Shown here: piece after piece, positions 1 to 64,000 of the stretch
Numbering within the stretch: position 1 is the first letter of the stretch
How the letters are laid out: the number at the start of each line of letters is the position of its first letter
Assembly: GCA_016180645.1 (NCBI GenBank)
Contig: JACPAV010000002.1
Coordinates: 174,628 to 238,627, forward strand
Direction of reading: 5' to 3'
From: Nitrospirota bacterium
GTDB taxonomy: Bacteria > JACPQY01
Length of the DNA stretch: 64,000 nucleotides
Program-made: the position numbers and the translations under genes
Notes under the pieces: model-generated
What the model saw: only the letters and a program-made list of their open reading frames with translations
Database searches by the model: none
Told to the model about the DNA's origin: nothing

Positions 1-258
1 CCCGCGCCTGCGGGCCGCAAGGGAGAAATGGCCGGCATGGCACGCCACGTCAAGGACCGTCATCCTCTCAAGGGATCCCCCACAGATCGTGGTGAGGAGC
101 TCGAAGGCGACGTCCTCGATATAGAGCAGGCGGGCCCCGTCTTCCGCGGCGCGAGGCACGACCATGGTGCCGTCACGCTTGCGATGAACGATGTGATAAT
201 CGCTTTCAACCGTTTGACCGACAGGGGCGTCGGCTAAGTCCAGGTAGGGTAGTCTCAT
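1..258 (-). CDS. putative SAM-dependent methyltransferase, N-terminal fragment; gene continues beyond window start
   Basis: My own minus-strand translation from ATG at 258-256 runs MRLPYLDLADAPVGQTVESDYHIV...LERMTVLDVACHAGHFSLAARRRG with no stop before position 1. VLDVACHAGHFS resembles methyltransferase motif I. Start overlaps the upstream stop (ATGA). Absent from ORF track, probably because no stop lies in the window. Confidence 0.4.
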   Translation of the reverse strand, partial: MRLPYLDLADAPVGQTVESDYHIVHRKRDGTMVVPRAAEDGARLLYIEDVAFELLTTICGGSLERMTVLDVACHAGHFSLAARRRG

Positions 259-1061
259 CTGATTGCAACCTCCTTCGTGGGATCGGCGGCGTCGACGCGC
301 CCAGGCACTCTCAGAGTCGCGCGCGGGACCCTTCTCATCCAGGGAAACGAAATCAGGCCTCCCTTCACAAGAGCCTCGGCCCTCTCGAATTCAGGAAGGG
401 AGTCGATCGACATTGCCCTCTGCTCAGGCGTTTCATAGAGAAGCGTATTCCGGCTGCTCCGCCAGGAGTCCGTCTGCCGCCGAACGAATCCCGCCCGCCA
501 CAAGTAGAGCGACCCGTTGATCCGGTATACCGGCGGGACGTCCTGACGACGCGTGTAACGGGCCGCATCGCCAAAAAGGTTCGCGAGGCGCCCCTTCCTC
601 TCCACCACGCACACCCAGATCGGGTTGAAGTCGGGCTTGGACACGGCAAGGATTCCGTCCGCGTCAGGAGCGGCCTTGAGCTTGGTCAAGGCGCCGGACA
701 CGTCTTCAGGAAGCCGGCCTGGGGATGTGGGATCCAGGAGAAGCACAAACTCGTACGGGGAGCCTTCCTGCCCCTCGACCGTCGCCAAGGCATGGTGGAC
801 CACTTCCCACATGGGAGTATCGTCTTGGGCCAAGGCGGCCGGACGGATGAAGGGCACATCGGCGCCGAATTGCCGGGCCACCTCGGCGATGGCAGGCGAG
901 TCGGTCGAAACGACCAGCCGCTCGACCTCGGGACAAGACCGGCCGAAGAGCACGGAATGGCCGATGAGCGGCACCCCGGCGAGGGGCCTTATGTTTTTCC
1001 CCGGCAACCCTTTGGATCCCCCGCGCGCGGGGATAAGGGCGAGAAGTCTGCCCGGGCTCAC
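255..1061 (-). CDS. CMP-nonulosonate (acylneuraminate-type) cytidylyltransferase, NeuA family
   Basis: N-terminal LALIPARGGSKGLPGKNI motif typical of CMP-NeuAc/Leg/Pse synthetases; 268 aa. Confidence 0.75.
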   Translation of the reverse strand: MSPGRLLALIPARGGSKGLPGKNIRPLAGVPLIGHSVLFGRSCPEVERLVVSTDSPAIAEVARQFGADVPFIRPAALAQDDTPMWEVVHHALATVEGQEGSPYEFVLLLDPTSPGRLPEDVSGALTKLKAAPDADGILAVSKPDFNPIWVCVVERKGRLANLFGDAARYTRRQDVPPVYRINGSLYLWRAGFVRRQTDSWRSSRNTLLYETPEQRAMSIDSLPEFERAEALVKGGLISFPWMRRVPRATLRVPGRVDAADPTKEVAIR

Positions 1062-2086
1062 GGGTACTCAATCCTTTCCTCCCGCCCGGTACGGGAGGAA
1101 CGTCGCGCCGCGTCGCAAACGGCCAGGGCCTTCACCCCTTCGTTCGCCGTCGCCAGTTGCGCCGAGGCCCCAGGGTCCTTGCCGCCGTTCACGAAAGCCC
1201 GGTCTTGTGCCAGGAGCATGTCCTCCTTGGCCTGCGGGAAAGTCGTCACGTGCCGGTCTTCCCCAACTCGGGAAACCGCGGTCGTACCCGTGAGACCGTC
1301 CCACTCGATCGTGCCCTCGGAGCCGTGGGCGCGCATCATGCGCCTCCACGGTCGGGTGACATAGTCCAGCGTGAGCGAGACCATCCAGCCTCCCGGAGCC
1401 TCCCAAAGGAGGTCGGCCGACTCTTCAGACTCTATGCCCAACTGCTTCCCTTTCTTCAACTTCGCCTGAATGTGCGCGGGCCATCCGTACAGCCATCCCG
1501 CGTAGTCGATTTCGTGGATCAGATCCCTCAACACACCGCCTTCCCCTTCACGTGCCGAGTAGGTTGACCGATAAGGCCGCGCCGGCCTCCAATCCGGAAG
1601 ATAGGACTGGCATTCAATCCGTACGCTGTGCAAATCCCCGATTCGAGGGAGGATTCGCCGGAACGCGTTCAGGGAATCACAAAATCGCAAGGTGTTCCCG
1701 ATGAAGAGACTTCGGCCCAAATTCACGGCCCTCCTCCTGAGTGCCTCGGACCGAGGAGCGTCTTCCGCAAGGGGCTTCTCGATGAGCACATCCATCCCGG
1801 TCTCCAAGGCCGTCCAGCCGTCCTCATAGTGACAGCCTGTATCCGTTGCAATGACGGCGATCTTCGCGCCCTCGCGGGCGGCCTCCTGAAGATCCGAAGC
1901 CGTTTCCAGGCCAAGGGCCAGAAGCTCCGTCCGTCTTTCCTTCCTCCGCGGCACCGCAACGGGAACGGCCTCGCCCATCCGTCGGATCACTTCCAAATGC
2001 CGCAGCCCGATGGTGCCCGTTCCGCGAACAGCCACCCTCACGGGGGAGGCCGTCCCGTCTACGCCGCCAGGCTCTTGGGTGCGCAT
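1058..2086 (-). CDS. Gfo/Idh/MocA family NAD(P)-dependent oxidoreductase
   Basis: Rossmann VRVAVRGTGTIG near N-terminus and EKP motif. Track ORF runs to 2188 but that would overlap the upstream gene; internal ATG (MRTQEP) at 2086 chosen, no clear SD. Confidence 0.6.
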   Translation of the reverse strand: MRTQEPGGVDGTASPVRVAVRGTGTIGLRHLEVIRRMGEAVPVAVPRRKERRTELLALGLETASDLQEAAREGAKIAVIATDTGCHYEDGWTALETGMDVLIEKPLAEDAPRSEALRRRAVNLGRSLFIGNTLRFCDSLNAFRRILPRIGDLHSVRIECQSYLPDWRPARPYRSTYSAREGEGGVLRDLIHEIDYAGWLYGWPAHIQAKLKKGKQLGIESEESADLLWEAPGGWMVSLTLDYVTRPWRRMMRAHGSEGTIEWDGLTGTTAVSRVGEDRHVTTFPQAKEDMLLAQDRAFVNGGKDPGASAQLATANEGVKALAVCDAARRSSRTGREERIEYP

Positions 2087-2099
2087 CGCCCCGGAAATA

Positions 2100-3701
2100 T
2101 CAAGCGGCCGGTTTGTCCGCCGGCAGCGGCGGTGGGGAGGGGAAAGCGGACGCGGGAGGACGATCATGGCCGGTTTCGGCAACCCCATTTCCCCTCCCGG
2201 AGCGCCGATCGTTTCCTCTCTGCTCGACTTCGGCCAATCTCTTGAAATCGAACCTCACCATCAGTTCCCGAAGCCCGTAGAGTTCGAGGGCGCTGAACCG
2301 TTCCGAAATGACCGCCGAGATCTTTGTCGCGTCGCCCAAATCCAAAAGGAATGCCTCCAAGTCGCCTCCGTACTGCTCCAGGATTCGATCCTTGTAGACG
2401 GCGTACCACTCCGAGCCCGGATAAGGGGTGGCGAAGAATGGCTTGACCACGAGGCCCAGCTCCTCCCAGGCCTTCACGTTGTCCATCAACGAATCGAAAT
2501 CCTCCGTCGGAAAACCCATCATTTGATTGGGAATGGGCCGGATACCCGCATCGATGGTCCAGTGGAACGAACGGATGTTTGTCTCGGGAGTCGCTCCTTT
2601 ACCGAGCGTCTTGAGTATTCTCTTTGAGAAAGACTCATATCCATAGACCAGATGGGAGCAACCCGACTGCCGCATTTTCCTCAAGATCTCCGGGGTGCAG
2701 AGCGTCGCGTGGCTTGTTCCGCTCCAGTGCATCCCCTCGCAATCGGCGCCGTGCCTGACGCCCTCCCGGACGCATTTCGGTTGCAGCCCTTCGCCGATCC
2801 ACAAGTCGCAAATCGCGCTCAGCCAGGTCCTCCCGGATGTCTGATCCATCGTCATCAAGTTCTCATCAAGAAACCCGATAAAATCGACTTGGTATCGTTC
2901 CCGAAGGTGCCGGGCCAGGTTCACAACATAGCGCGGGCTGTGATACCGAATGTCACGCGTGTAGGAACCCGGCAGGTCAAAACTCACGTCCCGCTCTCCC
3001 TCCTGATTGATCACGTACTTCATGTCCCCGCTGAGCCCCAGATGAAAACAGAATTTGCACACCAACGAGCATCCGTAGGAGGCGTTGATGTCCAATCGCC
3101 GCCGGGCCATCATTCCTTCTTCCGAGAACAGGGCTTGGCTGTTGCGAAAATAAACCTCTTCGAGGGGAAAGAGATCGTAGGCCGGAAAGGGAAGAGTATC
3201 CAGGTCCCTGAGGAGATCTCTCGGACGCGTCATGGCCAGACGTCCATCGCCGGAACGATAGATCAGGCCGTCAATCCCGGAAGGATCGGGTTGGCCGCCG
3301 CCAAGCCGGGAGAGCAACTCCGGAAAGGTCTGAAAGGCTTCCCCCACTACGCCCAGGTCGAATTCAGGCAGGAGCCGCATGATTTCCCTCGGCATCGCCG
3401 TCAGGATCCCCCCGCCGAGCACCCTTAGAGCGCGTGGGGCGAATTCTTTGGATAGCCGGCCGATCTTCCTGACGTAGCCATAGGTCGTCGTGATCCCCCC
3501 GGTCGCCACCACGTCCCAACCATCCGCCTCCAGGACCTGCCTCAATACCTCGTCGCCCAGACGCCAAGCGTTGGCGTCGTACACCTGGACCTGGTGGCCG
3601 TTCCGCATCGCCAGGGCCGCCAGAAGGGCCATGCCGTACGGAACGTGGCGCGGAACGTCTTCCGCCCGCACGATAGGATTGATGAACAAGACTTTGGCCA
3701 T
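2100..3701 (-). CDS. B12-binding domain radical SAM enzyme (probable methyltransferase-type)
   Basis: N-terminal cobalamin-binding-like domain (MAKVLFINP...) followed by CSLVCKFC (CxxxCxxC) radical SAM cluster motif; 533 aa. Confidence 0.8.
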   Translation of the reverse strand: MAKVLFINPIVRAEDVPRHVPYGMALLAALAMRNGHQVQVYDANAWRLGDEVLRQVLEADGWDVVATGGITTTYGYVRKIGRLSKEFAPRALRVLGGGILTAMPREIMRLLPEFDLGVVGEAFQTFPELLSRLGGGQPDPSGIDGLIYRSGDGRLAMTRPRDLLRDLDTLPFPAYDLFPLEEVYFRNSQALFSEEGMMARRRLDINASYGCSLVCKFCFHLGLSGDMKYVINQEGERDVSFDLPGSYTRDIRYHSPRYVVNLARHLRERYQVDFIGFLDENLMTMDQTSGRTWLSAICDLWIGEGLQPKCVREGVRHGADCEGMHWSGTSHATLCTPEILRKMRQSGCSHLVYGYESFSKRILKTLGKGATPETNIRSFHWTIDAGIRPIPNQMMGFPTEDFDSLMDNVKAWEELGLVVKPFFATPYPGSEWYAVYKDRILEQYGGDLEAFLLDLGDATKISAVISERFSALELYGLRELMVRFDFKRLAEVEQRGNDRRSGRGNGVAETGHDRPPASAFPSPPPLPADKPAA

Positions 3702-3784
3702 CTAGTAGGTTCTCATGTCCGCTCCCCGCTCACCTGCGGAACGACAAGCCATGGGGCCGATGTGATCCGACGGCTCTCCGGTGG

Positions 3785-3979
3785 TCAGGAACCGGCCTCC
3801 CCGCTGTTCCCCGTGCCCGCATCCCCCTTGTAGATGAACTTCTTCCTGGAAACGAAGGAAATGCTTCCCCCCAATTTTTTCAGGGCTTCCCTCTCGAACG
3901 TCTCCGTCAAGTCGTCGGATGGTTCGCCGGCCCGCACGGGATTCTTCGGTGTGAAATTTCCTTTCAAGACTTCACGCAT
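3785..3979 (-). CDS. small 64-aa ORF, candidate leader-type peptide or small protein of unknown function
   Basis: ATG at 3979-3977 preceded by AGGAGAGGAGG about 6 nt upstream (strong Shine-Dalgarno). Peptide MREVLKGNFTPKNPVRAGEPSDDLTETFEREALKKLGGSISFVSRKKFIYKGDAGTGNSGEAGS. Track ORF extends to a GTG at 4030 that lacks an RBS. Confidence 0.4.
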   Translation of the reverse strand: MREVLKGNFTPKNPVRAGEPSDDLTETFEREALKKLGGSISFVSRKKFIYKGDAGTGNSGEAGS

Positions 3980-4117
3980 GGCTTTCCTCCTCTCCTGTCC
4001 TTTTCGGATTTCCGCAGCCGGCGGTTGCACAACCCCAGCCTATAGCTCCGCAGTGTCCCGTGCCGGCGCCGCCATCGCATCGGACTACAGCCCATCCTGA
4101 ACCGAACGGGGGAACGT

Positions 4118-4624
4118 TCAGCAGGGCTCGACGGACCGCGGCTCGACTTCAACCGCCACGGATTGACCGAGCAGGTCTATCGAGACGATCAGGACGCCTT
4201 TCTTGTCGCAGTTCCTGACGAACTGACCGGCCAGACCTCTCAGAGGACCCCGCGTTACACAGACCACATCCCCCCCCCTGAGATAGGGGTGGGGCCGGGG
4301 CAGACCGTTGCCTAGAAGTTGCCTGACGGCCCCAATCTGATCTTCCGGAATCGCCTCAGGCCGAGCGGGATCGTACCCGATCAAGTCCACCACTCCATGG
4401 GTTTTCTTTGCGTCAAGCCAGTCCTCATAGCTCTCCTCGCATTGGAGAAAAACGTACCCCGGGAAAAGTGGGCGATTCGTCTCTACCTCACGGGATCGAA
4501 TCCAGCGCGAAGCCCGATAGGTGGGGAAAAAAACCTCGGGGAATCGATTCTTCAGAGCACCGGCGACTGCGGCCTCGTGATTGGAGCGTGTCCTTGCTGC
4601 GTACCATTCCATGGTCACTCGCAA
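4118..4624 (-). CDS. NusG-paralog transcription antiterminator (RfaH/UpxY/LoaP-like)
   Basis: N-terminal NGN domain (WYAARTRSNHE...FPEVFFP) and C-terminal KOW-like segment (GDVVCVTRGPLRGLAGQFV); 168 aa; sits at head of a long polysaccharide-type operon. Confidence 0.75.
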   Translation of the reverse strand: MRVTMEWYAARTRSNHEAAVAGALKNRFPEVFFPTYRASRWIRSREVETNRPLFPGYVFLQCEESYEDWLDAKKTHGVVDLIGYDPARPEAIPEDQIGAVRQLLGNGLPRPHPYLRGGDVVCVTRGPLRGLAGQFVRNCDKKGVLIVSIDLLGQSVAVEVEPRSVEPC

Positions 4625-4674
4625 TTCCCTTTCGAAAACCCTATCTGCCTACAACTTCAAGTACTTTCCAGAGA

Positions 4675-4704
4675 TATTCTACCGTATATTGATCCAACGT
4701 GTCA
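4675..4704 (-). promoter_or_regulatory. sigma70-like promoter upstream of NusG-paralog: TTGACA-N18-TAGAAT
   Basis: Minus-strand reading gives TTGACACGTTGGATCAATATACGGTAGAAT in the AT-richer 170-bp gap between the KdsB-like gene and the NusG-paralog start. Confidence 0.4.
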
Positions 4705-4796
4705 AGTTGAAGGCTCCATTCCATGCCCTTTCCATCGTTCGTTAACTTAATAATAGATCGGCCTCAAATTGCAGAAAGTTTAGCCGCCGGCAGCGA

Positions 4797-5582
4797 TCAG
4801 GCGTATCCAAGAGACATGACCTGCCGCAGAACCTCGCCCTGCCGGATCTGCCCACTCAGGCAGCTCTCGACAAGCTGCGCGTCCTCTGGAATGTTGATCG
4901 ATGGAAAACCGCGCGAGAACTCGACCCCCCACAGAGGCTCGTCATGCTCGACCACCCGCGACTGATCGATGGATTCCAAGCATTCAAGAGGGGTGCGCTC
5001 CATCCGGGTGAATCGTCCCAGGAAGTTTCGATGGTAACCCAGGATTCCCAGGATTTTCCTGACCGGATCGAAGGCGCCGTTCCTGAGAGGGAGGCCCGAG
5101 AAATCTCGAGAGCAATACAGGACACGGCCTTTTCGGGAGACTACGCATTTGACCACCGTCCGGTCGGCCAACTCCTTTTTCTCATCGATCTTGGCCACGG
5201 CGTTCCAAGCCTGGATGTCCGGCCTTTCGCGAATGGCCGCGGTCATCCGAAGCAGGTCCTCGGGCAGGACCAGCGGCTCATCGCCCTGGATGTTGACGAC
5301 GTGGGTGCAACTCAGCCGCTCCGCGGCTTCCGCCACTCGGTCCGAGGCCGCCACGTGCGACGCGGACGTCATGGCGACCTTGGCGCCGAGCGGCTCGATC
5401 GCTTCCCGGATCCGCTCGTCGCACGTCGCCACAACCACCTCGCTGAAGCCGCCGCTCAGGACCGCCCGCCGACGCACATGCTCCACCATGGGCAATCCCC
5501 GAATCTCCAGGAGGGGTTTTCCGGGAAAACGACCGGAGGCCATCCTCGCAGGAATGACGGCGGCAATGCGAATCATCTCCAT
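4797..5582 (-). CDS. KdsB-family cytidylyltransferase (CMP-Kdo synthetase-like)
   Basis: AAVIPARMASGRFPGKPL motif typical of 3-deoxy-manno-octulosonate cytidylyltransferase family; 261 aa. Confidence 0.7.
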   Translation of the reverse strand: MEMIRIAAVIPARMASGRFPGKPLLEIRGLPMVEHVRRRAVLSGGFSEVVVATCDERIREAIEPLGAKVAMTSASHVAASDRVAEAAERLSCTHVVNIQGDEPLVLPEDLLRMTAAIRERPDIQAWNAVAKIDEKKELADRTVVKCVVSRKGRVLYCSRDFSGLPLRNGAFDPVRKILGILGYHRNFLGRFTRMERTPLECLESIDQSRVVEHDEPLWGVEFSRGFPSINIPEDAQLVESCLSGQIRQGEVLRQVMSLGYA

Positions 5583-5589
5583 TCTTCGA

Positions 5590-6345
5590 TTATTGCGGAA
5601 ACGCGCCGCAGTCTACATTGATGCATTGTCCGGTGATGGCGGACGCCGCGGGACTCACCAGAAAATGCACGAGTCGCGCCACCTCTTCGGCGATCGGAAG
5701 CCTTCCCAAGGCGGTTTGCTCCCCGGCAAAAGCCGCCAGGTAGGCTTTCACGGACGACCCCGCGGCCGGGGACGCGGGCTCCTCCAGTGCCCCGAGAAGA
5801 TGCTCGGTCTCGATGTAGACGGGGCACACCGCATTGACCCGTATTCCGCGAGGTCCCAGCTCCTTGGCCAATGCCTGCGTAAGGCCGTTCACCGCGAACT
5901 TGCTCGCGCAGTAAACGCTGTTGTTCGCACTCCCCCTCTTCCCCGCCAGGCTGGAAACGTTTACAATGGATCCTCCCGGGCGGATGAAGTTCGACACCTC
6001 GGCGCACCCCCACAAGGTTCCATAAACATTCGTCTCAAAGATCCCCGCCACAAATTCCGGATCCAGGTCACCCAGACTCCGCCATCGCGATCTCCCGGCG
6101 CAATTGACCCACACATCCACTCCCCCCCACCGCCTGACGATTTCGGACACGAAGCCCCCCACTTCCCCTCTATGTCGCACGTCCGCCTGAACATGCACCA
6201 TGCCGTCGGGGAGAGGGTCCGGCCTTGACGATCGCGAGCAGACTCCCACACGGTACCCTTCGGCCAGGAAAACGTCGGCGATGGCCCTTCCGATGCCGCG
6301 CGTGCCGCCCGTTACGGCCGCGATCCCTCCGGAACCCGCCTTCAT
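5590..6345 (-). CDS. short-chain dehydrogenase/reductase (SDR)
   Basis: TGGTRGIGRAI glycine-rich motif, NVSS and YCASK catalytic region. Start set to internal ATG (MKAGSGG) at 6345, giving a 4-bp overlap with the upstream stop. Confidence 0.7.
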   Translation of the reverse strand: MKAGSGGIAAVTGGTRGIGRAIADVFLAEGYRVGVCSRSSRPDPLPDGMVHVQADVRHRGEVGGFVSEIVRRWGGVDVWVNCAGRSRWRSLGDLDPEFVAGIFETNVYGTLWGCAEVSNFIRPGGSIVNVSSLAGKRGSANNSVYCASKFAVNGLTQALAKELGPRGIRVNAVCPVYIETEHLLGALEEPASPAAGSSVKAYLAAFAGEQTALGRLPIAEEVARLVHFLVSPAASAITGQCINVDCGAFPQ

Positions 6346-7082
6346 AGGGTCATCGCCGTGAAACCGCCATCGACCGAGATGACCGCTCCCGTGACGAATC
6401 GAGCCGCAGCGGAGGACAGCCAAAGGACGGCGCCCACCAACTCCTCGGGCCGGCCGAACCGTCCCATGGGCGTGTGACCCAGGATCCTGGCTTTTCGGTC
6501 GTCGTCGATGAAATGCTCCATGCTCCATGGTGTGGGAAAGAAACCCGGCCTCAGGGCGTTGACCCGGACGTCGTACGGCGCCCATTCTCGGGCGAGATTC
6601 TGCGTCAGATTGGTAATCGCCGCCTTCGCCGCTGAATAGACAAACGCCTTCGACAGAGGAGGGCCGGACGAGACGGAACTGAAATTAATGATGGAGCCGC
6701 CGCGTTGCCGGATCATCGTCTCTCCAAACACCTGGCACGCGTAGAGCGGTCCCACAAGATTGACCCCCATGATCCTCTCGATCTCCGCCGCTGAGATCTC
6801 CATGAACGAGGTCGGAGCATTCGTCCCGGCGGCATTGAGGAGGACATCCACCCGTCCAAACCGCCGAAGGATTTCATCGCGACACCGACCGAGATCGTTC
6901 TTGGAGGTCACGTCACACGGCAGGCACCGGGCATCCTTCGACCCCGCTCCCGCAACGTCAAGGACCACGACTTCCATCCCCGCCCCCCGCATGGCCTCGG
7001 TGAGAGCGGAACCCAGGTGCCCGTGCCCCCCGGCCACCACGGCCACCTTGCCCCTCAGAGCGAAGAGATCCTCCAGATTCAC
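6342..7082 (-). CDS. short-chain dehydrogenase/reductase (SDR)
   Basis: VAVVAGGHGHLGSAL glycine-rich motif and YSAAK catalytic region. GTG codon at 7082-7080 begins VNLEDLFALRGKV and overlaps the upstream TGA (GTGA), so the long N-terminal extension in the track is probably not translated. Confidence 0.65.
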   Translation of the reverse strand: MNLEDLFALRGKVAVVAGGHGHLGSALTEAMRGAGMEVVVLDVAGAGSKDARCLPCDVTSKNDLGRCRDEILRRFGRVDVLLNAAGTNAPTSFMEISAAEIERIMGVNLVGPLYACQVFGETMIRQRGGSIINFSSVSSGPPLSKAFVYSAAKAAITNLTQNLAREWAPYDVRVNALRPGFFPTPWSMEHFIDDDRKARILGHTPMGRFGRPEELVGAVLWLSSAAARFVTGAVISVDGGFTAMTL

Positions 7083-7936
7083 GGACGCGCGGGAAAGGGA
7101 CCGCCTTCGGCAGACCGCCCGGCCGAAGCCCGTCCCTTCTTCACGTGAACGACGGCCCCTTTGCCTCGGCACGCGCAAATGAGAGCCCGCATCCGCTCGC
7201 TCCATTTCCAGAGCACAAAAACGTCGGACGCTAGGACCGCAAAGGTGTATCCCATCTTGAGCACCCGTCCCACGCCCGCACGGGAGGGCGACACCAATTG
7301 CGTGCCGCACGCTTTTCCCCGTCGTCGGCACGCCTGAATGACCCGGGTGCACGCCTGGACGACTCGCCGGTCCTCCAATTGCCCGGGGATCCCCAGGGAT
7401 CCGGACAGGTCGTAGGGTCCCACCATCACGCCGTCCACCTCGGGGCAGGCCAGAAGCTCATCCGCGGCGTCCACTCCCTCGATGGACTCAATCTGAATGA
7501 TGATCGACGAACGCGCGTTCCAGTTCCTAACGTACTCTTCGAAACGGAACCCGTAACCTTGGGCGCGCGCTACGCCGTAGCTCCGTTTTCCCACCGGCGG
7601 GTACTTGCACCACTCGACCAGGCGTTCCACCTGCTCCCGAGTCGAGACTTGCGGCACGATGAGTCCGGCGGCTCCGGAGTCCAGCAGCCGCTTGGCTTGC
7701 TCCGAGTTATGGGAGGAGATTCGAGGAAGACAGGGCACCCCCGCCGCGTGGGCTGCCGCGATGATTCGTTGCGCCTGTTCCTGACCGATCGTACTGTGCT
7801 CAAGGTCAATGCCGAGGAAATCGAAACCCGCCAGGCCGAAGGTTTCCGCGATCGAGGGATGGGCGAGCGACATCCAGGCCCCGAAGACGGGGCTCCGCCG
7901 TTGGAAGATTTTCCCGTTCAGGGGGGGACGGGCCAC
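7079..7936 (-). CDS. HpcH/HpaI family class II (pyruvate) aldolase
   Basis: GLAGFDFLGIDLEHS and LDSGAAGLIVPQV segments characteristic of HpcH/HpaI aldolases; GTG start per my reading; 285 aa. Confidence 0.7.
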   Translation of the reverse strand: MARPPLNGKIFQRRSPVFGAWMSLAHPSIAETFGLAGFDFLGIDLEHSTIGQEQAQRIIAAAHAAGVPCLPRISSHNSEQAKRLLDSGAAGLIVPQVSTREQVERLVEWCKYPPVGKRSYGVARAQGYGFRFEEYVRNWNARSSIIIQIESIEGVDAADELLACPEVDGVMVGPYDLSGSLGIPGQLEDRRVVQACTRVIQACRRRGKACGTQLVSPSRAGVGRVLKMGYTFAVLASDVFVLWKWSERMRALICACRGKGAVVHVKKGRASAGRSAEGGPFPARP

Positions 7937-7942
7937 CGTCGT

Positions 7943-8275
7943 TCAGGCCGGTCGGCCGTTCCGTGTCCAACGCAACTGGAGCAGGCGTTTCCCGCCCGCC
8001 GGCCACTGTCTCAAGGCTTGGTCCAACGTGTAGACGGGATTCGCATCCCGGCGATCTTTCACCGCAACCGTCCCGGGCGCGTTCGTCTTGAGAAACACCC
8101 CGACCGCCGATTCGACGGCGCCCGATTCGGGACAATAGCAATCCTTCGGAAGAAACCGGTTGTGTGGGCCGCCCAGCACCATTCGGTTTCTGTAGATCCA
8201 TATTTCCGGGCCAGGTTGCCTCGGCCCAGGCCGACGCGGAAGTCGAACGCCTCCGCATGCTTCCGGTTCTGCCAC
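7943..8275 (-). CDS. hypothetical protein (about 110 aa)
   Basis: ORF fits the operon gap: 27 nt after the transaldolase stop and 6 nt before the HpcH start. No recognisable motif. An alternative ORF in another frame (8059-8302) overlaps it. Confidence 0.3.
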   Translation of the reverse strand: MAEPEACGGVRLPRRPGPRQPGPEIWIYRNRMVLGGPHNRFLPKDCYCPESGAVESAVGVFLKTNAPGTVAVKDRRDANPVYTLDQALRQWPAGGKRLLQLRWTRNGRPA

Positions 8276-8302
8276 TTTTGATACCAGCGGTGGGGCTCCA
8301 TC

Positions 8303-8998
8303 TCACTTCTTTTGAAGTCGGGTTCCGTCTTCCAGGAATTGCCGGACCGTCTCTTTGCTGTAGGGATGCACCAGGATCGTTTCCACCAGCGAGGGGACCA
8401 CCGTGACGATGTCCGCGCCGGCCTCAAACCACTCGATCACGTTCAACGCCTCCCGCGTGGACCCGGCGATAATTTTCGCCCCGTTCCCGAAGGCATCGAG
8501 CAGACTCCTCGTCCGCCGGATCTCCGTCCGGGAATCATATCCCATGTTGTTGACCCGCCCGCCGAAGATCGAAACATACGTTGCCCCGGCCATCGCGGCG
8601 AGCAGGCACTGTTGCGCGCTCAACATGGCCGTCACATTCACACGAATGTTTCCTTTCGATTCCAGCTCGTGCGCCAGTTTCAGGTATTCCGTTCCCCCGT
8701 TGGGTCCGTGGATGGGAATTTTCACGACCGCATTCTTGCCCCATCCCGCCATGAGGCGGGCCTGCTCCCGCATTTCGGCGGGGTCTCCCGCCGTCACCTC
8801 GAAGGAAACCGGCAAGGGGTCCACAAGGCGGGCCATCTCCCGGCAGTGCGTTTGCATGCCTTCCCAACCGCCCCCGATTCCATCTCTCAGAAGGATCGTG
8901 GGATTCGTCGTCACTCCGCGGATGATTCCCAGTCGATGGTACTTCTCAATTTCCTCCAGTTTGCCGGTATCGAGAAAAAGGCCCGTGAGCCGCGTCAT
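8303..8998 (-). CDS. transaldolase / fructose-6-phosphate aldolase (TalC/FSA) family enzyme
   Basis: GVTTNP motif and VVKIP lysine region. Start set to internal ATG (MTRLTGLFLDTG) at 8998, a 4-bp overlap with the upstream stop. Confidence 0.75.
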   Translation of the reverse strand: MTRLTGLFLDTGKLEEIEKYHRLGIIRGVTTNPTILLRDGIGGGWEGMQTHCREMARLVDPLPVSFEVTAGDPAEMREQARLMAGWGKNAVVKIPIHGPNGGTEYLKLAHELESKGNIRVNVTAMLSAQQCLLAAMAGATYVSIFGGRVNNMGYDSRTEIRRTRSLLDAFGNGAKIIAGSTREALNVIEWFEAGADIVTVVPSLVETILVHPYSKETVRQFLEDGTRLQKK

Positions 8999-9711
8999 GG
9001 CGCCGCTCCCACCGAGGCGCCCCCCGCCTCCCTGGAGGCGGATTTCGACTCGGACTCCCACCTGTTCCCCGCGATCGCGAGGCGCGGATCGCAAACCATG
9101 GCGTGCCACACCACGGACTGGAACGACTCCGTGTAGGGCGTCACGCTCTCAGCGTTGACCGTTGGGACAATCAAAACGATGTCCCCCCGCCTCGACGTGT
9201 GGCCGCCGTCGCGTCCGACGATGCCCAGGACGTCCATCCGGCGTCGCTTGGCCTCCTCGATGGCGTCCACCAGGTTCAAGCTGACTTGAGGTTCCACGCT
9301 CCCTCCCCCCACCGAAAGGACAAAGAGGACATCCCGCGGGCCGGCGTGACTCACGCCCAGCCACGCGGAAAAGACGGTCCGCCACCCCTCGTCATTGGTC
9401 CTCGCCGTCAATTCGGAAACGTTGTCCACGGGCGAATAGGCTTCGATTCCGGCCAACTTTCGGAAATCGTTCACGGCGTGACTGCAGTTTCCCGCACTCC
9501 CGCCGACACCGCACAAGAAAAGGCGTCCACCCGCTTCGCGAAGTCCCACCAGGCGTTCCACCATGCGATCCATCACGGAAACGTCGATTCGGCGGGCCAC
9601 CTGCGCAGCCTCCCGCATATAGCGCCGGAGATATCCGGAATCGCGGACCTTCCCTCGTGCGCCCGCGGCGCGGTTGTTCGTGCCCCGGTTGCGGCCTACG
9701 AGCATGCTCAT
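8995..9711 (-). CDS. SIS-domain sugar-phosphate isomerase (GmhA / phosphoheptose isomerase-like)
   Basis: GGRLFLCGVGGSAGNCSHAVNDF matches the SIS/GmhA nucleotide-sugar isomerase signature; 238 aa. Confidence 0.7.
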   Translation of the reverse strand: MSMLVGRNRGTNNRAAGARGKVRDSGYLRRYMREAAQVARRIDVSVMDRMVERLVGLREAGGRLFLCGVGGSAGNCSHAVNDFRKLAGIEAYSPVDNVSELTARTNDEGWRTVFSAWLGVSHAGPRDVLFVLSVGGGSVEPQVSLNLVDAIEEAKRRRMDVLGIVGRDGGHTSRRGDIVLIVPTVNAESVTPYTESFQSVVWHAMVCDPRLAIAGNRWESESKSASREAGGASVGAAP

Positions 9712-10790
9712 GCCTCGCTTCCCTTTCGCCCATCGGATTTCCTGCCGACCACCCGCGCAAAAGAGCTCATTCGCATCTCCTGGAGGAAGGACTGAAATGC
9801 TTCTTGCACCTCGGAACCGCTCTCCAGAAGCCGGCGCTCGAAGGGAGACAGGGGAATGGCCCCATCTTCTTGTGCGTGAACACGAACCGTCTCGATATCC
9901 AGAGCGCCCGGCGTGCTGACCTCGATCAATTCAAACCCTGTGGCCCGGAGGAGCTGCTCAAGCCCCGCAAGCCCAAAGCAATTCGTCCGATCCGGCGGAT
10001 AGAGATACTTGTTGCGCAATCCCAAGACGGTCATATCGAACCCCGAGCTGACCGCCGCCGTCAGAAAGAGGAGACCACCCTCCACCAAGCGTTCGCGGAC
10101 CCCGCGGAGGAGCCGGGCCGGGTCTCGCGCCCGGTCGAGCGCCTCCAGCAGAACCGCAACCCCCGCCCGCGCGACCGTTCTCCTCCGGGTGCCTTCTTCC
10201 AATTCCCGGACCTCGCTCCCCACGGCCGTTTCGGTCAATCGTGCCTCATCCACCGTTGACACTTCGGAAAACAGCCGCGACCCCCGGAGCAGGGGGGCCA
10301 TGTCGCCCGGCGGTATCCCCACATCCAGCGCGTGAGTTCGGCCCATTCCGTGAAGCCGCAGACTGTTCCGGATCCATTCGATCTTGGGGAGATACACCTT
10401 GTCCTGCCTCGAAGCCGCCAATCCCGGGGAGAATTCCAGGTTCCTCCGTCGTCCCTCTGCGGTGCTCCTCAAGACTTCCGCCCACCGATCGGCGTTGGGA
10501 ATCTCCTGAAGGAAGAATCCTCGGCAGCGGCCGCAGCCGGCGTACGGAAGTTGCTCCACCACCCCGATCGGCGCCAGGTCCAAGTGACACGCCGGACAGG
10601 AGGTTCGGGGTGTCCCCGACACCCGCAAGGCGTTTCTCACCGTGTCGATGCAGAACGACCGGTATCCGCCCAGCCGGTCCAGCGGCTTGACGGAAGACAG
10701 GGGAACCGCAAGACCGGATTGGACCGAGAAAGGGACCGGAGACAACGATTCAGGCGTGGGAGAAGCGGAGCGATATTCTTCACCCCACAT
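9708..10790 (-). CDS. putative SAM-dependent methyltransferase with N-terminal zinc-ribbon
   Basis: CPACHLDL...GCGRC (CxxC-N17-CxxC) followed by HALDVGIPPGD motif-I-like and downstream methyltransferase-like segments; resembles sugar C-methyltransferase architecture. Family assignment tentative. Confidence 0.5.
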   Translation of the reverse strand: MWGEEYRSASPTPESLSPVPFSVQSGLAVPLSSVKPLDRLGGYRSFCIDTVRNALRVSGTPRTSCPACHLDLAPIGVVEQLPYAGCGRCRGFFLQEIPNADRWAEVLRSTAEGRRRNLEFSPGLAASRQDKVYLPKIEWIRNSLRLHGMGRTHALDVGIPPGDMAPLLRGSRLFSEVSTVDEARLTETAVGSEVRELEEGTRRRTVARAGVAVLLEALDRARDPARLLRGVRERLVEGGLLFLTAAVSSGFDMTVLGLRNKYLYPPDRTNCFGLAGLEQLLRATGFELIEVSTPGALDIETVRVHAQEDGAIPLSPFERRLLESGSEVQEAFQSFLQEMRMSSFARVVGRKSDGRKGSEA

Positions 10791-12342
10791 AGGTCAACCT
10801 CCGGGTGACTTCGTCCTCGCCGTACATGATTTGGTAGTACTCGCGAGAAAGCCGCTCAAAGACCTTGTTTCCCAACTCATCGAAACTCTCCGCCCTTCGG
10901 ATATCGCCGGCGCGCGAAATCGGAAGTTTGACATGGAGCGGGAACGTTCGCTGCAGCCCAAGGATCTCCTTGGCCGAGAGGTAGGGGGCGGGCATGTCGA
11001 GAATGGACTCCCCGATGACGGACGTCGTCTGCCGTTCGGGATCCAGCCAACCCGCCCGGACCGCCGCATCTCGGAGCCCCGTGCCATGGTAGGGCACAAA
11101 AATATTGACGCTGACCGAGTCGAACGACCCGATTTCGCGATTCAGCGCGATGGTGTCGAAGAACAGTTCCCGCGTTTCAAACGGAAACCCCACCATGTTG
11201 TTGAGCGTAAACGGGATGCCCACTTTGGCCACGGTGGAACATTTCTCGAGGATTTTCGCGTTCGTCACGTGCCGCTCGATCACCTTCTTCCGAAACGCTT
11301 CATTTCCGTGCTCAAGGCCGAAAGAGATCCGGTAACATCCGACCTCTTGAAGCCAAGTCAGTTTCTCCTCATCGATGTCTTCGAGGCGCGTCTGGAACCA
11401 GAAGGGGATTTTGAAATCACGGTACATACGCGCGAAAGATGCGATTTCCGCCTTGGGGCGGGCCATGAACGCATCGTCCACGAAGTAGAAGAACTCCGGG
11501 GAATAGCGCCGGATCATCTGCTCCATCTCGTTTCGGAGGGTTTCCATGCTCTTCCGGCGGAGGAAGAAGCCCTGCTTCTTCTCCTTGGCGATCACGAGCT
11601 GCGTGGGTGAATTGCAGAAGGAGCAGGTATAGGGGCAGCCCCGGTAGGTCTCGATCGGGATGGTCTTCCATATCTTCTTTCCGAGGGGTCGGAAGAACCG
11701 CTTTTCGGAGAAGAGTGACCAATCGGGAAGGACCCGGTTGATGTCGACCAGCGGTCTCGGGAGGTTCCGCGCGAAGGCGCCGTCGGGCGTTCGAACCCAG
11801 GCGCCCGGCAGGGTCGCGAGATCGGCTCCTTGACGGACGCGCTCGCAGAATTCCACGAGGGTCTCCTCCCCTTCACCGGTTCCCATGACGGAAACTTGGG
11901 GGGCTGCGGCGACGATGTCGGGGGCCATGGTGGCAAATACGCCTCCAACGAGAGTCCGGATGTCCGGGTAGGTGGAGAGGATCTCCAGCATGCGTTTCGC
12001 CTGCGGCCAGGCATCCTCGACCAGTGTGCACAGGACGGCCGCGTGAGGCTTGAACGCGTCGAGCTTGCGGGCGAAATCTCCATCCAGATCTTCGCGGACG
12101 TCCGGGAAGATGTCGCCCGGCTCGAACCGCCGGCTGTTGACCATCTTGTTGGCGCGCGTGATGGGCAAGGCCTCCCCGAGAAACTCGATGGCGGGGCGAT
12201 AGGGCGTGGCATCGAAAAGATCGATTTCGTAGCCCTGATTCTTCAAGAGAGAAGTGAAGAGCGCGACGGCGTACGAAGGGGTAAGCATGAGGCTCAAATT
12301 GGGGTAGACCAGGAGTACGCGGAATCGGGTTTTCTCAATCAC
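10780..12342 (-). CDS. B12-binding domain radical SAM enzyme (second paralog)
   Basis: N-terminal RVLLVYPN B12-binding-like region and CPYTCSFC (CxxxCxxC) motif; 520 aa. Confidence 0.8.
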   Translation of the reverse strand: MIEKTRFRVLLVYPNLSLMLTPSYAVALFTSLLKNQGYEIDLFDATPYRPAIEFLGEALPITRANKMVNSRRFEPGDIFPDVREDLDGDFARKLDAFKPHAAVLCTLVEDAWPQAKRMLEILSTYPDIRTLVGGVFATMAPDIVAAAPQVSVMGTGEGEETLVEFCERVRQGADLATLPGAWVRTPDGAFARNLPRPLVDINRVLPDWSLFSEKRFFRPLGKKIWKTIPIETYRGCPYTCSFCNSPTQLVIAKEKKQGFFLRRKSMETLRNEMEQMIRRYSPEFFYFVDDAFMARPKAEIASFARMYRDFKIPFWFQTRLEDIDEEKLTWLQEVGCYRISFGLEHGNEAFRKKVIERHVTNAKILEKCSTVAKVGIPFTLNNMVGFPFETRELFFDTIALNREIGSFDSVSVNIFVPYHGTGLRDAAVRAGWLDPERQTTSVIGESILDMPAPYLSAKEILGLQRTFPLHVKLPISRAGDIRRAESFDELGNKVFERLSREYYQIMYGEDEVTRRLTYVG

Positions 12343-12381
12343 CGGCCATCGCCTCCGCGCGTCGCGTCCCGTCTCGACCGG

Positions 12382-13470
12382 TCATCGCGATTCGGCAAGG
12401 GTCGCAGACGGGCCCGGGCGCCGATCTCCCCAGATCCTCGGTCGACGGGGCTCTTGGGGTTCGAGGCCCGGCCGGCGTCCCACACAGGCATAGACTTCAC
12501 GCACGAGACTCATGATATGGGCGGCCTCCGGGAGCGTGCCGTGCGTTGGGGATCGCCCTTCGAGGATGGAGTCGACGAATTCAAACGTTTCTTTCTTCCA
12601 TGAATCGTCCCGATCGAAGTAGATGATTTCCTCCCGAGGATTGCCCAGGGCCAGCGCCTCGTCTTCGAATTGGCGCCGACCGACCACCAGTTGTTCCCGC
12701 CCATAACTGCCTGTCTGGGACAGGAGGCCCGAGAGAACCAAGTACCCGTCCCTGCACCCGACCTCGACTCGAAAGGTATGCTTCCAGAGGGTCGCGGACG
12801 AGTGCAGGAAAGCCGGGACTCCCCGTTCCGATTCGAGAAGCACGAAGGCATTGTCCTCCACCCCGCATCCCCAGAATGAATCGCGGAGAACGGCCTGAAC
12901 CACCCTCATCGGGCCGCAGAAAAATTGAAAGAGATCCAGCATGTGGACTCCCTGGTCCAGCAGGATTCCCCCCCCCGACACCTCGTATCGATTCCGCCAA
13001 TTTTCCCGATAGTTCAATCCGCCGGACTTGCCGTAGGTGGCCTTAAGGTGAATGACCTCCCCCAACCCGCCTTCTCCCAGAAATGCCTTCGCCGCCTGGA
13101 CGGATGGGTGGAGCCTGTGGTTGAACCCGAAGACGATCCTCCGACGGGTCTTCCCCGACACGGCCTCTGCGATCCGAGAAAAATCCTCCCAGTTCCGGCC
13201 CGGCGGTTTCTCACAAAAGACATTTCCGCACCGTTCCAACGCTTCCACGCAGAGGTCTACGGTCACATCGTTCGGTGTGCAGACAAACGCCGCGCCTACG
13301 TCGCTCCAGTCTACCTCCTCCGAGGACGTCACCCAGGCCACATCCCCGCCGGTCACCGGGACAGGACCGGCAGGCTCCACGATCCAGATCCTGCCGACGC
13401 GCGGATGTTCCCGGAGAACCCGATGGCGAATTTTCCCCATGTATCCGAATCCGAAAATGACGCAGTTCAC
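12382..13470 (-). CDS. Gfo/Idh/MocA family oxidoreductase (second paralog)
   Basis: MNCVIFGFGYMGKIRH Rossmann start, VCTPND and EKPPG motifs; 362 aa. Confidence 0.7.
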   Translation of the reverse strand: MNCVIFGFGYMGKIRHRVLREHPRVGRIWIVEPAGPVPVTGGDVAWVTSSEEVDWSDVGAAFVCTPNDVTVDLCVEALERCGNVFCEKPPGRNWEDFSRIAEAVSGKTRRRIVFGFNHRLHPSVQAAKAFLGEGGLGEVIHLKATYGKSGGLNYRENWRNRYEVSGGGILLDQGVHMLDLFQFFCGPMRVVQAVLRDSFWGCGVEDNAFVLLESERGVPAFLHSSATLWKHTFRVEVGCRDGYLVLSGLLSQTGSYGREQLVVGRRQFEDEALALGNPREEIIYFDRDDSWKKETFEFVDSILEGRSPTHGTLPEAAHIMSLVREVYACVGRRPGLEPQEPRRPRIWGDRRPGPSATLAESR

Positions 13471-15170
13471 GCCGCTCCTCCACGGTGCGTGAATCCCGCC
13501 GCCTCGAGAAAGGTCGAAATCGAACGCTCCGTCACGAGCCCCAAGTAGGTTTCAACATATTTCAGGGCATTCTCCCAAGCCCCGGGATCGGGCCTGTAGT
13601 CCGGCTGGAAGGCGGTGTCCAACACCTCGGCCAGCGCGCCGGGTGACTCCGTCCAAAGCCGCCATTCGTTCATGCCCGCAAGGGGATCGCCGGAATGGGC
13701 GGATTGGCCCCTCAGATAGACCGGCCGCAATCCCTGGAGCACCGCATGGAGCGCCGCGGAGGAGCCTCGATAGATGACGAAGGAAGACCGCGCAAAGTCC
13801 TCCTCGACCGGTCTCTCGGAGATCTCCAGATTGGGCCATTTCCGGGCGGACTCTCGTACGCTCGCCAAGACCCGGCGGTCTGGAAGCATGGGGTGTGCCC
13901 TGAGAATAAATTCGCGGTCCGGGAATCGGCGGGCGCACTCCTCCGCCGCGCGATAGAAATCGTCCACTTCCGTCTCCAATCCCTCCGGAACGAAGAGGAC
14001 CGCGCCGAGGTTGGACCGTGGCTGAGACGCTCCCGATCGGAGCCGCCGCCGACAACTTCCGAACCGAATCAGGTCAATTCCGTGGACGTCGTGTCCGGAA
14101 CGCATCGCGGCCAGGGTCTCTTCCCCCAGGCACAAGACCAAGTCGGGTGTGGAACCGGGCCCCAGTTCCTTCGTGGGTCGGATCAACGACAAGGACTCGG
14201 GAAAAAGCATCGTGTGCGCGTAGCCGGCAATTCGCGTGGCCGGCGAGATCTCCTTGATTCCCCGGCCCGCGCACTTCTCCCAACCGTGCCCTTCATAGAG
14301 GGTCAGGAACACGCGGGGACTCCATCGACGGGCGACCTCCCGGCCGATCCAGTAGAACAGGCCGTTGCGATGGGGAAGAAGCCCCAGGCAATCCTGACTC
14401 GCTTGGCGGCAGAGTCCGCGTTCCACGGGGTCGGTCGCGCGCGAGGCTTCCCGCGCCAATCGCCAGGACCATTTCGTTTGGAGGATGGCCATTTGAATCG
14501 GCGCCGACGGCGGCACGAGGGCCACTTCCGCCATCGCGTGCTTCTCCTTCGTCGACAGACGGGATCGGGCAAAAGCGTGAGGATCTCCGCTTGATCCGTC
14601 TCCGCATATCATCAGCGTCCGCACGCCCTTCCGCTCGAGCCTCCCTTGGAGATCACCAAAATAAAAATCGCTGCCGTCCTCCGCCCGGGCCGGGCCATAA
14701 CACCAAGTCTTGATTACAACGTCGAAGTTTCTTCGCGTAAGCTCTTGAATCTCGCGCCTCTGCGAGGCCCGGATTGTCCGAACGGTTTTCCCCGTGCGGA
14801 GCGCGAACCGCCACAGGGTCCGGGTTGAAGACCAAATGCTCCGGAGGGAAAAGGAACCGGCCTTCCCCGCGGCTTGGAGGACTGCATCCGGCCCGCCCTC
14901 CTGCGTCAGAACGGATTCCTGAACGGCGTGGACGGGATGTTTGAGATACAACCAGGGGATAGCCATGACGGGTAGGACCGGAAACCTTCGCCTGATCCGT
15001 TCAAGGACGAGACCCAATTGATGCAGGTCGGGGGACACCGCCGGACCCGATTCCCACCGTCCTGAAAGCTCGCGCCCGGCGCGATTCGGGACGGCCCCGC
15101 CCAACCCCCGCCCAACGGCGTCGGCCATGGCGGTGGGTGTTGAGAGTGGAGCTAGGTCCACCATCCCCAT
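13467..15170 (-). CDS. hypothetical protein, possibly TagF-like transferase (HP motif)
   Basis: 567 aa; contains FILRAHPMLPD resembling the HP motif seen in the two TagF-like paralogs at 34212-37046 and 38749-40122. No clear RBS; start uncertain. Confidence 0.35.
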   Translation of the reverse strand: MGMVDLAPLSTPTAMADAVGRGLGGAVPNRAGRELSGRWESGPAVSPDLHQLGLVLERIRRRFPVLPVMAIPWLYLKHPVHAVQESVLTQEGGPDAVLQAAGKAGSFSLRSIWSSTRTLWRFALRTGKTVRTIRASQRREIQELTRRNFDVVIKTWCYGPARAEDGSDFYFGDLQGRLERKGVRTLMICGDGSSGDPHAFARSRLSTKEKHAMAEVALVPPSAPIQMAILQTKWSWRLAREASRATDPVERGLCRQASQDCLGLLPHRNGLFYWIGREVARRWSPRVFLTLYEGHGWEKCAGRGIKEISPATRIAGYAHTMLFPESLSLIRPTKELGPGSTPDLVLCLGEETLAAMRSGHDVHGIDLIRFGSCRRRLRSGASQPRSNLGAVLFVPEGLETEVDDFYRAAEECARRFPDREFILRAHPMLPDRRVLASVRESARKWPNLEISERPVEEDFARSSFVIYRGSSAALHAVLQGLRPVYLRGQSAHSGDPLAGMNEWRLWTESPGALAEVLDTAFQPDYRPDPGAWENALKYVETYLGLVTERSISTFLEAAGFTHRGGAA

Positions 15171-15264
15171 GCGGTCGGGTGTGTGGATGGGATGGGAGAC
15201 GGAAGGCGTGCTCCGCGTCCCTGGCGCACTTTGTATCTTCGCATCATCCTTGAGCTTATCCTAG

Positions 15265-15293
15265 ATTATAGTTTCAGGTTGAGAGCCTGTCAA
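15265..15293 (-). promoter_or_regulatory. consensus sigma70-type promoter for the leftward operon: TTGACA-N17-TATAAT
   Basis: Minus-strand reading gives TTGACAGGCTCTCAACCTGAAACTATAAT, about 90 nt upstream of the ATG at 15170. Confidence 0.5.
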
Positions 15294-15357
15294 GGCGCGA
15301 TCCTTGTTTCCAAGCACCCCTAAAGTCGCGGCCCCAGCGTCCGAACATCCCCCTATA

Positions 15358-15378
15358 TGTTCGTTCATCAAACGAACA
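15358..15378. promoter_or_regulatory. perfect inverted repeat TGTTCGTT-CATCA-AACGAACA between divergent promoters (candidate operator)
   Basis: 8-bp arms are exact reverse complements with a 5-bp spacer; located between the two consensus promoters. Confidence 0.4.
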
Positions 15379-15398
15379 AACTTTAGGCTCGGGCCGGC

Positions 15399-15426
15399 TT
15401 GACACCGCGACATGCATCACTATAAT
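15399..15426 (+). promoter_or_regulatory. consensus sigma70-type promoter for rightward genes: TTGACA-N16-TATAAT
   Basis: TTGACACCGCGACATGCATCACTATAAT about 24 nt upstream of the GTG start at 15450, with GAAGG/AGGGAAG as possible SD. Confidence 0.5.
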
Positions 15427-15449
15427 TTTCCCCCTGAAGGCACAGGGAA

Positions 15450-16211
15450 GTGGCGCCGCTAGGAAAGAAGTCCGTACTGGTCCTCATACCCGCCCGAGGC
15501 GGGTCCAAAGGCATTCCCCACAAAAACATCGTTGATCTTTGCGGGTACCCCCTTCTGGCCTACGCGATCGCCGCCGCGCGAAAGAGCGCTTTCAACCCGC
15601 GGATCCTCGTCACCACGGACGACGAGGAAATCGCGAGAGTCGCGAGGTCGTTCGGCGCCGATGCGCCCTTTCTTAGACCCGCCGAACTGGGCCAAGACAC
15701 AAGTCCTCTCACGGTGGCCCAACTCCACGCCCTCCATTGGCTTCGCGAGCACGAAGGCTACAGGCCGGCGGCCACCGCCACCGTGCTTCCGACGTATCCG
15801 TTCGTTCGCGCGAAGACGATCGATCAGGTGATCGGGCATGCGTTGAAAGGTATGTCGGCCCGAACGGTGATTCGCACTCCGGCATCGAGTCGCCTCTTTT
15901 TTCTCGAGGATGAAGGAGTATTGAGCCGCGTCCAATTCCGAACGCGATCCAAGCGGTGGTATCTGGGTACGGCCGCCGCGGGGGCCGTGCGGTACTTCCC
16001 CTCCTTTGATCCCGCGGCCATGAACGAGCGCGAGATCCTCCGTCTCATGAAACGATATGCGACCCGTCTCCGGAACTTGGGGATCAACACCCGAGGGCAT
16101 GCCACCATCGAGGTGACTTGGGTTGAAGCCGTGGACATCGATACGCCTCGTGAGCTGACCCTGGCCCGAAAACTGATCGCCTCGGGCGTAAGGCCTGCCC
16201 TTCTTCAATGA
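15450..16211 (+). CDS. CMP-nonulosonate cytidylyltransferase, NeuA family (second copy)
   Basis: VLIPARGGSKGIPHKNI motif; GTG start; 253 aa. Confidence 0.75.
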   Translation: MAPLGKKSVLVLIPARGGSKGIPHKNIVDLCGYPLLAYAIAAARKSAFNPRILVTTDDEEIARVARSFGADAPFLRPAELGQDTSPLTVAQLHALHWLREHEGYRPAATATVLPTYPFVRAKTIDQVIGHALKGMSARTVIRTPASSRLFFLEDEGVLSRVQFRTRSKRWYLGTAAAGAVRYFPSFDPAAMNEREILRLMKRYATRLRNLGINTRGHATIEVTWVEAVDIDTPRELTLARKLIASGVRPALLQ

Positions 16212-16945
16212 GTGCGATCGATTCCACCCTGGTCTTTTGCGCCGTGGTTCGACCCGGCACGTTCTGGAGCGTAGGCCCCCACTGGCGGTCGGCCCTGGCC
16301 AACGTTACGGGCCGGGCCTTGGAAGTTCACCACACTCTCCACCCCTTCCGCACGAATTTCGTCAGCGACTCAATGGACATGCTCCGGGAAGCGGCCGGGC
16401 TCCTATCCGGCCATGGGGTCCGCTTTTGCCGTTCGAACTCGCCGGCCAAGGCCCTCCGACGGCTGGCGCCGAAGAAGACCGAGGGGACGCTGATGGTCGT
16501 AAACCCCTTCTTCTGCTTTATCGAGCCGGGGGCCCTCTTGACGGCCCTGCGGCGACAAGGGGAGGCCCAGCAAATCCATGCGACCGTCCGCCGGCCGGAT
16601 CCTCATCCCCTTCATTTCTGCCATGAACGACGGATTCCCCAGGGGCGGGGCAAGTACGTTTGCGCGATCCACACCAATCAGTGGTACAACTACAGCCTCT
16701 ACTTCTCTCACAAGGGCAAGAATTTCGAATTCCGCCGGCAGAACTACCCGACGGTGCATGAAGCATGCAGCGCCATGACCGTCTTTCCATACTCGCTCGT
16801 AAATTCGTGGGAGCGATCCCTGAGGTCCGGACGATTCCGCGCCCTTCGACTCGAGGAGCCCGCCAGTCTGGATGCCTCCTACGAGCGGGATTTCTTCCTG
16901 GCCCAAGTCCTGCTGGAGGGCCGCCGGGAGGGGACGGCGGCCTGA
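16208..16945 (+). CDS. hypothetical protein
   Basis: 245-aa ORF whose ATG overlaps the upstream stop (ATGA); no motif recognised. Confidence 0.35.
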   Translation: MSAIDSTLVFCAVVRPGTFWSVGPHWRSALANVTGRALEVHHTLHPFRTNFVSDSMDMLREAAGLLSGHGVRFCRSNSPAKALRRLAPKKTEGTLMVVNPFFCFIEPGALLTALRRQGEAQQIHATVRRPDPHPLHFCHERRIPQGRGKYVCAIHTNQWYNYSLYFSHKGKNFEFRRQNYPTVHEACSAMTVFPYSLVNSWERSLRSGRFRALRLEEPASLDASYERDFFLAQVLLEGRREGTAA

Positions 16946-16946
16946 A

Positions 16947-18119
16947 TCAGCCGGGTGCGTGGCGGCTTCCCGTCCGCTCGGACACCAGACGATCCAGCGC
17001 GCGAGCCAGGTCCGGGAAGCCGATTTTCGACATCCGATCCCGCGCCCTTTCACGGCCCTTCTTGCCCATGCGCTTCCGCGCGGCGGAATCGGTTAGGAGG
17101 AACCGCAGCCGGTCCGCCAACGCGTTTACCTCGCCTACGGGGAAGAGAAGTCCGTTCAGCCCTTCGATCACCCACTCACGGACGGATGGGATGTCGGCCG
17201 ATATCACCGGCAGACCGCAGCTCATGGCCTCCAGCATCGAAACGCCCGTGGCCTCCGACTCCACGCACTTGAGGTAGACGTCCGCCGCATTGTACAGGCC
17301 GGCCATCTCCTCGTGAGCGAGATGGCCCATGAAATCCACCCGATCGAGCGCGCCCAGGTCGGCGGCCAATCGCCGGAGTGAGGGCCTCAGGCTTCCATCC
17401 CCGCAGAAGACGAGCCGGCATCCAGGCACCCGCTTCGAGAGGAGGGCGAAGGCCCGGACGGCGTCCGCCGGGCGATAGAGCGGTTCCAGATGCCGCGCCA
17501 TCAGGATCACTTTCTGATTTCCCCAACGGTACCTTTTTCTCACGGCGTTGCGGAGGGAGAGGGAGGGTCGGAAACGAGTCACATCCACCAACGCGGCGAA
17601 TACCTGGGATCGATCGGCGGCCCCGCCCAGTCGGACGACCTCGCTCAGCACGTACTCATTGTCGGCAAGAATCAGTGAAGACCGGGCCAAGGTGAACCTC
17701 CCTAGACGTCGCACCCAGGCGCGGTCCTTGGCGCGAATCAGAATGTCGCTGCCGAACACCCAGAGAGAAACCGGCCGGTAGCCGGTGAGCGCGGGCCAGG
17801 AGCCGACCGCAGGGAACCAGCCGGTGTGGATCAAATCGGGTCCGAATTGTCGCGCGATCCGAAGATACCTCAACAGCGCAGGCAGCTTGCCCGCAAAGCG
17901 ACGCCCGGAGCGCCATACCCCTTCACCGCGGATGGCGTGGTACCCCAGCCAGGTTCGGGGCACGGCGGGAGGGCAGTGCTCCTTTCCCTCCTCCTGCAAG
18001 TAGACATAGTGGAGATCGAAGCCCTCTCCGAGAAGACCTTGCAGAAAGAACCGGTCGAACGGCACCCCCATCGAGAGGTACAGAATGCGCGCGCGGGCCT
18101 GCCGCTCCTCGCCGATCAA
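16947..18119 (-). CDS. glycosyltransferase, GT4-like (GT-B fold)
   Basis: C-terminal EAMSCGLPVI (E-x7-E type) region and GDGSLR segment; 390 aa. Confidence 0.7.
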   Translation of the reverse strand: MIGEERQARARILYLSMGVPFDRFFLQGLLGEGFDLHYVYLQEEGKEHCPPAVPRTWLGYHAIRGEGVWRSGRRFAGKLPALLRYLRIARQFGPDLIHTGWFPAVGSWPALTGYRPVSLWVFGSDILIRAKDRAWVRRLGRFTLARSSLILADNEYVLSEVVRLGGAADRSQVFAALVDVTRFRPSLSLRNAVRKRYRWGNQKVILMARHLEPLYRPADAVRAFALLSKRVPGCRLVFCGDGSLRPSLRRLAADLGALDRVDFMGHLAHEEMAGLYNAADVYLKCVESEATGVSMLEAMSCGLPVISADIPSVREWVIEGLNGLLFPVGEVNALADRLRFLLTDSAARKRMGKKGRERARDRMSKIGFPDLARALDRLVSERTGSRHAPG

Positions 18120-19324
18120 CCGATGGTCTGGAATTGGCGCACCAGTCTGCCCGCGTCGTCCGCCCAGGCGTATTGTTTTTCGACGGCCTCACGCCCACGG
18201 GAACCGAATTCCCGGAGGACCTTGGGCTCCGACAACAGGCTGAAGGCCTCGGCGAAGGAAGGTCCATCGAAGGAACACGACAGGCCGCACTCCGTCGATC
18301 GGAGGAGGGTCGAAACATGCCGCATGGCGGAGGAGAGGACGGGACGCGAAAAATACATGTACTCGAAAACCTTGCTGGGGGAGGTCTGATGCGTGAACGG
18401 ATTGACACGGAAGGGGATGAGGCACACTTTGCACGCCTCAATCAGCTCGCCGAACCGTTGCTTCTGAACCCAACCCAACGGGGTCACCGCCTCGTCCAGT
18501 TGCAAATGGGCGACAAGGGATCGAACCTCGGTCTCCTGCTCACCCGCGCCGGCCAGGAGGAGTTTCGGCCGCCTCGCTTTGGGAATGCCCGCGACGGCGC
18601 GAATCAGGCCCGGGATGTCCTTCATGAGATCGTAAGAACCGAGGTAGCCCAGATCGAAACTGAACGGAGCAAACTCGCGGCGGCCATTCGGGCGGGGCAG
18701 GTCTCCGGGTCGAGGGGTATTGCGCACCACCGCAAGCTTGTCCTTTGCGCAACCCCGGTCTGAAAAAACCGCGATGAGCGCTTCGTCAACCATCAGAATG
18801 CGGGTCGCGCCGAAAAAACATGATTGCTCGATTTCCTCCCACAGTCGGAAAACCTCTTCTCGCTGAGACCACCAAGGTGTCGTGGCCCCCCGGATCTCCG
18901 CCAAGGCCCTGACCATCTCCGGCCAGCCCTCATGATGATAGTCCACCACGACCGGGAGGGATCGTTCCACGGCAATGCGGCACACGACGGCGCTGAGGGG
19001 GAGATCGTTCACATGCAGCACATCCGGCTTCACCTCCCGCAAGAACCGCTCGATTTCCGGGACCCAGGGGGAACGGGGCGAAAGATACGTTTCGCTGAGA
19101 AATTCCAGTGTCCAGACCTTGGAGAAGCCCGCCGGAATCGGCAGCTCCGAATAGGCGGTCCCATCGGGCGAGACACCCGCGGACGCCGCCTCCCCTCCTC
19201 CGCACAAGACGAAAATGGAGTGCCCGGATTGTTTCAGTTCATCGAGGAGCTTCCGCAACCGGATATCCGAGGCCCATGGACGCTCAGATATGACACCGAT
19301 CCGCACGGCGGTTTCCTCTCTCAA
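18116..19324 (-). CDS. glycosyltransferase, GT4-like (GT-B fold)
   Basis: SPSKVFEYMYFSRPVLSS resembles the GT4 sugar-donor binding motif; 402 aa; 4-bp overlap with downstream gene. Confidence 0.6.
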   Translation of the reverse strand: MREETAVRIGVISERPWASDIRLRKLLDELKQSGHSIFVLCGGGEAASAGVSPDGTAYSELPIPAGFSKVWTLEFLSETYLSPRSPWVPEIERFLREVKPDVLHVNDLPLSAVVCRIAVERSLPVVVDYHHEGWPEMVRALAEIRGATTPWWSQREEVFRLWEEIEQSCFFGATRILMVDEALIAVFSDRGCAKDKLAVVRNTPRPGDLPRPNGRREFAPFSFDLGYLGSYDLMKDIPGLIRAVAGIPKARRPKLLLAGAGEQETEVRSLVAHLQLDEAVTPLGWVQKQRFGELIEACKVCLIPFRVNPFTHQTSPSKVFEYMYFSRPVLSSAMRHVSTLLRSTECGLSCSFDGPSFAEAFSLLSEPKVLREFGSRGREAVEKQYAWADDAGRLVRQFQTIG

Positions 19325-19371
19325 GTTTCATCCGACCGGAGGATACCCTCGATCGTGCCGGGACCGGCCGG

Positions 19372-20469
19372 CTAGTTTCCACGTGGGAAGCCCGGCGACT
19401 CCGCAAAAATATTGCGGTTGAGCGCCTCGCCCACGTAACCCGTGTACTCTCCCAACGATCCCAATCTCCTTGCGCCGGTATCGTCCCGGATGCCGTATCC
19501 AAGGCCGGTCAAGGCGTCCCATACTCGCTCAAGATTGTTTCGATACCGGCTCACTTCGATGTAGAGCCGCGGCCGGAATCGGGACAGGACCTGCGCGGCC
19601 CCTTCAAGAACATCCGCCTCGCCCCCATCGACATCGATCTTGATGAAATCGAGCCGATCCATCCCCCGTTCGGACACGAACGAGTCCAAAGTAATCTGGG
19701 GTACGATCTCCACGGGCCCCAGCGTTGCAATCTGCAGATAGTCCTGACCGGGAATCATCCCGTGTTCCCTGACCCATCGTTCGATCTCCCATCGGAACAT
19801 CCCCGTGATCAGGACGGTTGAGCCGGGACGGGGGCGGAAACCGTCCAGAAGATTGTAGACCGGCAGTCCCTCCAACGTCCCACCGGACTTCGCGTAGGTG
19901 TCCATGAACCCGAGAATGTTGTGAGACGGATCCGAGCGGAGAAACTGGAAAAGCTCGCGCGCAGATCCACCCGTGGAATAGATGTAGACGCCCGTCTTCA
20001 GCCGATCCGCAAGCAGACGGTTGACTTGCGGATCCCAGTGGGTCTCCGGCGAGCCATCGGTGTAGAAGCCTGCCGTCGATCCGGTCCACCCGGAGTGGAC
20101 CAACGTGGCCGACCCTTTCCTGGCCCCGACCGCCCCGCGCACCAACTGGACGCGAGGTCCGGCATCGTTGGCTTGAACATTCTGTATCAGAAGTCGGGAG
20201 TATGTGGAGGAAGGCTCGAAACTGTAGACCCGCCCCGCCGCGCCCACCCGCAGGGCGGCCGCTACGGTGAACCACCCGATGTTGGCCCCGATATCCACGA
20301 AGACCTCTCCGGATCTCAGTCTGGAGATGCACCCCCCCACGTCATCCGGGAGCGGACATTCCTGGACCAGGGGCGTTCCCGGACGGATGCACATGGATAG
20401 CCGGACCGACTCCAGCGCGACAGAATCCATATCAGACGGCCTCTCTCCGCCGACCACCCCATGGGTCAC
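19372..20469 (-). CDS. FkbM-family methyltransferase with an inserted Rossmann-like domain
   Basis: FVDIGANIGWFTV and DFIKIDVDGGE FkbM-type motifs, split by about 110 aa (VYIYSTGGSARELF...ILGFMD...VLITG) resembling a PglD/NeuD-type N-terminal nucleotide-binding domain. Confidence 0.6.
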   Translation of the reverse strand: MTHGVVGGERPSDMDSVALESVRLSMCIRPGTPLVQECPLPDDVGGCISRLRSGEVFVDIGANIGWFTVAAALRVGAAGRVYSFEPSSTYSRLLIQNVQANDAGPRVQLVRGAVGARKGSATLVHSGWTGSTAGFYTDGSPETHWDPQVNRLLADRLKTGVYIYSTGGSARELFQFLRSDPSHNILGFMDTYAKSGGTLEGLPVYNLLDGFRPRPGSTVLITGMFRWEIERWVREHGMIPGQDYLQIATLGPVEIVPQITLDSFVSERGMDRLDFIKIDVDGGEADVLEGAAQVLSRFRPRLYIEVSRYRNNLERVWDALTGLGYGIRDDTGARRLGSLGEYTGYVGEALNRNIFAESPGFPRGN

Positions 20470-20478
20470 GATTCACAT

Positions 20479-21297
20479 TCACCCCGCGAAGGAATCCCCG
20501 TCACGCTTCAAGAAAGCCGCGGAGTGCGGGCGAATTCCATGTCCACTCCGACCCGCGGGAAGTCCCGCCTCCGGGGCCAAGGCCGATGGGCCGAGAGCCT
20601 TTTCCACGAAGAACAGGAACCTTCGCGGATGCACGAGCGAAGGTACCTGCGAAGCCCGCAGCGAACGCTCGTTTTTCAGCGCAGGGTACTTTCGGATATG
20701 GTCGCGATGGACAAACAGCAAGATGTTCTGCGCATACCACCATTCCACGCGCGGATCCGACCAGATACGCGGCCGGATACAATCCAGTGCCGAGAATCCG
20801 GCGCGATCAAACAGCCTGGCCCACCACATCGGCCACCGTTCGTGCACGTGCTCCGGCCCACCCTGAAAGGGCGAGGCTGCCGAGAAGAGCACCACTGGCG
20901 CGTGCCGTGTCAGGCTCCGCACGAGATTCGCGCCTCCCTTTGGCGCCAAGTGCTCGCCGACCTCCACGGAGACGGCCAGATCGAACCGCTCATGAAGGCG
21001 GATGGGCTCCGCCAAGTTCCCCGGGCGAAAGAACTCGTAAGGCAGGTGGAATGTTTCAGCCGTGACATAGGGACCGTCCACCCCCACCAGCCGCTCCGCT
21101 CCGTATTTCCTGAAGGCATGGAGCCACTTGCCGTCGTTGCAGCCCAGATCGAGGACGGATTTGGGTGCTATCCATTTCATCACCATGGGAACGACAACGT
21201 CCTGAGAGCCCAGCCGGGGAGGGCCGCATAACTTGGGCGCTGTCAGGAACTCCTGCGTGTAGTAGGGCGAAACGGATCCGCTCGCCGATCTCGTCAT
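20479..21297 (-). CDS. class I SAM-dependent methyltransferase
   Basis: VLDLGCNDGKWL motif I and downstream acidic motif; 272 aa. Confidence 0.6.
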   Translation of the reverse strand: MTRSASGSVSPYYTQEFLTAPKLCGPPRLGSQDVVVPMVMKWIAPKSVLDLGCNDGKWLHAFRKYGAERLVGVDGPYVTAETFHLPYEFFRPGNLAEPIRLHERFDLAVSVEVGEHLAPKGGANLVRSLTRHAPVVLFSAASPFQGGPEHVHERWPMWWARLFDRAGFSALDCIRPRIWSDPRVEWWYAQNILLFVHRDHIRKYPALKNERSLRASQVPSLVHPRRFLFFVEKALGPSALAPEAGLPAGRSGHGIRPHSAAFLKRDGDSFAG

Positions 21298-21331
21298 GGC
21301 AGCCCCCCTCCCGGAATATGCTTCTGCGCGC

Positions 21332-22762
21332 TCATAATGCAGCCTCCTCCGCTAAATGATCCTCCGTGGGGAGAGACCTCTCCCAATCCGTCTCCGCGGG
21401 CATCGGCTCGGCGGAACCCAATCCCAGGGCGAAGTACTCCAGCCCCGCTCGGCCTTCGAGTTGCCGCCGGAGAACTCTCCAAGCGTCCACGACAACGCTC
21501 GGAAACCCCGGGGTCCCCCATGACTTCAGGTCCATGCTCATGAACTCGTCCATCGGGTGACACACCACCACCCCTCGCGCTCCCCGCACCGCCTGCTCCA
21601 GTGAGTCGGCGTACGTCACCGCAGTGCCCAGGAGACCCCGGGCGGATTCGATGGCCAGAGCGTCATAGACCACGACGCGCCGACCCGAAGAGGCCAGGCG
21701 CCGGGCAATCGCCAGCCCCTGCGACTCCTCCACCACCATCGTGTTCGGTTTGTAGGCCAAGCCCAGAACCGCCACCGTGTCCTCCGGAGCAAGTTTCGAC
21801 TGCACCAGAGCCACGATTCTCTCCACCTGGCGCCGATTGAATCGATCCGTGGCCAGCGGCAGGCTGTCCGGACACCCGAGCTTCTTCTGAAGAAAACTTA
21901 TCGCCAGGTTGTCGCGAGGAAAACACGGGCCTCCGTACCCCATCCCCCCTTTCAGGAACCGCGGACCGATGCGCGAATCGCGGCCCAGGGCCTGTGTGAC
22001 GGTATCCACGTCCCCTCCCGGCAATTTCTCGCAGATTTCAGTCAACATGTTGGCAAAGCTGATCTTCATCGTGACGTACGTGTTCACCGCCAATTTCGCC
22101 AGCTCGGCATTCTCGAAATTCATCCGCACGACCGGAGGATCATTCTGGAGCCGGCGCCGGTACAAATCCTCGAGCCACCGGCCAGCGCGCTCGTCCCCCT
22201 GACCGATCAGAACGAAATCGGGGTTCAGAAAATCGTGGATCACGCTCCCCAACGCGATGAATTCCGGGCTGTAGCACAGGCCGAAATCGGAACCGCAGAT
22301 CCGGCCTGAACTGCGCTCCAGGAGCCGACGTATCGGCCCCCGGGTGGCGCCCGGCAGAACCGTGCTGCTGATGACAAACAGGTGGTAGCCCCGCTTCCGG
22401 GAGAGGGCCTCCCCCGCTTTCTCCAGCGCCGGCTCCAGGAATCTCAAAGAGAACCCCCCATCCGCGTCGGAGGGCGTCGGGAGAACAAAGAACGTGACCT
22501 GGGTCCCGCGGACCGCTTCGGCCAGATCGGCGGTGGCGGTCAGGCGGCTCCTGGAATCCGCGATTGCCTCTCCAAGTCGGGGCTCGTACAGAGGGGCTTT
22601 CCCTTCCCGAATCGATTGCACAACATCGGGACGGATGTCCACGCCCACCACGGTCGATCCTCGCCAGGCCATGCAGGCCGCCATACACGCCCCCAATTTC
22701 CCAAGACCGACCACGGATACGGGATCGAGGCATTCCGCGGGGGGGACCCCTTCGTCACGCAT
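21332..22762 (-). CDS. nucleotide-sugar dehydrogenase (UDP-glucose/GDP-mannose dehydrogenase family)
   Basis: N-terminal VVGLGKLG Rossmann motif, GGPCFPRD catalytic-cysteine region, C-terminal UDP-binding domain. Start set to ATG (MRDEG) at 22762. Confidence 0.75.
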   Translation of the reverse strand: MRDEGVPPAECLDPVSVVGLGKLGACMAACMAWRGSTVVGVDIRPDVVQSIREGKAPLYEPRLGEAIADSRSRLTATADLAEAVRGTQVTFFVLPTPSDADGGFSLRFLEPALEKAGEALSRKRGYHLFVISSTVLPGATRGPIRRLLERSSGRICGSDFGLCYSPEFIALGSVIHDFLNPDFVLIGQGDERAGRWLEDLYRRRLQNDPPVVRMNFENAELAKLAVNTYVTMKISFANMLTEICEKLPGGDVDTVTQALGRDSRIGPRFLKGGMGYGGPCFPRDNLAISFLQKKLGCPDSLPLATDRFNRRQVERIVALVQSKLAPEDTVAVLGLAYKPNTMVVEESQGLAIARRLASSGRRVVVYDALAIESARGLLGTAVTYADSLEQAVRGARGVVVCHPMDEFMSMDLKSWGTPGFPSVVVDAWRVLRRQLEGRAGLEYFALGLGSAEPMPAETDWERSLPTEDHLAEEAAL

Positions 22763-23888
22763 CGTTGACCCCCTCCGCGAACGGTTCGAGAGGCACGGCG
22801 CCCGCGAAAGGAACTTTTCCACCTGCCGTTTCAACCTGCGCGGAATGGGCCACCCGTCGCCTCGCGCCGACGGATTTCACCTCCCGCCACCGGGCCACAA
22901 GATCCCGCGCGCGTTCGAGATACGTGTGGTCCGCTCTCACTCGCCTGCAACCCGAACGCGCTATCTTCTCACGCTCCGAATCCCGCTCCAGATAGTGACG
23001 GACGAGAGAGGGGATCTCCGCAGGATCCCGGTAGGTCACCACGTCCCTTCCGGCGTCGAAGAAGCGCGCCAATTCCTCTTTGTGCGGGGTGACCACCATG
23101 CACCCGTTCCCCATCGCCTGGAAAACCCGATCCGAAATCACGCCATCCTCATCGTTGGCGTCCACGCAGATCCGGGTTTCGCCGTACATCCCATAGACGG
23201 CCCGAGTGTCTTCCAGACGCCCCCGGTAGGATTGGCGCAGGCCTGAGCGGTCGATCGCGGGCTGCCCCGCGGACCCAAACAGATCCAGCCCCAGCGATTG
23301 AAGATTCAACAGCGCCCGCTGCCTCCATCCCCCCTCCTCGCGCACGTTTCCCACGAAGGCCACCTTTCTGACCCGGCCCTCTCCGGGCGGAACGGAAATG
23401 AGGCTGTCGAACGCGTTTGGAAGATAGAAGGCCCGGCCCGCGAGCGCGCGAACCCGCGTCGCATCCTGCTCCCGGTGCATCGCGAAACAGTTCCGTTCGG
23501 ACCCCACCAACACCTGGAATATTCGACTCCGAATCGAGCCGTCCCCTCGAAGATACCCCGACACGAGATCGTCCACGTAGGTCACGCTCCGGAACCCCCA
23601 GGCGTCAAAGAGCGAGCAGAGCCTTCCGCGATTCTCGGCGACGAGGCATGCGTTCAGATTGCACCCCAGAACAAAGTCGACCTCGGCTCGTTCAAGATAC
23701 CGCCTGAGCGCGCCCAGAAGGGACTCACGATGCGCGGCCAGAAGCGAGAGAAGCTTCGAACGATCGAACAGGTGGACCCGGTGTCCTCCCACGCCCAGGG
23801 CGCGCGCCAACCCCCCGATGATTCCCGCCTCCGCGTACCAACTCGACGGATCCGTGATGACCGCGACGGAAAGTTTCCTATGAGGCAT
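22755..23888 (-). CDS. CgeB-family glycosyltransferase-like protein
   Basis: C-terminal DRVFQAMGNGCMVVT segment typical of CgeB/DUF3880-type GT1-like proteins. Start set to ATG (MPHRKLSVAVI) at 23888; the track's 5-prime extension is less plausible. Confidence 0.5.
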   Translation of the reverse strand: MPHRKLSVAVITDPSSWYAEAGIIGGLARALGVGGHRVHLFDRSKLLSLLAAHRESLLGALRRYLERAEVDFVLGCNLNACLVAENRGRLCSLFDAWGFRSVTYVDDLVSGYLRGDGSIRSRIFQVLVGSERNCFAMHREQDATRVRALAGRAFYLPNAFDSLISVPPGEGRVRKVAFVGNVREEGGWRQRALLNLQSLGLDLFGSAGQPAIDRSGLRQSYRGRLEDTRAVYGMYGETRICVDANDEDGVISDRVFQAMGNGCMVVTPHKEELARFFDAGRDVVTYRDPAEIPSLVRHYLERDSEREKIARSGCRRVRADHTYLERARDLVARWREVKSVGARRRVAHSAQVETAGGKVPFAGAVPLEPFAEGVNDA

Positions 23889-24110
23889 AGATCCGAAAAA
23901 AGCTTGGAAAACAGAAATCCCAGGTCTCGGATCCAAGCCGGACCGTGAAGGGAGGAATGGGCCGCGTTTCACCCGCCTTCCCCCCCATGATGCCCCGCTC
24001 CTTCAAGGACCGGGCCAGTTCCGCGGAGGCATCCGCGACGGGCGATCCTCCTTTCCGCCGTAAAGGTTCCCCCCGAGCCGCACTTGGTCTGGAACGGAAG
24101 ATCCGGCGTT

Positions 24111-25148
24111 TCATAGCCGGCGATACTCGACCATGAGGGCATCCACGATCTTGCGGGGGTGCCAGTGCTGAACCATGAACTCCCGCGAGTTCCTTCCGGT
24201 TTCCATGCGATGGTCCCCATCCGAGATCAGCCGCCCGAGCACGGTTTCAAGCTCGGCCGAATCCCCCGCGGCCAGCCAAGGCAGTGCATCGGTTCCCGCA
24301 AACCGCGCCGCCTCCGAGCGGGTCCTCTCCGCCAGACGGGCAATGGTGGGGGTGCCTTGGCTCAAAGCTTCGAGCGACGACACGCCGAAGTATCCCTGCA
24401 AATGATCGAAAAAGATGTGGCAGTTTCGCTTCCGCTCCAGGCACTCGGAGTGGGGGACGTTTTCAATGAGGTCGAGGTCCAGGAAACCGTTGTATCGGGC
24501 CTTGAGACCCGCGTAGACGCGCACCAGGAGTTCGGTGTCCTTGATCTCCTTCTTGGTCGGCGACTGACCGATTCTTACTCGTGACTCGTGAGTCGCGACT
24601 CGTGACTCGTGGGGAAGGTAGAGTGGATCGTCGATGGGAACGAGATTGGGTATCCACGTGGCCTCCGGAAGAAAATCCAAGAGGTCCGGCGTGCTGACCA
24701 GAAATGTTCTTCGAGAACTCTGCGCGCGGAATCGAGCCGGATCGGATCGAAGGGGCTCGCCATGTTGATGGTAGATCGCCCTTTTCCCCTTCATGAAATC
24801 CTTGGCCCTGAAAGGACCCAGAGGCGTTTCCTCATCGGCAAAGGCGTGAAAGTGAAAGAGATCGGCATCGCGGAGAACCTGTTCGATCTCCTCCACGTTC
24901 GAGGTTCGATGACCTCCACGAAGGGGGAAATGCCGCGGGAGGGCAGGAGCCCGGAGCGGCCGTTCGACATCCGACGATTCCGGAACATGGATGTCCTTCC
25001 TGTAGTTGAAGTTGTATTTGACGGCCGTGGTCACCAGACGGCAGGAATGTTCGGTGTGACGGTTGATCGCATCGGTGAAGGCGATCCCCATCCCGGCGGG
25101 ATCATTGGTGCAAATCATGAGGATGCGCATCCCAATTCCCCTCGGCAC
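24111..25148 (-). CDS. glycosyltransferase-like protein carrying an in-frame heptanucleotide repeat
   Basis: C-terminal SSLEALSQGTPTIA region resembles a GT-B donor-binding motif; contains HESRVATHESRV encoded by the tandem heptamer array. Confidence 0.5.
   Translation of the reverse strand: MPRGIGMRILMICTNDPAGMGIAFTDAINRHTEHSCRLVTTAVKYNFNYRKDIHVPESSDVERPLRAPALPRHFPLRGGHRTSNVEEIEQVLRDADLFHFHAFADEETPLGPFRAKDFMKGKRAIYHQHGEPLRSDPARFRAQSSRRTFLVSTPDLLDFLPEATWIPNLVPIDDPLYLPHESRVATHESRVRIGQSPTKKEIKDTELLVRVYAGLKARYNGFLDLDLIENVPHSECLERKRNCHIFFDHLQGYFGVSSLEALSQGTPTIARLAERTRSEAARFAGTDALPWLAAGDSAELETVLGRLISDGDHRMETGRNSREFMVQHWHPRKIVDALMVEYRRL
24577..24611. repeat. tandem heptanucleotide array (ACTCGTG x2, AGTCGCG, ACTCGTG x2) inside a coding region
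   Basis: Five adjacent 7-nt units read directly; central GAGTCGCGACTC is palindromic; encodes HESRVATHESRV in frame. Confidence 0.7.
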
Positions 25149-25152
25149 GTCC

Positions 25153-27099
25153 TCAGAGAAAGCGGCTCAGGCGGCTGAGGGCCTCCAGCGCCCGTTTCCC
25201 TTTCCACTGGTGGCCGCGCCAGATCTCGGGGACGAACCCCTCGTCGTAGTCTTTCAATTCGCCGAATACGGCTTCGAAGGGAATCTCACCCTCGCCGATT
25301 TGGACTCCCTCCCCATGCACGCCATGGGCGTCCGCCACGTGCAAGTGGCGAATGTAGGGCCTCACCGCGCGGACGAAAGAAACAATGTCCTTGCCGACGT
25401 GCTTGCAGTAGAGCTGGGCATGCGACGTATCCAAACAGATGTTGAACTTCGTTTCCGCGCAAAACGCGGCGATCTCTTCGGGATTCAGAAAAAGGTAGCC
25501 CGTCCATTGGCCCCCGAAATACCACGGAAAGGGCGGCAGGTTCTCGAGGAGGACTTCCACTCCGGTCGTGTCAAGCCGGCGGAGGGAGTCGATGAATCGG
25601 CCCGACATTCCATTCGCGCCGGGATATCCATTCAGACTCATCCCCCCCGGATGGAGGATCACTTTGGGCTTCGACCCGTGATTGAAGGAAGGACCCATCT
25701 TCCGAGCCATGTTGATCACGCGCTGAGCCACGGAAATCGAGCACTGGCGGGTGGCCATGTCTTTCGATGCCAGATCGAGAATGACGTCTCCGTCGTACTC
25801 GGGGGCATGAACGACAAGGTTCTGGGGAAATCGACCCGGGGGCGGCTCGATCTCCAAGTCGCGGTCCGTCATGTGGAATTCGAAGAGGTCGGGCTTGTAT
25901 TCGACAAACTTGTCCACGTCCGTCACCCGGACGATCAAGCCCCACTTCTTGGAGCTGACGGGGCGGGCCATCGGCGCCTCCGGCTCCCTCAGATCGTCCT
26001 CCACAAAAAGCTCACCCGCCATCATGTCCCGATGTGCGGTTCTCCCGATGAGCTGGTCGGCCAGATGGGGCGAGAGGCCTTTCCCCGGCCCCATGACGGT
26101 GATTTTGTCCTGCGTGATGACCTCGCCGATCTTGATATCGGCGGCGGCCACGAGGCTCTTGGCGAACAGCTCCCGATTGAGCTGTTCTCCCTGAGTCATT
26201 CGCTTGACGCCGGTGCCCAAGCACTCCTCCACAACGCGTATCCCATGAACCAAGCGGGCAAATTCATCTTTCTCGAGACTGACTTTGTGGTCGGGCCCCC
26301 ACGCCGTCCGATCATGCGTGAAATGTTTTTCGACAATCCGCGCGCCGCGCGCGACGGCGGCGAGTGAAACTTCGATCCCGCGGTCGTGCCCCGAGTAGCC
26401 TACGGTGACCCCGAACTTCTGGAGTTCATCCATGACTTTCAGATTCACTTCCCGGTAGAGGGCCGGATACAGGCTTACGCAATGGAGAATGGCGAATTCG
26501 GCTCTTTTCGATTTGAGGAAGTTCACCGTGCCTTCGATTTCCGGCATGAGCGACATCCCGGTGGAGAGAAGAAGCGGTTTCCCATGGGCGGACATTCTCG
26601 CCAGCAGCGGCCAATTGGTGAGATCCGCCGACGAGACCTTGAAGGCCTGCACCCCCAGTTGGGCGACAAAGTCCACGCTGGGCGGATCGAAGGCCGTGCA
26701 CAGAAGTTCGATTTCCAGCTCCCGACAGCGTTCGGCCAGCCGCGAGTAGGCTTCTTCATCCAGCTCCACCCGGCGGAGGATCGGGATCATGTACTGAAAG
26801 TGTCTCTCGTGCTGGATCACCTGCTCCAGCACGTCGGAGGTGTAAAGGGATTTCAGATCGCGCTTTTGGAACTTGACGGCATCGGCGCCTGCCGCCTTGG
26901 CGTCCTCAATCAGGCGAAGAGCAAGGTCCTCGCTCCCATTATGATTGATTCCTATTTCGGCGATGACGAAGGTTCGCTGCCCTTCGCCGATGAGCCGCCG
27001 GCCTATCCTAAGAGGATCCGGCACGCTCCGCTCCAGCCAAGGAAGGCGCGGTCCCTCACGCCATGGGGCCACGACGGCCCCGCGCCGACAGGCGCACAT
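25153..27099 (-). CDS. NeuB-family nonulosonate synthase fused to a C-terminal xylose-isomerase-like TIM-barrel domain
   Basis: N-terminal FVIAEIGINHNGS and SAF-like IKIGEVITQDKITVMGPGKG of NeuB-type synthases; C-terminal about 300 aa with LLENLP, DTSHA, HLHVAD, GEGEIPF resembling sugar-phosphate isomerase/epimerase TIM barrels; 648 aa. Confidence 0.65.
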   Translation of the reverse strand: MCACRRGAVVAPWREGPRLPWLERSVPDPLRIGRRLIGEGQRTFVIAEIGINHNGSEDLALRLIEDAKAAGADAVKFQKRDLKSLYTSDVLEQVIQHERHFQYMIPILRRVELDEEAYSRLAERCRELEIELLCTAFDPPSVDFVAQLGVQAFKVSSADLTNWPLLARMSAHGKPLLLSTGMSLMPEIEGTVNFLKSKRAEFAILHCVSLYPALYREVNLKVMDELQKFGVTVGYSGHDRGIEVSLAAVARGARIVEKHFTHDRTAWGPDHKVSLEKDEFARLVHGIRVVEECLGTGVKRMTQGEQLNRELFAKSLVAAADIKIGEVITQDKITVMGPGKGLSPHLADQLIGRTAHRDMMAGELFVEDDLREPEAPMARPVSSKKWGLIVRVTDVDKFVEYKPDLFEFHMTDRDLEIEPPPGRFPQNLVVHAPEYDGDVILDLASKDMATRQCSISVAQRVINMARKMGPSFNHGSKPKVILHPGGMSLNGYPGANGMSGRFIDSLRRLDTTGVEVLLENLPPFPWYFGGQWTGYLFLNPEEIAAFCAETKFNICLDTSHAQLYCKHVGKDIVSFVRAVRPYIRHLHVADAHGVHGEGVQIGEGEIPFEAVFGELKDYDEGFVPEIWRGHQWKGKRALEALSRLSRFL

Positions 27100-27144
27100 T
27101 TGTCTCCCAGCGTGAGGGGCCGACTTTGCATCGGCGTATTCGCG

Positions 27145-27759
27145 CTACAGCTGAATGACACAAATCCCTCCCTGTTCCAGCCCCTTGACCTGTTCCAGGA
27201 TCTCGTTCTTGCGCGCGAAGGAGGTGATGATCACGCCGTCCGGGCTCAGCTCCCTGATGGAATCCGGACGCGAGACCTTCCATTGCCCGAAGGATTGCCC
27301 CCATTTGCGTTCATCGTTGTCCACCACGCCAACAATCTCCACCGGAACGTTGCGAAGGGCCGCGCTGACCACTTCTCCCGTTTCCGAGGCCCCAAACAGA
27401 ACCACTCGGCGGATATGCCCGTTCAGATGTTTCTGTACCGCCCGCTGGATGGCGCCCTTGATGTACGAATAAGCCCGCACCAGCTCGACGGACGACTCCA
27501 TCAGAAAATTCATCCTGGCTTCGTTCCCCAGTGGAGTGACTTGGTACGTCATCCTCTTTCTTGAGAGTTCCTCCTTGGCAATCCACCCCTTCCGGATGCC
27601 TTCGTCGATGTAGTAATTGACTTGGGCGCTGGAGACGCCGACCAGTCCGGACAACTTGTGTTGGCTCAAGTTCGGATTCTCGCTGAGAAAATTCAGGAGA
27701 TAGAGCAACTTAAACTTGTGTGTGGGTTTCCAGCATGAGAAGCTGGAGAATTCTTTCAT
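27145..27759 (-). CDS. winged-helix transcriptional regulator with C-terminal Rossmann/CoA-binding-like domain (Rex-like architecture)
   Basis: N-terminal wHTH-like segment (LSQHKLSGLVGVSSAQVNYYI) and C-terminal RVVLFGASETGEVV...VGVVDNDERKWG. Start set to ATG (MKEFSSF) at 27759; first gene after the AT-rich gap. Confidence 0.45.
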   Translation of the reverse strand: MKEFSSFSCWKPTHKFKLLYLLNFLSENPNLSQHKLSGLVGVSSAQVNYYIDEGIRKGWIAKEELSRKRMTYQVTPLGNEARMNFLMESSVELVRAYSYIKGAIQRAVQKHLNGHIRRVVLFGASETGEVVSAALRNVPVEIVGVVDNDERKWGQSFGQWKVSRPDSIRELSPDGVIITSFARKNEILEQVKGLEQGGICVIQL

Positions 27760-27842
27760 GTCTATTCGCAATCCTTCCTTAGTTGCGGCCCTTTCGGCAC
27801 CGGGGATTATCCCCCGGATGCTATCCTTAGCAATTCCTTTGA

Positions 27843-27871
27843 GTCTATTACAACATATGGTGGTTTGTCAA
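27843..27871 (-). promoter_or_regulatory. possible promoter for the regulator gene: TTGACA with weak -10 (TAATAG)
   Basis: Minus-strand TTGACAAACCACCATATGTTGTAATAG; overlaps the 10-mer AACGAACAAA shared with the 15371 operator region. Confidence 0.25.
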
Positions 27872-28120
27872 GCGAACGAACAAAGGAACAAGCCCCCTGC
27901 CAGGTTTCGGCAGGGGGCCCAAGGATCAACACCAACCATCCACAGATTCTCTTTCAAGTTTCGTTTGTTAACTTACTGAACAATATCGGACAGAGCTGCA
28001 ATAACTTTAGGGAGAAGTGAGGACGCGATTGTTCATGAAACAATACCAATATTGTATTGAAATTAAATATATATCTAATCGATTGGCGGAGCCTCAAGGT
28101 TCCGCAATTGAACGATTTCT

Positions 28121-29983
28121 CTACGCGCGAGAGGAGCGCATGCTCTGCTGCAGTTCAAACAGGGCATGCTCAACCAGCCTTCCCATCAACGGGATGTCTC
28201 CCACAAGATTCACAAGGAATGCCTGCCCCGATTCCAGGTGCCGCGCAAGCTGCTCCGAGCCCGACGTTGATTCGCGCCAGGGCCGAAGAACCCGCCGGAC
28301 CAAGGGTTTCGCCACCGCTGAAATCAGCCTGGAGGGAGCCGCCCGATCGGCCACATCGCTGACGAAACTGCCGATCCGCAGCCTTCGTTCCTCCAAGATC
28401 GAGGCGGCGTCTCCATCCGCGGGCCGGCGCCCTATCTCCCCCCACCTCTCGAAGAGATCTCCCATCCGGGCTGAAAATGAGTGGAGTGCTGTTCTTTCTT
28501 CCACAAGGGAGTCGTACAGCCGGCACAGGCTCTCGCGATCCACGGGGGCATCCGCGAGAAAATTCCCGGAAAGATCTCCTCCATTCCAAGCGCTGTCCCG
28601 CGGCAATGCGGCGACCTCGGACCGCAATTCGTCCAGCGTCATCCGCACCGATCCTCCGGTCTCACCACCCGCCACATCACTCAACACGACTTTGAATCCC
28701 CCCCCCTGCCGGTAGCCCGCCCCCATCTCCAAAAGGAAGCGCCTATCCGCCAATCGGTCGTACGCGCTGGGATCGGAAGCATCGGCCGGGTCGAGGTCGA
28801 CCCAGAACGTGCGGTCAAACCATGCCCCGCAAAGAACCGCGGCATCCACGGGGGCGGAGAGACCGAGAGGAAGGTGGAGAGCAGTCGAATCACCCGACAC
28901 CACCCTCTCCATCCATGCGCCAAGATCATCCTGCGCGCGCGCATACACCACCGGTCGCTCAGGGGAATCTTTGAAGGCCAGGGGATCGGCGTCCAAGGGG
29001 AGCACGGCCAGCGCCGGGTCACGAGGGGAACGGGCATCCGCCCCGAAGCGCAAGCGCGGTTGGATTCCCGATGCCGTGCCGGACGTCGCCGTCCCCTCCG
29101 CTCCGCTCCACGGACGGCGAAATGAATTTTCATAGGGTCCTGTCGCCGCGACCACGGTTCGCGCTTCGATCGCTCCCATCAGATCCGCCGGAAGACGACC
29201 GGCGCAGCCGCTGTTCAACACCACCGCGTTCAGCCAGACCTGCCGATCGGGCCGGGGCTGGACCCCGCGGCCTTTCCACAGCCACGGCAGATTCTCGAGC
29301 GAGCGGAGCAGGATCCGACGGGATTCGGTTGCCGGGATTTCCACCTGTCGCCTGAACAGGGACAACCGGCAAGCCGCTCTGCCTTGGATTCTCGCCACCC
29401 TGTCGGTGAACGATTTTGCATAGCCGGGAAGAATCAACCACGAGACCCGGAGGCCGATCCGAAGTGAAGCGTCCATCGCCTTGTTGAAGTGGGGTTCATC
29501 GTGAACGAGTACCAACCGATCTGGCACAAAGAGGCTTCCGTAGTCAATCCGGCCCATGAGGTCGGCCAGCAGGGCTCGGTCCGGCTCATACAGGATGACC
29601 TTCGCGGAGGTCCGGTCCAGAAGTTCGCGCACGTGGTAGCCCAAGCCAAGACCCACCACGAGGACCAACTCCGCACCGGTATCCACCGCCGTCTGGACAA
29701 GTCCCTTGGCCTCGAGCACAGGATGGAAGGGGCTGTGGAGGAATTCGCTCTTGTACTTGAGCGTCGGCGGTCCGGCGCGGGAGGGCAGGATGTCAACCGC
29801 CCCGACTTCACCATCGCCAAGCTCCGGGATCGAACCTCGGACAACTCGGCGGAACGCTTCGGAGTTGCTCGCCCAGCGGAGCCGGCGACGCGGGGATCCG
29901 GTCGCCGTTCCGTTGACCGTCTCCGGCGCGGAGCCGCCGGGGAGGCGTTCAGCGAGCGGCAGGTTGCCGGCCGAGCGGCTCAT
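28121..29983 (-). CDS. Maf-like (motility-associated-factor / DUF115 type) putative nonulosonate transferase, paralog 2
   Basis: ELVLVVGLGLGYHVREL aligns with VDVVVMMGVGLGYDLKE of the adjacent paralog. Start uncertain: track start 30052 overlaps the upstream gene; ATG at about 29983 chosen. Confidence 0.4.
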   Translation of the reverse strand: MSRSAGNLPLAERLPGGSAPETVNGTATGSPRRRLRWASNSEAFRRVVRGSIPELGDGEVGAVDILPSRAGPPTLKYKSEFLHSPFHPVLEAKGLVQTAVDTGAELVLVVGLGLGYHVRELLDRTSAKVILYEPDRALLADLMGRIDYGSLFVPDRLVLVHDEPHFNKAMDASLRIGLRVSWLILPGYAKSFTDRVARIQGRAACRLSLFRRQVEIPATESRRILLRSLENLPWLWKGRGVQPRPDRQVWLNAVVLNSGCAGRLPADLMGAIEARTVVAATGPYENSFRRPWSGAEGTATSGTASGIQPRLRFGADARSPRDPALAVLPLDADPLAFKDSPERPVVYARAQDDLGAWMERVVSGDSTALHLPLGLSAPVDAAVLCGAWFDRTFWVDLDPADASDPSAYDRLADRRFLLEMGAGYRQGGGFKVVLSDVAGGETGGSVRMTLDELRSEVAALPRDSAWNGGDLSGNFLADAPVDRESLCRLYDSLVEERTALHSFSARMGDLFERWGEIGRRPADGDAASILEERRLRIGSFVSDVADRAAPSRLISAVAKPLVRRVLRPWRESTSGSEQLARHLESGQAFLVNLVGDIPLMGRLVEHALFELQQSMRSSRA

Positions 29984-31817
29984 TTTCCAGCGGGGTGTCC
30001 TCAATATCGGAAAGCGCCTCCTCGATTCGGGGCGCCAGGATCTCGCAGCCATCCACAGCCTGGGAGACCCACTCCTCCAGTCGTTTGAGCGTATCCTCGT
30101 AATGAACCGTCCGCCCTCCGGCGCATCCCCTGACGCACCACTCGGCCACCAGAGATTCTCCCATGACGTGGTAGTTGAGTAGGAAGCTGGACGAAACGTA
30201 GTCGGAGATGTCGTCCAAGAGCGCCTCCACGAGGGCCTGCTCGCCGAACATCCCCGCCAATCGATGAATCGTGGTCTCGCCGCTCCGGTACCGCTGGACG
30301 CGTTCCATCTGTTCTTCCAGCAGCGGCCTGAGTTCCCGCACCCGAAACGCTTCGGCGCGCAACAGCTCCCTCAGCGCTCTCAGCTTGTCTCCATGCAACA
30401 GCGGCGACATCGTCCGACGGAAAAAGGATTTGTCCACCTTCCGCCCGAGATATCGGGGAGCGGCCTCTTCGAGCGGAACGTGCTGGAACCCCTCAATCCA
30501 GACGCCGTCGCCGGTGGCGTTGACAAGTGTAATGCCCCGGGCCGACGTCCGGGCGGCCAATTCGAACCAGTTGACCGTTTTCTCGAACTGCCTCCACGTG
30601 AGCACTTCGCCGCCCTTGTATCCCTTCACGGTGGTGAACTGGGGATCATCCTTCAGCGCCTTCGGGGGGGGCAAGGCATGCTCTCTCGAAACGCCCCGGG
30701 CGTGGGTCCGCCCGCCGGGAAAGGAGAGATCCTGCCCGGCCATGAGAATCCGATCGCATCCGAGCCGCATGGCAAAGCTGAAAGCCGTGGTGGACACGGA
30801 ATAGGCATGCGGCAACACGGCGTTGAATCCCGTCAGGTTGAAAAGCGGACGCTCGAAGGGGCTGGAGGATTCGACGTACAACCAGATCCGCGTGAGCGGG
30901 AGGTCGAACAACTTGGGGCACACCTTGAGGGGGAAGATCGCGGAAAGGGTTTCCGGAAGGTCCACCTCATCGAAGAAATCCGTCACATCGATCGCCTCAT
31001 CGCTGAAGACAAAGTCCGGGACCACTCCAGACCGTAGGAGGGGTTTGAGAGACGCATCCGTGGCCAGGAGGATCGCGCGTTCCTGCACCTCCTTCAAAAG
31101 CGGCAGATGACCGGCGAGGGACGGTCCCGCACCGATGATGATGGCCGGCAACCCCATCCCGCTCCCCTCCAATGCGGCCGCCATCGGGTATTCGACGACC
31201 CGATGGAGATTCAGGAGGTTGGTCCCCACCCATTCCCGTGCGCGGTTCTTCCAAATGCCGAGGCACATCCTCGAATTCTCGATGTCCACCGTGAAATTGG
31301 CGACAAGTTCCCGCACCTGCTCGGGGAAGAGGATCTCGTGCGCGGCGCCCACGAAAATTCTTCCCTCCAGCCCCAGCCGGAACCAGACGCGGAACGCCAG
31401 GGCCAATTCCTCCGATTTGCGGGTCAGGAACACGCGGTCCTGACGGAAGAGGTCCGAAAAGTCGTGGATCATCAGCGCGACTTTCAACAGGGGGAGTTCC
31501 GGTTCGAGAATGAGCAGGTCCTTTCCGGTCTCCCTCGATGCCTCCTTCAAATCGTAGCCGAGGCCGACTCCCATCATGACCACAACATCCACTCCCTCGC
31601 TCCTGAAGGCCATCCAGCGGGCCCGGGCCTCGGCCCCCGGATGTTCACGGCTGTGGAGAAGCACTCCCTTCCACGAGAGCGTCCACTGCCCGTTCGCGCT
31701 CTCCTCCAGGAGATGCAGCGGTGCTTCAGCTTCCTCAAGCTCCGCGGCCAGCTCCGGAAAGCGGGGCCGGAGGGCCGCCAGGTTCTTGTGAAGGCGCTCG
31801 AGGCTGGGCTTAAGCAT
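29949..31817 (-). CDS. Maf-like (motility-associated-factor / DUF115 type) putative nonulosonate transferase, paralog 1
   Basis: LPAIIIGAGPSLAGHL (GxGPSL) motif characteristic of Maf/MptE-like glycosyltransferases. Start set to ATG (MLKPSLERL) at 31817. Confidence 0.55.
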   Translation of the reverse strand: MLKPSLERLHKNLAALRPRFPELAAELEEAEAPLHLLEESANGQWTLSWKGVLLHSREHPGAEARARWMAFRSEGVDVVVMMGVGLGYDLKEASRETGKDLLILEPELPLLKVALMIHDFSDLFRQDRVFLTRKSEELALAFRVWFRLGLEGRIFVGAAHEILFPEQVRELVANFTVDIENSRMCLGIWKNRAREWVGTNLLNLHRVVEYPMAAALEGSGMGLPAIIIGAGPSLAGHLPLLKEVQERAILLATDASLKPLLRSGVVPDFVFSDEAIDVTDFFDEVDLPETLSAIFPLKVCPKLFDLPLTRIWLYVESSSPFERPLFNLTGFNAVLPHAYSVSTTAFSFAMRLGCDRILMAGQDLSFPGGRTHARGVSREHALPPPKALKDDPQFTTVKGYKGGEVLTWRQFEKTVNWFELAARTSARGITLVNATGDGVWIEGFQHVPLEEAAPRYLGRKVDKSFFRRTMSPLLHGDKLRALRELLRAEAFRVRELRPLLEEQMERVQRYRSGETTIHRLAGMFGEQALVEALLDDISDYVSSSFLLNYHVMGESLVAEWCVRGCAGGRTVHYEDTLKRLEEWVSQAVDGCEILAPRIEEALSDIEDTPLENEPLGRQPAAR

Positions 31818-32877
31818 ATCCGCCGCCCCTGAAGAGGGAGGCCTCCTTGAGAACGTCGCGCCATTGGGCGACGAAGCGGTCCATGGAAAACTGACTCTCA
31901 ACCGTCCGGCGCGCCTCCCCTCCCATCCTCGCCGCCTCTTCGGAAGAGTCGAGCAACTCGCGGAGGCGAGATCGTAGCGCGCCGACGTCCGACGTAATGT
32001 ATCCATTCACGCCGTTCCTGATCGGCGAGGACGTATTCCACGTCGAGAGGACCGGCGTGCCCGCGGCCATGGCCTCCAACATGCAAAGCGTGTACCCGTC
32101 CTCCAGCCCCTCCACGGTCGTGTTCACGAACAGACGCGCGCTTCGATAAATATCCTTCAGTTCATCGAACGACGAGGCCGATTCACTTTTCACGCCCTGG
32201 TCGTTATCCCCCACCACGCGGAGCGGAAATCCGTCGCAAATGGCCAGGAGGTCCCGCAGGCCCTCTTTCGCGCGGGAAAGGCCGTTGCACACCCTCAGCG
32301 CGCTCGCCACTTCGCCCGTGTGGTCGGGAAAATCGGAAATGTCGATGCCGTGCACAATCACGCGCGAGGGGCATCGCAGCCCCCAGTTCTTCCGCTTGAA
32401 CTCCGAGATAAAAACAAAGAAGACATTTCCGGATTTCAGGAAAAGCCTCTGCAGAGATCTCAGGAATTCCCGCTTCCGGAGGGCCTGGCCGAGAAGGTCC
32501 GTTTCGGAATAGGGGAACGCATTATGGAACACGAGCACTTTCCCGGAAGGGCTCGCGATGCACGCCAGGAGATCCTCCACATCGTGGCAAACGATCGCAT
32601 CATAGTAGGCGTCTCGGCTCCGTTCCTTCATGTCGCTCTCGGAGATCAGCCGGGCGTTGGGAGGAAGCGGGCGAAGTCGGGGATTCCACGCGCGCACGTA
32701 GCCCAAGCTGGGAATGTGCCGTTCGCAGATATCGAATTCGTGTCCCGTCCTTGCGAGGTTGCACAGATACGGTTCGTGCCGGCAGAAGGTCAGTATCCGG
32801 AGGGTTCGACGCGAGGCCCCGATGACGTTTCCATTCGTCGTCCCGGAAGCGAAGCGGAGGGGGCGCGTCGTACCCAT
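31810..32877 (-). CDS. glycosyltransferase, GT4-like
   Basis: CMLEAMAAGTPVLST motif. Start set to ATG (MGTTRPL) at 32877, adjacent to the upstream stop. Confidence 0.6.
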   Translation of the reverse strand: MGTTRPLRFASGTTNGNVIGASRRTLRILTFCRHEPYLCNLARTGHEFDICERHIPSLGYVRAWNPRLRPLPPNARLISESDMKERSRDAYYDAIVCHDVEDLLACIASPSGKVLVFHNAFPYSETDLLGQALRKREFLRSLQRLFLKSGNVFFVFISEFKRKNWGLRCPSRVIVHGIDISDFPDHTGEVASALRVCNGLSRAKEGLRDLLAICDGFPLRVVGDNDQGVKSESASSFDELKDIYRSARLFVNTTVEGLEDGYTLCMLEAMAAGTPVLSTWNTSSPIRNGVNGYITSDVGALRSRLRELLDSSEEAARMGGEARRTVESQFSMDRFVAQWRDVLKEASLFRGGGYA

Positions 32878-34190
32878 CAGACCGGAGCGCGGAGTTTGTC
32901 CCCGAGGATGAACGAGGCCATTTGGAAACACTCAAGCTGCTCCGGGGAGACGGGCGGTCCGGACATCAGGTCCGTGACGACGGCCTGGTAGTAGGCCTCC
33001 GCCCGCCCCGGGTCCTGTCCCGAGAGGAGCAAGGCCAGAATCCAGGCCGCGATCGGGCGATCACCGGGCTGCCCCATCGCTTCCGTGAGATGTTGAATGG
33101 CCGCGGCGGGCTGCCGCTTCAAGATTGAAAGGAGCGCCAGGTAGGGAGACACACCTGCCTTGCCGCCGGCCTGCGCGGCCTTCGTCAGCAGTCCGGCCGC
33201 CAGATCCATGCGCTCTGCGAAAACGGGCGAGTCCGGGTAGACCAGCATGAGGCAGGTTTTTCCCAGAAGAGAGTATTCCCGCGCGGACCAGACACGAGGC
33301 ACATGATCGAGGAGGGCGCGTTGCAGCACCTCCGCCGCCTCCCGCGCGCGGTGATCAGACGTGTGCCGCTCCATGACCTTGCGCCGGCCGGCCTCCGCGA
33401 TGGCCGCCCGGTCCGTCTCATGTTCGAGGTAGTAGCGGATGAGCTCCGCTACCTGGTCCGCATCACCGTGACGGTAAATCACTAGATCCCGGCCTGGCTC
33501 GAACAGGTCCGCTTGGCCGTTCTCCAATTCTTCGGCGAGCAGCATTCCTCCGCATGCCATCGCCTCGAAGGTCCGCTGATTCAAGTCTCGATTGACCGAT
33601 TCGTTCAGGATGATCTTCGATCGATTGTAGGTCTCCGCATAGGCTCCGCTGTCGACCACGAATCGAATGCTGCCGTTCAACCGGACTTTGAGCCGATCGA
33701 GGAAAGCAACCCGATGGGGATGGATCCGCGGATCCAGCTTTCCCACGAAGCAGGCGTCGATGTCGCGCGGGAGGCCAAGATCCTTGTCGGTGCCTGCCGA
33801 GCAGGCCAGTGGAAGCCAGGAGGCCGATACCGCGCCCCATTGCCTGAACGGTTCCACGTAGTCCTTCTGGGCCACGAACAGCACATCGAAAAGCGGGGCA
33901 TAGTTCCTCTGCCACGCGAAATTGAGATGGGAATCCACCGCGTAGTACGCTTTCAATTGCGGAACGCGGTCCATGTCCCGCCATAGATGCTTGACGCCCC
34001 TCTCAATGAACAGGAGGACCTCCGGCTCGAAGAAATCCTTCCGACAGCGGGCGACCACCGTTTCCAATGAAGGATGGAGCTCGTTGCAGATAATTTGGAA
34101 CCGATCCTCCCATCGGCCGCAGGTCACCACCTCATGCTCCCGGCGCAGTTCATCCACGAGAGCGGGATTGTCCAGGACCAGAATCTTCAA
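32877..34190 (-). CDS. CgeB-family glycosyltransferase-like protein
   Basis: NQRTFEAMACGGMLL segment typical of CgeB-type proteins; TTG start preceded by GGGGAGG SD per my reading; 437 aa. Confidence 0.55.
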   Translation of the reverse strand: MKILVLDNPALVDELRREHEVVTCGRWEDRFQIICNELHPSLETVVARCRKDFFEPEVLLFIERGVKHLWRDMDRVPQLKAYYAVDSHLNFAWQRNYAPLFDVLFVAQKDYVEPFRQWGAVSASWLPLACSAGTDKDLGLPRDIDACFVGKLDPRIHPHRVAFLDRLKVRLNGSIRFVVDSGAYAETYNRSKIILNESVNRDLNQRTFEAMACGGMLLAEELENGQADLFEPGRDLVIYRHGDADQVAELIRYYLEHETDRAAIAEAGRRKVMERHTSDHRAREAAEVLQRALLDHVPRVWSAREYSLLGKTCLMLVYPDSPVFAERMDLAAGLLTKAAQAGGKAGVSPYLALLSILKRQPAAAIQHLTEAMGQPGDRPIAAWILALLLSGQDPGRAEAYYQAVVTDLMSGPPVSPEQLECFQMASFILGDKLRAPV

Positions 34191-34204
34191 TCGACCTCCC
34201 CGTT

Positions 34205-34225
34205 CCCCTCCTTACGAAGGAGGGG
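34205..34225 (-). other. intercistronic stem-loop CCCCTCCTT-ACG-AAGGAGGGG spanning the upstream stop codon
   Basis: Perfect 9-bp inverted repeat with 3-nt loop; contains the TAA stop of the 944-aa gene and lies about 15 nt upstream of the SD of the next gene; one arm is itself SD-like. Confidence 0.4.
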
Positions 34226-37046
34226 AACCTCCTTCGTCCAGCCGGCGAGGAAAGACATCTGCCCCCTCCTCCCCTTTGTGCGGGGAGGCCGGGGGGGGTG
34301 GAGCTTCCGAGACTCGAACCAAGAGCCTCCGCGCGCCCCCGTGCCCCGGGTTCAGGGCCAGGAGCCGCTTGATTTCATCCATGCAGTCGGTTTCCTGCCC
34401 CGTTTCGGAAAGGAAAAGGATCAGGAGGTACCGGACCTCGTAGTCGGCGGCATGGAGGGCCAGGTAGTTCCTCAGGTGGCGAAGGGCCTCGCGCTTGTGT
34501 TCCATGGAAGCGGCACACGAGGCGAGGCCGATGACCGCCCGGCGATGATCACCGTTCCCGTCGATGAGGCCGCAGAAAATATCGCGGGCTCGGGCGTGGT
34601 CTTTCAGTTGAACCCGGAGCGCTGCAATTTCAACCAGCCGATCCGGGTCGCTCCCGGCTTCGCGGGCCAACTCGTCGACTTCGTGAGATACCTTGCCGGC
34701 GCCTTCCGACACGATCCTCACCTGAAGCAGCCCCACGCGACCGGCGAAGGATTCAGGGTCCACCGCGAGGAGGGATTCGAAGGCCCGCGCCGCTTCGTCC
34801 ATCCTCGCCGCCGCCAGCTTGCCCTCTCCGAGCAGCAAGTAGTACTCGCATAGCCGTCGCTCATGCAGCGAGAAGCGGGAGGAGACATGGGAAAGCACCT
34901 GAAAGGCCTTCGCAAGTTTCTTGGAACCCAGCAGGGCTCGCACCAGGGCCAGGTGGGATTCCGGCTTAGTTTCGTCGAGTCGAACGGCTTCCTCGAACTT
35001 CTTGGCCGCCTCATCCCACTGGGCCGAGTCCAGATGGGCTCGGCCTTCCGAGAGCAGGCGGGCAATGACCTGCTGCCTCGGGCGCGCCCGGAGGAGGTAC
35101 TGGAACGTCCTCATTTCATCGGCTGCGTTTTCCGCGTCGCTCCGCAGCTCCGCGGCAACCTTCTGAAGGCCCGGCAGGATGGCGTGCGGCGGCGTGGTAC
35201 GCGCGCCCATTTCCTCGATCACCCAGCCGGTGGTTTCGAACAGGCTCCGAATTTCCTGGAGCGTGAAAAATCGCACGTGGTCCCGATCCAGAATCCCCTC
35301 CTCCGCGTAGGACCATCGTCCGGACAGGAGTTGGCCGATCACGGACCAGTGGCCGACGTTCGGGACACTGGATACGACGCACCCCTGGGGCGTGAGCCGG
35401 GCCTGAAGGCCTTCGAGCAGGCCCCACGGGTCGTCAAGGTGCTCCAACACGTCGGACAGAACGATACAATCGAAGGTCTCGTCGCCCAGCGTCTTCGGGT
35501 CCCGCGCGTCCCCCGTGATCACCCGGTCCAATCGGCGCGCGGCCTCTGCCGCTGCTTCTTCCACCATCTCCACTCCCGTGATATGGACCCACGGTCGTCG
35601 GGTTTTCAGGTACGCACCGAAGCCGCCGGTGGCGCATCCGACATCGAGGATCCGTTCGGCCTCCCGCGGGATGAGCGGCTCGACTTCTTCCCTCGAATGC
35701 GAGTAGTAAACGAATGACCTCCCGCGAAAACTGCGGGTCTCCATCATCCCCATGGCCAGATGGGCCGTCCGCTCCGCCGCCTTGCCGTCGTCCATGTAAT
35801 TCAGTTCGTAGATGGAACGAGGACGCTTCAGCTCGAACTCCTGCGCGAGGGCGGCATCGTACAGTACGCGCCGTATCGCCTCGGCCAGGCCCGGAGCGTC
35901 CGTCACCTGGAGCACCGGATCGTGCGGCTGAAAAAGGGGATCGTGATAGCGCACGACCGGGAGGTTGATCACCGGTTTGCCGCACAAGATGCCGGCGACC
36001 CCCAGGAGGGAGTCCGCGCACACGACGGCATCCGAAACGTAGACGATGGGCTCGGGGTTCGCATCTCTTTCCACGATGCGGACGCGGGCCACTCCGGCCG
36101 AATCCGCCTTCCGGCGATACCACTCCTTTCCCTTCTGATCCGAGGGATGCAGCTTCACCAACCAGTCGCAGGATTCCGACTCCAAAGCCCGCGCCGCCTG
36201 GAGGAAGAGATCGTAGGCGCGCTCGACGAGAGCCGGGTCCGAGTGCGTGGACAGGCCGTGGGTCCAGGTCGAACAGTAGAGAACGATTTTCCGATCCGGC
36301 TGGAGATCGAACTTCTGCCGGAGAGCCGCCGCCCGTCCGCTGTTCCGTAGAGAATGATAGACGTCCCAGTAGGGGGCGCCGGTCACCACGATATTCTTAG
36401 GATCGTTTCCCCACCGAAGATACCACTGCCGGGTCCGCTCCCCCTGCACGGCGATCCGGTCCGCCCAGATCCGATCGTGGGCGTTGTGGAAAAGCGCCCC
36501 CATGCCGTGGAGCATGTGGAGCACGGGGATACCCCGTTTCCTGAAGAAGAGCGCGAGGGTCTTTCCATCGAGTAGGACGTCTTCCCAAAGGAGGGCGAGT
36601 TGGGGGCGATATCGCTGGACGGCCTGGTCGAGCATTTCAACCAGCAGAATTTGCTCCCGGATGCGTTCCCGCTTGAAGTGTTCCGCCGCCAATTGGGCGG
36701 CCACAACCCACGGTTCGGGCCAACCGAGATTCGTGGGCCAGAATCCGGGGAGTGGACGTTTCTCGTAGTCGTCCAAGATGCCCGCCATGGAAGGATTGAG
36801 CGACGCCTCGCGCACGTCCTTTTCCAGCTCGGGGACAACGGACACGCAATCCACTCCCACCTTCGTGAGCGTGGAAAAGATGTTTTCGCCGTAGACGAGA
36901 TAGGTGCTCGGACGGATCCGCTCGATTTCCTGGATCACCGGCAGGTACGCCGTGCCCACATAGGTGAAGATGGCGGGCTTGTCAACCACGGGTCGCCTCG
37001 CGTGGGGGGGGGGAAGAAATGGGAACAAGCTTGGAAAAGACGGCAA
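34212..37046 (-). CDS. multidomain protein: TagF-like (HP motif) transferase domain + class I SAM methyltransferase + TPR repeats
   Basis: CSTWTHG and LVKLHPSDQ resemble CDP-glycerol glycerophosphotransferase motifs; RILDVGCATGGFGAYL methyltransferase motif I; C-terminal TPR-like helical repeats; 944 aa. Start uncertain; G10 tract near 5-prime end. Confidence 0.5.
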   Translation of the reverse strand: MPSFPSLFPFLPPPHARRPVVDKPAIFTYVGTAYLPVIQEIERIRPSTYLVYGENIFSTLTKVGVDCVSVVPELEKDVREASLNPSMAGILDDYEKRPLPGFWPTNLGWPEPWVVAAQLAAEHFKRERIREQILLVEMLDQAVQRYRPQLALLWEDVLLDGKTLALFFRKRGIPVLHMLHGMGALFHNAHDRIWADRIAVQGERTRQWYLRWGNDPKNIVVTGAPYWDVYHSLRNSGRAAALRQKFDLQPDRKIVLYCSTWTHGLSTHSDPALVERAYDLFLQAARALESESCDWLVKLHPSDQKGKEWYRRKADSAGVARVRIVERDANPEPIVYVSDAVVCADSLLGVAGILCGKPVINLPVVRYHDPLFQPHDPVLQVTDAPGLAEAIRRVLYDAALAQEFELKRPRSIYELNYMDDGKAAERTAHLAMGMMETRSFRGRSFVYYSHSREEVEPLIPREAERILDVGCATGGFGAYLKTRRPWVHITGVEMVEEAAAEAARRLDRVITGDARDPKTLGDETFDCIVLSDVLEHLDDPWGLLEGLQARLTPQGCVVSSVPNVGHWSVIGQLLSGRWSYAEEGILDRDHVRFFTLQEIRSLFETTGWVIEEMGARTTPPHAILPGLQKVAAELRSDAENAADEMRTFQYLLRARPRQQVIARLLSEGRAHLDSAQWDEAAKKFEEAVRLDETKPESHLALVRALLGSKKLAKAFQVLSHVSSRFSLHERRLCEYYLLLGEGKLAAARMDEAARAFESLLAVDPESFAGRVGLLQVRIVSEGAGKVSHEVDELAREAGSDPDRLVEIAALRVQLKDHARARDIFCGLIDGNGDHRRAVIGLASCAASMEHKREALRHLRNYLALHAADYEVRYLLILFLSETGQETDCMDEIKRLLALNPGHGGARRLLVRVSEAPPPPASPHKGEEGADVFPRRLDEGGSPPS

Positions 37047-37209
37047 TCAATTCCTGTAGCAGGTCGTATTCAAGCGTGGCGGCCAGCGGGACGCCCTTGT
37101 ACGTAAGCGAACGCGCCACCGCGGGGTCCGTGCTCCACGCCAGGAGGTACTCATCCACCGTGAGGTCCAGCCGGCACCCCGTGCAGAGCGGCATCTCCTT
37201 CCACATCAT
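36982..37209 (-). CDS. small zinc-ribbon-like protein, paralog B (5-prime end possibly disrupted)
   Basis: Homologous by eye to the 40109-40351 ORF (shared CxxC...CxxC, W, LEY, KL positions). Only the second CxxC lies after the first ATG at 37209; the first knuckle is upstream with no canonical start and abuts the heptamer arrays. Confidence 0.3.
   Translation of the reverse strand: MMWKEMPLCTGCRLDLTVDEYLLAWSTDPAVARSLTYKGVPLAATLEYDLLQELIAVFSKLVPISSPPPREATRG
37004..37013. repeat. homopolymeric G10 tract (C10 on coding strand) in the 5-prime region of the TagF-like/MTase/TPR gene
   Basis: Read directly; encodes the PPP of FPFLPPPHARR. Confidence 0.6.
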
Positions 37210-37250
37210 TTCCGCGGTCCGGTGGTGACACCAGCCACAGGAAGGGCTGA

Positions 37251-37313
37251 GTGCCGAGTGCCGAGTGCCGAGTTTCTCGGACTCAGGACTCGGGACTCGG
37301 GACTCGGGACTTT
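37251..37313. repeat. twin heptanucleotide tandem arrays: (GTGCCGA)x3 and (GGACTCG)x4 flanking GTTTCTC
   Basis: Read directly; immediately downstream of the PIG-L stop. The two arrays are imperfect inverted copies of each other. Confidence 0.7.
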
Positions 37314-37319
37314 CGTTGC

Positions 37320-38003
37320 TCACTGTTCGATGCTCCTCACCAGCACGAATGCCTCTGCCGCGCCCAGCCCACAGTGGATGCCCCACTTCTTCGCATAAAC
37401 ACGCAACGATTCCGGCGACCGGGGATGGCCGTTGGCGCCGACCTCGCCCCGGTACTGCAAGAAGGCGTGAATCTTGGTTTCCAAAGTCCGGGAAATATCG
37501 CTGAAGGCGTTCGGCGTGAACGTGTTCTGCGCCCCGTAGATGTTCCACTCGGTCGAAGAGGGCGTTTCAAACGCGAAGATCCTTCTTACGGTTTCCCCGT
37601 GAATCGGCCGGAAGGCGGTCAACACAGCCTGATAGGTAATGCGGTGGTCCACGTTCAGGTCTCCCCAGAAATGGGTGTAGACGACTTCAGGGCGAAACTG
37701 TTTCTTGATCCGTTCAATGGTCTTGACCATGTCGAGGAGAGACATCGTATCGAAACGATTGTCGGGCAGGCCGAGGAAATGCACCCGCTCCACCCCCAGA
37801 ATGTCCGCGCTCCGGCGGCAGTACGTTCGAAGCGCCGAGACCAGCCGCTTGGGTGCGTGTTCCCGTCGTTCGAATCGCGCCGTGGCGCCTTCTCCCAGGA
37901 TGACCGTGTGGATCCGGTGCCCCTTGCGGGCCAGGCGGGCCATGGTGCCGCCGCAGCCAAGCACTTCATCATCCGGATGGGCGGCAACGACCAATACATT
38001 CAT
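37320..38003 (-). CDS. PIG-L/LmbE family N-acetyl-sugar deacetylase
   Basis: MNVLVVAAHPDDEVLGCGGT with the HPDDE zinc-binding motif; ATGA overlap with upstream gene; 227 aa. Confidence 0.7.
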   Translation of the reverse strand: MNVLVVAAHPDDEVLGCGGTMARLARKGHRIHTVILGEGATARFERREHAPKRLVSALRTYCRRSADILGVERVHFLGLPDNRFDTMSLLDMVKTIERIKKQFRPEVVYTHFWGDLNVDHRITYQAVLTAFRPIHGETVRRIFAFETPSSTEWNIYGAQNTFTPNAFSDISRTLETKIHAFLQYRGEVGANGHPRSPESLRVYAKKWGIHCGLGAAEAFVLVRSIEQ

Positions 38004-38752
38004 GCGGACACTCCCGATCGGATGATTTCCAGCGCCCGCGGACCCTCGTTGAGCATCAGATCGATGACAGACATGTTCGGAATGAAGGGATCGAAGCCTT
38101 GCCGATACGTAGGGTGCTGATAGTCTTGAAAAATAACCGCAATTTTCTCCCTATTGAAGGCCTCAAGGTCCATGTAGAGCCGTCCATGGGTACCCGCGTA
38201 GTATGTATCAGCTTGGAAATGCTTGCAGATCGAGACAAGCCGATGTGTGGCTAGTTCCTTTACATTCAATCGGTCGGTTGGACCGATTGAATCGGTCGAT
38301 CGGACCGATTCGATCGATCGATCGGTCAGTCTCAAGTCTGAACTCCTATACGTTCGAGGGGTAAGATTCATGCATCGAGAGACAACCTCGATAGACTTGA
38401 GACAGAGCAGGGACAGGTTCGAGCCTGACTCGGCGTAGATCGAACCGATGGGGGCTTCATACTCGGAGTAGAACGGGGCCTTCCTGTAGTTTGACTCGAT
38501 CGCTTTCAGGTGCTTCCGCCGCCAGGGCGAGCGCTCGTCCGTTTGGGTTTCGTTGATGGTTTGTCCGAAGTGGTGCTGGACCGGCACGGTGAGCCATTGC
38601 CATCCCTCGGCCGTGCGGATCTTGTTCCGGTTCTGCCAATCGTTCTTCGTGTATTGCACATCGTCGAGAAACACGAACACATCGGCACGGTCCATCTTCT
38701 CGAAATACCCGAGCCACGGGAGGTACTGCGGCTGGTGGATGGAGACGATCAT
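38000..38752 (-). CDS. WbqC-like family protein, paralog 1
   Basis: MIVSIHQPQYLPWLGYFEKMDRADVFVFLDDVQY matches the WbqC-like N-terminus. Start set to ATG at 38752 (ATGA overlap); carries an about 19-aa in-frame insertion relative to paralog 2. Confidence 0.65.
   Translation of the reverse strand: MIVSIHQPQYLPWLGYFEKMDRADVFVFLDDVQYTKNDWQNRNKIRTAEGWQWLTVPVQHHFGQTINETQTDERSPWRRKHLKAIESNYRKAPFYSEYEAPIGSIYAESGSNLSLLCLKSIEVVSRCMNLTPRTYRSSDLRLTDRSIESVRSTDSIGPTDRLNVKELATHRLVSICKHFQADTYYAGTHGRLYMDLEAFNREKIAVIFQDYQHPTYRQGFDPFIPNMSVIDLMLNEGPRALEIIRSGVSA
38265..38330. repeat. array of alternating-orientation 8-mers GACCGATT/AATCGGTC forming overlapping perfect palindromes, in frame inside WbqC-like paralog 1
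   Basis: CAATCGGTC-GGTTG-GACCGATTG, GACCGATT-G-AATCGGTC, AATCGGTC-GATCG-GACCGATT and GACCGA-TCGATCGATCGA-TCGGTC read directly; encodes TDRSIESVRSTDSIGPTDR. Confidence 0.7.
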
Positions 38753-40122
38753 GGGAGTGGCAAGTGGTGAGTGGCGAACGGCGAGTCGAGGGGGCCACGG
38801 CTCGGTTCTTTTGGCCCTTCGCTCGTCGCTCCTCGCTCGCTCCTCGTTGCTCGTTGCTCGTTGCTCGTTGCTGTCATGGCGTCCACCAACGCGCACACCC
38901 GGTCCGTGGCGCGTCCGTCGTTCAAGGCATTGAGGGTCAGGAGATCCGCCTCTCTCAACATCTCCTCCTCCATCGTCCTCGGTGCGCGAAGGGCCTCCAT
39001 GGTTTTCCGAAAGACCTCTTCCTCAGTGCGCGCTTTGAGGATCGAGGCCGCATCATTGAAGATCGTCTCCGGCACATGGAGCGAGAGCGACATAACCCGG
39101 GCGCCGTAGATCAGCGCCTCGACGGCCATCGTCGATTGAAAGCAAATCACCACGTCCGACGCCCTGAGCAGCGGCGCCAGCGCGGGCGCCAAGGAAAGGT
39201 GTCGCGGGTAGGTCGAGTGGACCCGGAGACCCTCGGCTTGAGCCAGCGCCTCATACTCTTTGTCCGCATAGGGATCGGAGGGATGGGGTTTCAAAACCAA
39301 CTGGAAGGCCCGGGCCTTTTGGGCCCGAGCGAGCGCGCGGAACGTATCGGCCATGACGTCTCCCGGCCGATAGGAATGCTCCCGGAGGTACAGACCGCTC
39401 CGCCACGTGGTGGCCAGACACACCACGGGGAGACCGCTCTGCAGCCCGATCTCGCGCAACGCCCTCGACTTCTCCCATTCGCCGCGGAGGCGGTAGTGCA
39501 GGTCCATGACGACCGATCCCGTGACGGCCAATCGATCTTCCGCCACGCCCGCCCGCCGGTACCAATTCCGGCAGCGCTCCCCGAACACAGACATGATGTC
39601 CGCATACACACGGTCATGCAGATTGGCCAGTCCGGGCAGCCCATGCGCGAGGCAGAGGCTGGGAACGCCATAGGCCCTCGCCAATTGAATCGCCACCCGC
39701 TGGAGGGGCCGGACGTCGTTGTCCACCATCAGCAGGCCCAATCCGCCCTCGACCGCCATTCTCTTGACGGCCACCGCAATGCCCAGCATCTGGCGGCTCA
39801 GGTTGGAGAACCGTGGCGCGAGACTCTCGTAGATTTTCACATCGGCGTATCCCCGCTCGGACAAGGCCGCCTCGAAGCCCATCGCCAAGCGGGCGCAGTC
39901 CTCCGGACTCTTCTCCAGGACGTAGCGGTCGATCGCCGCCAAGTCGCCCGGATCGAACAACGTCTCCAGGGAGGCCACGCTCCCCCCCCCCGATTTCCGG
40001 ATGAAATCGTAGGTCGTCGGGTTCACCACGAGGTCGTGCCGGGATGCCAATCTCCGGCAGAGGTGCTCATACCTCTGGTTCAGCAGCGCGAGAATTCGGA
40101 CCGGCACGTCAGGACCCTCCAT
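38749..40122 (-). CDS. TagF-like (CDP-glycerol glycerophosphotransferase-type, HP motif) putative transferase, paralog 1
   Basis: VVCLATTWRSG (PTWR-like) and QLVLKPHPSDP motifs; 457 aa. The C-terminal about 45 aa is encoded by heptamer arrays and may not be native; G10 tract near 5-prime end. Confidence 0.5.
   Translation of the reverse strand: MEGPDVPVRILALLNQRYEHLCRRLASRHDLVVNPTTYDFIRKSGGGSVASLETLFDPGDLAAIDRYVLEKSPEDCARLAMGFEAALSERGYADVKIYESLAPRFSNLSRQMLGIAVAVKRMAVEGGLGLLMVDNDVRPLQRVAIQLARAYGVPSLCLAHGLPGLANLHDRVYADIMSVFGERCRNWYRRAGVAEDRLAVTGSVVMDLHYRLRGEWEKSRALREIGLQSGLPVVCLATTWRSGLYLREHSYRPGDVMADTFRALARAQKARAFQLVLKPHPSDPYADKEYEALAQAEGLRVHSTYPRHLSLAPALAPLLRASDVVICFQSTMAVEALIYGARVMSLSLHVPETIFNDAASILKARTEEEVFRKTMEALRAPRTMEEEMLREADLLTLNALNDGRATDRVCALVDAMTATSNEQRATRSERGATSEGPKEPSRGPLDSPFATHHLPLP
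38755..38873. repeat. two heptanucleotide arrays (GAGTGGC-like x3-4 and GCTCGTT x4 exact plus degenerate copies) at the TagF-like/WbqC junction
   Basis: GCTCGTTGCTCGTTGCTCGTTGCTCGTT read directly at about 38847-38873; degenerate units extend upstream to about 38821; second array at about 38755-38790 directly upstream of the WbqC ATG. Confidence 0.7.
39982..39991. repeat. homopolymeric C10 tract (G10 on coding strand) in the 5-prime region of TagF-like paralog 1
   Basis: Read directly; encodes the GGG of IRKSGGGSVAS. Confidence 0.6.
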
Positions 40123-40351
40123 CCGGCGGGGAGAAGCGCGCCCCCAACTTCTCCATCGTCAACATGAAGATCTCGTACTCCAAGGCCCCCGCGAAGCTCT
40201 CCCCATCCCAGCGAAGGATGTCTTCCGCGGCTTCGCTCGCGCTCCATTCCGACAGCGCCGCGAGGACCTCCTGGTCGGTATGGCAGAGTTCACACACGGT
40301 GCCGTTCAGGCGCGACCCTCCAAGACCGCAGCGTTCGCACCTATCCTGCAT
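40109..40351 (-). CDS. small zinc-ribbon protein, paralog A
   Basis: MQDRCERCGLGGSRLNGTVCELC with two CxxC knuckles; 80 aa; lies between WbqC-like paralog 2 and TagF-like paralog 1. Confidence 0.4.
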   Translation of the reverse strand: MQDRCERCGLGGSRLNGTVCELCHTDQEVLAALSEWSASEAAEDILRWDGESFAGALEYEIFMLTMEKLGARFSPPDGGS

Positions 40352-41117
40352 GGCCTGCCGCCTCCCATGCGCTCTGCGTCGGGGCCCGACGCGCCTCAGA
40401 AGCCCGAAATGCGGGCCTCCGACCGGAACGAAGGATCTCCAGGCTCGCGGGACCGCAGTTCAGGAGCAGGTCCACCGCCGAGAGGTGTGAAACGAAGCCC
40501 TCGAATCGTTGGGGATAGACGGGGTGATCGTAGTGGTGGAAGCGCAATCGGACCCCCGAGTCCGAAAAGATTTCGGAATGTTGAAGATACGCTCGCGCGC
40601 CAAGCGGGGAGAGGTACTCATCCGCCCCCAGGCTCTCGCAAATGGAGACAAGGTAGTCCACCCGGTCCACTTGCTCCACGTCCAACTCGGAAGCCCGGAT
40701 GAACGGCGTGCGAATTCCCAACCGCGCCGCCAGCGCTTCCACAAGCGGAATCGTCACCTCCACCAAGCGGTCTTCCTCCGACCGTGCAAGCAGCGTGGAG
40801 AGAAGGGCATCGCCATGATCCCTCCACGACTCCGCGCGGCGATAGGCAACTTCGATCGATCGCGCGTGCCGGCGGATCCATTTCCCCTGAACGATCCTCG
40901 CCTCGCGGAGGGATTGGCCCAGCGGGTCCTTCCGCGTGAGCGGCAGCGTCAGCCAGCACCAGCCTTGGTCGGTTCGGATGCGGTTCCGGTGATGCCACGA
41001 ATGCCGCACGCGCTGCACCGTGTCCAGAAACACGAAGGTGTCGACCTGGTCGATCATGTCGAAATATCCAAGCCAGGGCAGGTAGTGCGGTTGGATGATG
41101 GCCACCGTCTTTCTCAT
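40341..41117 (-). CDS. WbqC-like family protein, paralog 2
   Basis: MRKTVAIIQPHYLPWLGYFDMIDQVDTFVFLDTVQ; start set to ATG at 41117. Confidence 0.65.
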   Translation of the reverse strand: MRKTVAIIQPHYLPWLGYFDMIDQVDTFVFLDTVQRVRHSWHHRNRIRTDQGWCWLTLPLTRKDPLGQSLREARIVQGKWIRRHARSIEVAYRRAESWRDHGDALLSTLLARSEEDRLVEVTIPLVEALAARLGIRTPFIRASELDVEQVDRVDYLVSICESLGADEYLSPLGARAYLQHSEIFSDSGVRLRFHHYDHPVYPQRFEGFVSHLSAVDLLLNCGPASLEILRSGRRPAFRASEARRAPTQSAWEAAGHAG

Positions 41118-41154
41118 CACCCGGCTCCCCTGTCGCATGACACCTGACGCATGA

Positions 41155-41844
41155 CTATTTTCGCCCCTCCACCAGCCAGTCCGAATCGGTCCGACCCGGC
41201 GCGCTTCCCACCTTCGCATATCCGATAAACCGCTGACGAAACCCGGCCGTCAGCGCATCGACGGCCGCCGCGTCGACAAACGTCACCGACATCCCCTCCT
41301 CACCGGTCTCGTTCGAATTCATGAGAAAGCAATGGGGAGCCAGCTCCCGCCCCCGCCCGTATCGGGAGTCATCCGTTCCCCGCAACGAGAAGAAGGCCCA
41401 CCCCCCCGGTTTCAAGAGTCGACGAATTTCCATGATGCCCGCGGCGGTCTCCTCGGGCCTGCCGTAGTAGAGGACGCCATAGCAGATGACCGCATCGAAG
41501 GCGTCCGACTTGAGAGGCACGTCCAGGAAGGTGCCCACGGCCAGCCGCCCGGGACTCCTCTCCGTTCGGATGCATCGGCGCAGGGAACGTCTCGCTCCAT
41601 CGATCCCGACGACGTCGAATCCTTCTCTTTTCAGCATCACGAGGTGCCGTCCTCCGCCGCATCCGAGGTCCAGAACGCGCTTCGGCCGCCGACGATTCCA
41701 AGAGCGAACGAGCCTCCGAGATACGAACCGGACGACATGATCGACAGGGTAGCGGGGGACCTTGTCGAGATTCTCCCGCGCGTAGAAGATTTCCCAGGGA
41801 GTGCCGGTGTTGTTCCTCTCTTGAACCGGTGTGGCGATCCCCAT
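41155..41844 (-). CDS. class I SAM-dependent methyltransferase
   Basis: RVLDLGCGGGRH motif I and DAVICYGVLYY; start set to ATG (MGIATPV) at 41844. Confidence 0.6.
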   Translation of the reverse strand: MGIATPVQERNNTGTPWEIFYARENLDKVPRYPVDHVVRFVSRRLVRSWNRRRPKRVLDLGCGGGRHLVMLKREGFDVVGIDGARRSLRRCIRTERSPGRLAVGTFLDVPLKSDAFDAVICYGVLYYGRPEETAAGIMEIRRLLKPGGWAFFSLRGTDDSRYGRGRELAPHCFLMNSNETGEEGMSVTFVDAAAVDALTAGFRQRFIGYAKVGSAPGRTDSDWLVEGRK

Positions 41845-41855
41845 GGTGGACACTT

Positions 41856-42941
41856 TCAGCGGGCGGAATTCGGTCCCGTCATGCGGAGCCCTATCCGGAG
41901 CAGCCCGCTGATCCTCGCCACCGACTTGGGCGGGAGGGCAGGATAAACGGGGATCGAAAGCGTCGTCTCGACCACCTTCTCGGCTTGGGAAAAACCTGCC
42001 GGATCCTGGCCAAGATATCGGTGGAGGAGTTCGAACCTCCGAATGGGAACCACGGTTTTCACGCCGCGGGTCTCGAGCCATTTTCTCAGGCGGTCCACCC
42101 GCCGGGACGGCGCGCGCAGCACGTACCGATAGAAGGTGGAACGGGTCCCGGCCGTTTCGAAGGGTCCGTGGGTATCGCTTCCCAACGGCAATGCCCGCAA
42201 GTAGAGGGAAGCGGCGCGGCGCCGGCGGCGGATCATCTCGGGGAGCTTGCGAAGCTGCACGCGCCCCACGGCCGCCGCGACGTCTGTCATCGCATAGTTG
42301 TATCTTACCTTGTAGGTCGGCCGCTGGTCGTAATCCCGAAGGTCTCGCGCCTGCTCAGCCCATTCCTTTCTTCGGGTAACCAGCATCCCGCCGTGACCCG
42401 TGGTCATCATCTTGGTGGCATGGAAGGAGAAGATGGAGATGTCGCCCGTAATCCCGACCCGGCGACCGCCGATCTCCGCCCCGATGGCCTGGGCACAATC
42501 TTCGATGACCGGAACGCCGAGCCGACGCACGGCATGAATGCCGGCGGGGAATCCAAACAGGTGCGGTACCACCACGACTTTCGTCCGGCGACGCAGCTTC
42601 TTCTCCACGTGATCGGCGGTCAGGTTGAAATCGCGGTCATTCACGTCGACCAGGACCGGCTTCGCGCCCACGTAGAACGCCGCGTTGAGGAGAGCTGAAC
42701 ACACGTAGGTGGGCATGATGACTTCGTCCCCACGGCCCACCCCCAGAATCTGCAACGCCAAGTGAAGCGCAGCGCTCCCACTGCTCAGAGCGACACCGTG
42801 ACAGCCCTTCCCAATCCAAGACGCAAGCTCCCGTTCAAAGGCCGCCACCTCCGGCCCGGGGGCGGGCCAGCGACGCAGAATGACCCGTCGGACGGCGTCG
42901 GCCTCTTCCTTCCCGATCCAAGGTTGATTGTGGGGAATCAT
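41856..42941 (-). CDS. pseC: DegT/DnrJ/EryC1/StrS-family PLP-dependent sugar aminotransferase (PseC-like)
   Basis: FSFHATKMMTTGHGGM contains the PLP-lysine region; context with PseB/PseI/PseG-like genes supports PseC; 361 aa. Confidence 0.7.
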   Translation of the reverse strand: MIPHNQPWIGKEEADAVRRVILRRWPAPGPEVAAFERELASWIGKGCHGVALSSGSAALHLALQILGVGRGDEVIMPTYVCSALLNAAFYVGAKPVLVDVNDRDFNLTADHVEKKLRRRTKVVVVPHLFGFPAGIHAVRRLGVPVIEDCAQAIGAEIGGRRVGITGDISIFSFHATKMMTTGHGGMLVTRRKEWAEQARDLRDYDQRPTYKVRYNYAMTDVAAAVGRVQLRKLPEMIRRRRRAASLYLRALPLGSDTHGPFETAGTRSTFYRYVLRAPSRRVDRLRKWLETRGVKTVVPIRRFELLHRYLGQDPAGFSQAEKVVETTLSIPVYPALPPKSVARISGLLRIGLRMTGPNSAR

Positions 42942-43005
42942 CCTGCGTATAACAGGTAACAGTATACTTTATGAGGATCAACCCGTAGGCTAATAAAGTA
43001 TACTG

Positions 43006-43704
43006 TCACCTGTTATACTCCTCGTAGACTTCGAGCCGCAGGTAGTAACGCTTTCCGTTCACCTCGACGAATGCATTGTCATACGGCGGAAACGTGAGGG
43101 CCCGGAGCCGATTGATGAGATCGGCGCCCCGATACGTTCGATCCAAATCAATTCGCATCAGCTCCCAGAACTCCTGATCCCGATGGTAGGTGCCCTCGCC
43201 GGAAGAAACGTCCAGCGGATTCCCCTCCCCGGATCGAATCAAGGGCCAGTGCTCCCGGAAGAGGTCGAATCCGGCGGCCTCAAGTTTCTCGTAGAGAGAT
43301 TTCCCCGTGTCGCTGAATTCAACCGCCACGCGACGTCGAGCGAAGATCGGCCCGCTGTCCACGCGACGGACCATCTTGTGAATGGAAACGCCCGCCGGCG
43401 TATTGTCGAGGATGCTCCACGCGTTGGTGTAAGTCCCCCGATTATGCGGCAGGTAGGACGTGTGCACATTGATGCATCCCAGCGGTGGCATCTCCAGATA
43501 CTTGGGCGGCACGAGAAATCGGAATCCGCAACTCACCACCAGGTCGGGCCTGAGTCGGCGGAGAAGAGGCAGTTGTTCCCGGCGCGTCAATACACAGGCA
43601 ATCTGCTCCCCTTGCTCCGCCAGCCAGCCGAGAATTCGGCTCCCGAGCCCGTTCAGGCCCAGAAAAACAAGAGTGGGGCCGGATTTGGGAGACGGACTAC
43701 GCAT
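43006..43704 (-). CDS. formyltransferase (Fmt/ArnA N-domain family)
   Basis: VVSCGFRFLVPPKYLEMPPLGCINVHTSYLPHNRG matches the formyl-transferase HxSLLPxxRG region; start set to ATG (MRSPSPK) at 43704. Confidence 0.6.
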   Translation of the reverse strand: MRSPSPKSGPTLVFLGLNGLGSRILGWLAEQGEQIACVLTRREQLPLLRRLRPDLVVSCGFRFLVPPKYLEMPPLGCINVHTSYLPHNRGTYTNAWSILDNTPAGVSIHKMVRRVDSGPIFARRRVAVEFSDTGKSLYEKLEAAGFDLFREHWPLIRSGEGNPLDVSSGEGTYHRDQEFWELMRIDLDRTYRGADLINRLRALTFPPYDNAFVEVNGKRYYLRLEVYEEYNR

Positions 43705-44716
43705 GACCGGCCACCCCGGAGGAAGTCTCCAGATGTTCGGCCACCCGTTCGACCCCACGGCCGTCCAGCCGGAACCGACCTGTCTCGCTGATCCTTCTTC
43801 GCAGCGTCGCCGATCGAACAAGTTCATCCAGCCGTTCCGGCACCGAGTTTTCATTGCCGGCGCGAAGCGCCAGACCTTGCTTGTCCATCGCATCCAGGAA
43901 AATGGAATGGCCCGGCGTGGGATCGACCAATACGGCGGGCACGCCCATGGTAGCCAGCTCGTACATCGTTACGCCGACTGCTCCCACGGCCGCGTCTGCC
44001 CGCAGGACGAGAGGAACGATGGAGACCACATTTCGGATCGTCTTCACATTTCCGGGAAGGCTCCGATCCCGATTCAGAGTCCCGCGATAACCGGGGCCCA
44101 GGAGGGATACAAATCGGACGCGCGCAAAGCGCCGGGCCAGTACCGGCACGAGCCGGCCTGCCATGTCCTGCGGGTCGCTCCCCCCGAAGGTCACCAGCAC
44201 CTGCCGCACGTTTTTTCGCAGACGATAACGAGGTCGAGCCCGCGCCCACTGGGGCTTCAGCAGGGCATATCGAAGACCCATCAATCGAACTTGACGGCGT
44301 TTGCGCACGATTTCATCGCGCCAGAGCACGTGGCCGTTTACCAGAACATCGGCCGGCGTACAGTCCGCGTCCCAGTCGTCGATCACCACCAATCGCCCGA
44401 CCTTCTCGCCCCACGCACTCAGGAGCCTCTCGTCCCTCCGGGGAATGTCAACGACCAAAGTCTCCACCCGGTCCCGTCGGATCGCGGCGCCCAGCGAGGT
44501 CTGGTTCCTCAGCCGGGTGAAGCGCGGAGCGGCCGCGGCAAAGAACCGTGCGGCCAGAAGGTCATGCTCCGAATAGAAACGAACCCCTCGGCCCCGCCGG
44601 ACACACACCTCCGCAAGGGCCAGCGCGCGCGAAACGTGTCCGAATCCTATGCGCGGCCCGGCCTGGACGTAGAAGCCCAGGGTCCCTCCGCGCGCGTCAT
44701 CGGCTGAGAATCGCAT
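43697..44716 (-). CDS. PseG-like UDP-sugar hydrolase (MurG-like GT-B fold)
   Basis: N-terminal GFGHVSRALALAE (GxGHxxR) typical of PseG; C-terminal GT28-like domain; 339 aa. Confidence 0.6.
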   Translation of the reverse strand: MRFSADDARGGTLGFYVQAGPRIGFGHVSRALALAEVCVRRGRGVRFYSEHDLLAARFFAAAAPRFTRLRNQTSLGAAIRRDRVETLVVDIPRRDERLLSAWGEKVGRLVVIDDWDADCTPADVLVNGHVLWRDEIVRKRRQVRLMGLRYALLKPQWARARPRYRLRKNVRQVLVTFGGSDPQDMAGRLVPVLARRFARVRFVSLLGPGYRGTLNRDRSLPGNVKTIRNVVSIVPLVLRADAAVGAVGVTMYELATMGVPAVLVDPTPGHSIFLDAMDKQGLALRAGNENSVPERLDELVRSATLRRRISETGRFRLDGRGVERVAEHLETSSGVAGHA

Positions 44717-45389
44717 CGAACATGTATGGGGTTTGCCAGGGGGAACCGCTCAGTTTCTGAACGTGGACGGTGAAGCCGGCGCTCTGGCCCGCCTCCGTGA
44801 ACTCCTGCCGGTGGAACCACAGCGCCCGTCGATTTCGATCCCGGATGTGTTCCTTCGTGGAGTCATCGGCGCCCAGCCGGTCGATGCCTTCGAAGTAGGC
44901 GTCCCTCTTTTCGGCGTCGAGAATCCATCCCGCCCAAAGCGCCCCGCCCCGCCGGATGACCTGCGCCAGTCCAAGGAAAACCCGGCGTACGTCGTCGAAT
45001 CCGTCCAGACATTGGAGCACACCCACGAGGAGCACCTTTGTGAACATGGGCTGCCGGAGAGGAAGTTGTCGCACATCGGCGGCAAAAAGATGAACATTGC
45101 GCGACCCGTTCTGCATGGCACGGGCCTGTGACAACATCGAGGGGATGAGGTCACAGGCCCATATCTCCCTAACCCACGGGGCAAGCGCGAGAGCGATGAG
45201 CCCATTCGCGCACCCTGCATCTAGAACGACATCCTGGCGATCAACCTTCAGTCCGCGGGCAATGCCCGCAACCATGTGCAAGAATTCCGATGGCCTGTTC
45301 GACGGCCGGCCGCCGACCGCCAGCTCACTGGGCAGCGCCGATCGCTCCGTCCAGTGCTCTTTCCAGAAGTGATTCTCCATCCCCCCCAT
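44697..45389 (-). CDS. class I SAM-dependent methyltransferase
   Basis: VVLDAGCANGLI motif I; begins ATG-GGGGGGG-ATG, a G7 tract immediately after the start codon. Confidence 0.6.
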   Translation of the reverse strand: MGGMENHFWKEHWTERSALPSELAVGGRPSNRPSEFLHMVAGIARGLKVDRQDVVLDAGCANGLIALALAPWVREIWACDLIPSMLSQARAMQNGSRNVHLFAADVRQLPLRQPMFTKVLLVGVLQCLDGFDDVRRVFLGLAQVIRRGGALWAGWILDAEKRDAYFEGIDRLGADDSTKEHIRDRNRRALWFHRQEFTEAGQSAGFTVHVQKLSGSPWQTPYMFDAILSR

Positions 45390-45398
45390 TGCGATAGC

Positions 45399-46220
45399 CT
45401 ACGCCCGCGCTTCCTCGAACGGGCTCCCCACGGTCCGACCCGCCGGCGTCACCTTGTACACCATCTTCAACCGCGTATGTCGGACATCCCGGTTCAAGTC
45501 CCGCACCTCGGGGTGTGCATCCAGCCATCGGATCGCCTCGACCGCATCCACCGGCCGACCTGGCTCGTAGAGGGCATCGAACACCCCGCGCAGAACCTCG
45601 TAGTCCTGGCCTCGATCCAGCGTCAGTCTCACATCGCCGCGGGCCAGTTCCGGCGTCCGTGCCGGCAAATTCGTCACGCTGAACGTTTCGGGATTCTCCA
45701 GGATCAAGCTGGTCACATGCTCCCGATGCTGGGGCTGGAGGTCGAACTTTTCCTGAGCCAGCAAGGCCTCCCGGCGGATGACTTCCCCTCCCAAACCGAG
45801 GGCCGCCCCGCGGGAAAGCGTTTCGTACCCCGTGTCACCGCAATTATGGGTGTAGTCCGCTCCCGACTTGAGGTGATGCTCCACACAGAGGTCCAGACCG
45901 GGTACGTCGATCAATGGGCAATCGCTCGTAACCCGCACGATGTGGTCTGCCGCAAATCTTTCCGCCGCGCGCGTGTATCGCCCAAGCACGTTGAGCTCTC
46001 CCCCCATCACAATCGGCCAGCCGCGCAGACCGGCGAGCGCGCGAAGGGGTCTGTCGCGATCGACACCGGTGGTCGCCAAGACCGCCGCATCGAGGGTCCG
46101 CGAAGCCGCAAGCCGCTCAAAAATGTGTTCGACGACGGACTTCCTCGCCAGGGGCAAAATCACCTTTCCCGGCAGACGGGTGCTCCCCATCCGCGCTTGT
46201 ACCACCGCCACCACCTTCAT
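45399..46220 (-). CDS. cytidylyltransferase-domain protein (SpsF/PseF-like)
   Basis: MKVVAVVQARMGSTRLPGKVI N-terminal motif of the SpsF-type CTP-transferase family; 273 aa. Confidence 0.6.
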   Translation of the reverse strand: MKVVAVVQARMGSTRLPGKVILPLARKSVVEHIFERLAASRTLDAAVLATTGVDRDRPLRALAGLRGWPIVMGGELNVLGRYTRAAERFAADHIVRVTSDCPLIDVPGLDLCVEHHLKSGADYTHNCGDTGYETLSRGAALGLGGEVIRREALLAQEKFDLQPQHREHVTSLILENPETFSVTNLPARTPELARGDVRLTLDRGQDYEVLRGVFDALYEPGRPVDAVEAIRWLDAHPEVRDLNRDVRHTRLKMVYKVTPAGRTVGSPFEEARA

Positions 46221-46224
46221 TCCG

Positions 46225-47277
46225 TCACTCCAAATCCGAGAGATGAACCAAGTCGTCCGGAAGAATGGCGCGTCTCGATCGTCGCCCGATCACCTTGCCC
46301 ACCTCCGAGGGGGAAAGTCCCGTTCCCGGACGCTTCAACGCGATCATGTCGCGGCCGATGACCATCCCCGGATCGATGGCCACGCGAGCGACAATGCTTC
46401 GCCGGCAGAGTTTCTTCATGTCCTGCTCCTCCGGACCGGGAGCGATGCGGCCTCCGCCGAGCATAAGTTCGGTTTGGCGTACCGCCTTGACCAAGGCCCG
46501 CAGCTCCGACGGATCGCAGGAGAAGGCGTGGTCCGGCCCGGCGAGCGACTTGTCCAGTGTGAAATGCTTCTCGATCATCACCGCGCCCAGGGCCGTGGCG
46601 AGGCGCGCCGCCTCGATGCCTTCCGTATGGTCCGAATAACCGACCGGGTAGGGAAAGAGCCGTCGCAGGCCGGAGATCCTTCGCATGTTGCAGGCCAGGT
46701 CGGGCGTGGGGTAGAGGGACACGCAGTGAAGGAGGACGATCTGCGAATTGCGGCTCGAACGCACGGCGCGGATGGCGTCGCGGATCTCCGCTTCGGAAGC
46801 CATGCCCGTCGAAAGGATCATGGGCAGCCTGAACCGGGCCAGATCCTTGAGGAGGGGGAGATTCGTCAGATCGTCCGATCCGACTTTGACGCACGGAACC
46901 TCCGTTTCAATCAGGGCTTCGACGGCATCCACGCTCGAAGGCGTGGAGAAAAACAGGACCCCCGCATGATCCGCCTCCGCCTTCAGGTCCGCCAGAAGCG
47001 GCAATGGAAGCTCATACCGGCGGAACATCTCGCGCATGGATTCAGTGATGGTGTTTCCCTTGGACACATACGTGTAGGTCGTGCCGCCATCCCCCACGAA
47101 ATCGTCCGCAAAAAAAGTCTGAAACTTTACCGCATCGACTCCACACTCCGCAGCTGTGCGGATCATCGCTTTGGCGGTTTCGGGGTCACCGTTGTGGTTG
47201 ATGCCGACCTCGGCCACGATGAGCGTCGGCTGCCCGCGGCCGATCAGCCGGTTCCCCAGCGCCACAGTGGTCTTCAT
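46225..47277 (-). CDS. pseI: NeuB-family nonulosonate (pseudaminic-acid-type) synthase
   Basis: LIVAEVGINHNGD and SAF-like domain; start set to ATG (MKTTVALG) at 47277 overlapping the PseB stop (ATGA). Confidence 0.7.
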   Translation of the reverse strand: MKTTVALGNRLIGRGQPTLIVAEVGINHNGDPETAKAMIRTAAECGVDAVKFQTFFADDFVGDGGTTYTYVSKGNTITESMREMFRRYELPLPLLADLKAEADHAGVLFFSTPSSVDAVEALIETEVPCVKVGSDDLTNLPLLKDLARFRLPMILSTGMASEAEIRDAIRAVRSSRNSQIVLLHCVSLYPTPDLACNMRRISGLRRLFPYPVGYSDHTEGIEAARLATALGAVMIEKHFTLDKSLAGPDHAFSCDPSELRALVKAVRQTELMLGGGRIAPGPEEQDMKKLCRRSIVARVAIDPGMVIGRDMIALKRPGTGLSPSEVGKVIGRRSRRAILPDDLVHLSDLE

Positions 47278-48290
47278 GTCACCCGTGCCTCCATTTCCAC
47301 GTTCTGACTCTTCCCGTTTGCGCGGGAGGCCACGAAAGTTTTCATCTCCTCCGCCTTCAGCCACCACTCATTGGTGTTGCTCGCATAACGGAAATCGTCG
47401 GGCAGCAGCCGCCCCTCGCGGGTTCGCTCCGGGTTCCACCATGGGAACTCCGGCTCTACCACGAAGTAGGAATCAAACTCGCGGGCGTGGCGGGCTTCAT
47501 CCTCGGTGAGAAGCACTTCGTGAAGTTTCTCGCCGGGGCGGACCCCCACTTCGGAAATTTGGGCTTCGGGCGCCACGCTGCGCGCCAGGTCAAGCACCTG
47601 CATGCTTGGAATTTTCGGCACAAAGATTTCCCCGCCCTTCATCCGTTCCAGGCATTCAAGGACGAATTGCGCGGCGCGGTCCAACGTGATCCAGAACCGC
47701 GTCATGCGCCGGTCCGTGATCGTCAAGACCCCCTTCATCCTTTGCAGTAGGAATAACGGGAGAACGCTTCCACGACTGCCAACCACGTTCCCATACCGGA
47801 CAACGGAAAACCGCGTTCCCCCCTGCCCGCCGTACGAGTTCCCTTGGATGAAGATTTTCTCCAGACAAAGTTTCGTCGCGCCGTAGAGATTCACCGGGTT
47901 GACCGCCTTGTCCGTGCTCAGGGCCACCACTTTCTTTACGCCACAATCGATGGCGGCCTCCATGACGTTCTCGGCGCCGAGGATGTTCGTCTTGACGGCC
48001 TCGAAAGGGTTGTATTCGCAAGCGGGGACCTGCTTGAGGGCGGCGGCGTGAATCACGAAGTCCACCCCCTCCATGGCGCGACGCAGCCGGTCCACGTCGC
48101 GGACATCTCCGAGCAGGAACCGCAGGGCCGGATGAGCCAGCTGCCGTCCCATGTCGTGTTGTTTGAGCTCGTCCCGGCTGAGGATGCGAACGGCCTTGGG
48201 AGGACCCGCCCTCAGGAGGAGTTGGGCAAACTCCCTTCCGAAGGAACCCGTTCCCCCGGTCACGAGAAAAGTGGTGTCATCCAGATTCAT
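47274..48290 (-). CDS. pseB: UDP-N-acetylglucosamine 4,6-dehydratase (inverting), PseB/FlaA1 family
   Basis: FLVTGGTGSFG, SRDELKQ, HAAALKQVPACEYNP, YGATKLC, TDRRMTRFWITLD, GGEIFVPKIPSM all match the PseB/FlaA1 family; 338 aa. Confidence 0.85.
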   Translation of the reverse strand: MNLDDTTFLVTGGTGSFGREFAQLLLRAGPPKAVRILSRDELKQHDMGRQLAHPALRFLLGDVRDVDRLRRAMEGVDFVIHAAALKQVPACEYNPFEAVKTNILGAENVMEAAIDCGVKKVVALSTDKAVNPVNLYGATKLCLEKIFIQGNSYGGQGGTRFSVVRYGNVVGSRGSVLPLFLLQRMKGVLTITDRRMTRFWITLDRAAQFVLECLERMKGGEIFVPKIPSMQVLDLARSVAPEAQISEVGVRPGEKLHEVLLTEDEARHAREFDSYFVVEPEFPWWNPERTREGRLLPDDFRYASNTNEWWLKAEEMKTFVASRANGKSQNVEMEARVT

Positions 48291-48393
48291 CCGCTCTTCC
48301 CCTTTCGCGAGGTTACGCCCCTCGTAGGCAACGAACGCACCTCTCCGTCAGGCGATATGCGCCCAATGGTTGATGATGGCGGTTGGACGGAGG

Positions 48394-48861
48394 CTACTTG
48401 CCGGCGGCAGCCGCCAAAGGAACGGGATCGATCATCACATCTGAGTGCCCGTTTCCCGTGGCCGGTTCCGGCTCGCGAATCATGTCCGCCACCCGGCGGG
48501 CGACGGCGGCGGCGATCCGGTCCACCAACGACTCGGGCAGTCCCGTCGTATCCACATGACCGTTGCCGTTCCCGTTGGACTTGCCGTTGGAGTGGCCGTT
48601 CCCGTTCATCCCGGCTGCGACTTCTTGCGAAGCTTCCACCGTGAGAGTATCGAGGAACCGCTTCGCGCCCTGAATGCTGTAGCCGTCTTCCTTGAGCAGC
48701 TTCTTGATCAGGGCCACGCGCGAAACATCCTCATCCGAGTAGAACCGGTGTTTCCCCTGGGAACGGGAGGGGGCGAGCAGCTCGCCGAACTCCTTCTCCC
48801 AGTACCTCAGCGTGTGGGAGAGAACTCCCGTGCGCTGGCTTACTTCTTTGATTCTGTACAT
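48394..48861 (-). CDS. MerR-family transcriptional regulator (HspR-like) with C-terminal Asn-Gly repeat
   Basis: MYRIKEVSQRTGVLSHTLRYWEKEFG HTH; strong AAGGAGG SD upstream; C-terminal NGNGHSNGKSNGNGNGH low-complexity region. Confidence 0.7.
   Translation of the reverse strand: MYRIKEVSQRTGVLSHTLRYWEKEFGELLAPSRSQGKHRFYSDEDVSRVALIKKLLKEDGYSIQGAKRFLDTLTVEASQEVAAGMNGNGHSNGKSNGNGNGHVDTTGLPESLVDRIAAAVARRVADMIREPEPATGNGHSDVMIDPVPLAAAAGK
48560..48607. repeat. hexanucleotide tandem repeat (CCGTTG/CCGTTC units) encoding the Asn-Gly repeat
   Basis: About eight 6-nt units read directly; in frame, so copy-number change would alter repeat length without frameshift. Confidence 0.6.
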
Positions 48862-49371
48862 GCAAACACCTCCTTGTGTTGCGTCAAAATTGATCGCCGC
48901 GAGATGCTCCCAAGCACCACGGATCCCTGTAGTTCATATTCGCCCTTCCATAGTAGAACGGACTTCATGCCCCTTCTTGGATTTACTATCGGATAGTTTC
49001 ATAAAACACTTTAGTGTGAGCAAGTGGCGTTCCAACTGGACCGAGCGAAAAAGCTTGTAAGTTCATTGCGATAGAGGTCGGATAGGCGGAGCGGCGCGAA
49101 GGTCGGCAATTCCTGCCAACCTCCAGTGAAAATTCGCCCTGGGCTTGAATGTCCGATAGCACACTCAGAGTCACCCTCCTCACCCGCCAACCTGACGCCT
49201 CTTCGCCCCTTCCCCACCTTCGGGCCACGTCAACCTGACGCAGGCTTCAGGCCGCGCGCTGATTCCCCAGTCATGACATGCCCTCATTCGCCGCTGCGAT
49301 GGCATCAGCGTTGCGCTCATGAGGAGCAGAAAAGAATCTAGAACGGAAAGCCAAAAGAAAGGAGCACAAAC

Positions 49372-49803
49372 ATGTTGGTACGATGGATCCCCGCTGCGGA
49401 GGGGTCGGATTTGAATCGGGCGATGGACCGATTTTTCGGCCGCCCCTTGTTCAACCTCTTTGACGGCGCGGACACCGAATTGCCGCGAGCGGACGTTTCG
49501 GAAACCGAGGACGCGTATCAGTTTGAGATCGACGTTCCGGGATTGGACAAGAACGACCTCAAAGTGGAGTTGAAGGAGAGCGTCCTCACCGTCTCCGGCG
49601 AGTACAAAGAGGAGAAGGACGAAAAGAACAAGGCCTATCTGTCGCGCGAGCGGCTGCTGGGTCGATTCGCCCGGTCCTTCGTGGTCCCCGGCGATATTGA
49701 CGACAAGAAACTGAAGGCCGAATTCAAATCCGGCATTCTCCGCATCCTTCTCCCCAAGACGGAACGTGCGCGGAGCCGCGAAATCCCAATCCAGGTATCG
49801 TAG
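49372..49803 (+). CDS. Hsp20/alpha-crystallin family small heat-shock protein
   Basis: YQFEIDVPGLDKNDLKVELKESVLTVSGE and GILRILLPK are alpha-crystallin-domain signatures; AAGGAG SD 7 nt upstream; 143 aa. Confidence 0.85.
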   Translation: MLVRWIPAAEGSDLNRAMDRFFGRPLFNLFDGADTELPRADVSETEDAYQFEIDVPGLDKNDLKVELKESVLTVSGEYKEEKDEKNKAYLSRERLLGRFARSFVVPGDIDDKKLKAEFKSGILRILLPKTERARSREIPIQVS

Positions 49804-49824
49804 TCTTCCTGGCGTTCACACCGT

Positions 49825-49905
49825 AGGGGGCGGGGCTTCGGCCTTCGAAGCCGCTTCGGCGAAGCAGGCCCGACCCGCCCCCTCCGCCTTCCTTCGCACT
49901 TTTTC
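49825..49905 (+). terminator. GC-rich stem-loop (AGGGGGCGGG ... CCCGCCCCCT) followed by a T-rich stretch; possible bidirectional terminator
   Basis: Perfect 10-bp inverted repeat with nested smaller hairpins, then CTTTTTCT about 15 nt downstream; lies between convergent hsp20 and higA. Confidence 0.3.
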
Positions 49906-50039
49906 TGGGGACACCATGCCAATTCTTGCGAAATGAGTGAGGTGCTCCCCGGATTCGTCCCGGATTCCCCGATGGCCGGCCCGCTGTCAAGTTATGGTCA
50001 GGTTTACTGACCTAAACAATATCGTAAGTGGGTGGGCGA

Positions 50040-50351
50040 TCAGGCGGCTACCGCCTCCGACCGGCTCAGCACCCGTGCCCGCCGCCAGGATCTCGATTCT
50101 CGGCAGGCGTGCCAGAGATCGTAATTGCGCTGTAGGTTGAGCCAGAGCTCCGGCGAGGTGCCGAAGGCCCTGGACAGGCGCAATGCCATGTCCGTGGTCA
50201 CGGGCGCGTGCTCATTAATGATCTTGGAAAGCGTCTTGCGCGAAACCCCCAATGCCGAGGCGGCCCCGGAGACCGTCAAGGAAAGAGGCTCGAGATAATC
50301 TCTCTTGAGGATCCCACCGGGGTGCGTGGGCGGTCGCTTTCTCGGAATCAT
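50040..50351 (-). CDS. higA: HigA-type antitoxin (XRE-family HTH)
   Basis: LSLTVSGAASALGVSRKTLSKIINEHAPVTTDMALRLSRAFGTSPELWLNLQ is a typical HigA HTH; 103 aa; directly downstream of the toxin gene. Confidence 0.75.
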   Translation of the reverse strand: MIPRKRPPTHPGGILKRDYLEPLSLTVSGAASALGVSRKTLSKIINEHAPVTTDMALRLSRAFGTSPELWLNLQRNYDLWHACRESRSWRRARVLSRSEAVAA

Positions 50352-50366
50352 GGGGTCTCGCTCAGT

Positions 50367-50645
50367 TCAGTGGTAGTCGACATAGTCCACCTCGGAGGCG
50401 CCGCCGTCCTCCCAGCGGAAGGTGACGCGCCAGTTGCCGGAAACTTTCAGCGACCAATGCCCCTTCAAGTCACCCTTCAACGGGTGGAGATTGGAGCCGG
50501 GGTAATCCATGTCCTGGGGCCTCACGGCGGCGTTGAGCCGGTCCAGGATGTCCGCCAGCTTGCCCGCGTGAGCGGGTTGGATGCCCTTTTTCGATCCATC
50601 ATAGAAGAATGTTTCCAAGCCCTTGTGCCGGAAGCTCTTGATCAA
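50367..50645 (-). CDS. higB: HigB-type toxin (RelE/ParE superfamily)
   Basis: MIKSFRHKGLETFFYDGSKKGI...LKGDLKGHWSLKVSGNWRVTF matches HigB killer proteins; TTG start per my reading; 92 aa. Confidence 0.75.
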   Translation of the reverse strand: MIKSFRHKGLETFFYDGSKKGIQPAHAGKLADILDRLNAAVRPQDMDYPGSNLHPLKGDLKGHWSLKVSGNWRVTFRWEDGGASEVDYVDYH

Positions 50646-50651
50646 TGTCCA

Positions 50652-50680
50652 CAGTGTAACCTATAGGGTTACGTTGTCAA
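50652..50680 (-). promoter_or_regulatory. candidate higBA promoter (TTGACA-N16-TACACT) with operator palindrome GTAACC-TATAG-GGTTAC
   Basis: Read directly, immediately upstream of higB; palindrome overlaps the spacer and -10. Confidence 0.35.
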
Positions 50681-50835
50681 GCGCGGGGCGAGCCGGATCG
50701 GGCTGTGAAGTATGGTGTTCTACGGGGGATCGCCGGCACCGTATGCTCGCGTTTAGAGATATTAACCCGTTCATGGCCTACACCCCCCCGTCTTGTGATG
50801 CTCTCCATCTTGGGAACGACAGGTCTCCATTTCCA

Positions 50836-51540
50836 TCATTCTCCTGCATCAGATCGAAAAACATAGTGGACTCCCAACCCCACTAGCCAGGACTTTGAGT
50901 AGACGTCCCCGTCCACGAGAATCAAGCGGTAGGTGACTGGCAAACTCATCCTAACCAGCTTGTGGGCCTCGTACTCGAAGCCACCGGTCATCGAGACAGA
51001 CATTCCCATACGCTGGGAGTATCCCGTGCCAAGAACAATACCACCTCCCGCGGCCAACTCGCCTGCGAACCCGGGCAACCCGCCCCCCCATGGACTCACT
51101 GGTCCATTGATAGAAGATGGATCCGACGTGAAACCAATCAAAGACGCCGGATTCGATTCTTCCAAGAAAAGGAGGGCGGGCCCTGCGCCGGCACGAAGGA
51201 ACGGCAGGATCTCCACTGTTCTGTAGCTCAGTTGGACGCCGAGGTTTGAGTCCAGAGCATGGATATCGCTTCCGCGTACCACAACGGGCGCCACTGGATG
51301 TAAGATACGCATCCCACCAGCGAGATGAGTGTACCCGAGGTCGATAAAGCCACCGAGCAGCGCCGCCTTGCTTGGTTGTACCGAGAGGCCCGCTCGGAGG
51401 GTCATCACCTTCTCAATCCCGGGGGGAGTCTCGGCGTCCCCAATACCATATTCGTGCACCCCTCCACTAACAACCAGTGAGTTCGCTGCGCGAGGCGTCG
51501 CAATCAACATCATGAGGAAAAGGGGTGTGCCGAACTTCAA
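50836..51540 (-). CDS. putative outer-membrane beta-barrel-like protein (low confidence)
   Basis: Gly/aromatic-rich alternating pattern and C-terminal aromatic-rich end (VHYVFRS); signal-like PLFLMMLIATPRAANS; start ambiguous (TTG at about 51540 or ATG at about 51513); lower-GC region. Confidence 0.3.
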   Translation of the reverse strand: MKFGTPLFLMMLIATPRAANSLVVSGGVHEYGIGDAETPPGIEKVMTLRAGLSVQPSKAALLGGFIDLGYTHLAGGMRILHPVAPVVVRGSDIHALDSNLGVQLSYRTVEILPFLRAGAGPALLFLEESNPASLIGFTSDPSSINGPVSPWGGGLPGFAGELAAGGGIVLGTGYSQRMGMSVSMTGGFEYEAHKLVRMSLPVTYRLILVDGDVYSKSWLVGLGVHYVFRSDAGE

Positions 51541-52250
51541 GGGTTTGAACTCCCAACCGTCCACAGCAAACCAATCCCGATGTCGAACATCTCGATATCC
51601 CTCCCACCAGCCATGACACGTCGGTATACCATCGGTAGTCTGGCATGCCATTGATTGGAACAGTTGACCTGGATTCCGGTAGTGAGTTCGGCCACGGGGT
51701 GGAATCCCGCTTCCTGTACCTCTGAGGCTGCACCCGCCGATAGAGGCATCACCAGCTTCGCCGATGTATTGACGTAGGACAGGCCCCCCCCAAGAGCAAG
51801 AAAGGGCGCGATCCTTGCTTCAGTCGGGTGGTACCAGATCCCAATAGTTGAAGGCAGTTCAAGTGTATGCTGGCTGGCAGAGAGTTGCACCTGAGAGTTT
51901 TCTCCACTAGTAGCAGAGGCGCCTAGTGAGAGCCCAAGGGCAGCAGTGCCGAGCAATCTCCGTTCCACGTGAATCCGGAATGCGTAGCCCACGCCTGCAA
52001 CTGAGTCATAAGAACCGATCGGTACTGCCAAGCCAGCGTACCCAATGCCTAGGCTGGTGGCAGGGGAATCGCCTACCGCAATTCTCGGCAATCCGTGATA
52101 GAGCAGGGCTAGGAGGAATAACAATACTGTGTTTCTAATCAAGTCTCTCTCGATGGATGGATTTGGAAAGTGCAGCCTAATGTTTCCTGACCATGGTCCC
52201 ATCCAAAATAGTCCGTGCATATCGTAGTTGGTCAGTGGCCTATTGCGCAA
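51537..52250 (-). CDS. putative outer-membrane beta-barrel-like protein (low confidence), tandem paralog or frameshifted partner of the downstream ORF
   Basis: Signal-like TVLLFLLALLYHGLPRIAVG followed by a Gly/Ala/Ser-rich region; stop overlaps the putative start of the next ORF; lower-GC region. Confidence 0.3.
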   Translation of the reverse strand: MRNRPLTNYDMHGLFWMGPWSGNIRLHFPNPSIERDLIRNTVLLFLLALLYHGLPRIAVGDSPATSLGIGYAGLAVPIGSYDSVAGVGYAFRIHVERRLLGTAALGLSLGASATSGENSQVQLSASQHTLELPSTIGIWYHPTEARIAPFLALGGGLSYVNTSAKLVMPLSAGAASEVQEAGFHPVAELTTGIQVNCSNQWHARLPMVYRRVMAGGRDIEMFDIGIGLLWTVGSSNP

Positions 52251-52378
52251 GCCCGTACTGATCTAGTATGCGGAGGTGCAAGTCCAATGGTATTGGGGTC
52301 TGGCTTGCTATATTGACTTATTCGAGAAGGACAGAAGGGGAATCGGAAGGAAAAACATATAGGCTGCGTGTTCCACTA

Positions 52379-54037
52379 CTACACTTTGACGTCCCGGTCT
52401 TTCCAGTAGCGGTCGCGGAGCTCTCGCTTGAGGACCTTGCCGGAGGGATTGCGCGGAAGATCGTCGACGAACTCGACTGTTTTCGGCTTCTTGTAGCCGG
52501 CGAGCTTCGCCTTGCAGAATTGGATGAGAGCCTCGGCCGTTGGTTTTGACCCGCTGCGGGGGACCACGAACGCCTTGAGCGCCTCGCCCCACTCCTCGTC
52601 CGGCACTCCGATCACGGCGACGTCGTCCACGTCGGGATGCTCGCGGAGCGCCACTTCAATTTCCGCCGGATAGATGTTCACTCCCGCGGAGAGCACCATG
52701 TCGCTCTTGCGGTCCACGATGGTGAGGAACCCCTCCTCATCCATGACGCCCACGTCCCCCACGCTGAAATACTTCCCGCGGAAGCATTTCTTGGTTTCCT
52801 CCGGGAGTTCGTTGTATCCGTCGATCAGGGCCGAGCTGTAGGCGAATATTTCCCCTCGCTCTCCCGGTCCCACTTCGCGGCCCTCGTCGTCGTACAGCTT
52901 GACTTTGTTTCCCGGCGCAATCCGGCCGACGGACCTTGATTTCCTGCGGACATCCTGCGGGTAGAGGATCGTATTGATCCCCGCCTCGGTCGACCCGTAG
53001 AACTCATAGAGCACCTCACCGAACCGGTCGAGGGTCTTCAGCTTCGCATCGGCGGGAAGCGGAGCCGCCGACGAGATGATCGCGCGCAGGCTGGAGGTGT
53101 CATATTTCTTGAAGACCTCCTCGGGCAGCTTGAGGATGGCTTGGAGCATGTAGGGAACCAGGAACACGCTGGTCACTTTCTCCCGATGGATGGTCGCCAG
53201 CACTTCTTCGGGATCAAACTTCTTCATGATGACGAGAGGAACGCCCACGATAAGATTCATCGAGGCCAGCGCGATGGGAGCCCCGTGGTAGAGCGGGCAG
53301 ACTACAAGATGGACGTCATCCGCGTTGAATCCAAATTCGCTGATCATGACCATTCCCATGGTCACGGCCTTCTTCACGTTTCGCACGGCCCCCTTGGGCC
53401 GGCCCGTCGTCCCGGATGTGTAGAGGAGCCCTTTCGGTTCCACCTTGTGCGCCTTCTTCGTGGCTTCGGGTGGAAGCGCCGGTTCCTTGTCGATCATCAA
53501 CGCCGCATAGCTGGGGTCGTCGAGGTCCATTTCCTCGGAGGAATACCAGTGCTTGACCTCCGGCAGGCGCTTCTTGAGTTCCCGGACCGTCTCTGTCAGG
53601 TCCTCACTGTAGAAAACGATCCGGCTCTTGGAATCCTTGAGGATGTATTCGGCTTCCGCGGTCTTCAGACGGTAGTTGATGAGCACGCCGTCCGCCTGGA
53701 TAGAGTTGAAGGCCGCGATGAGTTGCGGGTACGAAAACGTGTTTCGGCTGAAAATCGCCATGGGCACCTGCGCCCGGATGCCGATGTCCCACAGGCCCCG
53801 CGAAAGGCACCCAACCCGCTCGGCGAATTCCGAAAAGCGCAACCGCCGGTCGCCGCACACCAAAACAATCCGGTCCGGCTCGATGCCCGCGCGCGCCTGG
53901 ATCAGATCCAGCAGGCTCCCCCGGCCCATCATTCGCTGCGCGAGGAGGCGCAAGAATTCCCCATGACCCAGACGGCCTCGGAACTGCTTCGCTCCGCGGC
54001 GGACGCTCCGCGCTAGATTCACGTAATAGTCAAGCAT
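52379..54037 (-). CDS. acyl-CoA synthetase / AMP-dependent ligase (ANL superfamily)
   Basis: LLYTSGTTGRPKG AMP-binding motif, YGSTE, and C-terminal PRNPSGKVLKREL; 552 aa. Confidence 0.8.
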   Translation of the reverse strand: MLDYYVNLARSVRRGAKQFRGRLGHGEFLRLLAQRMMGRGSLLDLIQARAGIEPDRIVLVCGDRRLRFSEFAERVGCLSRGLWDIGIRAQVPMAIFSRNTFSYPQLIAAFNSIQADGVLINYRLKTAEAEYILKDSKSRIVFYSEDLTETVRELKKRLPEVKHWYSSEEMDLDDPSYAALMIDKEPALPPEATKKAHKVEPKGLLYTSGTTGRPKGAVRNVKKAVTMGMVMISEFGFNADDVHLVVCPLYHGAPIALASMNLIVGVPLVIMKKFDPEEVLATIHREKVTSVFLVPYMLQAILKLPEEVFKKYDTSSLRAIISSAAPLPADAKLKTLDRFGEVLYEFYGSTEAGINTILYPQDVRRKSRSVGRIAPGNKVKLYDDEGREVGPGERGEIFAYSSALIDGYNELPEETKKCFRGKYFSVGDVGVMDEEGFLTIVDRKSDMVLSAGVNIYPAEIEVALREHPDVDDVAVIGVPDEEWGEALKAFVVPRSGSKPTAEALIQFCKAKLAGYKKPKTVEFVDDLPRNPSGKVLKRELRDRYWKDRDVKV

Positions 54038-54049
54038 GTGACTGGAGTG

Positions 54050-55150
54050 CTACCTTGCGTAGGAAGTGGAATCAAGTGAATCGCGACGGCGGGCCGACGA
54101 TGAGCGGAATTCCCTCAGGTGTCGTTGCACTTCCTCCAACACTTTTTGAAGATTCGGTTTGCCATCCACGAATTTCCTCTGGAAGTCTTCCGATACACGC
54201 CTGAACTCCTCCTCGGCCGGGCCGTCGAGCTGCAATACTTGCACACCCCTCTTGCTGATGCCCTTGAGCGCCGTCTCTTCGTCCCTCCGCATGATTTCGA
54301 ACAGCTTGGGAAGTGCCACTTCCACTTCGGCCAGGATCAATTTGCGCACGCCCTCCGGGGCTTGGTCCCATTGCTTCCTCCCCGTCACCAACACGGCCTG
54401 CGCAAACACGCCGCCGAGCCTCGTCACGTACCCGACATCGCGATACCAGCCCAGAACCACCGCACCCAGGGCGTTGGCGAAAACGACTTCCAGACGATCC
54501 GCGCGTAGGGCCTCCTGCACCTGGGCCAGAGGGAGTGGAACGGTCTGAATGCCAAGATACTCCGCGAAGGCCGGGAGAATCCGTTCGCCCGGCCATACCC
54601 AGATCTTCCGCTTCTTGAACTCTTCGAACGTGGGAACGGGAACACGGGTAAACAACAAACCCGATCCGATGTCCGCCCACACGATCAGACGGAAACCTAC
54701 ACGGCTGAACGCCTCAGCAATGGTGTCGTTCATCTTGTTTCGGACGTACTCGATCTCCCTCTCGTTGCGGAAAAGATAGGGAAGGAGGAGGACCGTGAAC
54801 TCCGGAGAGATCTCCCCGATGCCGGAGAGGGTGAACACGCCCGCGGACAAATCGCCCTTCCGGACCATTTCCACCATGGCAGGTTCGTCGCCAAGCACGC
54901 CGCTCGCATGAAGTTTGAAACGGACCTGCCCCTTGCTCAGCGCCTCCACGTGATCCGTCGCTTCCTTGAGGATCTTCATGTAAGGGGAGTTGCCGGGGGC
55001 GATGGTGCCGAGTGAAAACTCCCAGGACTTTTGGGCTTGGCCGTAGGCGGAGAGGGGTAAAAGGAGCGTGGCGGCCGCGAACAGCAGACACAGGACTGAG
55101 GGCCGAGGGCTGAGGACTGAGCGGTGGAGATCCGCCAGTCTGCAACTCAT
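54050..55150 (-). CDS. TRAP-transporter solute-binding protein (DctP/TatP-like) with signal peptide
   Basis: N-terminal hydrophobic signal (VLCLLFAAATLLLPLSAYG) and DctP-family fold features; 366 aa; heptamer-like repeat lies in the signal-peptide n-region. Confidence 0.65.
   Translation of the reverse strand: MSCRLADLHRSVLSPRPSVLCLLFAAATLLLPLSAYGQAQKSWEFSLGTIAPGNSPYMKILKEATDHVEALSKGQVRFKLHASGVLGDEPAMVEMVRKGDLSAGVFTLSGIGEISPEFTVLLLPYLFRNEREIEYVRNKMNDTIAEAFSRVGFRLIVWADIGSGLLFTRVPVPTFEEFKKRKIWVWPGERILPAFAEYLGIQTVPLPLAQVQEALRADRLEVVFANALGAVVLGWYRDVGYVTRLGGVFAQAVLVTGRKQWDQAPEGVRKLILAEVEVALPKLFEIMRRDEETALKGISKRGVQVLQLDGPAEEEFRRVSEDFQRKFVDGKPNLQKVLEEVQRHLREFRSSSARRRDSLDSTSYAR
55091..55125. repeat. 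degenerate heptanucleotide array (AGGACTG, AGGGCCG, AGGGCTG, AGGACTG, AGCGGTG)
   Basis: Read directly at the 5-prime end of the TRAP binding-protein gene. Confidence 0.5.
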
Positions 55151-55159
55151 CGCTCAATC

Positions 55160-56053
55160 CTAGAAGATCTCATCCTTCCTCTTCTGGAGATCCGCCGCCA
55201 TTTGCTTGGCCAGTTGATTCAGGACGCCCGCCTCGGGCAGAAGTTCGTCCGGCGCCTCGAGAACGGCCCTCAGGTCCTCGTCGAACTGCTTTTCGTCGTT
55301 CATCAGCGTGTCGTAGTATTGCGCCCGGAGCACACGGATCATGAGAAATCGACCCTGAGTCGCCTTGAGCGCTTCCTCGAATTGCAACCGCGCCTGATCG
55401 GCCCCCCCCCCGGCCACGGCGGGAAGCGTCGCGTAAAAGACACCAAGGAAAACCCGCGGGCTGCTGAAGAAGTAGTCCGGATCCACCTGATTCACGCGGA
55501 ACAGGAGCGCCCGCACATCCGGAAGGTCGAACAGGGAGTCCACATCCATGAGATGGAGATTCACGTACGCGGCCCATGCCGTGAGCGTCCAGAACATGGC
55601 GTCCATGTCCTCCTTGTCAAGTCGCCTGACCGCAAGATCGAACGCCTCGCCTTTCTCGAGCGCTTTCGCGAACCCACGATGGGTCTTGAGCGCGCGCAAG
55701 CCGAAATCCCTCGCCTTGATGTACATGGCCGAGGCCCGCGATGGATCCGTTCTCTCAAGAAACGCCTGCGCGTAGCCTGCGAACGACCGGCAGGCCAGAA
55801 CGAGGAGGTCCCGGTGCTCCGGGTTCTGTTCCACCATCGCTTCGAGGAGCAGGAGGCTCGTAGGGGCGGCATCCCGTAGGAGAGCCAGATCAGTCTGCCG
55901 CTCGGCCACAGCCGAGAGGGCCTGGAGCTGACCGATGATCTGGTTCGCAGCCATCCGGCGGACGGCGCCGCACGAAGACGTAAAGAGTGATGAGTAAAGG
56001 GTGATGAGGAGGAGCAGAGGCCGTACGACTTGCCGGGGCTTCACATCACTCAT
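55160..56053 (-). CDS. TatT-like TPR lipoprotein associated with TRAP transporters
   Basis: Lipoprotein-like signal (LLLLITLYSSLFTSSC) and helical TPR-like body; adjacent to the TRAP binding protein; contains a G10 tract encoding AGGGA. Confidence 0.5.
   Translation of the reverse strand: MSDVKPRQVVRPLLLLITLYSSLFTSSCGAVRRMAANQIIGQLQALSAVAERQTDLALLRDAAPTSLLLLEAMVEQNPEHRDLLVLACRSFAGYAQAFLERTDPSRASAMYIKARDFGLRALKTHRGFAKALEKGEAFDLAVRRLDKEDMDAMFWTLTAWAAYVNLHLMDVDSLFDLPDVRALLFRVNQVDPDYFFSSPRVFLGVFYATLPAVAGGGADQARLQFEEALKATQGRFLMIRVLRAQYYDTLMNDEKQFDEDLRAVLEAPDELLPEAGVLNQLAKQMAADLQKRKDEIF
55402..55411. repeat. homopolymeric C10 tract (G10 on coding strand) inside the TatT-like gene
   Basis: Read directly; encodes GGG in AVAGGGADQ. 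Confidence 0.6.
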
Positions 56054-56060
56054 CACGCTT
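55981..56060. repeat. 14-mer direct repeat (TAAAGAGTGATGAG / TAAAGGGTGATGAG) plus inverted GTGATGAG/CTCATCAC copies at the TatT start
   Basis: Read directly; spans the start codon and signal-peptide region of the TatT-like gene and the gap before purS. Confidence 0.5.
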
Positions 56061-56075
56061 CACCCATCTCGCCGC

Positions 56076-56321
56076 TCAGTCCTGGATATCAAATGTGTAG
56101 TCCTCGATCACCTGATTCGCGAGGAGCTTGCGGCACATCTCGTCCACCTTCGAACGGGCATCCTCCCGGCCCAACGAATTCTCGAGGTCGATCAGGAAAA
56201 TCTTTCCCTGACGGCAATCTTCCACCATCCCGAATCCAATCGATTGGAGAACCCCCTTGATGGCCTCGCCCTGCGGATCGTACAGCCCGGGTTTGAGAAA
56301 GACTTGAACGCGCGCTTTCAT
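56076..56321 (-). CDS. purS: phosphoribosylformylglycinamidine synthase subunit PurS
   Basis: 81-aa protein MKARVQVFLKPGLYDPQGEAIKGVLQSIGFGMVEDCRQGKIFLIDLE matches PurS. Confidence 0.75.
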   Translation of the reverse strand: MKARVQVFLKPGLYDPQGEAIKGVLQSIGFGMVEDCRQGKIFLIDLENSLGREDARSKVDEMCRKLLANQVIEDYTFDIQD

Positions 56322-56330
56322 GGTCAGGTT

Positions 56331-56942
56331 TCAGGCCGGGGTGGCAGGCTTTTCCTTCGGAGAGCCGAACTTTCCTTCGGTCCCCTCGATCAGTTTTCGA
56401 ATGTTCTCCCGGTGGCGCAGGTAGATGATGAGGGCGATCAGGAGCGCGAGGACGGTCAGAAACTTGTCATCGCGGATGATCCACAGTGCAACCGGGAAAG
56501 CCGTCGCCGCCGAGAGGGAACCCACCGACGAATATCGAAAGATCGCAAACATGACGAGCCACACACCCGCGGCGATCAGGGCGACGCTGGGCTGTATGCC
56601 GAGGAAGACGCCGAACGCCGTCGCCACCCCCTTGCCGCCCTTAAGCTTGAGAAAAACAGTGAACACATGACCGCAAAAGGCCGCCAGAGCCGCCGCCGCG
56701 ATCCACAAGGAACTGAAATCCATAATGCGCGCGAGGACCACCGGCAGCACGCCCTTGAGGAGGTCGCCGATCAAGGTCACCGCCCCCAAAGCTTTCCCGA
56801 GATTGCGCGTGACGTTGGTGGCTCCGATGTTCCCGCTCCCCACGGTCCGGATATCGATGCCTTTCGCCTTCGCAAGAAGCAAACCGGTGGGAATGGATCC
56901 CAACAGATAGGCCAGAAGTACGACGGCGATCTCCTTCGCCAT
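56331..56942 (-). CDS. plsY: glycerol-3-phosphate acyltransferase PlsY (acyl-phosphate dependent)
   Basis: IRTVGSGNIGATNVTRNLGK signature and multi-pass hydrophobic profile; 203 aa. Confidence 0.85.
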   Translation of the reverse strand: MAKEIAVVLLAYLLGSIPTGLLLAKAKGIDIRTVGSGNIGATNVTRNLGKALGAVTLIGDLLKGVLPVVLARIMDFSSLWIAAAALAAFCGHVFTVFLKLKGGKGVATAFGVFLGIQPSVALIAAGVWLVMFAIFRYSSVGSLSAATAFPVALWIIRDDKFLTVLALLIALIIYLRHRENIRKLIEGTEGKFGSPKEKPATPA

Positions 56943-57187
56943 GCGGCTGCTATATCACTACTCCGGACGGCGGAGCAAATGGGAGGAAGTATCCGACACC
57001 CCGGCGCCGATCTGTTTGAGGAGGATCGGACTGCGCGCGAACGGCGATTTCGTTTCACTGGACGACCGCACGACGAGCGCCCCGATCAACTCCTCTCTGA
57101 TTCAGTCGCAGGCTTGCGGCAACACCGGCTTGTGAGGTAGACAATCACCCGGAACCTCGGCACAGATGGCCGGGGCCGTTTTTCCTC

Positions 57188-58777
57188 ATGCCGACGAAAC
57201 TGCTGCTACGAATGTTCTGCGCCCTCACGGTTGCCGCGGGTTCCTGCGGCGATCCCACCTCCTCGAAGGGCCCCGGCTGGGACGCTTTGGAACGCTGGGA
57301 TGCGCTGCCGGTTCTGGGAAACGGCGCCTACCGCCAGTTCTCCAGCTACGATCGGCTCAAACGGACGGACTATCCCGTCGCCGATCCAGGCAATAAGGAC
57401 GCAAACAATTTTCTCGCCGTATGTGCTAGGCAGGAGACCCCCCCTCTCACCGAACAGGACGACCCGGGTCTATGCGACGCAGGCCTGGAGGGATTCCTCA
57501 TCGCCCGTGTCTCCGGGCAAAGCGGATTCGTTTCCCGCCTCTGGCTGACCGCCGCGCCGTTCTATTCGAATGAAACCATCCGCATCTACGCCGATGATCT
57601 CACGCGGCCCGCCTATGAGGGTCGTCCGGCCGATTGGGCAAACCGAACGGATCCGATCTTCACCGAGCCCCTGGCCGGACCGCGCTCGGGCGCCGTGGTC
57701 AGTTATAGGCCCATTCCCTTCAAGCACGATCTGCGGGTCTACCTCGACAAGCTGCTCCCGGTCGGGCTTTACTTTTACCAGGTCGACACCCAACTCGATC
57801 TCCCGGTGGAGGACACGTTCGCGGCGGTGCCCCTCGCGCCCGCCAATCTCGCCCGGTACGACGTTCTCCTCAACAGTCCGGGTTCCGGAACGGAGTCGCG
57901 ACGTGCCGGCGAGACGAACTCCCGAAGCGCGTCCCTCGAGCCGTCCGAGGGTACGACGGTCTTTGACCTCAAGGGCCCGGGCACGATACGCAAACTCAGC
58001 TTTTCGCTCGATGCAACCACACTCAGCCAACTCCGATCCCTGACTTTGGGCATCCGGTGGGATGAAGAAACCGAATACTCGGTTCAACTCCCCCTTTCAG
58101 CTTTCTTCGGCAACCATCTTTCGATCCAGCCCTATTCAACCCTGCCCATGGAAATTCAACGGCAGAGCAACACGCTCACTCTCTCGACCTATTTCCCAAT
58201 GCCATTCCAGAAGGCGGCCGAGATTCGGTTGATGAATGCAAGTGGCTCGCCGGTATCCTTCGCGGCATTGGCCCGCGTCGAGCCGCGAACGCCGACAGCC
58301 GAGTGGGGCTATTTCGGCACCGAATTCAATGAAACGGTCGGACCCTTCCAACCAAACCTGAAACATCCGATTGTTTCGCTTGATGGACGGGGCAAATACG
58401 TGGGGACGTTCATGTTCATGGAAGGCCACAAAGACGTCCAAACGGTGATCGCCGACGCCTTCAACTTCCTCGAGGGCGACGAATTCGGAACGATCGACGG
58501 CGAGCTGCGGATTCCCGGAACAGGCACGGAGGACTATTTCAACGCCGGCTTCTATTATCTCAAGGGTCTGTTTGATTCTCCCTTCGCCGGGTTGAATCAC
58601 AAGCAGACGACGGAAGACGGCCGGTCAGGCGCCATCTCCACCTATCGCTGGCACGTGTTGTCGGATGAAATCAATTTCTCCCGCTCCTTCGACCTCAACA
58701 TCGAGTATGGCGCCAACCGCCCCGACCTCGCCGATCGCTACGCGTCGGTCGCCTACTACTACCTGAGTCGCCCTTGA
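57188..58777 (+). CDS. secreted lipoprotein, possibly DUF2961/glycoside-hydrolase-like
   Basis: Signal peptide with lipobox-like VAAGSC; 529 aa; weak resemblance to DUF2961-type proteins; family call tentative. Confidence 0.35.
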   Translation: MPTKLLLRMFCALTVAAGSCGDPTSSKGPGWDALERWDALPVLGNGAYRQFSSYDRLKRTDYPVADPGNKDANNFLAVCARQETPPLTEQDDPGLCDAGLEGFLIARVSGQSGFVSRLWLTAAPFYSNETIRIYADDLTRPAYEGRPADWANRTDPIFTEPLAGPRSGAVVSYRPIPFKHDLRVYLDKLLPVGLYFYQVDTQLDLPVEDTFAAVPLAPANLARYDVLLNSPGSGTESRRAGETNSRSASLEPSEGTTVFDLKGPGTIRKLSFSLDATTLSQLRSLTLGIRWDEETEYSVQLPLSAFFGNHLSIQPYSTLPMEIQRQSNTLTLSTYFPMPFQKAAEIRLMNASGSPVSFAALARVEPRTPTAEWGYFGTEFNETVGPFQPNLKHPIVSLDGRGKYVGTFMFMEGHKDVQTVIADAFNFLEGDEFGTIDGELRIPGTGTEDYFNAGFYYLKGLFDSPFAGLNHKQTTEDGRSGAISTYRWHVLSDEINFSRSFDLNIEYGANRPDLADRYASVAYYYLSRP

Positions 58778-58848
58778 ATCCCTCCGGCCTCGGATTCGCG
58801 GCCGTTTCCCGGATTGTCGAATTGTATTCTTTAGGATACAATTACTCC

Positions 58849-59322
58849 ATGCGTCCATGGCACTTGACGCTTCGCCGTCTACGACTTGAGCTGGGCCTCA
58901 CTCAGGAGCAATTGGCCCGGCGGGCGGGCATGGCCAGACCTTCGCTCACAAGGGTTGAACGGGGGCAGAAGGACCTGACGGTCTCTTCGCTCTTGCGGCT
59001 TTCCCAGGCGTTGGGAATGGATCCCGCGCGATTTTTCGAGGAGGCGCCCGCGCCGAAACCCCTGGGGCGGCATGGCATCGACCGGATCGCAAGAGCGGTT
59101 GTGGCGGGGCATGGCGGAGACCGCAAAGAGGAATCTCACTTGATTCAAGGCCTTGCCTATCAACTTCGCCCCTCCCTTGAGGCTTCAAAGGCCCCCGGGG
59201 CGGCCGCCGCCCGGCGAGCGGCCCGACGAAACTACGAGGCGATCCGCCAGGAGTATCGGCCGGAGGACCTCGAGAAACTCATGCGGCGGGTCCACGCTCT
59301 CCTCGCCGCGCTGCCGGCATGA
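58849..59322 (+). CDS. XRE-family helix-turn-helix transcriptional regulator
   Basis: LRRLRLELGLTQEQLARRAGMARPSLTRVERGQKDLTVSSLLRLSQALGMD is a classic XRE HTH; start set to internal ATG (MRPWHLT). Confidence 0.6.
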   Translation: MRPWHLTLRRLRLELGLTQEQLARRAGMARPSLTRVERGQKDLTVSSLLRLSQALGMDPARFFEEAPAPKPLGRHGIDRIARAVVAGHGGDRKEESHLIQGLAYQLRPSLEASKAPGAAAARRAARRNYEAIRQEYRPEDLEKLMRRVHALLAALPA

Positions 59323-59939
59323 CACGCCGTCAGCTCGACCGATTCCTCCGGGCCCTGTCAGAACGAGTTCCCTTCCATGCCTCGCTGATTCTGACGGGTG
59401 GAGTCGCAGCCGGAATCCTCGGTCGGGTACGTCCAACGGAAGATATCGATTTCGAGGCGCGATCAAGGGACCGGAGGCGGCAGGAGGAACTGGAGCGGCA
59501 GATTCAAGCCACCGCCCGGGAGACCGGTACGGCCGTGCAGTACTCGGAGGATATCGACCGTTGGTCTTCGATCACCTTGCCGGACCACCGCAGCACGGCG
59601 CGTCGATGGAAGGCCTACGGCCGATTGCGGGTCGACGTGCTCCATCCTCTTGTCCTTGCCGTGCCGAAACTCGCCCGTGGCACGGAAGACGACCTGCGGG
59701 ACGTCGTCGCGTGTTTCAAGAAGCAAAGAGTGTCCTGGCGTTCGGCCGCTTGCACCTTCGGTCTTGCCGCCCGGCGCAGTCCGCGATCCACCGCTCTGAC
59801 ACTCTACGCCCGCCGCGTGGAGTACTTCTTTGATCGATTCGGTTCCAGAATCTGGGGATCTCGTTTCAGAAGTCCGGACGCGCAATCGCTTTTCCGCCGC
59901 CACGCCCGGCGCAGGAGTCGGATCAATCGGAGGGCGTAA
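59319..59939 (+). CDS. hypothetical protein with nucleotidyltransferase-like motif
   Basis: LILTGGVAAGILGRVRPTEDIDFE resembles the GG...D.D nucleotidyltransferase-fold signature; ATG overlaps the stop of the XRE gene. Confidence 0.35.
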   Translation: MTRRQLDRFLRALSERVPFHASLILTGGVAAGILGRVRPTEDIDFEARSRDRRRQEELERQIQATARETGTAVQYSEDIDRWSSITLPDHRSTARRWKAYGRLRVDVLHPLVLAVPKLARGTEDDLRDVVACFKKQRVSWRSAACTFGLAARRSPRSTALTLYARRVEYFFDRFGSRIWGSRFRSPDAQSLFRRHARRRSRINRRA

Positions 59940-61503
59940 ACCGCCGTTCGACCGTCTTCCCATCCAGCACGGATCGCACCTCACCCTCGGCTGCCTTGTC
60001 CGAGAAGGTCAAATCCACCGTCAACGTGCCCGAGTGCTTTCCTGACAACTCCACCTTCTCGTTGAATCGAGCGTCGGTAAGAAGGGTGCGAAATTGTTGT
60101 GTCCCGTTGAGCACCTCATCTCCGTTCTCGCTGTAATCCCCGTACTCAATGGTCATTTGTCCTGCAGGGAGAGAGCCGGAGAAAACGATCTTGACCGTGC
60201 CGCCGCGGGCGCCGGAGAGAGTCGTTTCAAGCGGTGGAGGATTCGGCGCGTAGTCGCTCAAGAAGGGAGCCCAATCGAGACTGGGCGATCGAATCCCAAT
60301 CGGGACCGCAGCGTGGGAGGAGCGGAGCGTAATGAGACGGATTCGCGTTTGGTCGTCACTCCTCGGGATGAACTCGCCGACCACCAACCGCCGCCCGTCA
60401 GGTGCCCAACGAGGTGCATCGCCGACAAACCATTCATCTCCGGGATCGTCGAGAGGAATACCCGCGGAACCGTTCGCGTCCCCCTCCGCCGAAAAAAGGA
60501 CGGCGGAGCGTCTTGCCGAACGGCGACTGGTCCCACTCCCGGCCAGTTGATAAGCAACAACAGGCAGCGTCTGTAGAAAATCGCCAAACGGTGGCAACGG
60601 AAGCGTCGCAAATGCCTCCAGCACATTCCGTCCCCGGCTCGTGGCGGTAACAAAGGATGAGCCGTCCGGGGACCAGTGCCCGTCCTCGTCCCAATCCGGA
60701 TGGAAGGTGTGACGGGTCACCTCGCCGGTCTCAAGATCCATCAGATAGTCGTCCAGATTCATCGACTGATCCCGCGTTGCGGAGAAGGCCAGGGCAGTAC
60801 CCCCATGCGAAATGTCCTTCGTCTCGTAGAAGGCGCCCCGCACGCGAATGTCGTCGGCCGAATTCTTGGTTATTCCCCTCGGTGCGCCTACCACACGCGG
60901 CCCGCTCACCCGGAATCGTCCATCTACTCTGATCAAATCACCGATCAGCATCAGAAAACCGTCCGTGCGGACCTTGGTCCACGCAATCCTTCCGCCATCG
61001 GGGGAGATGGACGGCCAGCGATCCTGGAGTGTCCCTTCCCCCTCGCTCAAACCATCCAGCAGGTACTCCCCGGTCATCGAGGGACTCTCCTCCAGCAAGG
61101 GTCGGTCGCCACCGAGCACATACGTTTGCAACTCCCAGGCGGTGCCTTTGCCGGGATTGGAATGGATGAAGACATCTCTCCCATTCGGATGGGGCACGGG
61201 CCGCTCCCGATTCCGCGCCGGCAACGCGCACGTGAGGCATCGAAACTGTGAGGAGGCCAGGTTCAGGATCGCCAGATCCTGCCGGGACGGGTTGTCATCG
61301 GGCAGGAACACAACAAGGAGATGGTCATCGTCCAGCCACACGGGATCGCGCCACCCGGCCACCCCTTCCGGTCGGGCCAAGACGACGCTGGATTCCACCT
61401 CGCGGGACGTTTGGGGTTTTGCGCACCCCATCGCCGCGCATCCGAGGATCCAGGCAAAAGGCAATGCCAGTGAGAACAGAGTCCCGGTCCCCCGTGGCCG
61501 CAT
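59923..61503 (-). CDS. TolB-like beta-propeller lipoprotein (PD40 repeats)
   Basis: Lipoprotein-type signal (LFSLALPFAWILGC) and repeated SPDG/WSPDGS/WAPDGRRL motifs; 526 aa. Confidence 0.55.
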   Translation of the reverse strand: MRPRGTGTLFSLALPFAWILGCAAMGCAKPQTSREVESSVVLARPEGVAGWRDPVWLDDDHLLVVFLPDDNPSRQDLAILNLASSQFRCLTCALPARNRERPVPHPNGRDVFIHSNPGKGTAWELQTYVLGGDRPLLEESPSMTGEYLLDGLSEGEGTLQDRWPSISPDGGRIAWTKVRTDGFLMLIGDLIRVDGRFRVSGPRVVGAPRGITKNSADDIRVRGAFYETKDISHGGTALAFSATRDQSMNLDDYLMDLETGEVTRHTFHPDWDEDGHWSPDGSSFVTATSRGRNVLEAFATLPLPPFGDFLQTLPVVAYQLAGSGTSRRSARRSAVLFSAEGDANGSAGIPLDDPGDEWFVGDAPRWAPDGRRLVVGEFIPRSDDQTRIRLITLRSSHAAVPIGIRSPSLDWAPFLSDYAPNPPPLETTLSGARGGTVKIVFSGSLPAGQMTIEYGDYSENGDEVLNGTQQFRTLLTDARFNEKVELSGKHSGTLTVDLTFSDKAAEGEVRSVLDGKTVERRFTPSD

Positions 61504-61512
61504 GGTGCGGAC

Positions 61513-63015
61513 TTACTTTTTCTTCTTCTTGCGTTCGCGGGGGGATACGTAGCGCGGTTCACCGTCGCCGTCGTACAGCGAGCCCGCCACGTAGGACATG
61601 AGGATCTGGTGCAGGTTCACACTCGCCTTGAGGCGTGTGAGGTAGGACCAGAAACCGACCACGGTGCGGTCGATGAACACAAATTCGGGTTGGTACTGGG
61701 GGAGGAACTTGTTGCGGAGGATGTGCTTCGCCCCCTCCGTGCCCATCTTGAGCACGTCGAGTGAGGCGACCTGATAAGGGCGGTCCTCCAAAACCGGCGT
61801 GAGGTACATCCGGCTCATCGGCCAGAGAAGTTCGGGATCCTCGCCCTCCTTCAGGAAGCCCACCTTCACGTAGTATTCCGCGGCAGACTCCCGATCCTCC
61901 TCCATAACGGCCCGAAGCAGACCTGCCAGATCTTTCACAAAAGCTCCGGGATAGCGCCGCACACACCCAAAATCGAGTACACCGAAGCGTGGCAGGCCGC
62001 TGCGCTCTCCGGGCTTCGCCGGAAGAATGAGGTAGTTCCCTGGGTGGGGGTCGCCGTGAAGCAACCCGAAATGGAAGAATTGGCGCCAGAAGAAGTGGGC
62101 TAGTTTTTCGGCCAGCCACGCATTGCAGGCCTGCGCGTCCGCACCGATCCGGATCGGAAGACCATCGCGGGAGGGATTCATCACCCACGTGATGAAATCC
62201 GCGATCGGCATGCCTTCCAGAAGCTCCATCGTGAGGACGCGTTCCGTTGAGTATTCTTCGTACATCCGGGGAACGACAATTTCTTCATCGTCCTTGAACA
62301 GCTTCTTGAACTCCCTGGCGTTCTTCAACTCCAGCTCGTAATCGATCTCACGGTAAAGATTTTCGGCGATTTCTTCGTACACGTTCGAAAGGTCGAGTTT
62401 GCGCTCGCGCAGGAGATCCGCCGCGATTCCCTTGAGCATGCCGATGCCGGACTTGAGGACGCCCAGATCGGACTCCACGAGCTTGAGAGCGCCGGGGTAC
62501 TGGATTTTCACGGCCACTTCCGTGCCGTCTTTCAATACGGCCTTGTGAACCTGTCCCAAAGATGCGGCGGCGAACGCATGGGTCTCGAAGTGCTTGAAGA
62601 CTTTTTCAGGAGGCGCTTTGAATTCCTTCTGAATCTGTTTCTTGATCTGCGCGTAAGGCATGGGCGGAACGCTGCTGTGCAGCCCCGCCAGGGCGCGCAG
62701 GTATTCCCCCGGGAGAAATTCCTGTTGCGACAGCATTTGTCCCACCTTGAGCAGGGGACCCTTGAGTTGCTTGAATACTCCCAGAATGCGCTCGGCGTTC
62801 TTCAGGTGCTTGGCGAGAAGTGCGGTCTCGCGTTTGTCCGGGTCGATGAACCGCGACGTGGCCTTGTGCAGGAGATAGCTGGCGGAGACCTGCGTGGAAA
62901 GCGCACCCAGACGCAACATCCGGCCGAGACCGGATCGGGGCCCACTCGATCGGGTTTCTTTCTCGTCAGAATCGGGCATCGTGGAATGGTATCCTCGATT
63001 GTCCACGAATTCCAC
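61513..63015 (-). CDS. ABC1/UbiB-family atypical protein kinase
   Basis: AAASLGQVHKAVLKDGTEVAVKIQYPG and HGDPHPGN motifs typical of the UbiB/ABC1 family; poly-Lys C-terminus; 500 aa. Confidence 0.8.
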   Translation of the reverse strand: MEFVDNRGYHSTMPDSDEKETRSSGPRSGLGRMLRLGALSTQVSASYLLHKATSRFIDPDKRETALLAKHLKNAERILGVFKQLKGPLLKVGQMLSQQEFLPGEYLRALAGLHSSVPPMPYAQIKKQIQKEFKAPPEKVFKHFETHAFAAASLGQVHKAVLKDGTEVAVKIQYPGALKLVESDLGVLKSGIGMLKGIAADLLRERKLDLSNVYEEIAENLYREIDYELELKNAREFKKLFKDDEEIVVPRMYEEYSTERVLTMELLEGMPIADFITWVMNPSRDGLPIRIGADAQACNAWLAEKLAHFFWRQFFHFGLLHGDPHPGNYLILPAKPGERSGLPRFGVLDFGCVRRYPGAFVKDLAGLLRAVMEEDRESAAEYYVKVGFLKEGEDPELLWPMSRMYLTPVLEDRPYQVASLDVLKMGTEGAKHILRNKFLPQYQPEFVFIDRTVVGFWSYLTRLKASVNLHQILMSYVAGSLYDGDGEPRYVSPRERKKKKK

Positions 63016-63088
63016 AGCGCCGCCTCCAAGCCGTTCCAGTCCGCGAACTGATTTTGAGGCCCCCCGCCCTCGCGGGGGGCTTCTCGTC

Positions 63089-64000
63089 TCAGAGCTTTCT
63101 GGAGCGGAAATCCTTCAGCCGATGAAGAACCGCCTCGAGGATGCTTTTCGGATACAGCTTGCCCGCATAGTCGTTCCATCCCTTGCGGCCAAGGGATTCG
63201 AATTCAGCCATCGCCTCGGGCGAGGGCATCACCACCTGAATGCCCGAGCGGATCAATCCCCTCAAAGCGGTGTCATCGTCGGCCCGTGCGCGGGCGACCA
63301 TCTTGGGAGTGTACTTGCGCAAGGTGTCCGTCAGGATCCCTTGAAGATCGGCGGGCAATTCGTCCCACATTTTCTTCGAGCCGACCAGGGCCACGGGAAC
63401 ATACGAGAAGTTCAGGCGCGTCATGTATCGCACGTTTTTCTGGAGTTGAAATACGAGCAGGAAAAGCGGATTGATGAAAGCGGAATCCACCATCCCCGTC
63501 TGGAAGGCCTGGACCAGGTTCGTGACATCGATGGGGACACCCTTCATGGGAAACACGCGGAGAAACTCGTTGGCCAGGGGGATCTCCGACCACATCCAGA
63601 CCTTTCGAGAGGCCATATCCGAGACGGAAGCCACCGGCTGACTGGAGAAGAATTGGGTGAACCCGCCTACGTCGAACCAAAGCAAGAGCACCATTCCCTG
63701 TTTCTCAAACGCTCCGGCGAACGCTTCGAAAAGTCCCTCTCGCGCGTAGTCCACCTCTTCGTACGAGCGAAAGAGGAAGGGGAGAGACAGAACGGCCGTA
63801 TCCGGAACCACCGTTCCCATACCGCCGCTGAGGGCCACCGCGTCCACTTGGCCGATCCGGAGTTTCCGGATCATGTCGGTCTCTCCCCCAAGGACCCCGC
63901 CCGTGTAGAGAAGAAACTTCAGTCGCCCGCGGCTCTTCTCTTCGGCTTCCTGAAACCCCCCTCGTGCTTCATGAACGAGGGAAGATCCCTCGGGGGCCAA
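63089..64000 (-). CDS. TRAP-transporter solute-binding protein (DctP family), 5-prime end beyond window
   Basis: DctP-like fold features; no signal peptide in window and the ORF reaches the window edge, so the gene is truncated by the window. Confidence 0.55.
   Translation of the reverse strand: MAPEGSSLVHEARGGFQEAEEKSRGRLKFLLYTGGVLGGETDMIRKLRIGQVDAVALSGGMGTVVPDTAVLSLPFLFRSYEEVDYAREGLFEAFAGAFEKQGMVLLLWFDVGGFTQFFSSQPVASVSDMASRKVWMWSEIPLANEFLRVFPMKGVPIDVTNLVQAFQTGMVDSAFINPLFLLVFQLQKNVRYMTRLNFSYVPVALVGSKKMWDELPADLQGILTDTLRKYTPKMVARARADDDTALRGLIRSGIQVVMPSPEAMAEFESLGRKGWNDYAGKLYPKSILEAVLHRLKDFRSRKL

What the first reader, a model, noticed from the sequence alone, without database searches (positions are those of the whole stretch)
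27772..28120. AT-rich intergenic hub sharing a 10-mer with the divergent-promoter operator
The exact 10-mer AACGAACAAA occurs at about 27875-27884 and at about 15371-15380, both in AT-rich control regions of the island. A given 10-mer is expected far less than once by chance in 64 kb. The hub also contains a TTGACA element, the related TTTCGTTTGTTAAC at about 27961, and a CAATATTG-centred near-palindrome. It lies upstream of a regulator with a Rex-like architecture (wHTH plus Rossmann/CoA-binding-like domain), a candidate for the binding protein, possibly linking glycan gene expression to a nucleotide cofactor.
Basis: partly seen in the sequence, partly recalled or inferred. Interest (0 to 1): 0.45.

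Follow-up and report, generated by a model that had tools for sequence, protein, structure and literature searches.

The report
Flagellar-type promoter, operator sites and terminator
The AT-rich gap is an ordinary but well-organised control region between two sugar-biosynthesis operons of an uncultured Nitrospirae bacterium, and the shared 10-mer is only a chance-level fragment of a real, conserved regulatory motif.

Summary
The statistical argument fails: 42 of the hub's ~340 10-mers recur elsewhere in the window, and the exact 10-mer is absent from the orthologous loci.

All flanking genes lie on the minus strand. Read on that strand and compared with relatives (regulator 66-68% identical), the hub contains:
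- a lineage-specific AT-rich spacer;
- a conserved sigma-28 (FliA)-type promoter, TAAAGTTA-N11-TCCGATAT;
- a conserved 17-bp near-palindrome, TGTTCAGTAAGTTAACA, at the predicted start site;
- an invariant 15-mer, TTGGTGTTGATCCTT;
- a 13-14-bp GC hairpin whose stem sequence differs between relatives;

Beyond these lies the gene for a winged-helix plus Rossmann protein, followed by neuB.

The same layout (sigma-28-type promoter, TGTTCA/AACRAAC element, consensus sigma-70 promoter) recurs at 15321-15426 and at 4782-4676. It is also conserved upstream of a NusG-paralogue orthologue. So the link between the two regions is real, but it rests on this architecture and not on the 10-mer.

The regulator's predicted fold is Rex-like, but it is not a Rex family member and no Rex operator is present. 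Whether it binds these sites is untested.

The parts
28010..28120 (-). Lineage-specific AT-rich spacer (GC 0.378) after the stop codon of the Maf-like gene. It contains the CAATAC-CAATATT-GTATTG near-palindrome and ATTAAATATATATCTAAT.
   Evidence: It is absent from L001, where the stop codon lies 17 nt from the TAAAGT motif, and is replaced by a GC-rich hairpin in L002. Function unknown; possibly UP-element-like.
27983..28009 (-). P1, a sigma-28 (FliA)-type promoter: TAAAGTTA (28009-28002), an 11-nt spacer, then TCCGATAT (27990-27983). The predicted start site is about 27975.
   Evidence: Both elements and their spacing are conserved in L001 and L002 while the spacer sequence differs completely. 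The TAAAG-N14-nCCGATAn spacing equals that of the P. aeruginosa fliC promoter (PMC12784957).
27962..27982 (-). Element c1: the near-palindrome TGTTCAGTAAGTTAACA (27982-27966), which overlaps the AAC box AAGTTAACAAACG (27974-27962). It spans about -7 to +13 of P1.
   Evidence: One mismatch to TGTTCA-N5-TGAACA. Conserved in L001 (10/12) and L002 (11/12). Related sites occur at 15362-15378, 4748-4736 and L018 986-1002.
27921..27935 (-). Invariant 15-mer TTGGTGTTGATCCTT, immediately 5' of the hairpin.
   Evidence: Identical at 15 of 15 positions in the window, L001 and L002, although the linker before it is 26, 10 and 22 nt long. Function unknown. No coding frame is conserved, because the linker lengths differ by non-multiples of 3.
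27889..27921 (-). GC-rich hairpin (core arms 27892-27901 and 27909-27918), terminator-like on the minus strand.
   Evidence: I3. A 12-14-bp GC stem is present at the same place in L001 and L002 with a different stem sequence. The T-rich tail exists only in the window.
27875..27884 (+). It reads TTTGTTCGTT on the coding strand and forms part of the hairpin's T-rich tail and of element c2.
   Evidence: Not conserved in L001 or L002 and absent from all fetched loci.
27866..27882 (-). Element c2: TGTTCGTTCGCTTGACA, a weaker second copy of c1 (9/12 to the palindrome; 15 of 21 nt identical to c1, 100 nt away). Its right half is the TTGACA of P2.
   Evidence: D1. L001 also has a second copy, CGTTCACAAACTTAACG, 79 nt after its first. 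No clear copy exists in L002.
27842..27871 (-). P2, a sigma-70-type promoter: TTGACA-N18-TAGACT (10/12).
   Evidence: It is one of only five matches of 10/12 or better in 64 kb, all intergenic. TTGACG plus a TGTGATAGA-type -10 region is conserved in L002.
27772..27841 (-). 5' untranslated region of the regulator gene. It contains a small hairpin (27800-27817) and the ribosome-binding site AAGGAAGGA (27780-27772).
   Evidence: The hairpin is not conserved in L001 or L002.
27145..27759 (-). Gene for a 204-aa winged-helix (HTH_24/MarR-like) plus Rossmann-like (C2185-like_N / Methyltransf_14 C-terminal / PglD_N-like) protein. neuB follows directly at 25153-27099.
   Evidence: The pairing with neuB holds in six lineages.
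28121..30052 (-). Upstream Maf-like glycosyltransferase gene, the last gene of the preceding minus-strand operon. Its transcripts would end in the hub.
   Evidence: The same gene order is found in L001.
15321..15426 (+). Second copy of the module. It comprises TAAAGTCG-N11-TCCGAACA (15321-15347), the inverted repeat TGTTCGTT-N5-AACGAACA (15358-15378, including the palindrome match at 15362-15378 and the other copy of the 10-mer), and TTGACA-N16-TATAAT (15399-15426). It lies ahead of a CMP-sugar synthetase-like gene (15450-16211).
   Evidence: A divergent 12/12 promoter lies at 15293-15265 on the minus strand.
4676..4782 (-). Third copy of the module. It comprises TAAACTTT-N12-GCCGATCT (4782-4755), the AAC box AAGTTAACGAACG (4748-4736) and TTGACA-N18-TAGAAT (4705-4676). 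It lies ahead of a NusG/UpxY-like gene (4118-4612).
   Evidence: All three elements, and the 49-nt distance between the -10 element and TTGACA, are conserved in the orthologue L018.

Best explanation
The hub is the boundary and control region between two long minus-strand operons of a nonulosonic-acid / Maf-type glycosylation island, probably for flagellin, in a Nitrospirae MAG.

Read on the coding strand, I propose it works as follows:
1. Transcripts of the upstream Maf operon run into a GC-rich hairpin (27921-27889). In this genome the hairpin has a T-rich tail and acts as an intrinsic terminator. (Inferred.)
2. About 60 nt before the hairpin, a FliA/sigma-28-type promoter P1 (28009-27983) starts transcription near 27975. 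Its product is either a ~90-100-nt RNA that ends at the hairpin or, by read-through, a long leader for the regulator-neuB operon. This would tie nonulosonic-acid synthesis to late flagellar gene expression. (Inferred from motif, spacing and conservation.)
3. Directly after the hairpin, a sigma-70-type promoter P2 (27871-27842) gives housekeeping expression of the regulator gene, neuB and about 10 kb of downstream genes. (Inferred.)
4. Two copies of a ~17-20-bp element close to TGTTCA-N5-TGAACA, whose right side is AAC(G/A)AAC, sit on the P1 start site (c1) and on the P2 -35 hexamer (c2). These are positions from which a dimeric winged-helix repressor would block both promoters. (Inferred.)
5. 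The most likely binder is the winged-helix plus Rossmann protein encoded immediately downstream. It would autoregulate and feed back on neuB in response to a nucleotide-type ligand. (The least certain step.)

The same module heads two other operons of the island, at 4782-4676 and 15321-15426.

It is the overlap of a GTTCGTT / AACGAAC half-site-like sequence in c2 with one arm of the 15358-15378 inverted repeat.
For: Gene map and strand.

Sigma-28-type promoter:
- The motif matches at the hub, at 4782 and at 15321.
- The -35 and -10 elements and their spacing are conserved while the spacer sequences diverge, in L001, L002 and L018.
- Consensus and geometry follow PMC12784957.

Hairpin:
- Found by the terminator scan and by folding.
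- A stem is present in all three lineages with a different sequence.

Sigma-70-type promoters:
-.
- Only five matches of 10/12 or better exist in 64 kb. All are intergenic, and four lie in the three module regions.

Motif enrichment and palindrome:
-.
- The hub profile also hits the L018 promoter plus box (E = 0.0016).

Regulator:
- Winged helix plus Rossmann model with pLDDT 85.5.
- Rex-family chains are the top whole-length fold matches.
- The gene sits directly upstream of neuB in six lineages.
- A match at 10 of the 12 half-site bases lies upstream of the 39%-identical homologue in L005. A conserved TATTCA-N5-TGAATG site is shared by L005 and L017.
Against: - There are no transcript data, so no start site or 3' end has been observed.
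- No fliA gene or flagellar structural gene lies in the window.
- In L001 and L002 the hairpin has no U-rich tail, so its terminator function is uncertain there.
- The motif statistics are post hoc. The palindrome with up to 2 mismatches is only weakly enriched window-wide: 3 matches against 0.94 expected, with 5 of 100 shuffles reaching 3.
- The site at 4748 matches the left half-site poorly, and c2 is missing from L002.
- c2 is inverted in the window but direct in L001.
- Only three independent lineages of the hub exist, and collection scans found no others.
- The island also encodes a MerR protein and a NusG paralogue that could read the motif instead.
- The invariant 15-mer is left unexplained by this model.
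Confidence: 0.55

Rival explanations
1. The conserved core of the hub is a gene for a FliA-dependent small RNA of about 90-105 nt. It would comprise P1, the conserved 5' end AAGUUAACAAACG, a variable linker, the invariant UUGGUGUUGAUCCUU and a terminator hairpin. It would act in trans on mRNAs, for example flagellin or glycosylation transcripts. The AAC box would be conserved as RNA, not as an operator. This can coexist with the best explanation.
For: - The anatomy is promoter, conserved blocks, variable linker and a hairpin with a varying stem, in three lineages.
- The element persists in L002 although the upstream gene there is divergent.
- The sequences fold better than shuffles, z = -2.5 to -3.8.
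- There is precedent: sigma-28-dependent UTR-derived sRNAs in E. coli (PMC10578931).
Against: - No Rfam match.
- No U-tail in L001 or L002.
- No translation-start region in the window pairs with the invariant block better than background: best -18.4 kcal/mol against a 5% background level of -19.5.
- The 4782 and 15321 modules carry the same box without the 15-mer or a strong hairpin. The box is therefore not specific to this RNA.
- The helix proposed between the box and the 15-mer is not compensated in L001 or L002.
Confidence: 0.25
2. One reading: the 10-mer AACGAACAAA is the operator of a Rex-like NAD(H)- or CoA-sensing repressor that couples glycan gene expression to redox or cofactor state.
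For: - The 10-mer lies in two promoter regions.
- The regulator has the Rex architecture by fold, with weak Rex and NeuD/PglD_N matches in its C-terminal domain.
Against: - The 10-mer is not significant and not conserved.
- The Rex family models are failed by a wide margin.
- There is no ROP-type site.
- The glycine loop is GASETG, not GxGxxG.
- The C-terminal domain resembles sugar-nucleotide enzyme domains (3nkl, KijD1, Methyltransf_14 C-terminal, PglD_N) at least as much as it resembles Rex. The invariable neuB neighbour also points to a sugar-nucleotide ligand and away from a redox one.
Confidence: 0.1
3. The AAC box is an ops-like loading or pause site for the island's own NusG paralogue (4118-4612). 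RNA polymerase starting at P1 would be made termination-resistant and read through the hub hairpin and the long operons. Polymerase that is not modified would stop at the hairpin.
For: - A NusG/UpxY-like gene heads one of the three modules.
- In every P1-linked copy the box lies in the transcribed leader and in the same orientation with respect to transcription.
- A terminator-like hairpin follows the box in the hub.
- The window has no canonical ops element in any leader, so a different signal would be needed.
Against: - The box starts at about +1, too close to the promoter for a normal ops-type pause.
- The box lies upstream of the strong P2 promoters, so most transcripts would lack it.
- More distant paralogues (42-46% identical) have no such box, and one carries a canonical GGCGGTAGCCTG instead.
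- The palindromic character and the second, inverted copy at the P2 -35 fit a DNA operator better.
Confidence: 0.1
4. Nothing specific: the hub is a spacer holding a terminator and one promoter, and the shared short motifs are AT-rich coincidences.
For: - Shared 10-mers are common.
- The heptamer AACGAAC is not over-represented in the window as a whole: 9 copies against an estimated ~8 expected by chance for a 7-mer in 128 kb (count).
- The AT-rich half of the hub is not conserved.
Against: - 27 of 28 nt and 15 of 15 nt blocks are conserved between genomes whose regulator proteins are only 66-68% identical.
- The composite motif is restricted to operon heads.
- The module is conserved at a second, unlinked locus in L018.
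Confidence: 0.05

Closest known systems
Sigma-28 (FliA / SigD) class III flagellar promoters, including tandem sigma-28 plus sigma-70 arrangements
   Same: A TAAAG-type -35 and a (G/T)CCGATAT-type -10 with the same 14-nt gap as P. aeruginosa fliC (PMC12784957). The location is a Maf/nonulosonic-acid island, the kind of locus linked to flagellin modification (own knowledge).
   Different: FliA dependence is not shown, and no flagellar gene lies in the window. Each P1 is followed at 50-110 nt by a near-consensus sigma-70 promoter and carries a conserved TGTTCA/AAC element on its start site. That element is not part of the sigma-28 consensus.
Rex redox-sensing repressors (B. subtilis Rex 2vt2, T. 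aquaticus T-Rex 1xcb, RSP 3wg9)
   Same: An N-terminal winged helix plus a C-terminal Rossmann-type domain in about 205 residues. These are the top whole-length fold matches. The candidate operators are palindromic and lie at promoters.
   Different: TM-scores are only 0.32-0.37 and sequence identity 11-16%. The protein fails the Rex HMMs and the Pfam CoA_binding and Put_DNA-bind_N models. The loop is GASETG. No TTGTGAA-N4-TTCACAA site is present. The gene is always paired with neuB, which suggests a sugar-nucleotide ligand and not NADH.
MarR-family / EPS-associated wHTH regulators (TIGR04176) with autoregulatory palindromic operators
   Same: The N-terminal domain matches HTH_24, MarR_2 and MarR_EPS. 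A candidate 17-bp palindrome overlaps the protein's own promoter region.
   Different: The score is below the TIGR04176 cut-off (35 against 88 bits). The protein carries an extra Rossmann-like domain in place of the MarR dimerisation helices. Binding is untested.
Sigma-28-dependent UTR-derived small RNAs of E. coli (UhpU, MotR, FliX, FlgO; PMC10578931)
   Same: A sigma-28-type promoter is followed about 90-100 nt later by a terminator-like hairpin, at the 3' end of one operon and the 5' end of the next.
   Different: There is no sequence or Rfam relationship. No target has been identified. The 3' U-tract is missing in two of the three lineages. The RNA has not been observed.
RfaH/UpxY-type operon-specific antitermination (ops / JUMPstart leaders)
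   Same: A NusG paralogue is the first gene of a polysaccharide-type operon, and a short conserved element lies in the leaders of the island's operons.
   Different: No GGCGGTAGnnTG element is present in any leader. The conserved element sits at +1 and upstream of the main promoter. It is palindromic.

Membership tests
Sigma-28 (FliA)-dependent promoter | -35 TAAA(G) and -10 GCCGATAA-like elements with about 14-15 nt between TAAAG and the -10 octamer | tested here: met
   Hub: TAAAGTTA-N11-TCCGATAT. 4782: TAAACTTT-N12-GCCGATCT. 15321: TAAAGTCG-N11-TCCGAACA, a weaker -10. Geometry as in PMC12784957.
Sigma-28 (FliA)-dependent promoter | Elements conserved in orthologous regions while the spacer diverges | tested here: met
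   L001, L002 and L018.
Sigma-28 (FliA)-dependent promoter | Transcription depends on FliA, and a fliA gene is present in the genome | not testable with these tools
   Only 64 kb of the MAG is available. No fliA or flagellar gene lies in the window.
Intrinsic (Rho-independent) terminator | GC-rich stem-loop followed directly by a U-rich tract | tested here: inconclusive
   In the window, a 14-pair stem is followed by TTCCTTTGTT. L001 and L002 have equally strong stems but no U-tract.
Rex redox-sensing repressor | Winged helix plus Rossmann-fold architecture | tested here: met
   AF2 model with pLDDT 85.5. Rex chains are the top whole-length Foldseek hits, E = 6e-6 and TM 0.32-0.37.
Rex redox-sensing repressor | Sequence membership (NCBIfam PRK05472 models; Pfam Put_DNA-bind_N plus CoA_binding) | tested here: not met
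   12.5-15.1 bits against cut-offs of 126-217. No Pfam Rex domains at E <= 1.
Rex redox-sensing repressor | GxGxxG dinucleotide-binding loop | tested here: not met
   The invariant loop in seven homologues is F-G-A-S-E-T-G-E.
Rex redox-sensing repressor | Rex operator TTGTGAA-N4-TTCACAA in target promoters (consensus from own knowledge) | tested here: not met
   With up to 3 mismatches there are only two matches, both in coding DNA and at chance level.
Autoregulated wHTH (MarR-like) repressor with palindromic operator | Palindromic site overlapping the regulator's own promoter, conserved with the regulator | tested here: met
   TGTTCA-N5-TGAACA matches at 11/12 (window), 10/12 (L001), 11/12 (L002) and 10/12 (L005). 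Background P(>=10/12) is about 0.01 per 300 nt.
Autoregulated wHTH (MarR-like) repressor with palindromic operator | The protein binds the site | not testable with these tools
   Requires EMSA, DAP-seq or a reporter assay.
Known RNA families (Rfam 15) | Covariance-model match | tested here: not met
   Only four hits at E = 3-9, to miRNA, snoRNA, lncRNA and frameshift-element models, all far below gathering scores.
RfaH/UpxY ops-dependent antitermination | ops element GGCGGTAGnnTG in the operon leader | tested here: not met
   Three one-mismatch matches against 3.5 expected, none in a leader. A distant paralogue locus, L019, does carry GGCGGTAGCCTG.

The most novel reading that the evidence does not exclude
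The winged-helix plus Rossmann protein is always encoded directly upstream of neuB. It belongs to an uncharacterised family of at least 100 clusters at 50% identity. The novel reading is that it is a structural analogue of Rex that senses a sugar nucleotide, for example a CMP- or UDP-activated nonulosonic-acid pathway intermediate. It would bind T(G/A)TTCA-N5-TGAA(C/T)A operators placed on the start sites of FliA-type promoters and on the -35 of sigma-70 promoters. That would give feedback control of nonulosonic-acid synthesis, gated by flagellar assembly. In the same reading, the hub also encodes a FliA-dependent ~100-nt RNA.
Probability: 0.2. Interest if true: 0.6.

Novelty: new member of a known kind. 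Interest (0 to 1): 0.38.

Why it matters
Little is known about how bacteria regulate nonulosonic-acid (pseudaminic, legionaminic or sialic-like) synthesis for flagellin or surface glycosylation outside a few pathogens, and nothing is known for Nitrospirota. This region gives three concrete things to test:
- a candidate operator;
- a candidate regulator family that is invariably paired with neuB;
- a candidate link to the flagellar sigma factor.

For the genome scan the lesson is methodological. The flagged 10-mer was not significant, and reading the wrong strand hid the actual organisation.

Tried and rejected
- **Collection scans.** I scanned genome and metagenome collections with GTTCAGTAA-N12-42-TTGGTGTTGATCC. 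The eight hits were all chance matches inside coding DNA, with no promoter or hairpin. The hub element is therefore known from only three lineages.
- **Orthologues of the 15450 gene.** I searched for orthologues of the CMP-sugar synthetase-like gene to test conservation of the 15358-15378 inverted repeat. No close orthologue exists; the best is 61% identical over half the length.
- **Rfam.** Nothing was found at permissive thresholds.
- **Small ORF in the conserved core.** Window and L001 could encode M(V/I)GVDP, but L002 has no start codon in that frame and the linker lengths differ by non-multiples of 3. Rejected.
- **Sigma-54 promoter in the invariant 15-mer.** The GG/GC spacing does not fit. 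Rejected by inspection.
- **sRNA target search.** I tested the invariant block against 57 translation-start regions. Nothing scored beyond background.
- **Other module leaders.** Hairpins or structure in the 4782, L018 and 15352 leaders are not significant, z = -0.2 to -1.2.
- **Distant NusG paralogues.** The box and P1 are absent upstream of L019 and L023.
- **Known operator and loading sites.** There is no canonical ops element in the window's leaders and no Rex operator.
- **Sequence search of the PDB with the regulator.** Only weak wHTH hits were returned.
Full report
**Observation**

The exact 10-mer AACGAACAAA occurs twice in the window, at 15371-15380 and 27875-27884.
- TTGACA, on the minus strand, at 27871-27866;
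- TTTCGTTTGTTAAC at 27959;
- CAATATTG at 28047.

The hub is AT-rich, with GC 0.444 against 0.613 for the window. The 15171-15449 region is only mildly so, at 0.545.

The chance argument does not hold. Of the hub's ~340 10-mers, 42 recur somewhere in the window, against 28 +/- 7 for shuffled hubs. One shared 10-mer picked after the fact therefore carries no weight. It is also absent from all 25 related loci fetched.

**Context**

All genes around the hub are on the minus strand:
- a Maf-like gene at 28121-30052;
- the hub;
- a 204-aa winged-helix plus Rossmann-like protein at 27145-27759;
- a NeuB / xylose-isomerase-like-TIM fusion at 25153-27099.

The window is a nonulosonic-acid / Maf-type glycosylation island from a Nitrospirae MAG.

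**Comparative anatomy of the hub**

The regulator has close homologues in two other lineages: L001 at 68% identity with the same Maf-Maf-regulator-neuB order, and L002-L004 at 66%. Aligning the three upstream regions shows a conserved core flanked by unconserved DNA. In window minus-strand order the core is:

1. TAAAGTTA-N11-TCCGATAT (28009-27983). Both octamers and their spacing are kept in L001 (TAAAGTCC-N11-GCCGATTA) and L002 (TAAAGTAT-N11-GCCGATAT), while the 11-nt spacers are unrelated. This matches the sigma-28/FliA consensus. It has the same TAAAG-N14-GCCGATAA geometry as the P. aeruginosa fliC promoter, whose -10 spans -15 to -8 (PMC12784957). The predicted start site is about 27975.
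2. TGTTCAGTAAGTTAACAAACG (27982-27962), nearly identical in all three lineages.
3. A linker of 26, 10 or 22 nt.
4. TTGGTGTTGATCCTT (27935-27921), identical in all three.
5. A 12-14-bp GC-rich hairpin (27921-27889) whose stem sequence differs between lineages.
6. A tail, T-rich only in the window, that contains the 10-mer.
7. TTGACA-N18-TAGACT (27871-27842, 10/12), with TTGACG conserved in L002.

The AT-rich stretch 28010-28120, with the CAATATTG near-palindrome, is absent from L001 and different in L002. Rfam has no match. The linker lengths rule out a conserved small ORF.

**The same module elsewhere**

A scan for the sigma-28 pattern found two more intergenic sites on the coding strand, at 4782-4755 and 49013-48986. 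A relaxed pattern added 15321-15347.

The site at 4782 reads TAAACTTT-N12-GCCGATCT, then AAGTTAACGAACG six nucleotides later, then TTGACA-N18-TAGAAT (11/12). It lies ahead of a NusG/UpxY-like gene. Its orthologue L018, 61% identical, keeps every element and the 49-nt distance between the -10 element and TTGACA: TAAACTTT-N11-TCCGATTG, AGGTGAACAAACG, TTGACA-N18-TAGCAT. The hub profile detects that region at E = 0.0016.

At 15321 the order is:
- TAAAGTCG-N11-TCCGAACA;
- the perfect inverted repeat TGTTCGTT-N5-AACGAACA, which carries the other copy of the 10-mer;
- TTGACA-N16-TATAAT (12/12).

A second 12/12 promoter faces the other way at 15293-15265.

Only five sigma-70 matches of 10/12 or better exist in the 64 kb. 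All are intergenic, and four lie in these three regions.

The composite pattern (P1 followed by AACRAAC) occurs only at the hub and at 15321 in the window. It occurs only at the expected places in L001-L004 and L018, and never in 200 Markov simulations. AAC[GA]AAC[GA] is found 6 times in 3.7 kb of intergenic DNA, against 0.30 expected and 0 of 3,000 shuffles. That pattern was defined post hoc.

Its basis is a shared promoter and operator architecture, not the 10-mer.

**Nature of the shared element**

The hub holds two copies, 100 nt apart and 15 of 21 nt identical (D1). Copy c1 is on the P1 start site. Copy c2 overlaps the -35 of P2 and contains the 10-mer. L001 also has two copies, 79 nt apart.

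The instances fit a 6-5-6 near-palindrome, TGTTCA-N5-TGAACA:

| Site | Match (of 12) |
|---|---|
| Hub c1 | 11 |
| L002 | 11 |
| L018 | 11 |
| L001 | 10 |
| 15362-15378 | 10 |
| Hub c2 | 9 |
| 4748 | poor |

A score of 10/12 or better is expected in about 1% of 300-nt segments.

As an independent test I looked upstream of the 39%-identical regulator homologue in L005. It has a 10/12 site. L005 and L017 also share an identical 41-nt block containing TATTCA-TGGAG-TGAATG, which has the same geometry with a mirrored base change.

Window-wide enrichment of the palindrome is weak: 3 matches against 0.94 expected. I treat this as suggestive evidence for a dimeric DNA-binding protein, not as proof.

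**The regulator**

- Pfam and NCBIfam give HTH_24, MarR_2 and MarR_EPS in the N-terminal part. The C-terminal part matches Methyltransf_14 C-terminal domain, PglD_N and NeuD weakly, with only marginal Rex hits.
- The AF2 model (pLDDT 85.5) finds Rex-family repressors as the best whole-length PDB matches: E = 6e-6, TM 0.32-0.37, identity 11-16%. The C-terminal domain alone matches the N-terminal domain of a UDP-sugar dehydrogenase, 3nkl.
- 'Rex-like architecture' is therefore correct, but family membership fails on the HMM scores, on the GASETG loop and on the absence of a Rex operator.
- The family is uncharacterised but not tiny: 102 clusters at 50% identity at E <= 1e-30, with only generic names.
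- The gene lies directly upstream of a neuB-family gene, often overlapping it, in all six lineages examined. This points to a sugar-nucleotide ligand and away from a redox one. (Inference.)

**Mechanism proposed**

The hub ends the upstream Maf operon at the hairpin. It starts the regulator-neuB operon from two promoters: a FliA-type P1 and a sigma-70-type P2. Palindromic operator-like sites sit on the P1 start site and on the P2 -35 hexamer. The product of the downstream gene is the most economical candidate repressor.

P1 transcripts either stop at the hairpin, giving a ~100-nt RNA, or read through as a long leader.

What is shown:
- the sequence motifs;
- their conservation;
- their recurrence;
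- the predicted fold of the protein.

What is inferred:
- all promoter activities;
- termination at the hairpin;
- which protein binds the sites;
- the ligand.

The invariant 15-mer remains unexplained by the operator model. It is the main argument for an RNA-level function.

**Rivals**

- A trans-acting FliA-dependent sRNA. The anatomy fits and there is precedent (PMC10578931). Against it, there is no target, no U-tail in two lineages, and the box is shared by modules that lack the RNA.
- An ops-like site for the island's NusG paralogue. The orientation is consistent and no canonical ops is present. Against it, the box sits at +1 and upstream of P2, it is palindromic, and it is absent from more distant paralogues.
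- The literal Rex / 10-mer reading, and pure coincidence. Both are disfavoured for the reasons given above.

**Verdict**

This is an ordinary kind of feature: an inter-operon control region with a terminator, tandem promoters and operator-like sites. It is cleanly conserved, and it carries a testable hypothesis about an uncharacterised regulator family that is paired with neuB. I class it as a new member of known kinds, of moderate interest.

Noticed in passing
window 27145-27759 with 25153-27099; L001 6304-8820; L002 662-3181; L005 10001-11852; L017 245-1524: The wHTH plus Rossmann gene lies immediately upstream of a NeuB-family gene, often overlapping it, in all six lineages examined. The family has 102 clusters at 50% identity at E <= 1e-30 and carries only generic names, for example Desulfovibrio subterraneus WP_174404259.1.
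   Followed up: partly
window 25153-27099 (-): NeuB is fused to a C-terminal xylose-isomerase-like TIM-barrel domain (AP_endonuc_2). The same fusion follows the regulator in L001, L002 and the P0004 contig.
   Followed up: no
window 49013-48986 (-): A further sigma-28-like motif, TAAAGTGT-N12-TCCGATAG, lies upstream of a MerR-family gene (48394-48861). That gene heads the PseB-like-to-Maf operon. This motif has no AAC box.
   Followed up: partly
window 48330-48337: An isolated AACGAACG (CGTTCGTT on the coding strand) lies about 30 nt upstream of the PseB-like gene start (48290), in the short gap after the MerR gene.
   Followed up: no
window 50040-50680 (-): A HigB/HigA-like toxin-antitoxin pair (50367-50645 and 50040-50351) has its own TTGACA-N16-TACACT promoter (50680-50653). 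An Hsp20-like gene lies at 49372-49803 (+). These interrupt the glycosylation island.
   Followed up: no
L019 ~2835-2846: A distant NusG paralogue (46% identical) has a near-canonical RfaH ops element, GGCGGTAGCCTG, in its leader. The window's paralogue has none.
   Followed up: partly
L005 ~9885-9925 and L017 ~125-165: An identical 41-nt block, GTCGATTTTGATATTCATGGAGTGAATGAACGCTTGAGTTC, lies upstream of two distant regulator homologues. It contains overlapping palindromes, ATTCA-N5-TGAAT and TGAAC-N6-GTTC.
   Followed up: partly
window 28099-28112 and 33952-33965: The 14-mer GTTCCGCAATTGAA, just after the Maf-like stop codon, recurs as its reverse complement inside a glycosyltransferase gene. 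About 0.2 such matches are expected by chance.
   Followed up: no
window 28079-28098 (-): A small hairpin, GCGGAACC-TTGA-GGCTCCGC, lies directly after the Maf-like stop codon and is followed by AT-rich sequence. It could be an additional terminator for the upstream operon.
   Followed up: no
window 29949-30052: The two Maf-like ORFs overlap by about 100 nt if the longest ORFs are taken. The true start of the downstream gene is probably later.
   Followed up: no

What the first reader, a model, noticed from the sequence alone, without database searches (positions are those of the whole stretch)
28121..31817. Two tandem Maf-like transferases and four cytidylyltransferases but no flagellin gene in 64 kb
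Maf (DUF115) proteins are best known as flagellin nonulosonate transferases. Here two paralogs sit inside a locus with at least four CMP-sugar activating enzymes (255, 4797, 15450, 45399) and two NeuB-type synthases, yet no flagellin or flagellar gene is visible. The target may be a non-flagellar protein (pilin, S-layer) or a polysaccharide, and the locus may make more than one activated sugar.
Basis: partly seen in the sequence, partly recalled or inferred. Interest (0 to 1): 0.5.

Follow-up and report, generated by a model that had tools for sequence, protein, structure and literature searches.

The report
Flagellin-type sugar island with half-dead Maf twin
This is most likely an ordinary but very large flagellin sugar-decoration gene island from an uncultured Nitrospirota bacterium, whose only unusual feature is that the second "Maf" gene is a conserved copy that has lost its enzyme motifs.

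Summary
ORF 29949-31817(-) is a true Maf: MptE-like 96 bits plus Maf_flag10_N, and its family profile hits PDB 5MU5. ORF 28121-29983(-) is a full-length Maf paralog. It keeps every conserved N-domain position but has lost the GPSL and GQDLSF motifs of the catalytic domain. Only four such proteins exist among 1.84 billion representatives, and each sits just downstream of a true Maf.

The four CMP-transferases and two NeuB synthases are confirmed. The locus encodes at least three ulosonate routes: Pse-type, Leg-type and Kdo-like.

No flagellin gene lies in the 64 kb or in 8 kb recovered beyond the left edge. That absence is not surprising. None of 17 relatives' Maf loci with at least 8 kb on both sides has a flagellin gene.

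Two further observations favour flagellin as the target:
- The 48-kb island encodes no polytopic membrane protein, so it has no flippase, polymerase or exporter.
- It carries three sigma-28 (FliA)-type promoter motifs, of the same form as those in front of relatives' flagellin genes (2 exact matches against 0.01 expected).

A non-flagellar target is not supported, but it cannot be excluded without the rest of the genome.

The parts
29949..31817 (-). True Maf glycosyltransferase, 622 aa, MBI2058304.1. It has the three-domain architecture with intact GPSL and GQDLSF motifs.
   Evidence: Pfam MptE-like 96.3 bits plus Maf_flag10_N 39.7 bits. FlagModPseD domain 85 bits. Family profile A2 hits PDB 5MU5 at E 1e-24. 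Motifs shown.
28121..29983 (-). Degenerate Maf paralog ('pseudo-Maf'), 620 aa, HYT87_00895 / MBI2058303.1. The N-domain is conserved and the catalytic-domain motifs are lost. Its start overlaps the Maf stop by 35 nt.
   Evidence: hhalign 99.9%, E 2e-31. Motif loss. Model top hit 5MU5. Only 4 family members among 1.84e9 representatives. The tandem arrangement is conserved in L006 and L007. Domain-wise identities.
31810..32877 (-). GT1-type glycosyltransferase, 355 aa, overlapping the Maf start by 8 nt.
   Evidence: Pfam Glyco_trans_1_4 / Glyco_trans_1_2. Gene call in L001. Conserved upstream of Maf in L006 and L007.
32877..34190 (-). CgeB-like glycosyltransferase (Glyco_trans_1_2), 437 aa.
   Evidence: Pfam 103 bits. 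Conserved in L006 and L007.
34212..36989 (-). 925-aa multidomain protein: a GT-B-like domain (Capsule_synth / BFO_1060-like), a SAM methyltransferase and C-terminal TPR repeats.
   Evidence: Pfam, NCBIfam, gene call.
27984..28010 (-). Sigma-28 (FliA)-type promoter-like site, CTAAAGTTATTGCAGCTCTGTCCGATA. It is followed by a conserved leader or sRNA-like stretch with a hairpin at 27889-27921.
   Evidence: The orthologous site in L007 is shown.
27145..27759 (-). HTH_24 / C2185-like_N protein, 204 aa, conserved next to the pseudo-Maf in L007.
25153..27024 (-). NeuB-type nonulosonate synthase fused to a xylose-isomerase-like TIM barrel, 623 aa.
   Evidence: Pfam NeuB 266 bits plus SAF plus AP_endonuc_2 95 bits. 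NeuB_NnaB 351 bits. The same fusion occurs in L007.
37320..48290 (-). Pse-type sub-cluster: PseB, NeuB (46225-47367), CMP-transferase (45399-46220), methyltransferases, PseG-like, formyltransferase, DegT aminotransferase, two WbqC (PseA/PtmG-like), an epimerase_2-like gene and a PIG-L deacetylase.
   Evidence: Pfam. PseB equivalog 474 bits, PseC-like 203 bits, PseG-like 96 bits.
48987..49014 (-). Sigma-28-type promoter-like site, CTAAAGTGTTTTATGAAACTATCCGATA. It lies upstream of the MerR gene (48394-48861) and the head of the island.
   Evidence: No minus-strand terminator lies between it and PseB.
4755..4782 (-). Sigma-28-type promoter-like site, TAAACTTTCTGCAATTTGAGGCCGATCT. It lies upstream of the NusG/UpxY-like gene and is followed by a sigma-70-like site at 4676-4705.
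4118..4612 (-). Specialised NusG paralog (UpxY/LoaP/RfaH-like), at the head of the Leg-type sub-cluster.
   Evidence: Pfam NusG. UpxY 83 bits and LoaP 67 bits, both below their cut-offs.
4797..9711 (-). Kdo-like sub-cluster: KdsB-like CMP-transferase, two SDRs, HpcH/HpaI aldolase, transaldolase/FSA and a SIS isomerase.
   Evidence: Pfam. NF003952 209 bits against a cut-off of 193.
255..1061 (-). PseF-like CMP-transferase. This is the first visible gene of the Leg-type sub-cluster, which continues beyond the left edge.
   Evidence: Pfam. PseF 130 bits, below its cut-off. The extension is in L003.
15450..16211 (+). Fourth CMP-transferase (PseF-like). With its 245-aa neighbour, it is one of the only two plus-strand genes in the island.
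   Evidence: Pfam 68 bits. PseF 113 bits, below its cut-off.
16947..25148 (-). Further soluble glycan-building genes: two GT4s, FkbM and other methyltransferases, a UDP-sugar dehydrogenase, a CgeB-like GT and a GT-like 345-aa protein.
   Evidence: Pfam. Hydropathy. Sequence.

Best explanation
The window comes from a 369.7-kb contig of an uncultured Nitrospirota MAG. Positions 1 to about 48300, plus at least 8 kb to the left, form one minus-strand island of soluble enzymes. The island makes several CMP-activated ulosonic acids (Pse-type, Leg-type and a Kdo-like sugar, with formyl, acetamidino and methyl decorations) and attaches them in the cytoplasm to a protein that is exported afterwards. 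That protein is most likely flagellin, encoded elsewhere in the genome.

The 622-aa Maf is the protein O-glycosyltransferase. The other soluble GTs (GT1, CgeB-like, GT4 and the GT-MT-TPR protein) would extend or modify the glycan.

The gene translationally overlapping the Maf stop is a Maf paralog with a conserved N-domain and helical C-domain but a decayed catalytic core. I infer that it no longer transfers sugar and acts as a non-catalytic partner of Maf.

Expression is tied to the late flagellar regulon through FliA-type promoters.

Shown here: the homologies, the motif loss, the gene order, the absence of membrane proteins and the promoter-like motifs. Inferred: flagellin as acceptor, the sugar identities, inactivity of the paralog and promoter function.
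For: - **Maf identity:**
- **Paralog:** it is Maf-derived but lacks GPSL and GQDLSF and nearly all other conserved central-domain columns, while all 15 conserved N-domain columns are kept. Its central domain is at or near its least conserved part (25-56% identity). In the true Maf the central domain is the most conserved (65-68%).
- **Conserved cassette:** GT, GT, Maf and pseudo-Maf occur in the same order in three lineages.
- **Sugar routes:** the mix of Pse, Leg and WbqC genes in the window and PtmE-like beyond its left edge matches what is published for Campylobacter-type flagellin glycosylation loci (the comparison rests on established knowledge).
- **No membrane machinery:** none of the 44 island proteins has more than one hydrophobic segment. 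Maf and FlmG systems glycosylate in the cytoplasm from soluble CMP-sugars, unlike periplasmic lipid-linked systems (bioRxiv 10.1101/2023.12.03.569772).
- **FliA-type promoters:** the motif CTAAAGT-N14-15-CCGATA, derived from the sites in front of flagellin genes in L025 and L031, matches twice in the window against 0.01 expected. Both matches are intergenic and on the coding strand. A stricter consensus scan gives 3 hits against 0.02 expected. One site is conserved at the orthologous position in L007.
- **Baseline:** relatives' Maf genes are rarely adjacent to flagellin.
Against: - No flagellin or any flagellar gene was seen in 64 kb plus about 8 kb. The rest of the genome could not be read, so flagella in this organism are assumed, not shown.
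- Sigma-28-family factors also serve non-flagellar regulons (Chlamydia, Streptomyces WhiG). Consensus matches are not evidence of promoter activity. The stricter pattern was tuned after the hits had been seen.
- The island holds many more GTs than most flagellin islands.
- It also holds a Capsule_synth/BFO_1060-like domain, a KdsB-like gene and a UpxY-like NusG paralog, all of which are typical of polysaccharide loci.
- Inactivity of the paralog rests on family conservation, not on mapped catalytic residues.
Confidence: 0.66

Rival explanations
1. The island builds a capsule or LPS-type polysaccharide rich in ulosonic acids. The DUF115 proteins would act as sugar-to-sugar ulosonate transferases, and the export and initiation genes would lie elsewhere in the genome.
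For: - Seven or eight further GTs are present, including a Capsule_synth / Glyphos_transf / BFO_1060-like domain.
- A KdsB-like gene plus a SIS gene recall kpsU/kpsF, and a UpxY-like NusG paralog is present.
- A weak LIC13510 'surface carbohydrate' hit was found.
- There is a published precedent: a Maf-fold protein is predicted to be the alpha-Kdo transferase of the E. coli K15 capsule (PMC7387560).
- A short 367-aa DUF115 protein without Maf N- or C-domains sits in the Leg sub-cluster.
Against: - About 56 kb of contiguous island contains no flippase, polymerase, ABC transporter, phosphoglycosyl transferase or chain-length or export protein, and no polytopic membrane protein at all.
- The 622-aa protein has the full three-domain Maf architecture, including the Maf-specific N-domain.
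- FliA-type promoter motifs are present.
Confidence: 0.14
2. Maf glycosylates a non-flagellar protein (a pilin, an S-layer protein, a lipoprotein or another exported protein) in the cytoplasm.
For: - No flagellin lies within about 72 kb.
- Nonulosonate modification of non-flagellar proteins is known in other bacteria, for example the Tannerella S-layer and Leptospira (my own knowledge). Glycosylation beyond flagellins is also reported in H. pylori (PMC3184161 abstract).
- The closest named Maf relatives include lineages not noted for motility, such as Caldilineaceae and Vicinamibacterales.
Against: - No candidate acceptor (pilin-like, S-layer-like or Ser/Thr-rich secreted protein) is encoded in the island.
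- Every characterised Maf acts on flagellin.
- Known pilin and S-layer O-glycosylation generally uses lipid-linked donors and membrane oligosaccharyltransferases, which are absent here (established knowledge).
- FliA-type promoter motifs are present.
- Distance from flagellin is the norm for related Mafs.
Confidence: 0.12
3. The downstream paralog is still an active transferase with a rewired active site, giving two working Mafs with different donor or site specificity, as with C. jejuni Maf paralogs or Shewanella Maf-1/Maf-2.
For: - The ORF is intact at 572-620 aa in four lineages, and parts of the central Rossmann-like strands are still modelled.
- Several donors are made by the island.
- Multiple Mafs per locus are common.
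Against: - The GPSL and GQDLSF motifs are invariant or nearly so in 21 diverse Mafs and present in 5MU5, yet they are substituted or deleted in every member of the paralog family.
- The central domain has indels, low model confidence and the weakest conservation.
- There is no Pfam, NCBIfam or PDB sequence hit.
Confidence: 0.2

Closest known systems
Maf (motility-associated factor) flagellin nonulosonate O-glycosyltransferases, e.g. M. magneticum Maf (PDB 5MU5), A. caviae Maf1, C. jejuni PseD/PseE/Maf4
   Same: The 622-aa protein has the same three-domain layout, passes both Pfam Maf models, keeps the family motifs and sits among CMP-Pse/Leg biosynthesis genes.
   Different: It is only 25-32% identical to anything outside its own small clade. 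No flagellin gene is nearby. It is paired with a degenerate copy of itself.
GlfM-Maf-2 tripartite flagellin glycosylation system (Shewanella oneidensis; bioRxiv 10.1101/2023.12.03.569772)
   Same: A Maf without a TPR extension is followed immediately downstream by a cis-encoded, non-catalytic, largely helical protein. That protein could supply acceptor binding (the analogy is an inference).
   Different: [quoted passage not shown] Here the downstream gene is a 620-aa full-length Maf paralog with a decayed catalytic core, so it is not a GlfM homolog. No interaction was tested.
Campylobacter jejuni flagellin glycosylation island (Cj1293-Cj1342)
   Same: It combines Pse and Leg routes, WbqC-type PseA/PtmG amidotransferase-like genes, PtmE-like CBS-nucleotidyltransferase, GFO/IDH/MocA and SDR Ptm-like genes, several DUF115 proteins and only soluble enzymes (the comparison is from established knowledge).
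   Different: The flagellin genes are not inside this island. It adds a Kdo-like route, B12-radical SAM enzymes, a NusG paralog and a NeuB-TIM-barrel fusion. One of its DUF115 proteins has lost the catalytic motifs.
Maf-fold ulosonate transferases of polysaccharide loci (predicted alpha-Kdo transferase ORF4 of the E. coli K15 capsule, PMC7387560)
   Same: A Maf or CstII-like central fold is used with a CMP-ulosonate donor outside flagella. This is relevant to the short 367-aa DUF115 protein beyond the left edge.
   Different: The K15 locus is a kps capsule locus with export genes. No export genes are present here.

Membership tests
Maf flagellin glycosyltransferase family, protein 29949-31817 | Central MptE-like / MAF_flag10 domain (PF01973) above the gathering score | tested here: met
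   96.3 bits against a cut-off of 34.6.
Maf flagellin glycosylotransferase family, protein 29949-31817 | Maf-specific N-terminal domain (PF20157) and homology to the solved Maf 5MU5 | tested here: met
   39.7 bits against a cut-off of 23.5. Family profile against 5MU5 gives E 1e-24.
Maf flagellin glycosyltransferase family, protein 29949-31817 | Flagellin as the acceptor | not testable with these tools
   No flagellin in the window or the 8-kb extension. The only indirect support is the FliA-type promoter motifs.
Maf flagellin glycosyltransferase family, protein 28121-29983 | Central MptE-like domain detectable and its conserved motifs (GPSL, GQDLSF) present | tested here: not met
   No PF01973 or NCBIfam hit. 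The motifs are substituted or deleted in all family members.
Maf flagellin glycosyltransferase family, protein 28121-29983 | Common descent with Maf over the full length (N-domain, central domain, helical C-domain) | tested here: met
   - hhalign 99.9%, E 2e-31, 554 columns.
- 86 bits on the Maf HMM built here.
- Model top hit 5MU5, E 1.7e-11.
- All 15 conserved N-domain columns are kept.
- PF20157 scores 21.9 bits, just under its cut-off.
Flagellin glycosylation island | CMP-Pse and/or CMP-Leg biosynthesis genes linked to a Maf | tested here: met
   PseB equivalog, two NeuB and four CTP_transf_3 genes in the window. LegB/LegC/NeuC-type and PtmE-like genes lie in the L003 extension.
Flagellin glycosylation island | Flagellin or other flagellar genes inside or beside the island | tested here: not met
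   None in about 72 kb. This feature is also absent from most relatives' Maf loci, so it is common but not universal.
Polysaccharide (capsule / O-antigen) biosynthesis locus | Initiating phosphoglycosyl transferase plus Wzx/Wzy or ABC-transporter export machinery | tested here: not met
   No protein with more than one hydrophobic segment in the island. No such Pfam family was found.
GlfM-Maf-2 tripartite system | GlfM-type four-helix-bundle specificity factor encoded downstream of Maf | tested here: not met
   The downstream gene is a 620-aa Maf paralog. No GlfM model or sequence was available for direct comparison. The resemblance is functional analogy only.
Sigma-28 (FliA) regulon | Promoter matching TAAA(GTTT)-N11-12-GCCGATAA upstream of the genes | tested here: met
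   Three intergenic sites on the coding strand against 0.02 expected. Two exact matches to a motif derived from relatives' flagellin promoters against 0.01 expected. Activity and the presence of FliA were not tested.

The most novel reading that the evidence does not exclude
The decayed Maf paralog is an obligatory non-catalytic subunit of a heteromeric Maf/pseudo-Maf flagellin glycosyltransferase. In this reading a duplicated enzyme has been converted into the acceptor-recognition or regulatory module, filling the role that GlfM or a TPR domain plays in other Maf systems. The pair would be expressed with a FliA-driven, lineage-specific leader or small RNA that lies directly downstream of it.
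Probability: 0.3. Interest if true: 0.6.

Novelty: new variant of a known kind. Interest (0 to 1): 0.36.

Why it matters
How Maf enzymes pick flagellin out of all cytoplasmic proteins, and how they choose among several donor sugars, is still open. Only one accessory factor, GlfM, has been described. A conserved Maf copy that has kept its N- and C-domains but lost its catalytic motifs would be a second, independent solution. It would also be a natural experiment on which Maf domains carry partner or acceptor binding.

The island is also a compact catalogue of unexplored ulosonate chemistry in an uncultured phylum: a Kdo-like aldolase route, B12-radical SAM enzymes and a NeuB-TIM-barrel fusion.

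Tried and rejected
- **Finding the window's own DNA:** an exact 40-mer from the left edge found nothing in genome contigs or metagenome contigs.
- **Look-ups with wrong starts:** the longest-ORF versions of Maf and NeuB were not on record. The trimmed Maf start worked.
- **Walking further left:** the real MAG protein P0203 (PtmE-like) was recovered, but no contig is on record for it. The Logan contig L003 proved chimeric after about position 16585. The extension is therefore trusted for about 8 kb only.
- **False lead:** P0050, a 620-aa hit, turned out to be an unrelated low-GC Maf.
- **GTDB scan with the Maf trio profile:** it found no close relative, only 24-29% identical Mafs. Their neighbourhoods share almost none of the island's genes.
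- **Permissive sigma-28 scan:** up to 3 mismatches gave no enrichment, 35 hits against 35 expected. Only stringent or control-derived patterns are informative.
- **Leader motif in JGI metagenomes:** the search gave one chance hit in an unrelated, eukaryote-like contig, L042.
- **Rfam:** no family anywhere in the window.
- **PDB sequence search with the paralog profile:** no hit.
- **Literature:** nothing found for the SRA runs or for inactive Maf paralogs.
- **Catalytic residues of 5MU5:** the structure paper is not in the library, so motif loss is judged from family conservation only.

Full report
**Observation**

The interval 28121-31817 holds two overlapping minus-strand ORFs. With the starts used by public gene calls they are 29949-31817 (622 aa) and 28121-29983 (620 aa), overlapping by 35 nt.

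Pfam confirms the upstream protein as a Maf. It scores MptE-like/DUF115 96.3 bits and Maf_flag10_N 39.7 bits, both above their cut-offs. NCBI's own name for the identical protein, MBI2058304.1, is 'motility associated factor glycosyltransferase family protein'.

The downstream protein is a different matter. It gets only a sub-threshold 21.9 bits on the N-domain model, no MptE-like hit and no NCBIfam hit. BLASTP between the two proteins gives 25% identity over 216 N-terminal residues.

- Four PF02348 cytidylyltransferases at 255, 4797, 15450 and 45399.
- Two NeuB synthases at 25153 and 46225.
- No flagellin or flagellar domain in any of 59 scanned ORFs.
- No hit in a six-frame phmmer scan with B. 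subtilis Hag and Salmonella FliC. I recalled those sequences from memory. The same scan found flagellins at E down to 1e-76 in three relatives' loci, so it is sensitive across phyla.

**Source and what lies beyond the window**

The 620-aa protein is identical to HYT87_00895 (MBI2058303.1) of a 'Nitrospirae/Nitrospirota bacterium' MAG, on a 369,728-bp contig. The window's DNA is not in the two searchable contig collections.

Short Logan assemblies of the same population were recovered. One of them, L003, runs about 8 kb past the left edge. The island continues there with:
- a TPR-methyltransferase and an SDR
- a NeuC-type hydrolysing 2-epimerase (454 bits, equivalog level)
- a methyltransferase
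- LegB-like (447 bits) and LegC (471 bits, above its cut-off)
- a third DUF115 protein of 367 aa that is a bare central domain with intact motifs
- a CBS-nucleotidyltransferase of the PtmE type

No flagellin appears there either. L003 is chimeric in its last ~350 bases, and the walk could not be continued. On the right, the island ends at about 48.3 kb and is followed by 16 kb of unrelated genes: Hsp20, an acyl-CoA ligase-type AMP-binding enzyme, TRAP transporter parts, a toxin-antitoxin pair and UbiB.

**The second 'Maf' is a decayed paralog**

A profile of this protein and its only three relatives aligns end to end with a profile of 21 Mafs (hhalign 99.9%, E 2e-31, 554 columns). It scores 86 bits on a Maf HMM built here. 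An AlphaFold model (mean pLDDT 71.8) has the M. magneticum Maf structure 5MU5 as its only significant PDB match (E 1.7e-11).

Column by column, all 15 positions conserved in the Maf N-domain are retained. Nearly all conserved positions of the central domain are substituted or deleted in every member, including the invariant G-P-S-L and G-Q-D-L-S-F motifs, which are also present in 5MU5.

The pattern of conservation is inverted relative to the true Maf. Between orthologs the true Maf is most conserved in the central domain (65-68%). The paralog is most conserved in the N-domain and at or near its lowest in the central domain, which also has indels and low model confidence.

The family is tiny, with four members among 1.84 billion representative proteins. 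In the three lineages where the neighbourhood could be read, the paralog lies directly downstream of a true Maf, within a conserved order: CgeB-like GT, GT1, Maf, paralog. None of 34 more distant Maf loci has such a tandem copy.

So 'two Maf-like transferases' should read 'one Maf plus one conserved, probably non-catalytic Maf derivative'.

**The island**

From about 48.3 kb leftwards, almost every gene is on the minus strand, and the genes whose start sites were resolved overlap or abut. Three ulosonate routes can be recognised:
- **Pse-type block (37.3-48.3 kb).** PseB equivalog at 474 bits, PseC-like, PseG-like, NeuB, a CMP-transferase, a formyltransferase, two WbqC (PseA/PtmG-like) genes, a PIG-L deacetylase and methyltransferases.
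- **Leg-type block.** It straddles the left edge.
- **Kdo-like block (4.8-9.7 kb).** A KdsB-like CMP-transferase above its subfamily cut-off, two SDRs, an HpcH aldolase, a transaldolase and a SIS isomerase.

The remaining genes are a second NeuB fused to a xylose-isomerase-like TIM barrel, two B12-radical SAM/oxidoreductase pairs, about eight soluble glycosyltransferases, a 925-aa GT-methyltransferase-TPR protein and a UpxY/LoaP-like NusG paralog.

**What is the target?**

Three lines of evidence bear on this.

First, none of the 44 island proteins has more than one hydrophobic segment. There is no flippase, polymerase, ABC exporter, initiating phosphoglycosyl transferase or oligosaccharyltransferase. 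That is the signature of cytoplasmic protein glycosylation from soluble CMP-sugars, as described for Maf and FlmG. It does not fit lipid-linked polysaccharide, pilin or S-layer pathways (established knowledge).

Second, distance from flagellin is normal for this branch of the family. The nearest Mafs in species-representative genomes are 24-29% identical and come mostly from Spirochaetota. Only 3 of those 34 loci have a flagellin gene in the fetched flanks. None of the 17 loci with at least 8 kb on both sides has one.

Third, the island carries FliA (sigma-28)-type promoter motifs. In the two relatives where flagellin follows Maf (L025, L031), the flagellin gene is preceded by CTAAAGTA-N-CCGATA. 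The pattern derived from those two sites, CTAAAGT-N14-15-CCGATA, matches exactly twice in the window against 0.01 expected. Both matches are intergenic and on the coding strand. One lies upstream of the MerR gene that heads the island (48987-49014). The other lies just after the Maf pair (27984-28010).

A scan with the classical consensus (TAAAGTTT with at most 1 mismatch, a 10-13 nt spacer, GCCGATAA with at most 2 mismatches and the CGAT core fixed) adds a third site at 4755-4782, in front of the NusG paralog. That is 3 hits against 0.02 expected, and 0 of 300 shuffles reach 3. The 28010 site is conserved at the orthologous position in L007, although the flanking proteins are only 30-57% identical.

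Three caveats apply. The stringent thresholds were set after the hits had been seen. A permissive scan shows no enrichment. Sigma-28-family factors are not exclusively flagellar.

**Most likely mechanism**

The island makes several decorated CMP-ulosonates. The Maf transfers one or more of them to Ser/Thr of flagellin in the cytoplasm before export, and the soluble GTs and methyltransferases elaborate the glycan. Expression is coupled to late flagellar genes by FliA, with sigma-70-like sites as well.

The true Maf lacks a TPR extension. In Shewanella, a Maf of that type needs GlfM, a specificity factor encoded downstream of it. By analogy, I propose that the decayed paralog, whose start overlaps the Maf stop, is a non-catalytic partner supplying acceptor binding or regulation. 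This last step is inference only.

**Rivals**

- **Polysaccharide role.** Suggested by the number of GTs, the Capsule_synth/BFO_1060-like domain, the KdsB-like gene, the NusG paralog and a published Maf-fold Kdo transferase in the E. coli K15 capsule. It lacks all export machinery over about 56 kb.
- **Non-flagellar protein target.** It has no candidate acceptor in the island and no precedent among characterised Mafs.
- **A still-active paralog.** Possible, but it conflicts with the loss of every invariant central-domain motif.

**Novelty and limits**

The conserved Maf/pseudo-Maf pair is, as far as the library search shows, undescribed, which makes this a new variant.

The decisive missing datum is the rest of the MAG. 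Flagellin, FliA and flagellar export genes should be there. If they are not, the favoured explanation fails.

Noticed in passing
window 27878-27976 (-), hairpin 27889-27921; L007 6058-6170: A conserved non-coding stretch of about 95 nt lies directly downstream of the sigma-28-like site. It ends in a 14-bp GC-rich hairpin with a T tail and is followed by a sigma-70-like promoter for the HTH gene. Sequence blocks (GTTCAGTAAsTTAACAAACG, TTGGTGTTGATCCTT) are shared with L007 although the neighbouring proteins are only 30-57% identical. The fold z-score is -2.6, and there is no Rfam family. It is a candidate FliA-dependent small RNA or leader.
   Followed up: partly
window 4735-4749 (-) and 27961-27975 (-): The 15-mer TAAGTTAACRAACGA, which contains a GTTAAC palindrome, occurs just downstream of the -10 element of two of the three sigma-28-like sites (2 matches against 0.07 expected). 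A variant is also present twice in L007. It could be an operator or a shared 5' leader.
   Followed up: partly
L003 14886-15989 (about 6-7 kb beyond the left edge of the window): A third DUF115 protein of 367 aa consists of the central MptE-like domain alone, with intact GPSI and GMDL motifs. It lies between the LegC-type and PtmE-like genes and could be a sugar-to-sugar ulosonate transferase.
   Followed up: partly
window 25153-27024 (-): A NeuB-type synthase with a SAF domain is fused to a C-terminal xylose-isomerase-like TIM barrel (AP_endonuc_2, 95 bits). The same fusion is present in L007 (629 aa).
   Followed up: no
window 4797-9711 (-): This sub-cluster holds a KdsB-like CMP-transferase, two SDRs, an HpcH/HpaI aldolase, a transaldolase/FSA and a SIS_2 isomerase. 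It suggests an aldolase-based, NeuB-independent route to a CMP-activated keto-deoxy sugar acid.
   Followed up: no
window 1058-3701 (-) and 10780-13470 (-): Two B12-binding radical SAM enzymes are each paired with a GFO/IDH/MocA oxidoreductase inside the sugar island. They may carry out C-methylation or another radical modification of the sugars.
   Followed up: no
window 4118-4612 (-): A specialised NusG paralog lies in the middle of the island. Its best matches are UpxY (83 bits) and LoaP (67 bits), both below their cut-offs. It has sigma-28-like and sigma-70-like sites upstream and a 64-aa ORF (3785-3979) downstream.
   Followed up: partly
window 34212-36989 (-): A 925-aa protein combines a GT-B-like domain (Capsule_synth / Glyphos_transf / BFO_1060 family), a SAM methyltransferase and C-terminal TPR repeats. 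TPR domains bind flagellin in FlmG and in Shewanella Maf-1, so this could be a second flagellin-directed enzyme.
   Followed up: no
L003 about 16585-16936: The Logan contig is chimeric at its end. The PtmE-like ORF is identical to the MAG protein P0203 for about 151 residues and then switches to a 94% match with a Gammaproteobacteria nucleotidyltransferase.
   Followed up: yes
window 58774-59939 (+): An Xre-type HTH protein is followed by a short AbiEii-like nucleotidyltransferase toxin (type IV toxin-antitoxin pair), outside the island.
   Followed up: no
window 50836-52250 (-): Two adjacent ORFs without Pfam hits (271 and 237 aa) are Gly/Ala-rich with alternating patterns. They look like outer-membrane beta-barrel proteins and lie outside the island.
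   Followed up: no

What the first reader, a model, noticed from the sequence alone, without database searches (positions are those of the whole stretch)
36982..41117. Duplicated three-gene module: WbqC-like protein, small CxxC...CxxC zinc-ribbon ORF, TagF-like HP-motif transferase
Two tandem copies of the same arrangement occur. Copy 2 is WbqC-like (40341-41117), small Zn-ribbon ORF A (40109-40351) and TagF-like paralog 1 (38749-40122). Copy 1 is WbqC-like (38000-38752), PIG-L deacetylase, small ORF B (36982-37209) and a TagF-like/MTase/TPR fusion (34212-37046). The two small ORFs align by eye (both CxxC knuckles, conserved W, LEY and KL positions), so they are true paralogs rather than chance ORFs. 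Copy B appears to have lost a canonical start upstream of its first CxxC, next to the heptamer arrays. A conserved small zinc-ribbon partner for TagF-like enzymes is not something I recognise as described.
Basis: partly seen in the sequence, partly recalled or inferred. Interest (0 to 1): 0.6.

Follow-up and report, generated by a model that had tools for sequence, protein, structure and literature searches.

The report
Small zinc-ribbon partner of TagF-like transferases
Two small genes in a flagellin sugar-decoration gene cluster of an uncultured Nitrospirae bacterium are real, related members of an undescribed protein family that always sits directly in front of a TagF-like sugar transferase gene, so each probably encodes a dedicated helper subunit of that enzyme.

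Summary
The window, from a Nitrospirae MAG, carries two diverged copies of WbqC, a small CxxC…CxxC ORF and a TagF-like HP-motif GT-B enzyme. They lie inside a pseudaminic-acid-type, Maf-containing flagellin glycosylation island.

In every locus recovered, the gene lies immediately upstream of a TagF-like gene, usually with overlapping stop and start codons. A-type always pairs with the short transferase and B-type with the TagF/MTase/TPR fusion. WbqC is not obligatory. In two distant loci only the C-terminal helical domain survives, fused to the end of the preceding enzyme (one of these matches is weak).

Copy B has not lost its start. An in-frame GTG overlaps the PIG-L stop codon.

My best reading is a dedicated protein-binding subunit or adaptor of the transferase. 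This is inferred from synteny and is untested. The family is new but narrow, so interest is moderate.

The parts
40109..40351 (-). Small ORF A (80 aa, HYT87_00940). It has an N-terminal 4-Cys zinc ribbon (C5xxC8…C20xxC23) and a C-terminal helical domain with invariant D26, W36, E58 and Y59.
   Evidence: ORF; identical to P0002. GGGAGG lies 9 nt upstream of the ATG, which overlaps the WbqC2 stop region by 11 nt. Family alignment. AF2 model has mean pLDDT 82.8.
36982..37323 (-). Small ORF B, 113 aa from GTG 37323. The conserved core runs from the first knuckle at 37239 to the stop codon at 36984-36982. NCBI calls only 36982-37209.
   Evidence: The first knuckle is conserved as CSWC, CEWC or CSWC in L001, L002, L003 and L006. 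dN/dS is 0.16-0.38. Sequence is identical in the separate assembly L015.
38749..40122 (-). TagF-like HP-motif GT-B enzyme, paralog 1 (HYT87_00935). The start is ATG 40122 or GTG 40107. The last ~40 aa are encoded by heptamer arrays, and the stop overlaps the WbqC1 start (ATGA).
   Evidence: KPHPSD motif and invariant columns. NCBIfam BFO_1060 scores 47 bits, below its cutoff. Best PDB profile hit is Cps3D, a TagF-like polymerase.
34212..36989 (-). TagF-like / SAM-methyltransferase / TPR fusion. TagF-like domain about 35670-36989, methyltransferase about 35214-35669, TPR about 34407-35051.
   Evidence: Pfam. Paralogy to TagF1. Start inferred from relatives and the L015 gene call.
40341..41117 (-). 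WbqC-like protein, copy 2.
   Evidence: PF08889, 220 bits.
38000..38752 (-). WbqC-like protein, copy 1. It carries an in-frame 22-nt tandem-repeat insertion at 38264-38325.
   Evidence: PF08889, 255 bits.
37320..38003 (-). PIG-L/LmbE-family de-N-acetylase.
   Evidence: PF02585, 100 bits. 76-90% identical in L001, L003 and L006.
41155..41844 (-). SAM-dependent methyltransferase that heads the module. The same gene precedes WbqC2 in L003 and L012.
37249..37311 (.). Two heptamer arrays (GAGTGCC x3.6 and GGACTCG x4.7, plus strand) between the PIG-L stop and the first knuckle of small ORF B. They are translated if the GTG at 37323 is used.
38755..38872 (.). Heptamer arrays between the conserved end of TagF1 and the WbqC1 start. 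They are read through as the TagF1 tail.
37004..37013 (-). C10 homopolymer in the C-terminal tail of small ORF B, just upstream of the fusion's GTG start. Losing one C would fuse small ORF B in frame to the TagF-like fusion.
   Evidence: identical length in L015.

Best explanation
Small ORFs A and B are genuine, paralogous protein-coding genes of an undescribed family. Each protein has an N-terminal four-cysteine zinc ribbon followed by a ~45-residue helical domain with an invariant W…G…(L/F)EY(D/E) signature.

Each is co-transcribed with, and in most loci translationally coupled to, the TagF-like HP-motif GT-B enzyme immediately downstream. Each has co-duplicated and co-diverged with that enzyme: A-type goes with the ~450-aa enzyme, and B-type with the TagF/methyltransferase/TPR fusion.

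The most likely mechanism is a dedicated, stoichiometric protein-binding subunit of the cognate transferase, acting as an adaptor or assembly/activation factor. The helical domain would be the docking element. The zinc ribbon would be a structural cap or a second interaction surface.

The transferases themselves most likely use a cytidine-nucleotide-activated donor. In this island that donor is the CMP-activated pseudaminic-acid-type sugar made next door. They would extend or decorate the flagellin glycan started by the Maf enzymes.

Shown: gene reality, paralogy, purifying selection, strict adjacency, coupling, and the absence of known relatives.
Inferred: physical binding, zinc binding, the donor substrate, and the effect on activity.
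For: Paralogy.

Coding selection: dN/dS 0.16-0.38, with the cysteines conserved.

Rarity and specificity:
- Word-indexed searches of 5.8 billion clusters found 4 and then 7 proteins, with no new members in the second search.
- A full HMMER pass over 1.84 billion representatives found only about 8 small family members plus one fusion.

Synteny. The family domain is the last thing encoded before a TagF-like gene in the window (twice), L001, L002, L003/4/5 (twice each), L006, L007, L008, L009, L010 and L011. In L007 the contig ends before the downstream gene.

Coupling. Stop and start overlap or abut (ATGA, GTGA, TAATG, TGAGTG, TGAcGTG, GTGGTTGA) at 8 of 10 junctions.

Type pairing is consistent: A with TagF1-type and B with fusion-type.

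WbqC is absent in L008, L009 and L010, so the linkage is to the transferase.

In L009 and L010 only the helical domain remains. It is fused to the C-terminus of the enzyme encoded just upstream of the TagF-like gene. This identifies the helical domain as the essential part and suggests a tethering role.

The proteins are mostly acidic, with pI 4.3-6.3 in 8 of 9. This argues against nucleic-acid binding.

The AF2 model is compact, with mean pLDDT 82.8.

Evidence on the transferase:
- Conserved K(P/L)HPSD motif and a TWR motif aligning to the TagF family's APTWR.
- Pfam Glyphos_transf and Capsule_synth above cutoff for the fusion.
- BFO_1060 nonulosonic-acid transferase family as best NCBIfam hit, below its cutoff (PMC5420450).
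- Top fold hit is a polysialyltransferase (weak).

Island context: PseB equivalog at 474 bits, PseC-like, PseG-like and NeuB/PseI-like genes, a cytidylyltransferase and Maf genes.
Against: - There is no direct evidence of a complex.
- In L003 and L006 the B-type gene is separated from the fusion by 113 and 44 nt, so coupling is not universal.
- In L009 only the first of three tandem TagF-like genes has the domain upstream, so the enzymes do not universally need it.
- The fusions in L009 and L010 are to the upstream enzyme, not to the transferase. By Rosetta-stone logic, this could mean the partner is the upstream enzyme.
- The L010 match is weak (14 bits).
- The TagF1 structural model is poor (pLDDT 61).
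- Assignment of TagF1 to any curated family is below threshold.
Confidence: 0.55

Rival explanations
1. Acceptor-targeting adaptor. The small protein binds flagellin, or a flagellin chaperone or export component, rather than the enzyme. It would present the acceptor to the TagF-like transferase, much as TPR or C-terminal domains do in other flagellin glycosyltransferases.
For: The island is a flagellin glycosylation island with Maf genes. L010 has a flagellin gene 3 kb upstream. The B-type partner already carries a TPR protein-interaction domain. The small proteins are acidic and helical.
Against: A/B type pairing follows the enzyme paralog, not any acceptor. Two different adaptors for one acceptor is less economical. 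Nothing links the family to flagellin beyond the island context. No fold similarity to FliS-type chaperones was found.
Confidence: 0.15
2. Regulatory element. A zinc-ribbon protein that binds RNA or DNA, or an upstream ORF whose translation mainly serves to couple and control translation of the transferase gene.
For: Stop/start overlaps occur at most junctions. Zinc ribbons are common in nucleic-acid-binding proteins; the only PDB sequence matches, all non-significant, are ribosomal zinc-ribbon proteins. Heptamer arrays and a C10 tract flank small ORF B, which could modulate expression.
Against: The proteins are acidic. The amino-acid sequence of the helical domain, not merely an open frame, is conserved, with dN/dS around 0.2. 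The domain persists fused to enzymes without the ribbon. The family is duplicated in parallel with the enzymes.
Confidence: 0.08
3. Substrate or carrier. The small protein is itself modified by the neighbouring transferase, like a glycosylated peptide (glycocin-like), or it carries an intermediate.
For: It is a small Cys-containing helical protein next to a glycosyltransferase. The length and helical content superficially recall carrier proteins.
Against: There is no conserved Ser/Thr at a fixed position in the loop or helix; the position before LEY is A, T, A or V. The cysteines form CxxC knuckles rather than nested disulfides. No leader peptide is evident. No Pfam carrier-protein or bacteriocin match. 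No fold match.
Confidence: 0.05
4. Spurious ORFs. These are chance open frames in GC-rich spacer DNA and not genes.
For: The genome is about 62% GC, so long chance ORFs abound. Gene callers disagree on the starts.
Against: Significant paralogy. Homologs with purifying selection occur in several separate metagenome assemblies. The AF2 fold is confident from only 11 sequences.
Confidence: 0.02

Closest known systems
TagF-like multi-domain capsule polymerases (for example Cps3D, PDB 8qoy) and TagF/TarL teichoic acid polymerases (PF04464 Glyphos_transf)
   Same: Both have a GT-B C-terminal domain with an HP motif and an APTWR-like motif. Cps3D is the best PDB sequence hit (E=2e-5 to 1e-4). As in those capsule polymerases, one paralog here is fused to a TPR domain (the TPR architecture of capsule polymerases is from my own knowledge).
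   Different: Similarity is marginal and local, about 50 residues. Paralog 1 does not reach any Pfam threshold. No CDP-glycerol or CDP-ribitol synthesis gene was seen in the part of the island I annotated. The context is flagellin nonulosonic-acid glycosylation, not wall or capsule polymers. No small zinc-ribbon partner is annotated for those enzymes, to my knowledge.
Tannerella forsythia nonulosonic-acid derivative transferases (Tanf_01245 / TFUB4_00887 / BFO_1060; NCBIfam NF046086; PMC5420450)
   Same: This is the best NCBIfam match for both paralogs (47-49 bits). Both are GT-B enzymes with TagB/TagF-like features and an HP motif, sit next to a CMP-Pse/Leg pathway, and lack a predicted classical sialyltransferase family assignment.
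   Different: Scores are far below the 200-bit family cutoff. The D/E-D/E-G motif is not present as such here, where the conserved motif is (E/N)-D-V. The acceptor there is an S-layer O-glycan. No small partner is reported in the passages I read.
Small dedicated helper proteins of biosynthetic enzymes, such as MbtH-like proteins for NRPS adenylation domains and DesVIII/EryCII-type auxiliaries for GT-B glycosyltransferases (own knowledge)
   Same: This is a working analogy only. A small or auxiliary protein is encoded beside its enzyme, duplicated along with it, and needed for folding or activity rather than for chemistry.
   Different: There is no sequence or fold relationship. DesVIII-type auxiliaries are P450-like and large. 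MbtH-like proteins have no zinc ribbon. The helper role here is untested.
Maf/PseD-type flagellin nonulosonic-acid glycosyltransferases
   Same: They are encoded in the same island at 28121-32006 (PF01973 and PF20157; FlagModPseD) and presumably act in the same pathway.
   Different: The fold family is unrelated to the TagF-like enzymes. No small-ORF linkage was seen with the Maf genes.

Membership tests
Zinc ribbon (four-Cys, two-knuckle) | Two CxxC knuckles separated by a short beta-hairpin spacer and conserved across homologs | tested here: met
   CxxC-x(9-15)-CxxC occurs in every stand-alone member once gene starts are corrected. The AF2 model shows short strands around both knuckles, with block-mean pLDDT of 80-89 across them.
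Zinc ribbon (four-Cys, two-knuckle) | Binds one Zn(II) through the four cysteines | not testable with these tools
   Needs metal analysis of purified protein.
TagF / Glyphos_transf (PF04464) | Reaches the Pfam gathering score | tested here: inconclusive
   The fusion scores 25.4 bits against a 22.1 cutoff, over about 130 residues. Paralog 1 has no hit and matches only Epimerase_2 below cutoff. The two are paralogs.
TagF / Glyphos_transf (PF04464) | Conserved C-domain motifs (APTWR-like, HP) | tested here: met
   ATTWRSGL / CSTWTHGL aligns to YAPTWR of Cps3D and TagF. K(P/L)HPSD is invariant.
TagF / Glyphos_transf (PF04464) | Uses a CDP-alditol donor to make phosphodiester polymers | not testable with these tools
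   No CDP-glycerol or CDP-ribitol synthesis gene was seen among the genes I annotated. The window was not exhaustively annotated.
Capsule_synth (KpsC/KpsS, PF05159) | Reaches the Pfam gathering score | tested here: inconclusive
   The fusion scores 30.6 bits against a 20 cutoff, but covers only profile positions 161-261 of 310. Paralog 1 has no hit.
BFO_1060-type nonulosonic-acid transferases (NF046086) | Reaches the NCBIfam cutoff (200 bits) | tested here: not met
   47.4 and 48.6 bits.
Bacterial sialyltransferase-type motifs | HP motif and D/E-D/E-G motif | tested here: inconclusive
   HP is present. D/E-D/E-G is absent as written; the conserved motif is (E/N)-D-V at columns 135-137. Motif definitions are from PMC5420450.
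WbqC-like (PF08889) | Full-length Pfam match above cutoff | tested here: met
   255.5 and 220.3 bits against a 21.3 cutoff, covering profile positions 1-217 of 218.
PIG-L / LmbE deacetylase (PF02585) | Full-length Pfam match above cutoff | tested here: met
   100 bits against a 28.2 cutoff.
Any described small-protein family (Pfam, NCBIfam, PDB) | Sequence or fold match for the small ORFs | tested here: not met

The most novel reading that the evidence does not exclude
The zinc-ribbon/helical protein is an obligate activating or specificity subunit of a new class of cytidine-nucleotide-dependent GT-B transferases that extend flagellin nonulosonic-acid glycans. It would be an MbtH-like principle applied to glycosyltransferases. 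Its helical domain would be a portable docking module that can also be fused to tailoring enzymes such as methyltransferases, assembling a multi-enzyme glycan-tailoring complex.
Probability: 0.3. Interest if true: 0.55.

Novelty: new variant of a known kind. Interest (0 to 1): 0.42.

Why it matters
Transferases for pseudaminic- and legionaminic-type sugars are poorly known, and in vitro reconstitution often fails. If these TagF-like enzymes need a small co-translated partner, co-expressing it would be a practical key to obtaining active enzyme.

It would also define a new accessory-protein family, and a portable docking domain, for glycan-tailoring machinery.

There is an annotation lesson too. 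Gene callers clipped the first zinc knuckle in at least four loci, because heptamer repeat arrays precede the gene.

The impact is limited by the very narrow distribution: a handful of uncultured lineages, at least some from groundwater metagenomes.

Tried and rejected
- JGI metagenome contig scans with the TagF-like alignment and the B-type small-protein alignment found no relatives. The mixed A/B alignment had no stretch conserved enough to scan with.
- The species-representative genome scan gave a single locus, L010.
- The third word-indexed homolog search added no new members.
I re-aligned with trimmed rows.
- The AFDB fold library was unavailable, so fold comparison was limited to the PDB. 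That gave only generic helical or zinc-ribbon noise.
- The TagF1 model was poor (pLDDT 61). Its fold hits (polysialyltransferase, 2-epimerases, other GT-B enzymes; E≥2e-3, TM about 0.2) support only 'GT-B-like'.
- Literature searches for WbqC, for 'zinc ribbon' with 'flagellin glycosylation', and for 'TagF-like' with 'nonulosonic' returned nothing useful.
- I considered an acyl-carrier-protein-like reading of the helical domain. I rejected it because no Ser is conserved before the LEY motif and there is no Pfam or fold match.
- I considered that the small protein supplies a missing piece of the GT-B N-domain. The low-confidence model already shows five strands in the N-domain, so there is no support for this.
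- I considered C10 slippage or an assembly error creating an artificial split between small ORF B and the fusion. I rejected it as the default because relatives keep separate genes and a second assembly has the same C10. That assembly may come from the same or a related sample.
- The promoter/terminator scan found no internal sigma-70-like promoter and only weak intragenic terminator-like hits. This is consistent with one operon but is not proof.

Full report
**1. What is in the window**

All genes in the region are on the minus strand. The window is about 60-63% GC with uniformly negative GC skew.

Reading 5'→3' on that strand, the genes are:
- a SAM methyltransferase, 41844-41155
- WbqC-like copy 2, 41117-40341
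- small ORF A, 40351-40109
- TagF-like paralog 1, 40122-38749
- WbqC-like copy 1, 38752-38000
- a PIG-L deacetylase, 38003-37320
- small ORF B, 37323-36982
- a TagF-like/methyltransferase/TPR fusion, 36989-34212

Pfam confirms both WbqC copies (220 and 255 bits), PIG-L (100 bits), and the methyltransferase and TPR parts of the fusion. For the fusion's N-terminal domain it gives Capsule_synth (30.6 bits, cutoff 20) and Glyphos_transf (25.4 bits, cutoff 22.1).

The three duplicated components are each paralogous:
- WbqC: 36% identity, E=2e-50.
- TagF-like: 29% identity, E=5e-26.
- Small ORFs: 31% identity over 61 residues, E=9e-7.

HMMs of the small family and of the TagF-like family each find exactly two copies in the six-frame translation of the 64-kb window.

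**2. Corrected gene models**

Small ORF A starts at ATG 40351. GGGAGG lies 9 nt upstream, and the ATG overlaps the end of WbqC2.

That call cuts off the first knuckle, CGWC, at 37239-37228.
- The frame stays open upstream through two heptamer arrays to a GTG at 37323-37321.
- This GTG overlaps the PIG-L stop codon (GTGA) and has GAGGAG 9 nt upstream.
- Copy B therefore has a canonical start. Its product would be 113 aa, with a repeat-encoded N-terminal extension.

The first knuckle is conserved at the protein level in every B-type relative (CSWC, CSWC, CEWC, CSWC).
- L001 has an ATG six codons upstream of it.
- L003 has an ATG nine codons upstream.
- L006 has an ATG 29 codons upstream, again across heptamer repeats.
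- Gene callers clipped the first knuckle in the window, L002, L006 and L011.

The fusion most likely starts at GTG 36989, overlapping the stop of small ORF B (GTGGTTGA). Relatives start MKPVIFTYVG with an ATGA overlap, and the gene call in L015 uses this GTG.

**3. The small ORFs are real genes of a tiny, undescribed family**

Database searches:
- A word-indexed profile search of 5.8 billion protein clusters returned only the two window proteins and two close B-type homologs.
- A full HMMER pass over 1.84 billion representatives returned eight small proteins: P0001, P0004, P0009 and P0010 are B-type, and P0011, P0013 and P0020 are A-type. It also returned one 434-aa methyltransferase, P0018, carrying only the C-terminal helical part. 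The remaining hits were large repetitive proteins.
- A third search with all members added nothing new.

The family alignment shows CxxC-x(9-15)-CxxC-xx-D, then W, L and G, then (L/F)EY(D/E). D26, W36, E58 and Y59 are invariant.

A-type and B-type profiles align over 68 columns, including both knuckles, with probability 96.7% and E=4.2e-10.

Codon-level comparison of B-type genes gives dN/dS of 0.16-0.38. This indicates purifying selection on the protein.

There is no hit in Pfam or NCBIfam. The best PDB profile E-value is 0.2, to generic ribosomal zinc ribbons.

The proteins are mostly acidic, with pI 4.3-6.3 in eight of nine.

**4. Linkage to the TagF-like gene**

Contigs encoding homologs were fetched and compared.

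- L003, L004 and L005 repeat the whole duplicated arrangement at about 54% identity for TagF1: NeuB, cytidylyltransferase, MTase, an unannotated gene, hexapeptide transferase, DegT, MTase, WbqC, small A, TagF1, WbqC, PIG-L, small B, fusion. The duplication therefore predates that divergence.
- L006 has TagF1, WbqC, PIG-L, small B and the fusion.
- L001 and L002 have PIG-L, small B and the fusion.
- L007 and L011 have WbqC followed by small A, and L011 also has TagF1 downstream.
- L008 has a TagF-like C-terminus, an A-type small gene and a TagF-like N-terminus, with no WbqC.
- L009 (ENA) has NeuB, then a methyltransferase whose C-terminal 58 residues are the family's helical domain without the ribbon (64 bits). 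Three TagF-like genes follow.
- L010 is a Betaproteobacteria MAG and the only hit in the species-representative genome scan. It has flagellin, GT2-TPR, a 322-aa unknown protein ending in a weak match to the helical domain (14 bits; WVRHW…EYKG…AEYD), a TagF-like(HP)-GT2 fusion, PseB and PseC.

In every case the family domain is the last thing encoded before a TagF-like gene. The one exception is L007, where the contig ends first.

At 8 of 10 junctions the stop and start overlap or abut. The two exceptions are gaps of 113 and 44 nt.

A-type always precedes the TagF1-type enzyme, and B-type the fusion-type.

WbqC is therefore a lineage-specific neighbour, not part of the conserved unit. The zinc ribbon is dispensable in the most distant loci, but the helical domain is not.

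**5. What the TagF-like enzymes and the island are**

The island carries:
- a PseB equivalog (474 bits, above its cutoff)
- PseC-like, PseG-like and NeuB/PseI-like genes
- a CTP_transf_3 cytidylyltransferase
- an N-formyltransferase
- several methyltransferases
- two GT4-like glycosyltransferases
- two Maf/PseD-like flagellin glycosyltransferase genes

It is therefore a pseudaminic-acid-type flagellin glycosylation island.

Evidence on the TagF-like paralogs:
- They share invariant K(P/L)HPSD and a TWR motif that aligns to YAPTWR of TagF and Cps3D.
- Their best PDB sequence hit is the TagF-like capsule polymerase Cps3D (E=2e-5 to 1e-4).
- Their best NCBIfam hit is the BFO_1060 family, at 47-49 bits against a 200-bit cutoff. 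That family contains the Tannerella forsythia pseudaminic/legionaminic-acid derivative transferases, described as GT-B/TagB-like enzymes with an HP motif (PMC5420450).
- The D/E-D/E-G motif of sialyltransferases is not present as such. The conserved motif here is (E/N)-D-V.
- The AF2 model of TagF1 is poor (pLDDT 61). Its top Foldseek hit is a polysialyltransferase (E=2e-3), followed by 2-epimerases and other GT-B enzymes.

From established knowledge, HP-motif GT-B families (TagF, KpsC/KpsS, bacterial sialyltransferases) use cytidine-nucleotide-activated donors. The only such donor this island appears to make is the CMP-nonulosonic acid. I therefore infer that these enzymes transfer, or build on, that sugar after Maf has started the glycan. 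This is inference, not a membership claim.

**6. Mechanism**

The best-supported reading is that each small protein is a dedicated protein-binding subunit of its cognate transferase, made in fixed proportion by translational coupling. The helical domain would be the docking element.

The fused forms in L009 and L010 suggest that the same domain can tether the preceding tailoring enzyme to the transferase. The zinc ribbon may stabilise the small fold or offer a second contact.

I put this at about 0.55. Within that, gene reality and specific linkage are near-certain, while physical binding is about even odds.

Rivals are listed with their tests in the structured fields:
- a flagellin-directed adaptor (0.15)
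- a regulatory or coupling element (0.08)
- a modified substrate or carrier (0.05)
- spurious ORFs (0.02)

**7. Comparison with what is known, novelty and score**

The enzymes are 'TagF-like' in the loose sense. They do not pass any family threshold convincingly except for the fusion's partial Pfam hits.

The small proteins belong to no described family. As far as the libraries and the literature searches show, no small zinc-ribbon partner has been described for TagF-like, KpsC/S-like or nonulosonic-acid transferases.

Functionally the closest analogy is a small enzyme-dedicated helper such as MbtH-like proteins. That comparison rests on my own knowledge and implies no homology.

I rate this a new variant of a known kind: a glycosyltransferase operon with an accessory protein, inside a known type of glycosylation island.

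Interest is moderate at 0.42. The family is new and the linkage is clean. However, it is confined to a few uncultured lineages, at least some from groundwater metagenomes, and its function is untested.

Noticed in passing
window 37249-37311, 38755-38872, 41129-41155, 24577-24611, 55092-55121, 55980-56072; L001 480-515; L002 1-60 and 290-320; L006 1-26, 1280-1373, 2747-2827, 5890-5919: Short tandem arrays of 7-nt units sit at gene junctions in this lineage. ORFs read through them: they encode the TagF1 C-terminal tail and the small ORF B N-terminal extension. The same junctions carry arrays with different units in related contigs. The unit GCAACGA recurs at a different junction in L006. The more distant L003 has none at these junctions. 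Because 7 is not a multiple of 3, copy-number change would shift frames at coupled junctions. No length variation was observed.
   Followed up: partly
window 37004-37013: A C10 homopolymer lies in the tail of small ORF B, just upstream of the fusion's GTG start. Loss of one C would fuse small ORF B in frame to the TagF/MTase/TPR protein. The length is identical in Logan assembly L015. The tract is not conserved in relatives.
   Followed up: partly
window 38264-38325: A 22-nt tandem repeat (2.8 copies) lies inside WbqC copy 1. It encodes an insertion of about 21 aa (DRSIESVRSTDSIGPTDRLNVKE) that WbqC copy 2 lacks.
   Followed up: no
window 36982-37239; L002 55-348; L006 2878-3126; L011 129-377: Automatic gene calls start the small genes after the first CxxC knuckle in at least four loci. 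Database entries for this family (P0001, P0004, P0010, P0011) are therefore N-terminally truncated.
   Followed up: yes
L009 2199-7659: Three tandem TagF-like genes, two of them fused to methyltransferases, lack the HP motif: IKGRVSN replaces K(P/L)HPSD. Only the first has the helical domain encoded upstream.
   Followed up: no
window 25153-27099: The NeuB/PseI-like nonulosonic-acid synthase is fused to a C-terminal xylose-isomerase-like TIM-barrel domain (AP_endonuc_2).
   Followed up: no
window 43006-43893: A sugar N-formyltransferase (Formyl_trans_N plus N_formyltrans_C) lies between the PseG-like and PseC-like genes. No PseH-type acetyltransferase was seen among the island genes I annotated. 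This hints at an N-formylated pseudaminic-acid-type sugar. L003 has a hexapeptide acetyltransferase at that position instead.
   Followed up: no
window 28121-32006: Two adjacent large genes. One is a clear Maf/MptE-like flagellin glycosyltransferase. The other is a 643-aa protein with no family hit that looks Maf-like by eye only. As listed, the two ORFs overlap by about 100 nt.
   Followed up: no
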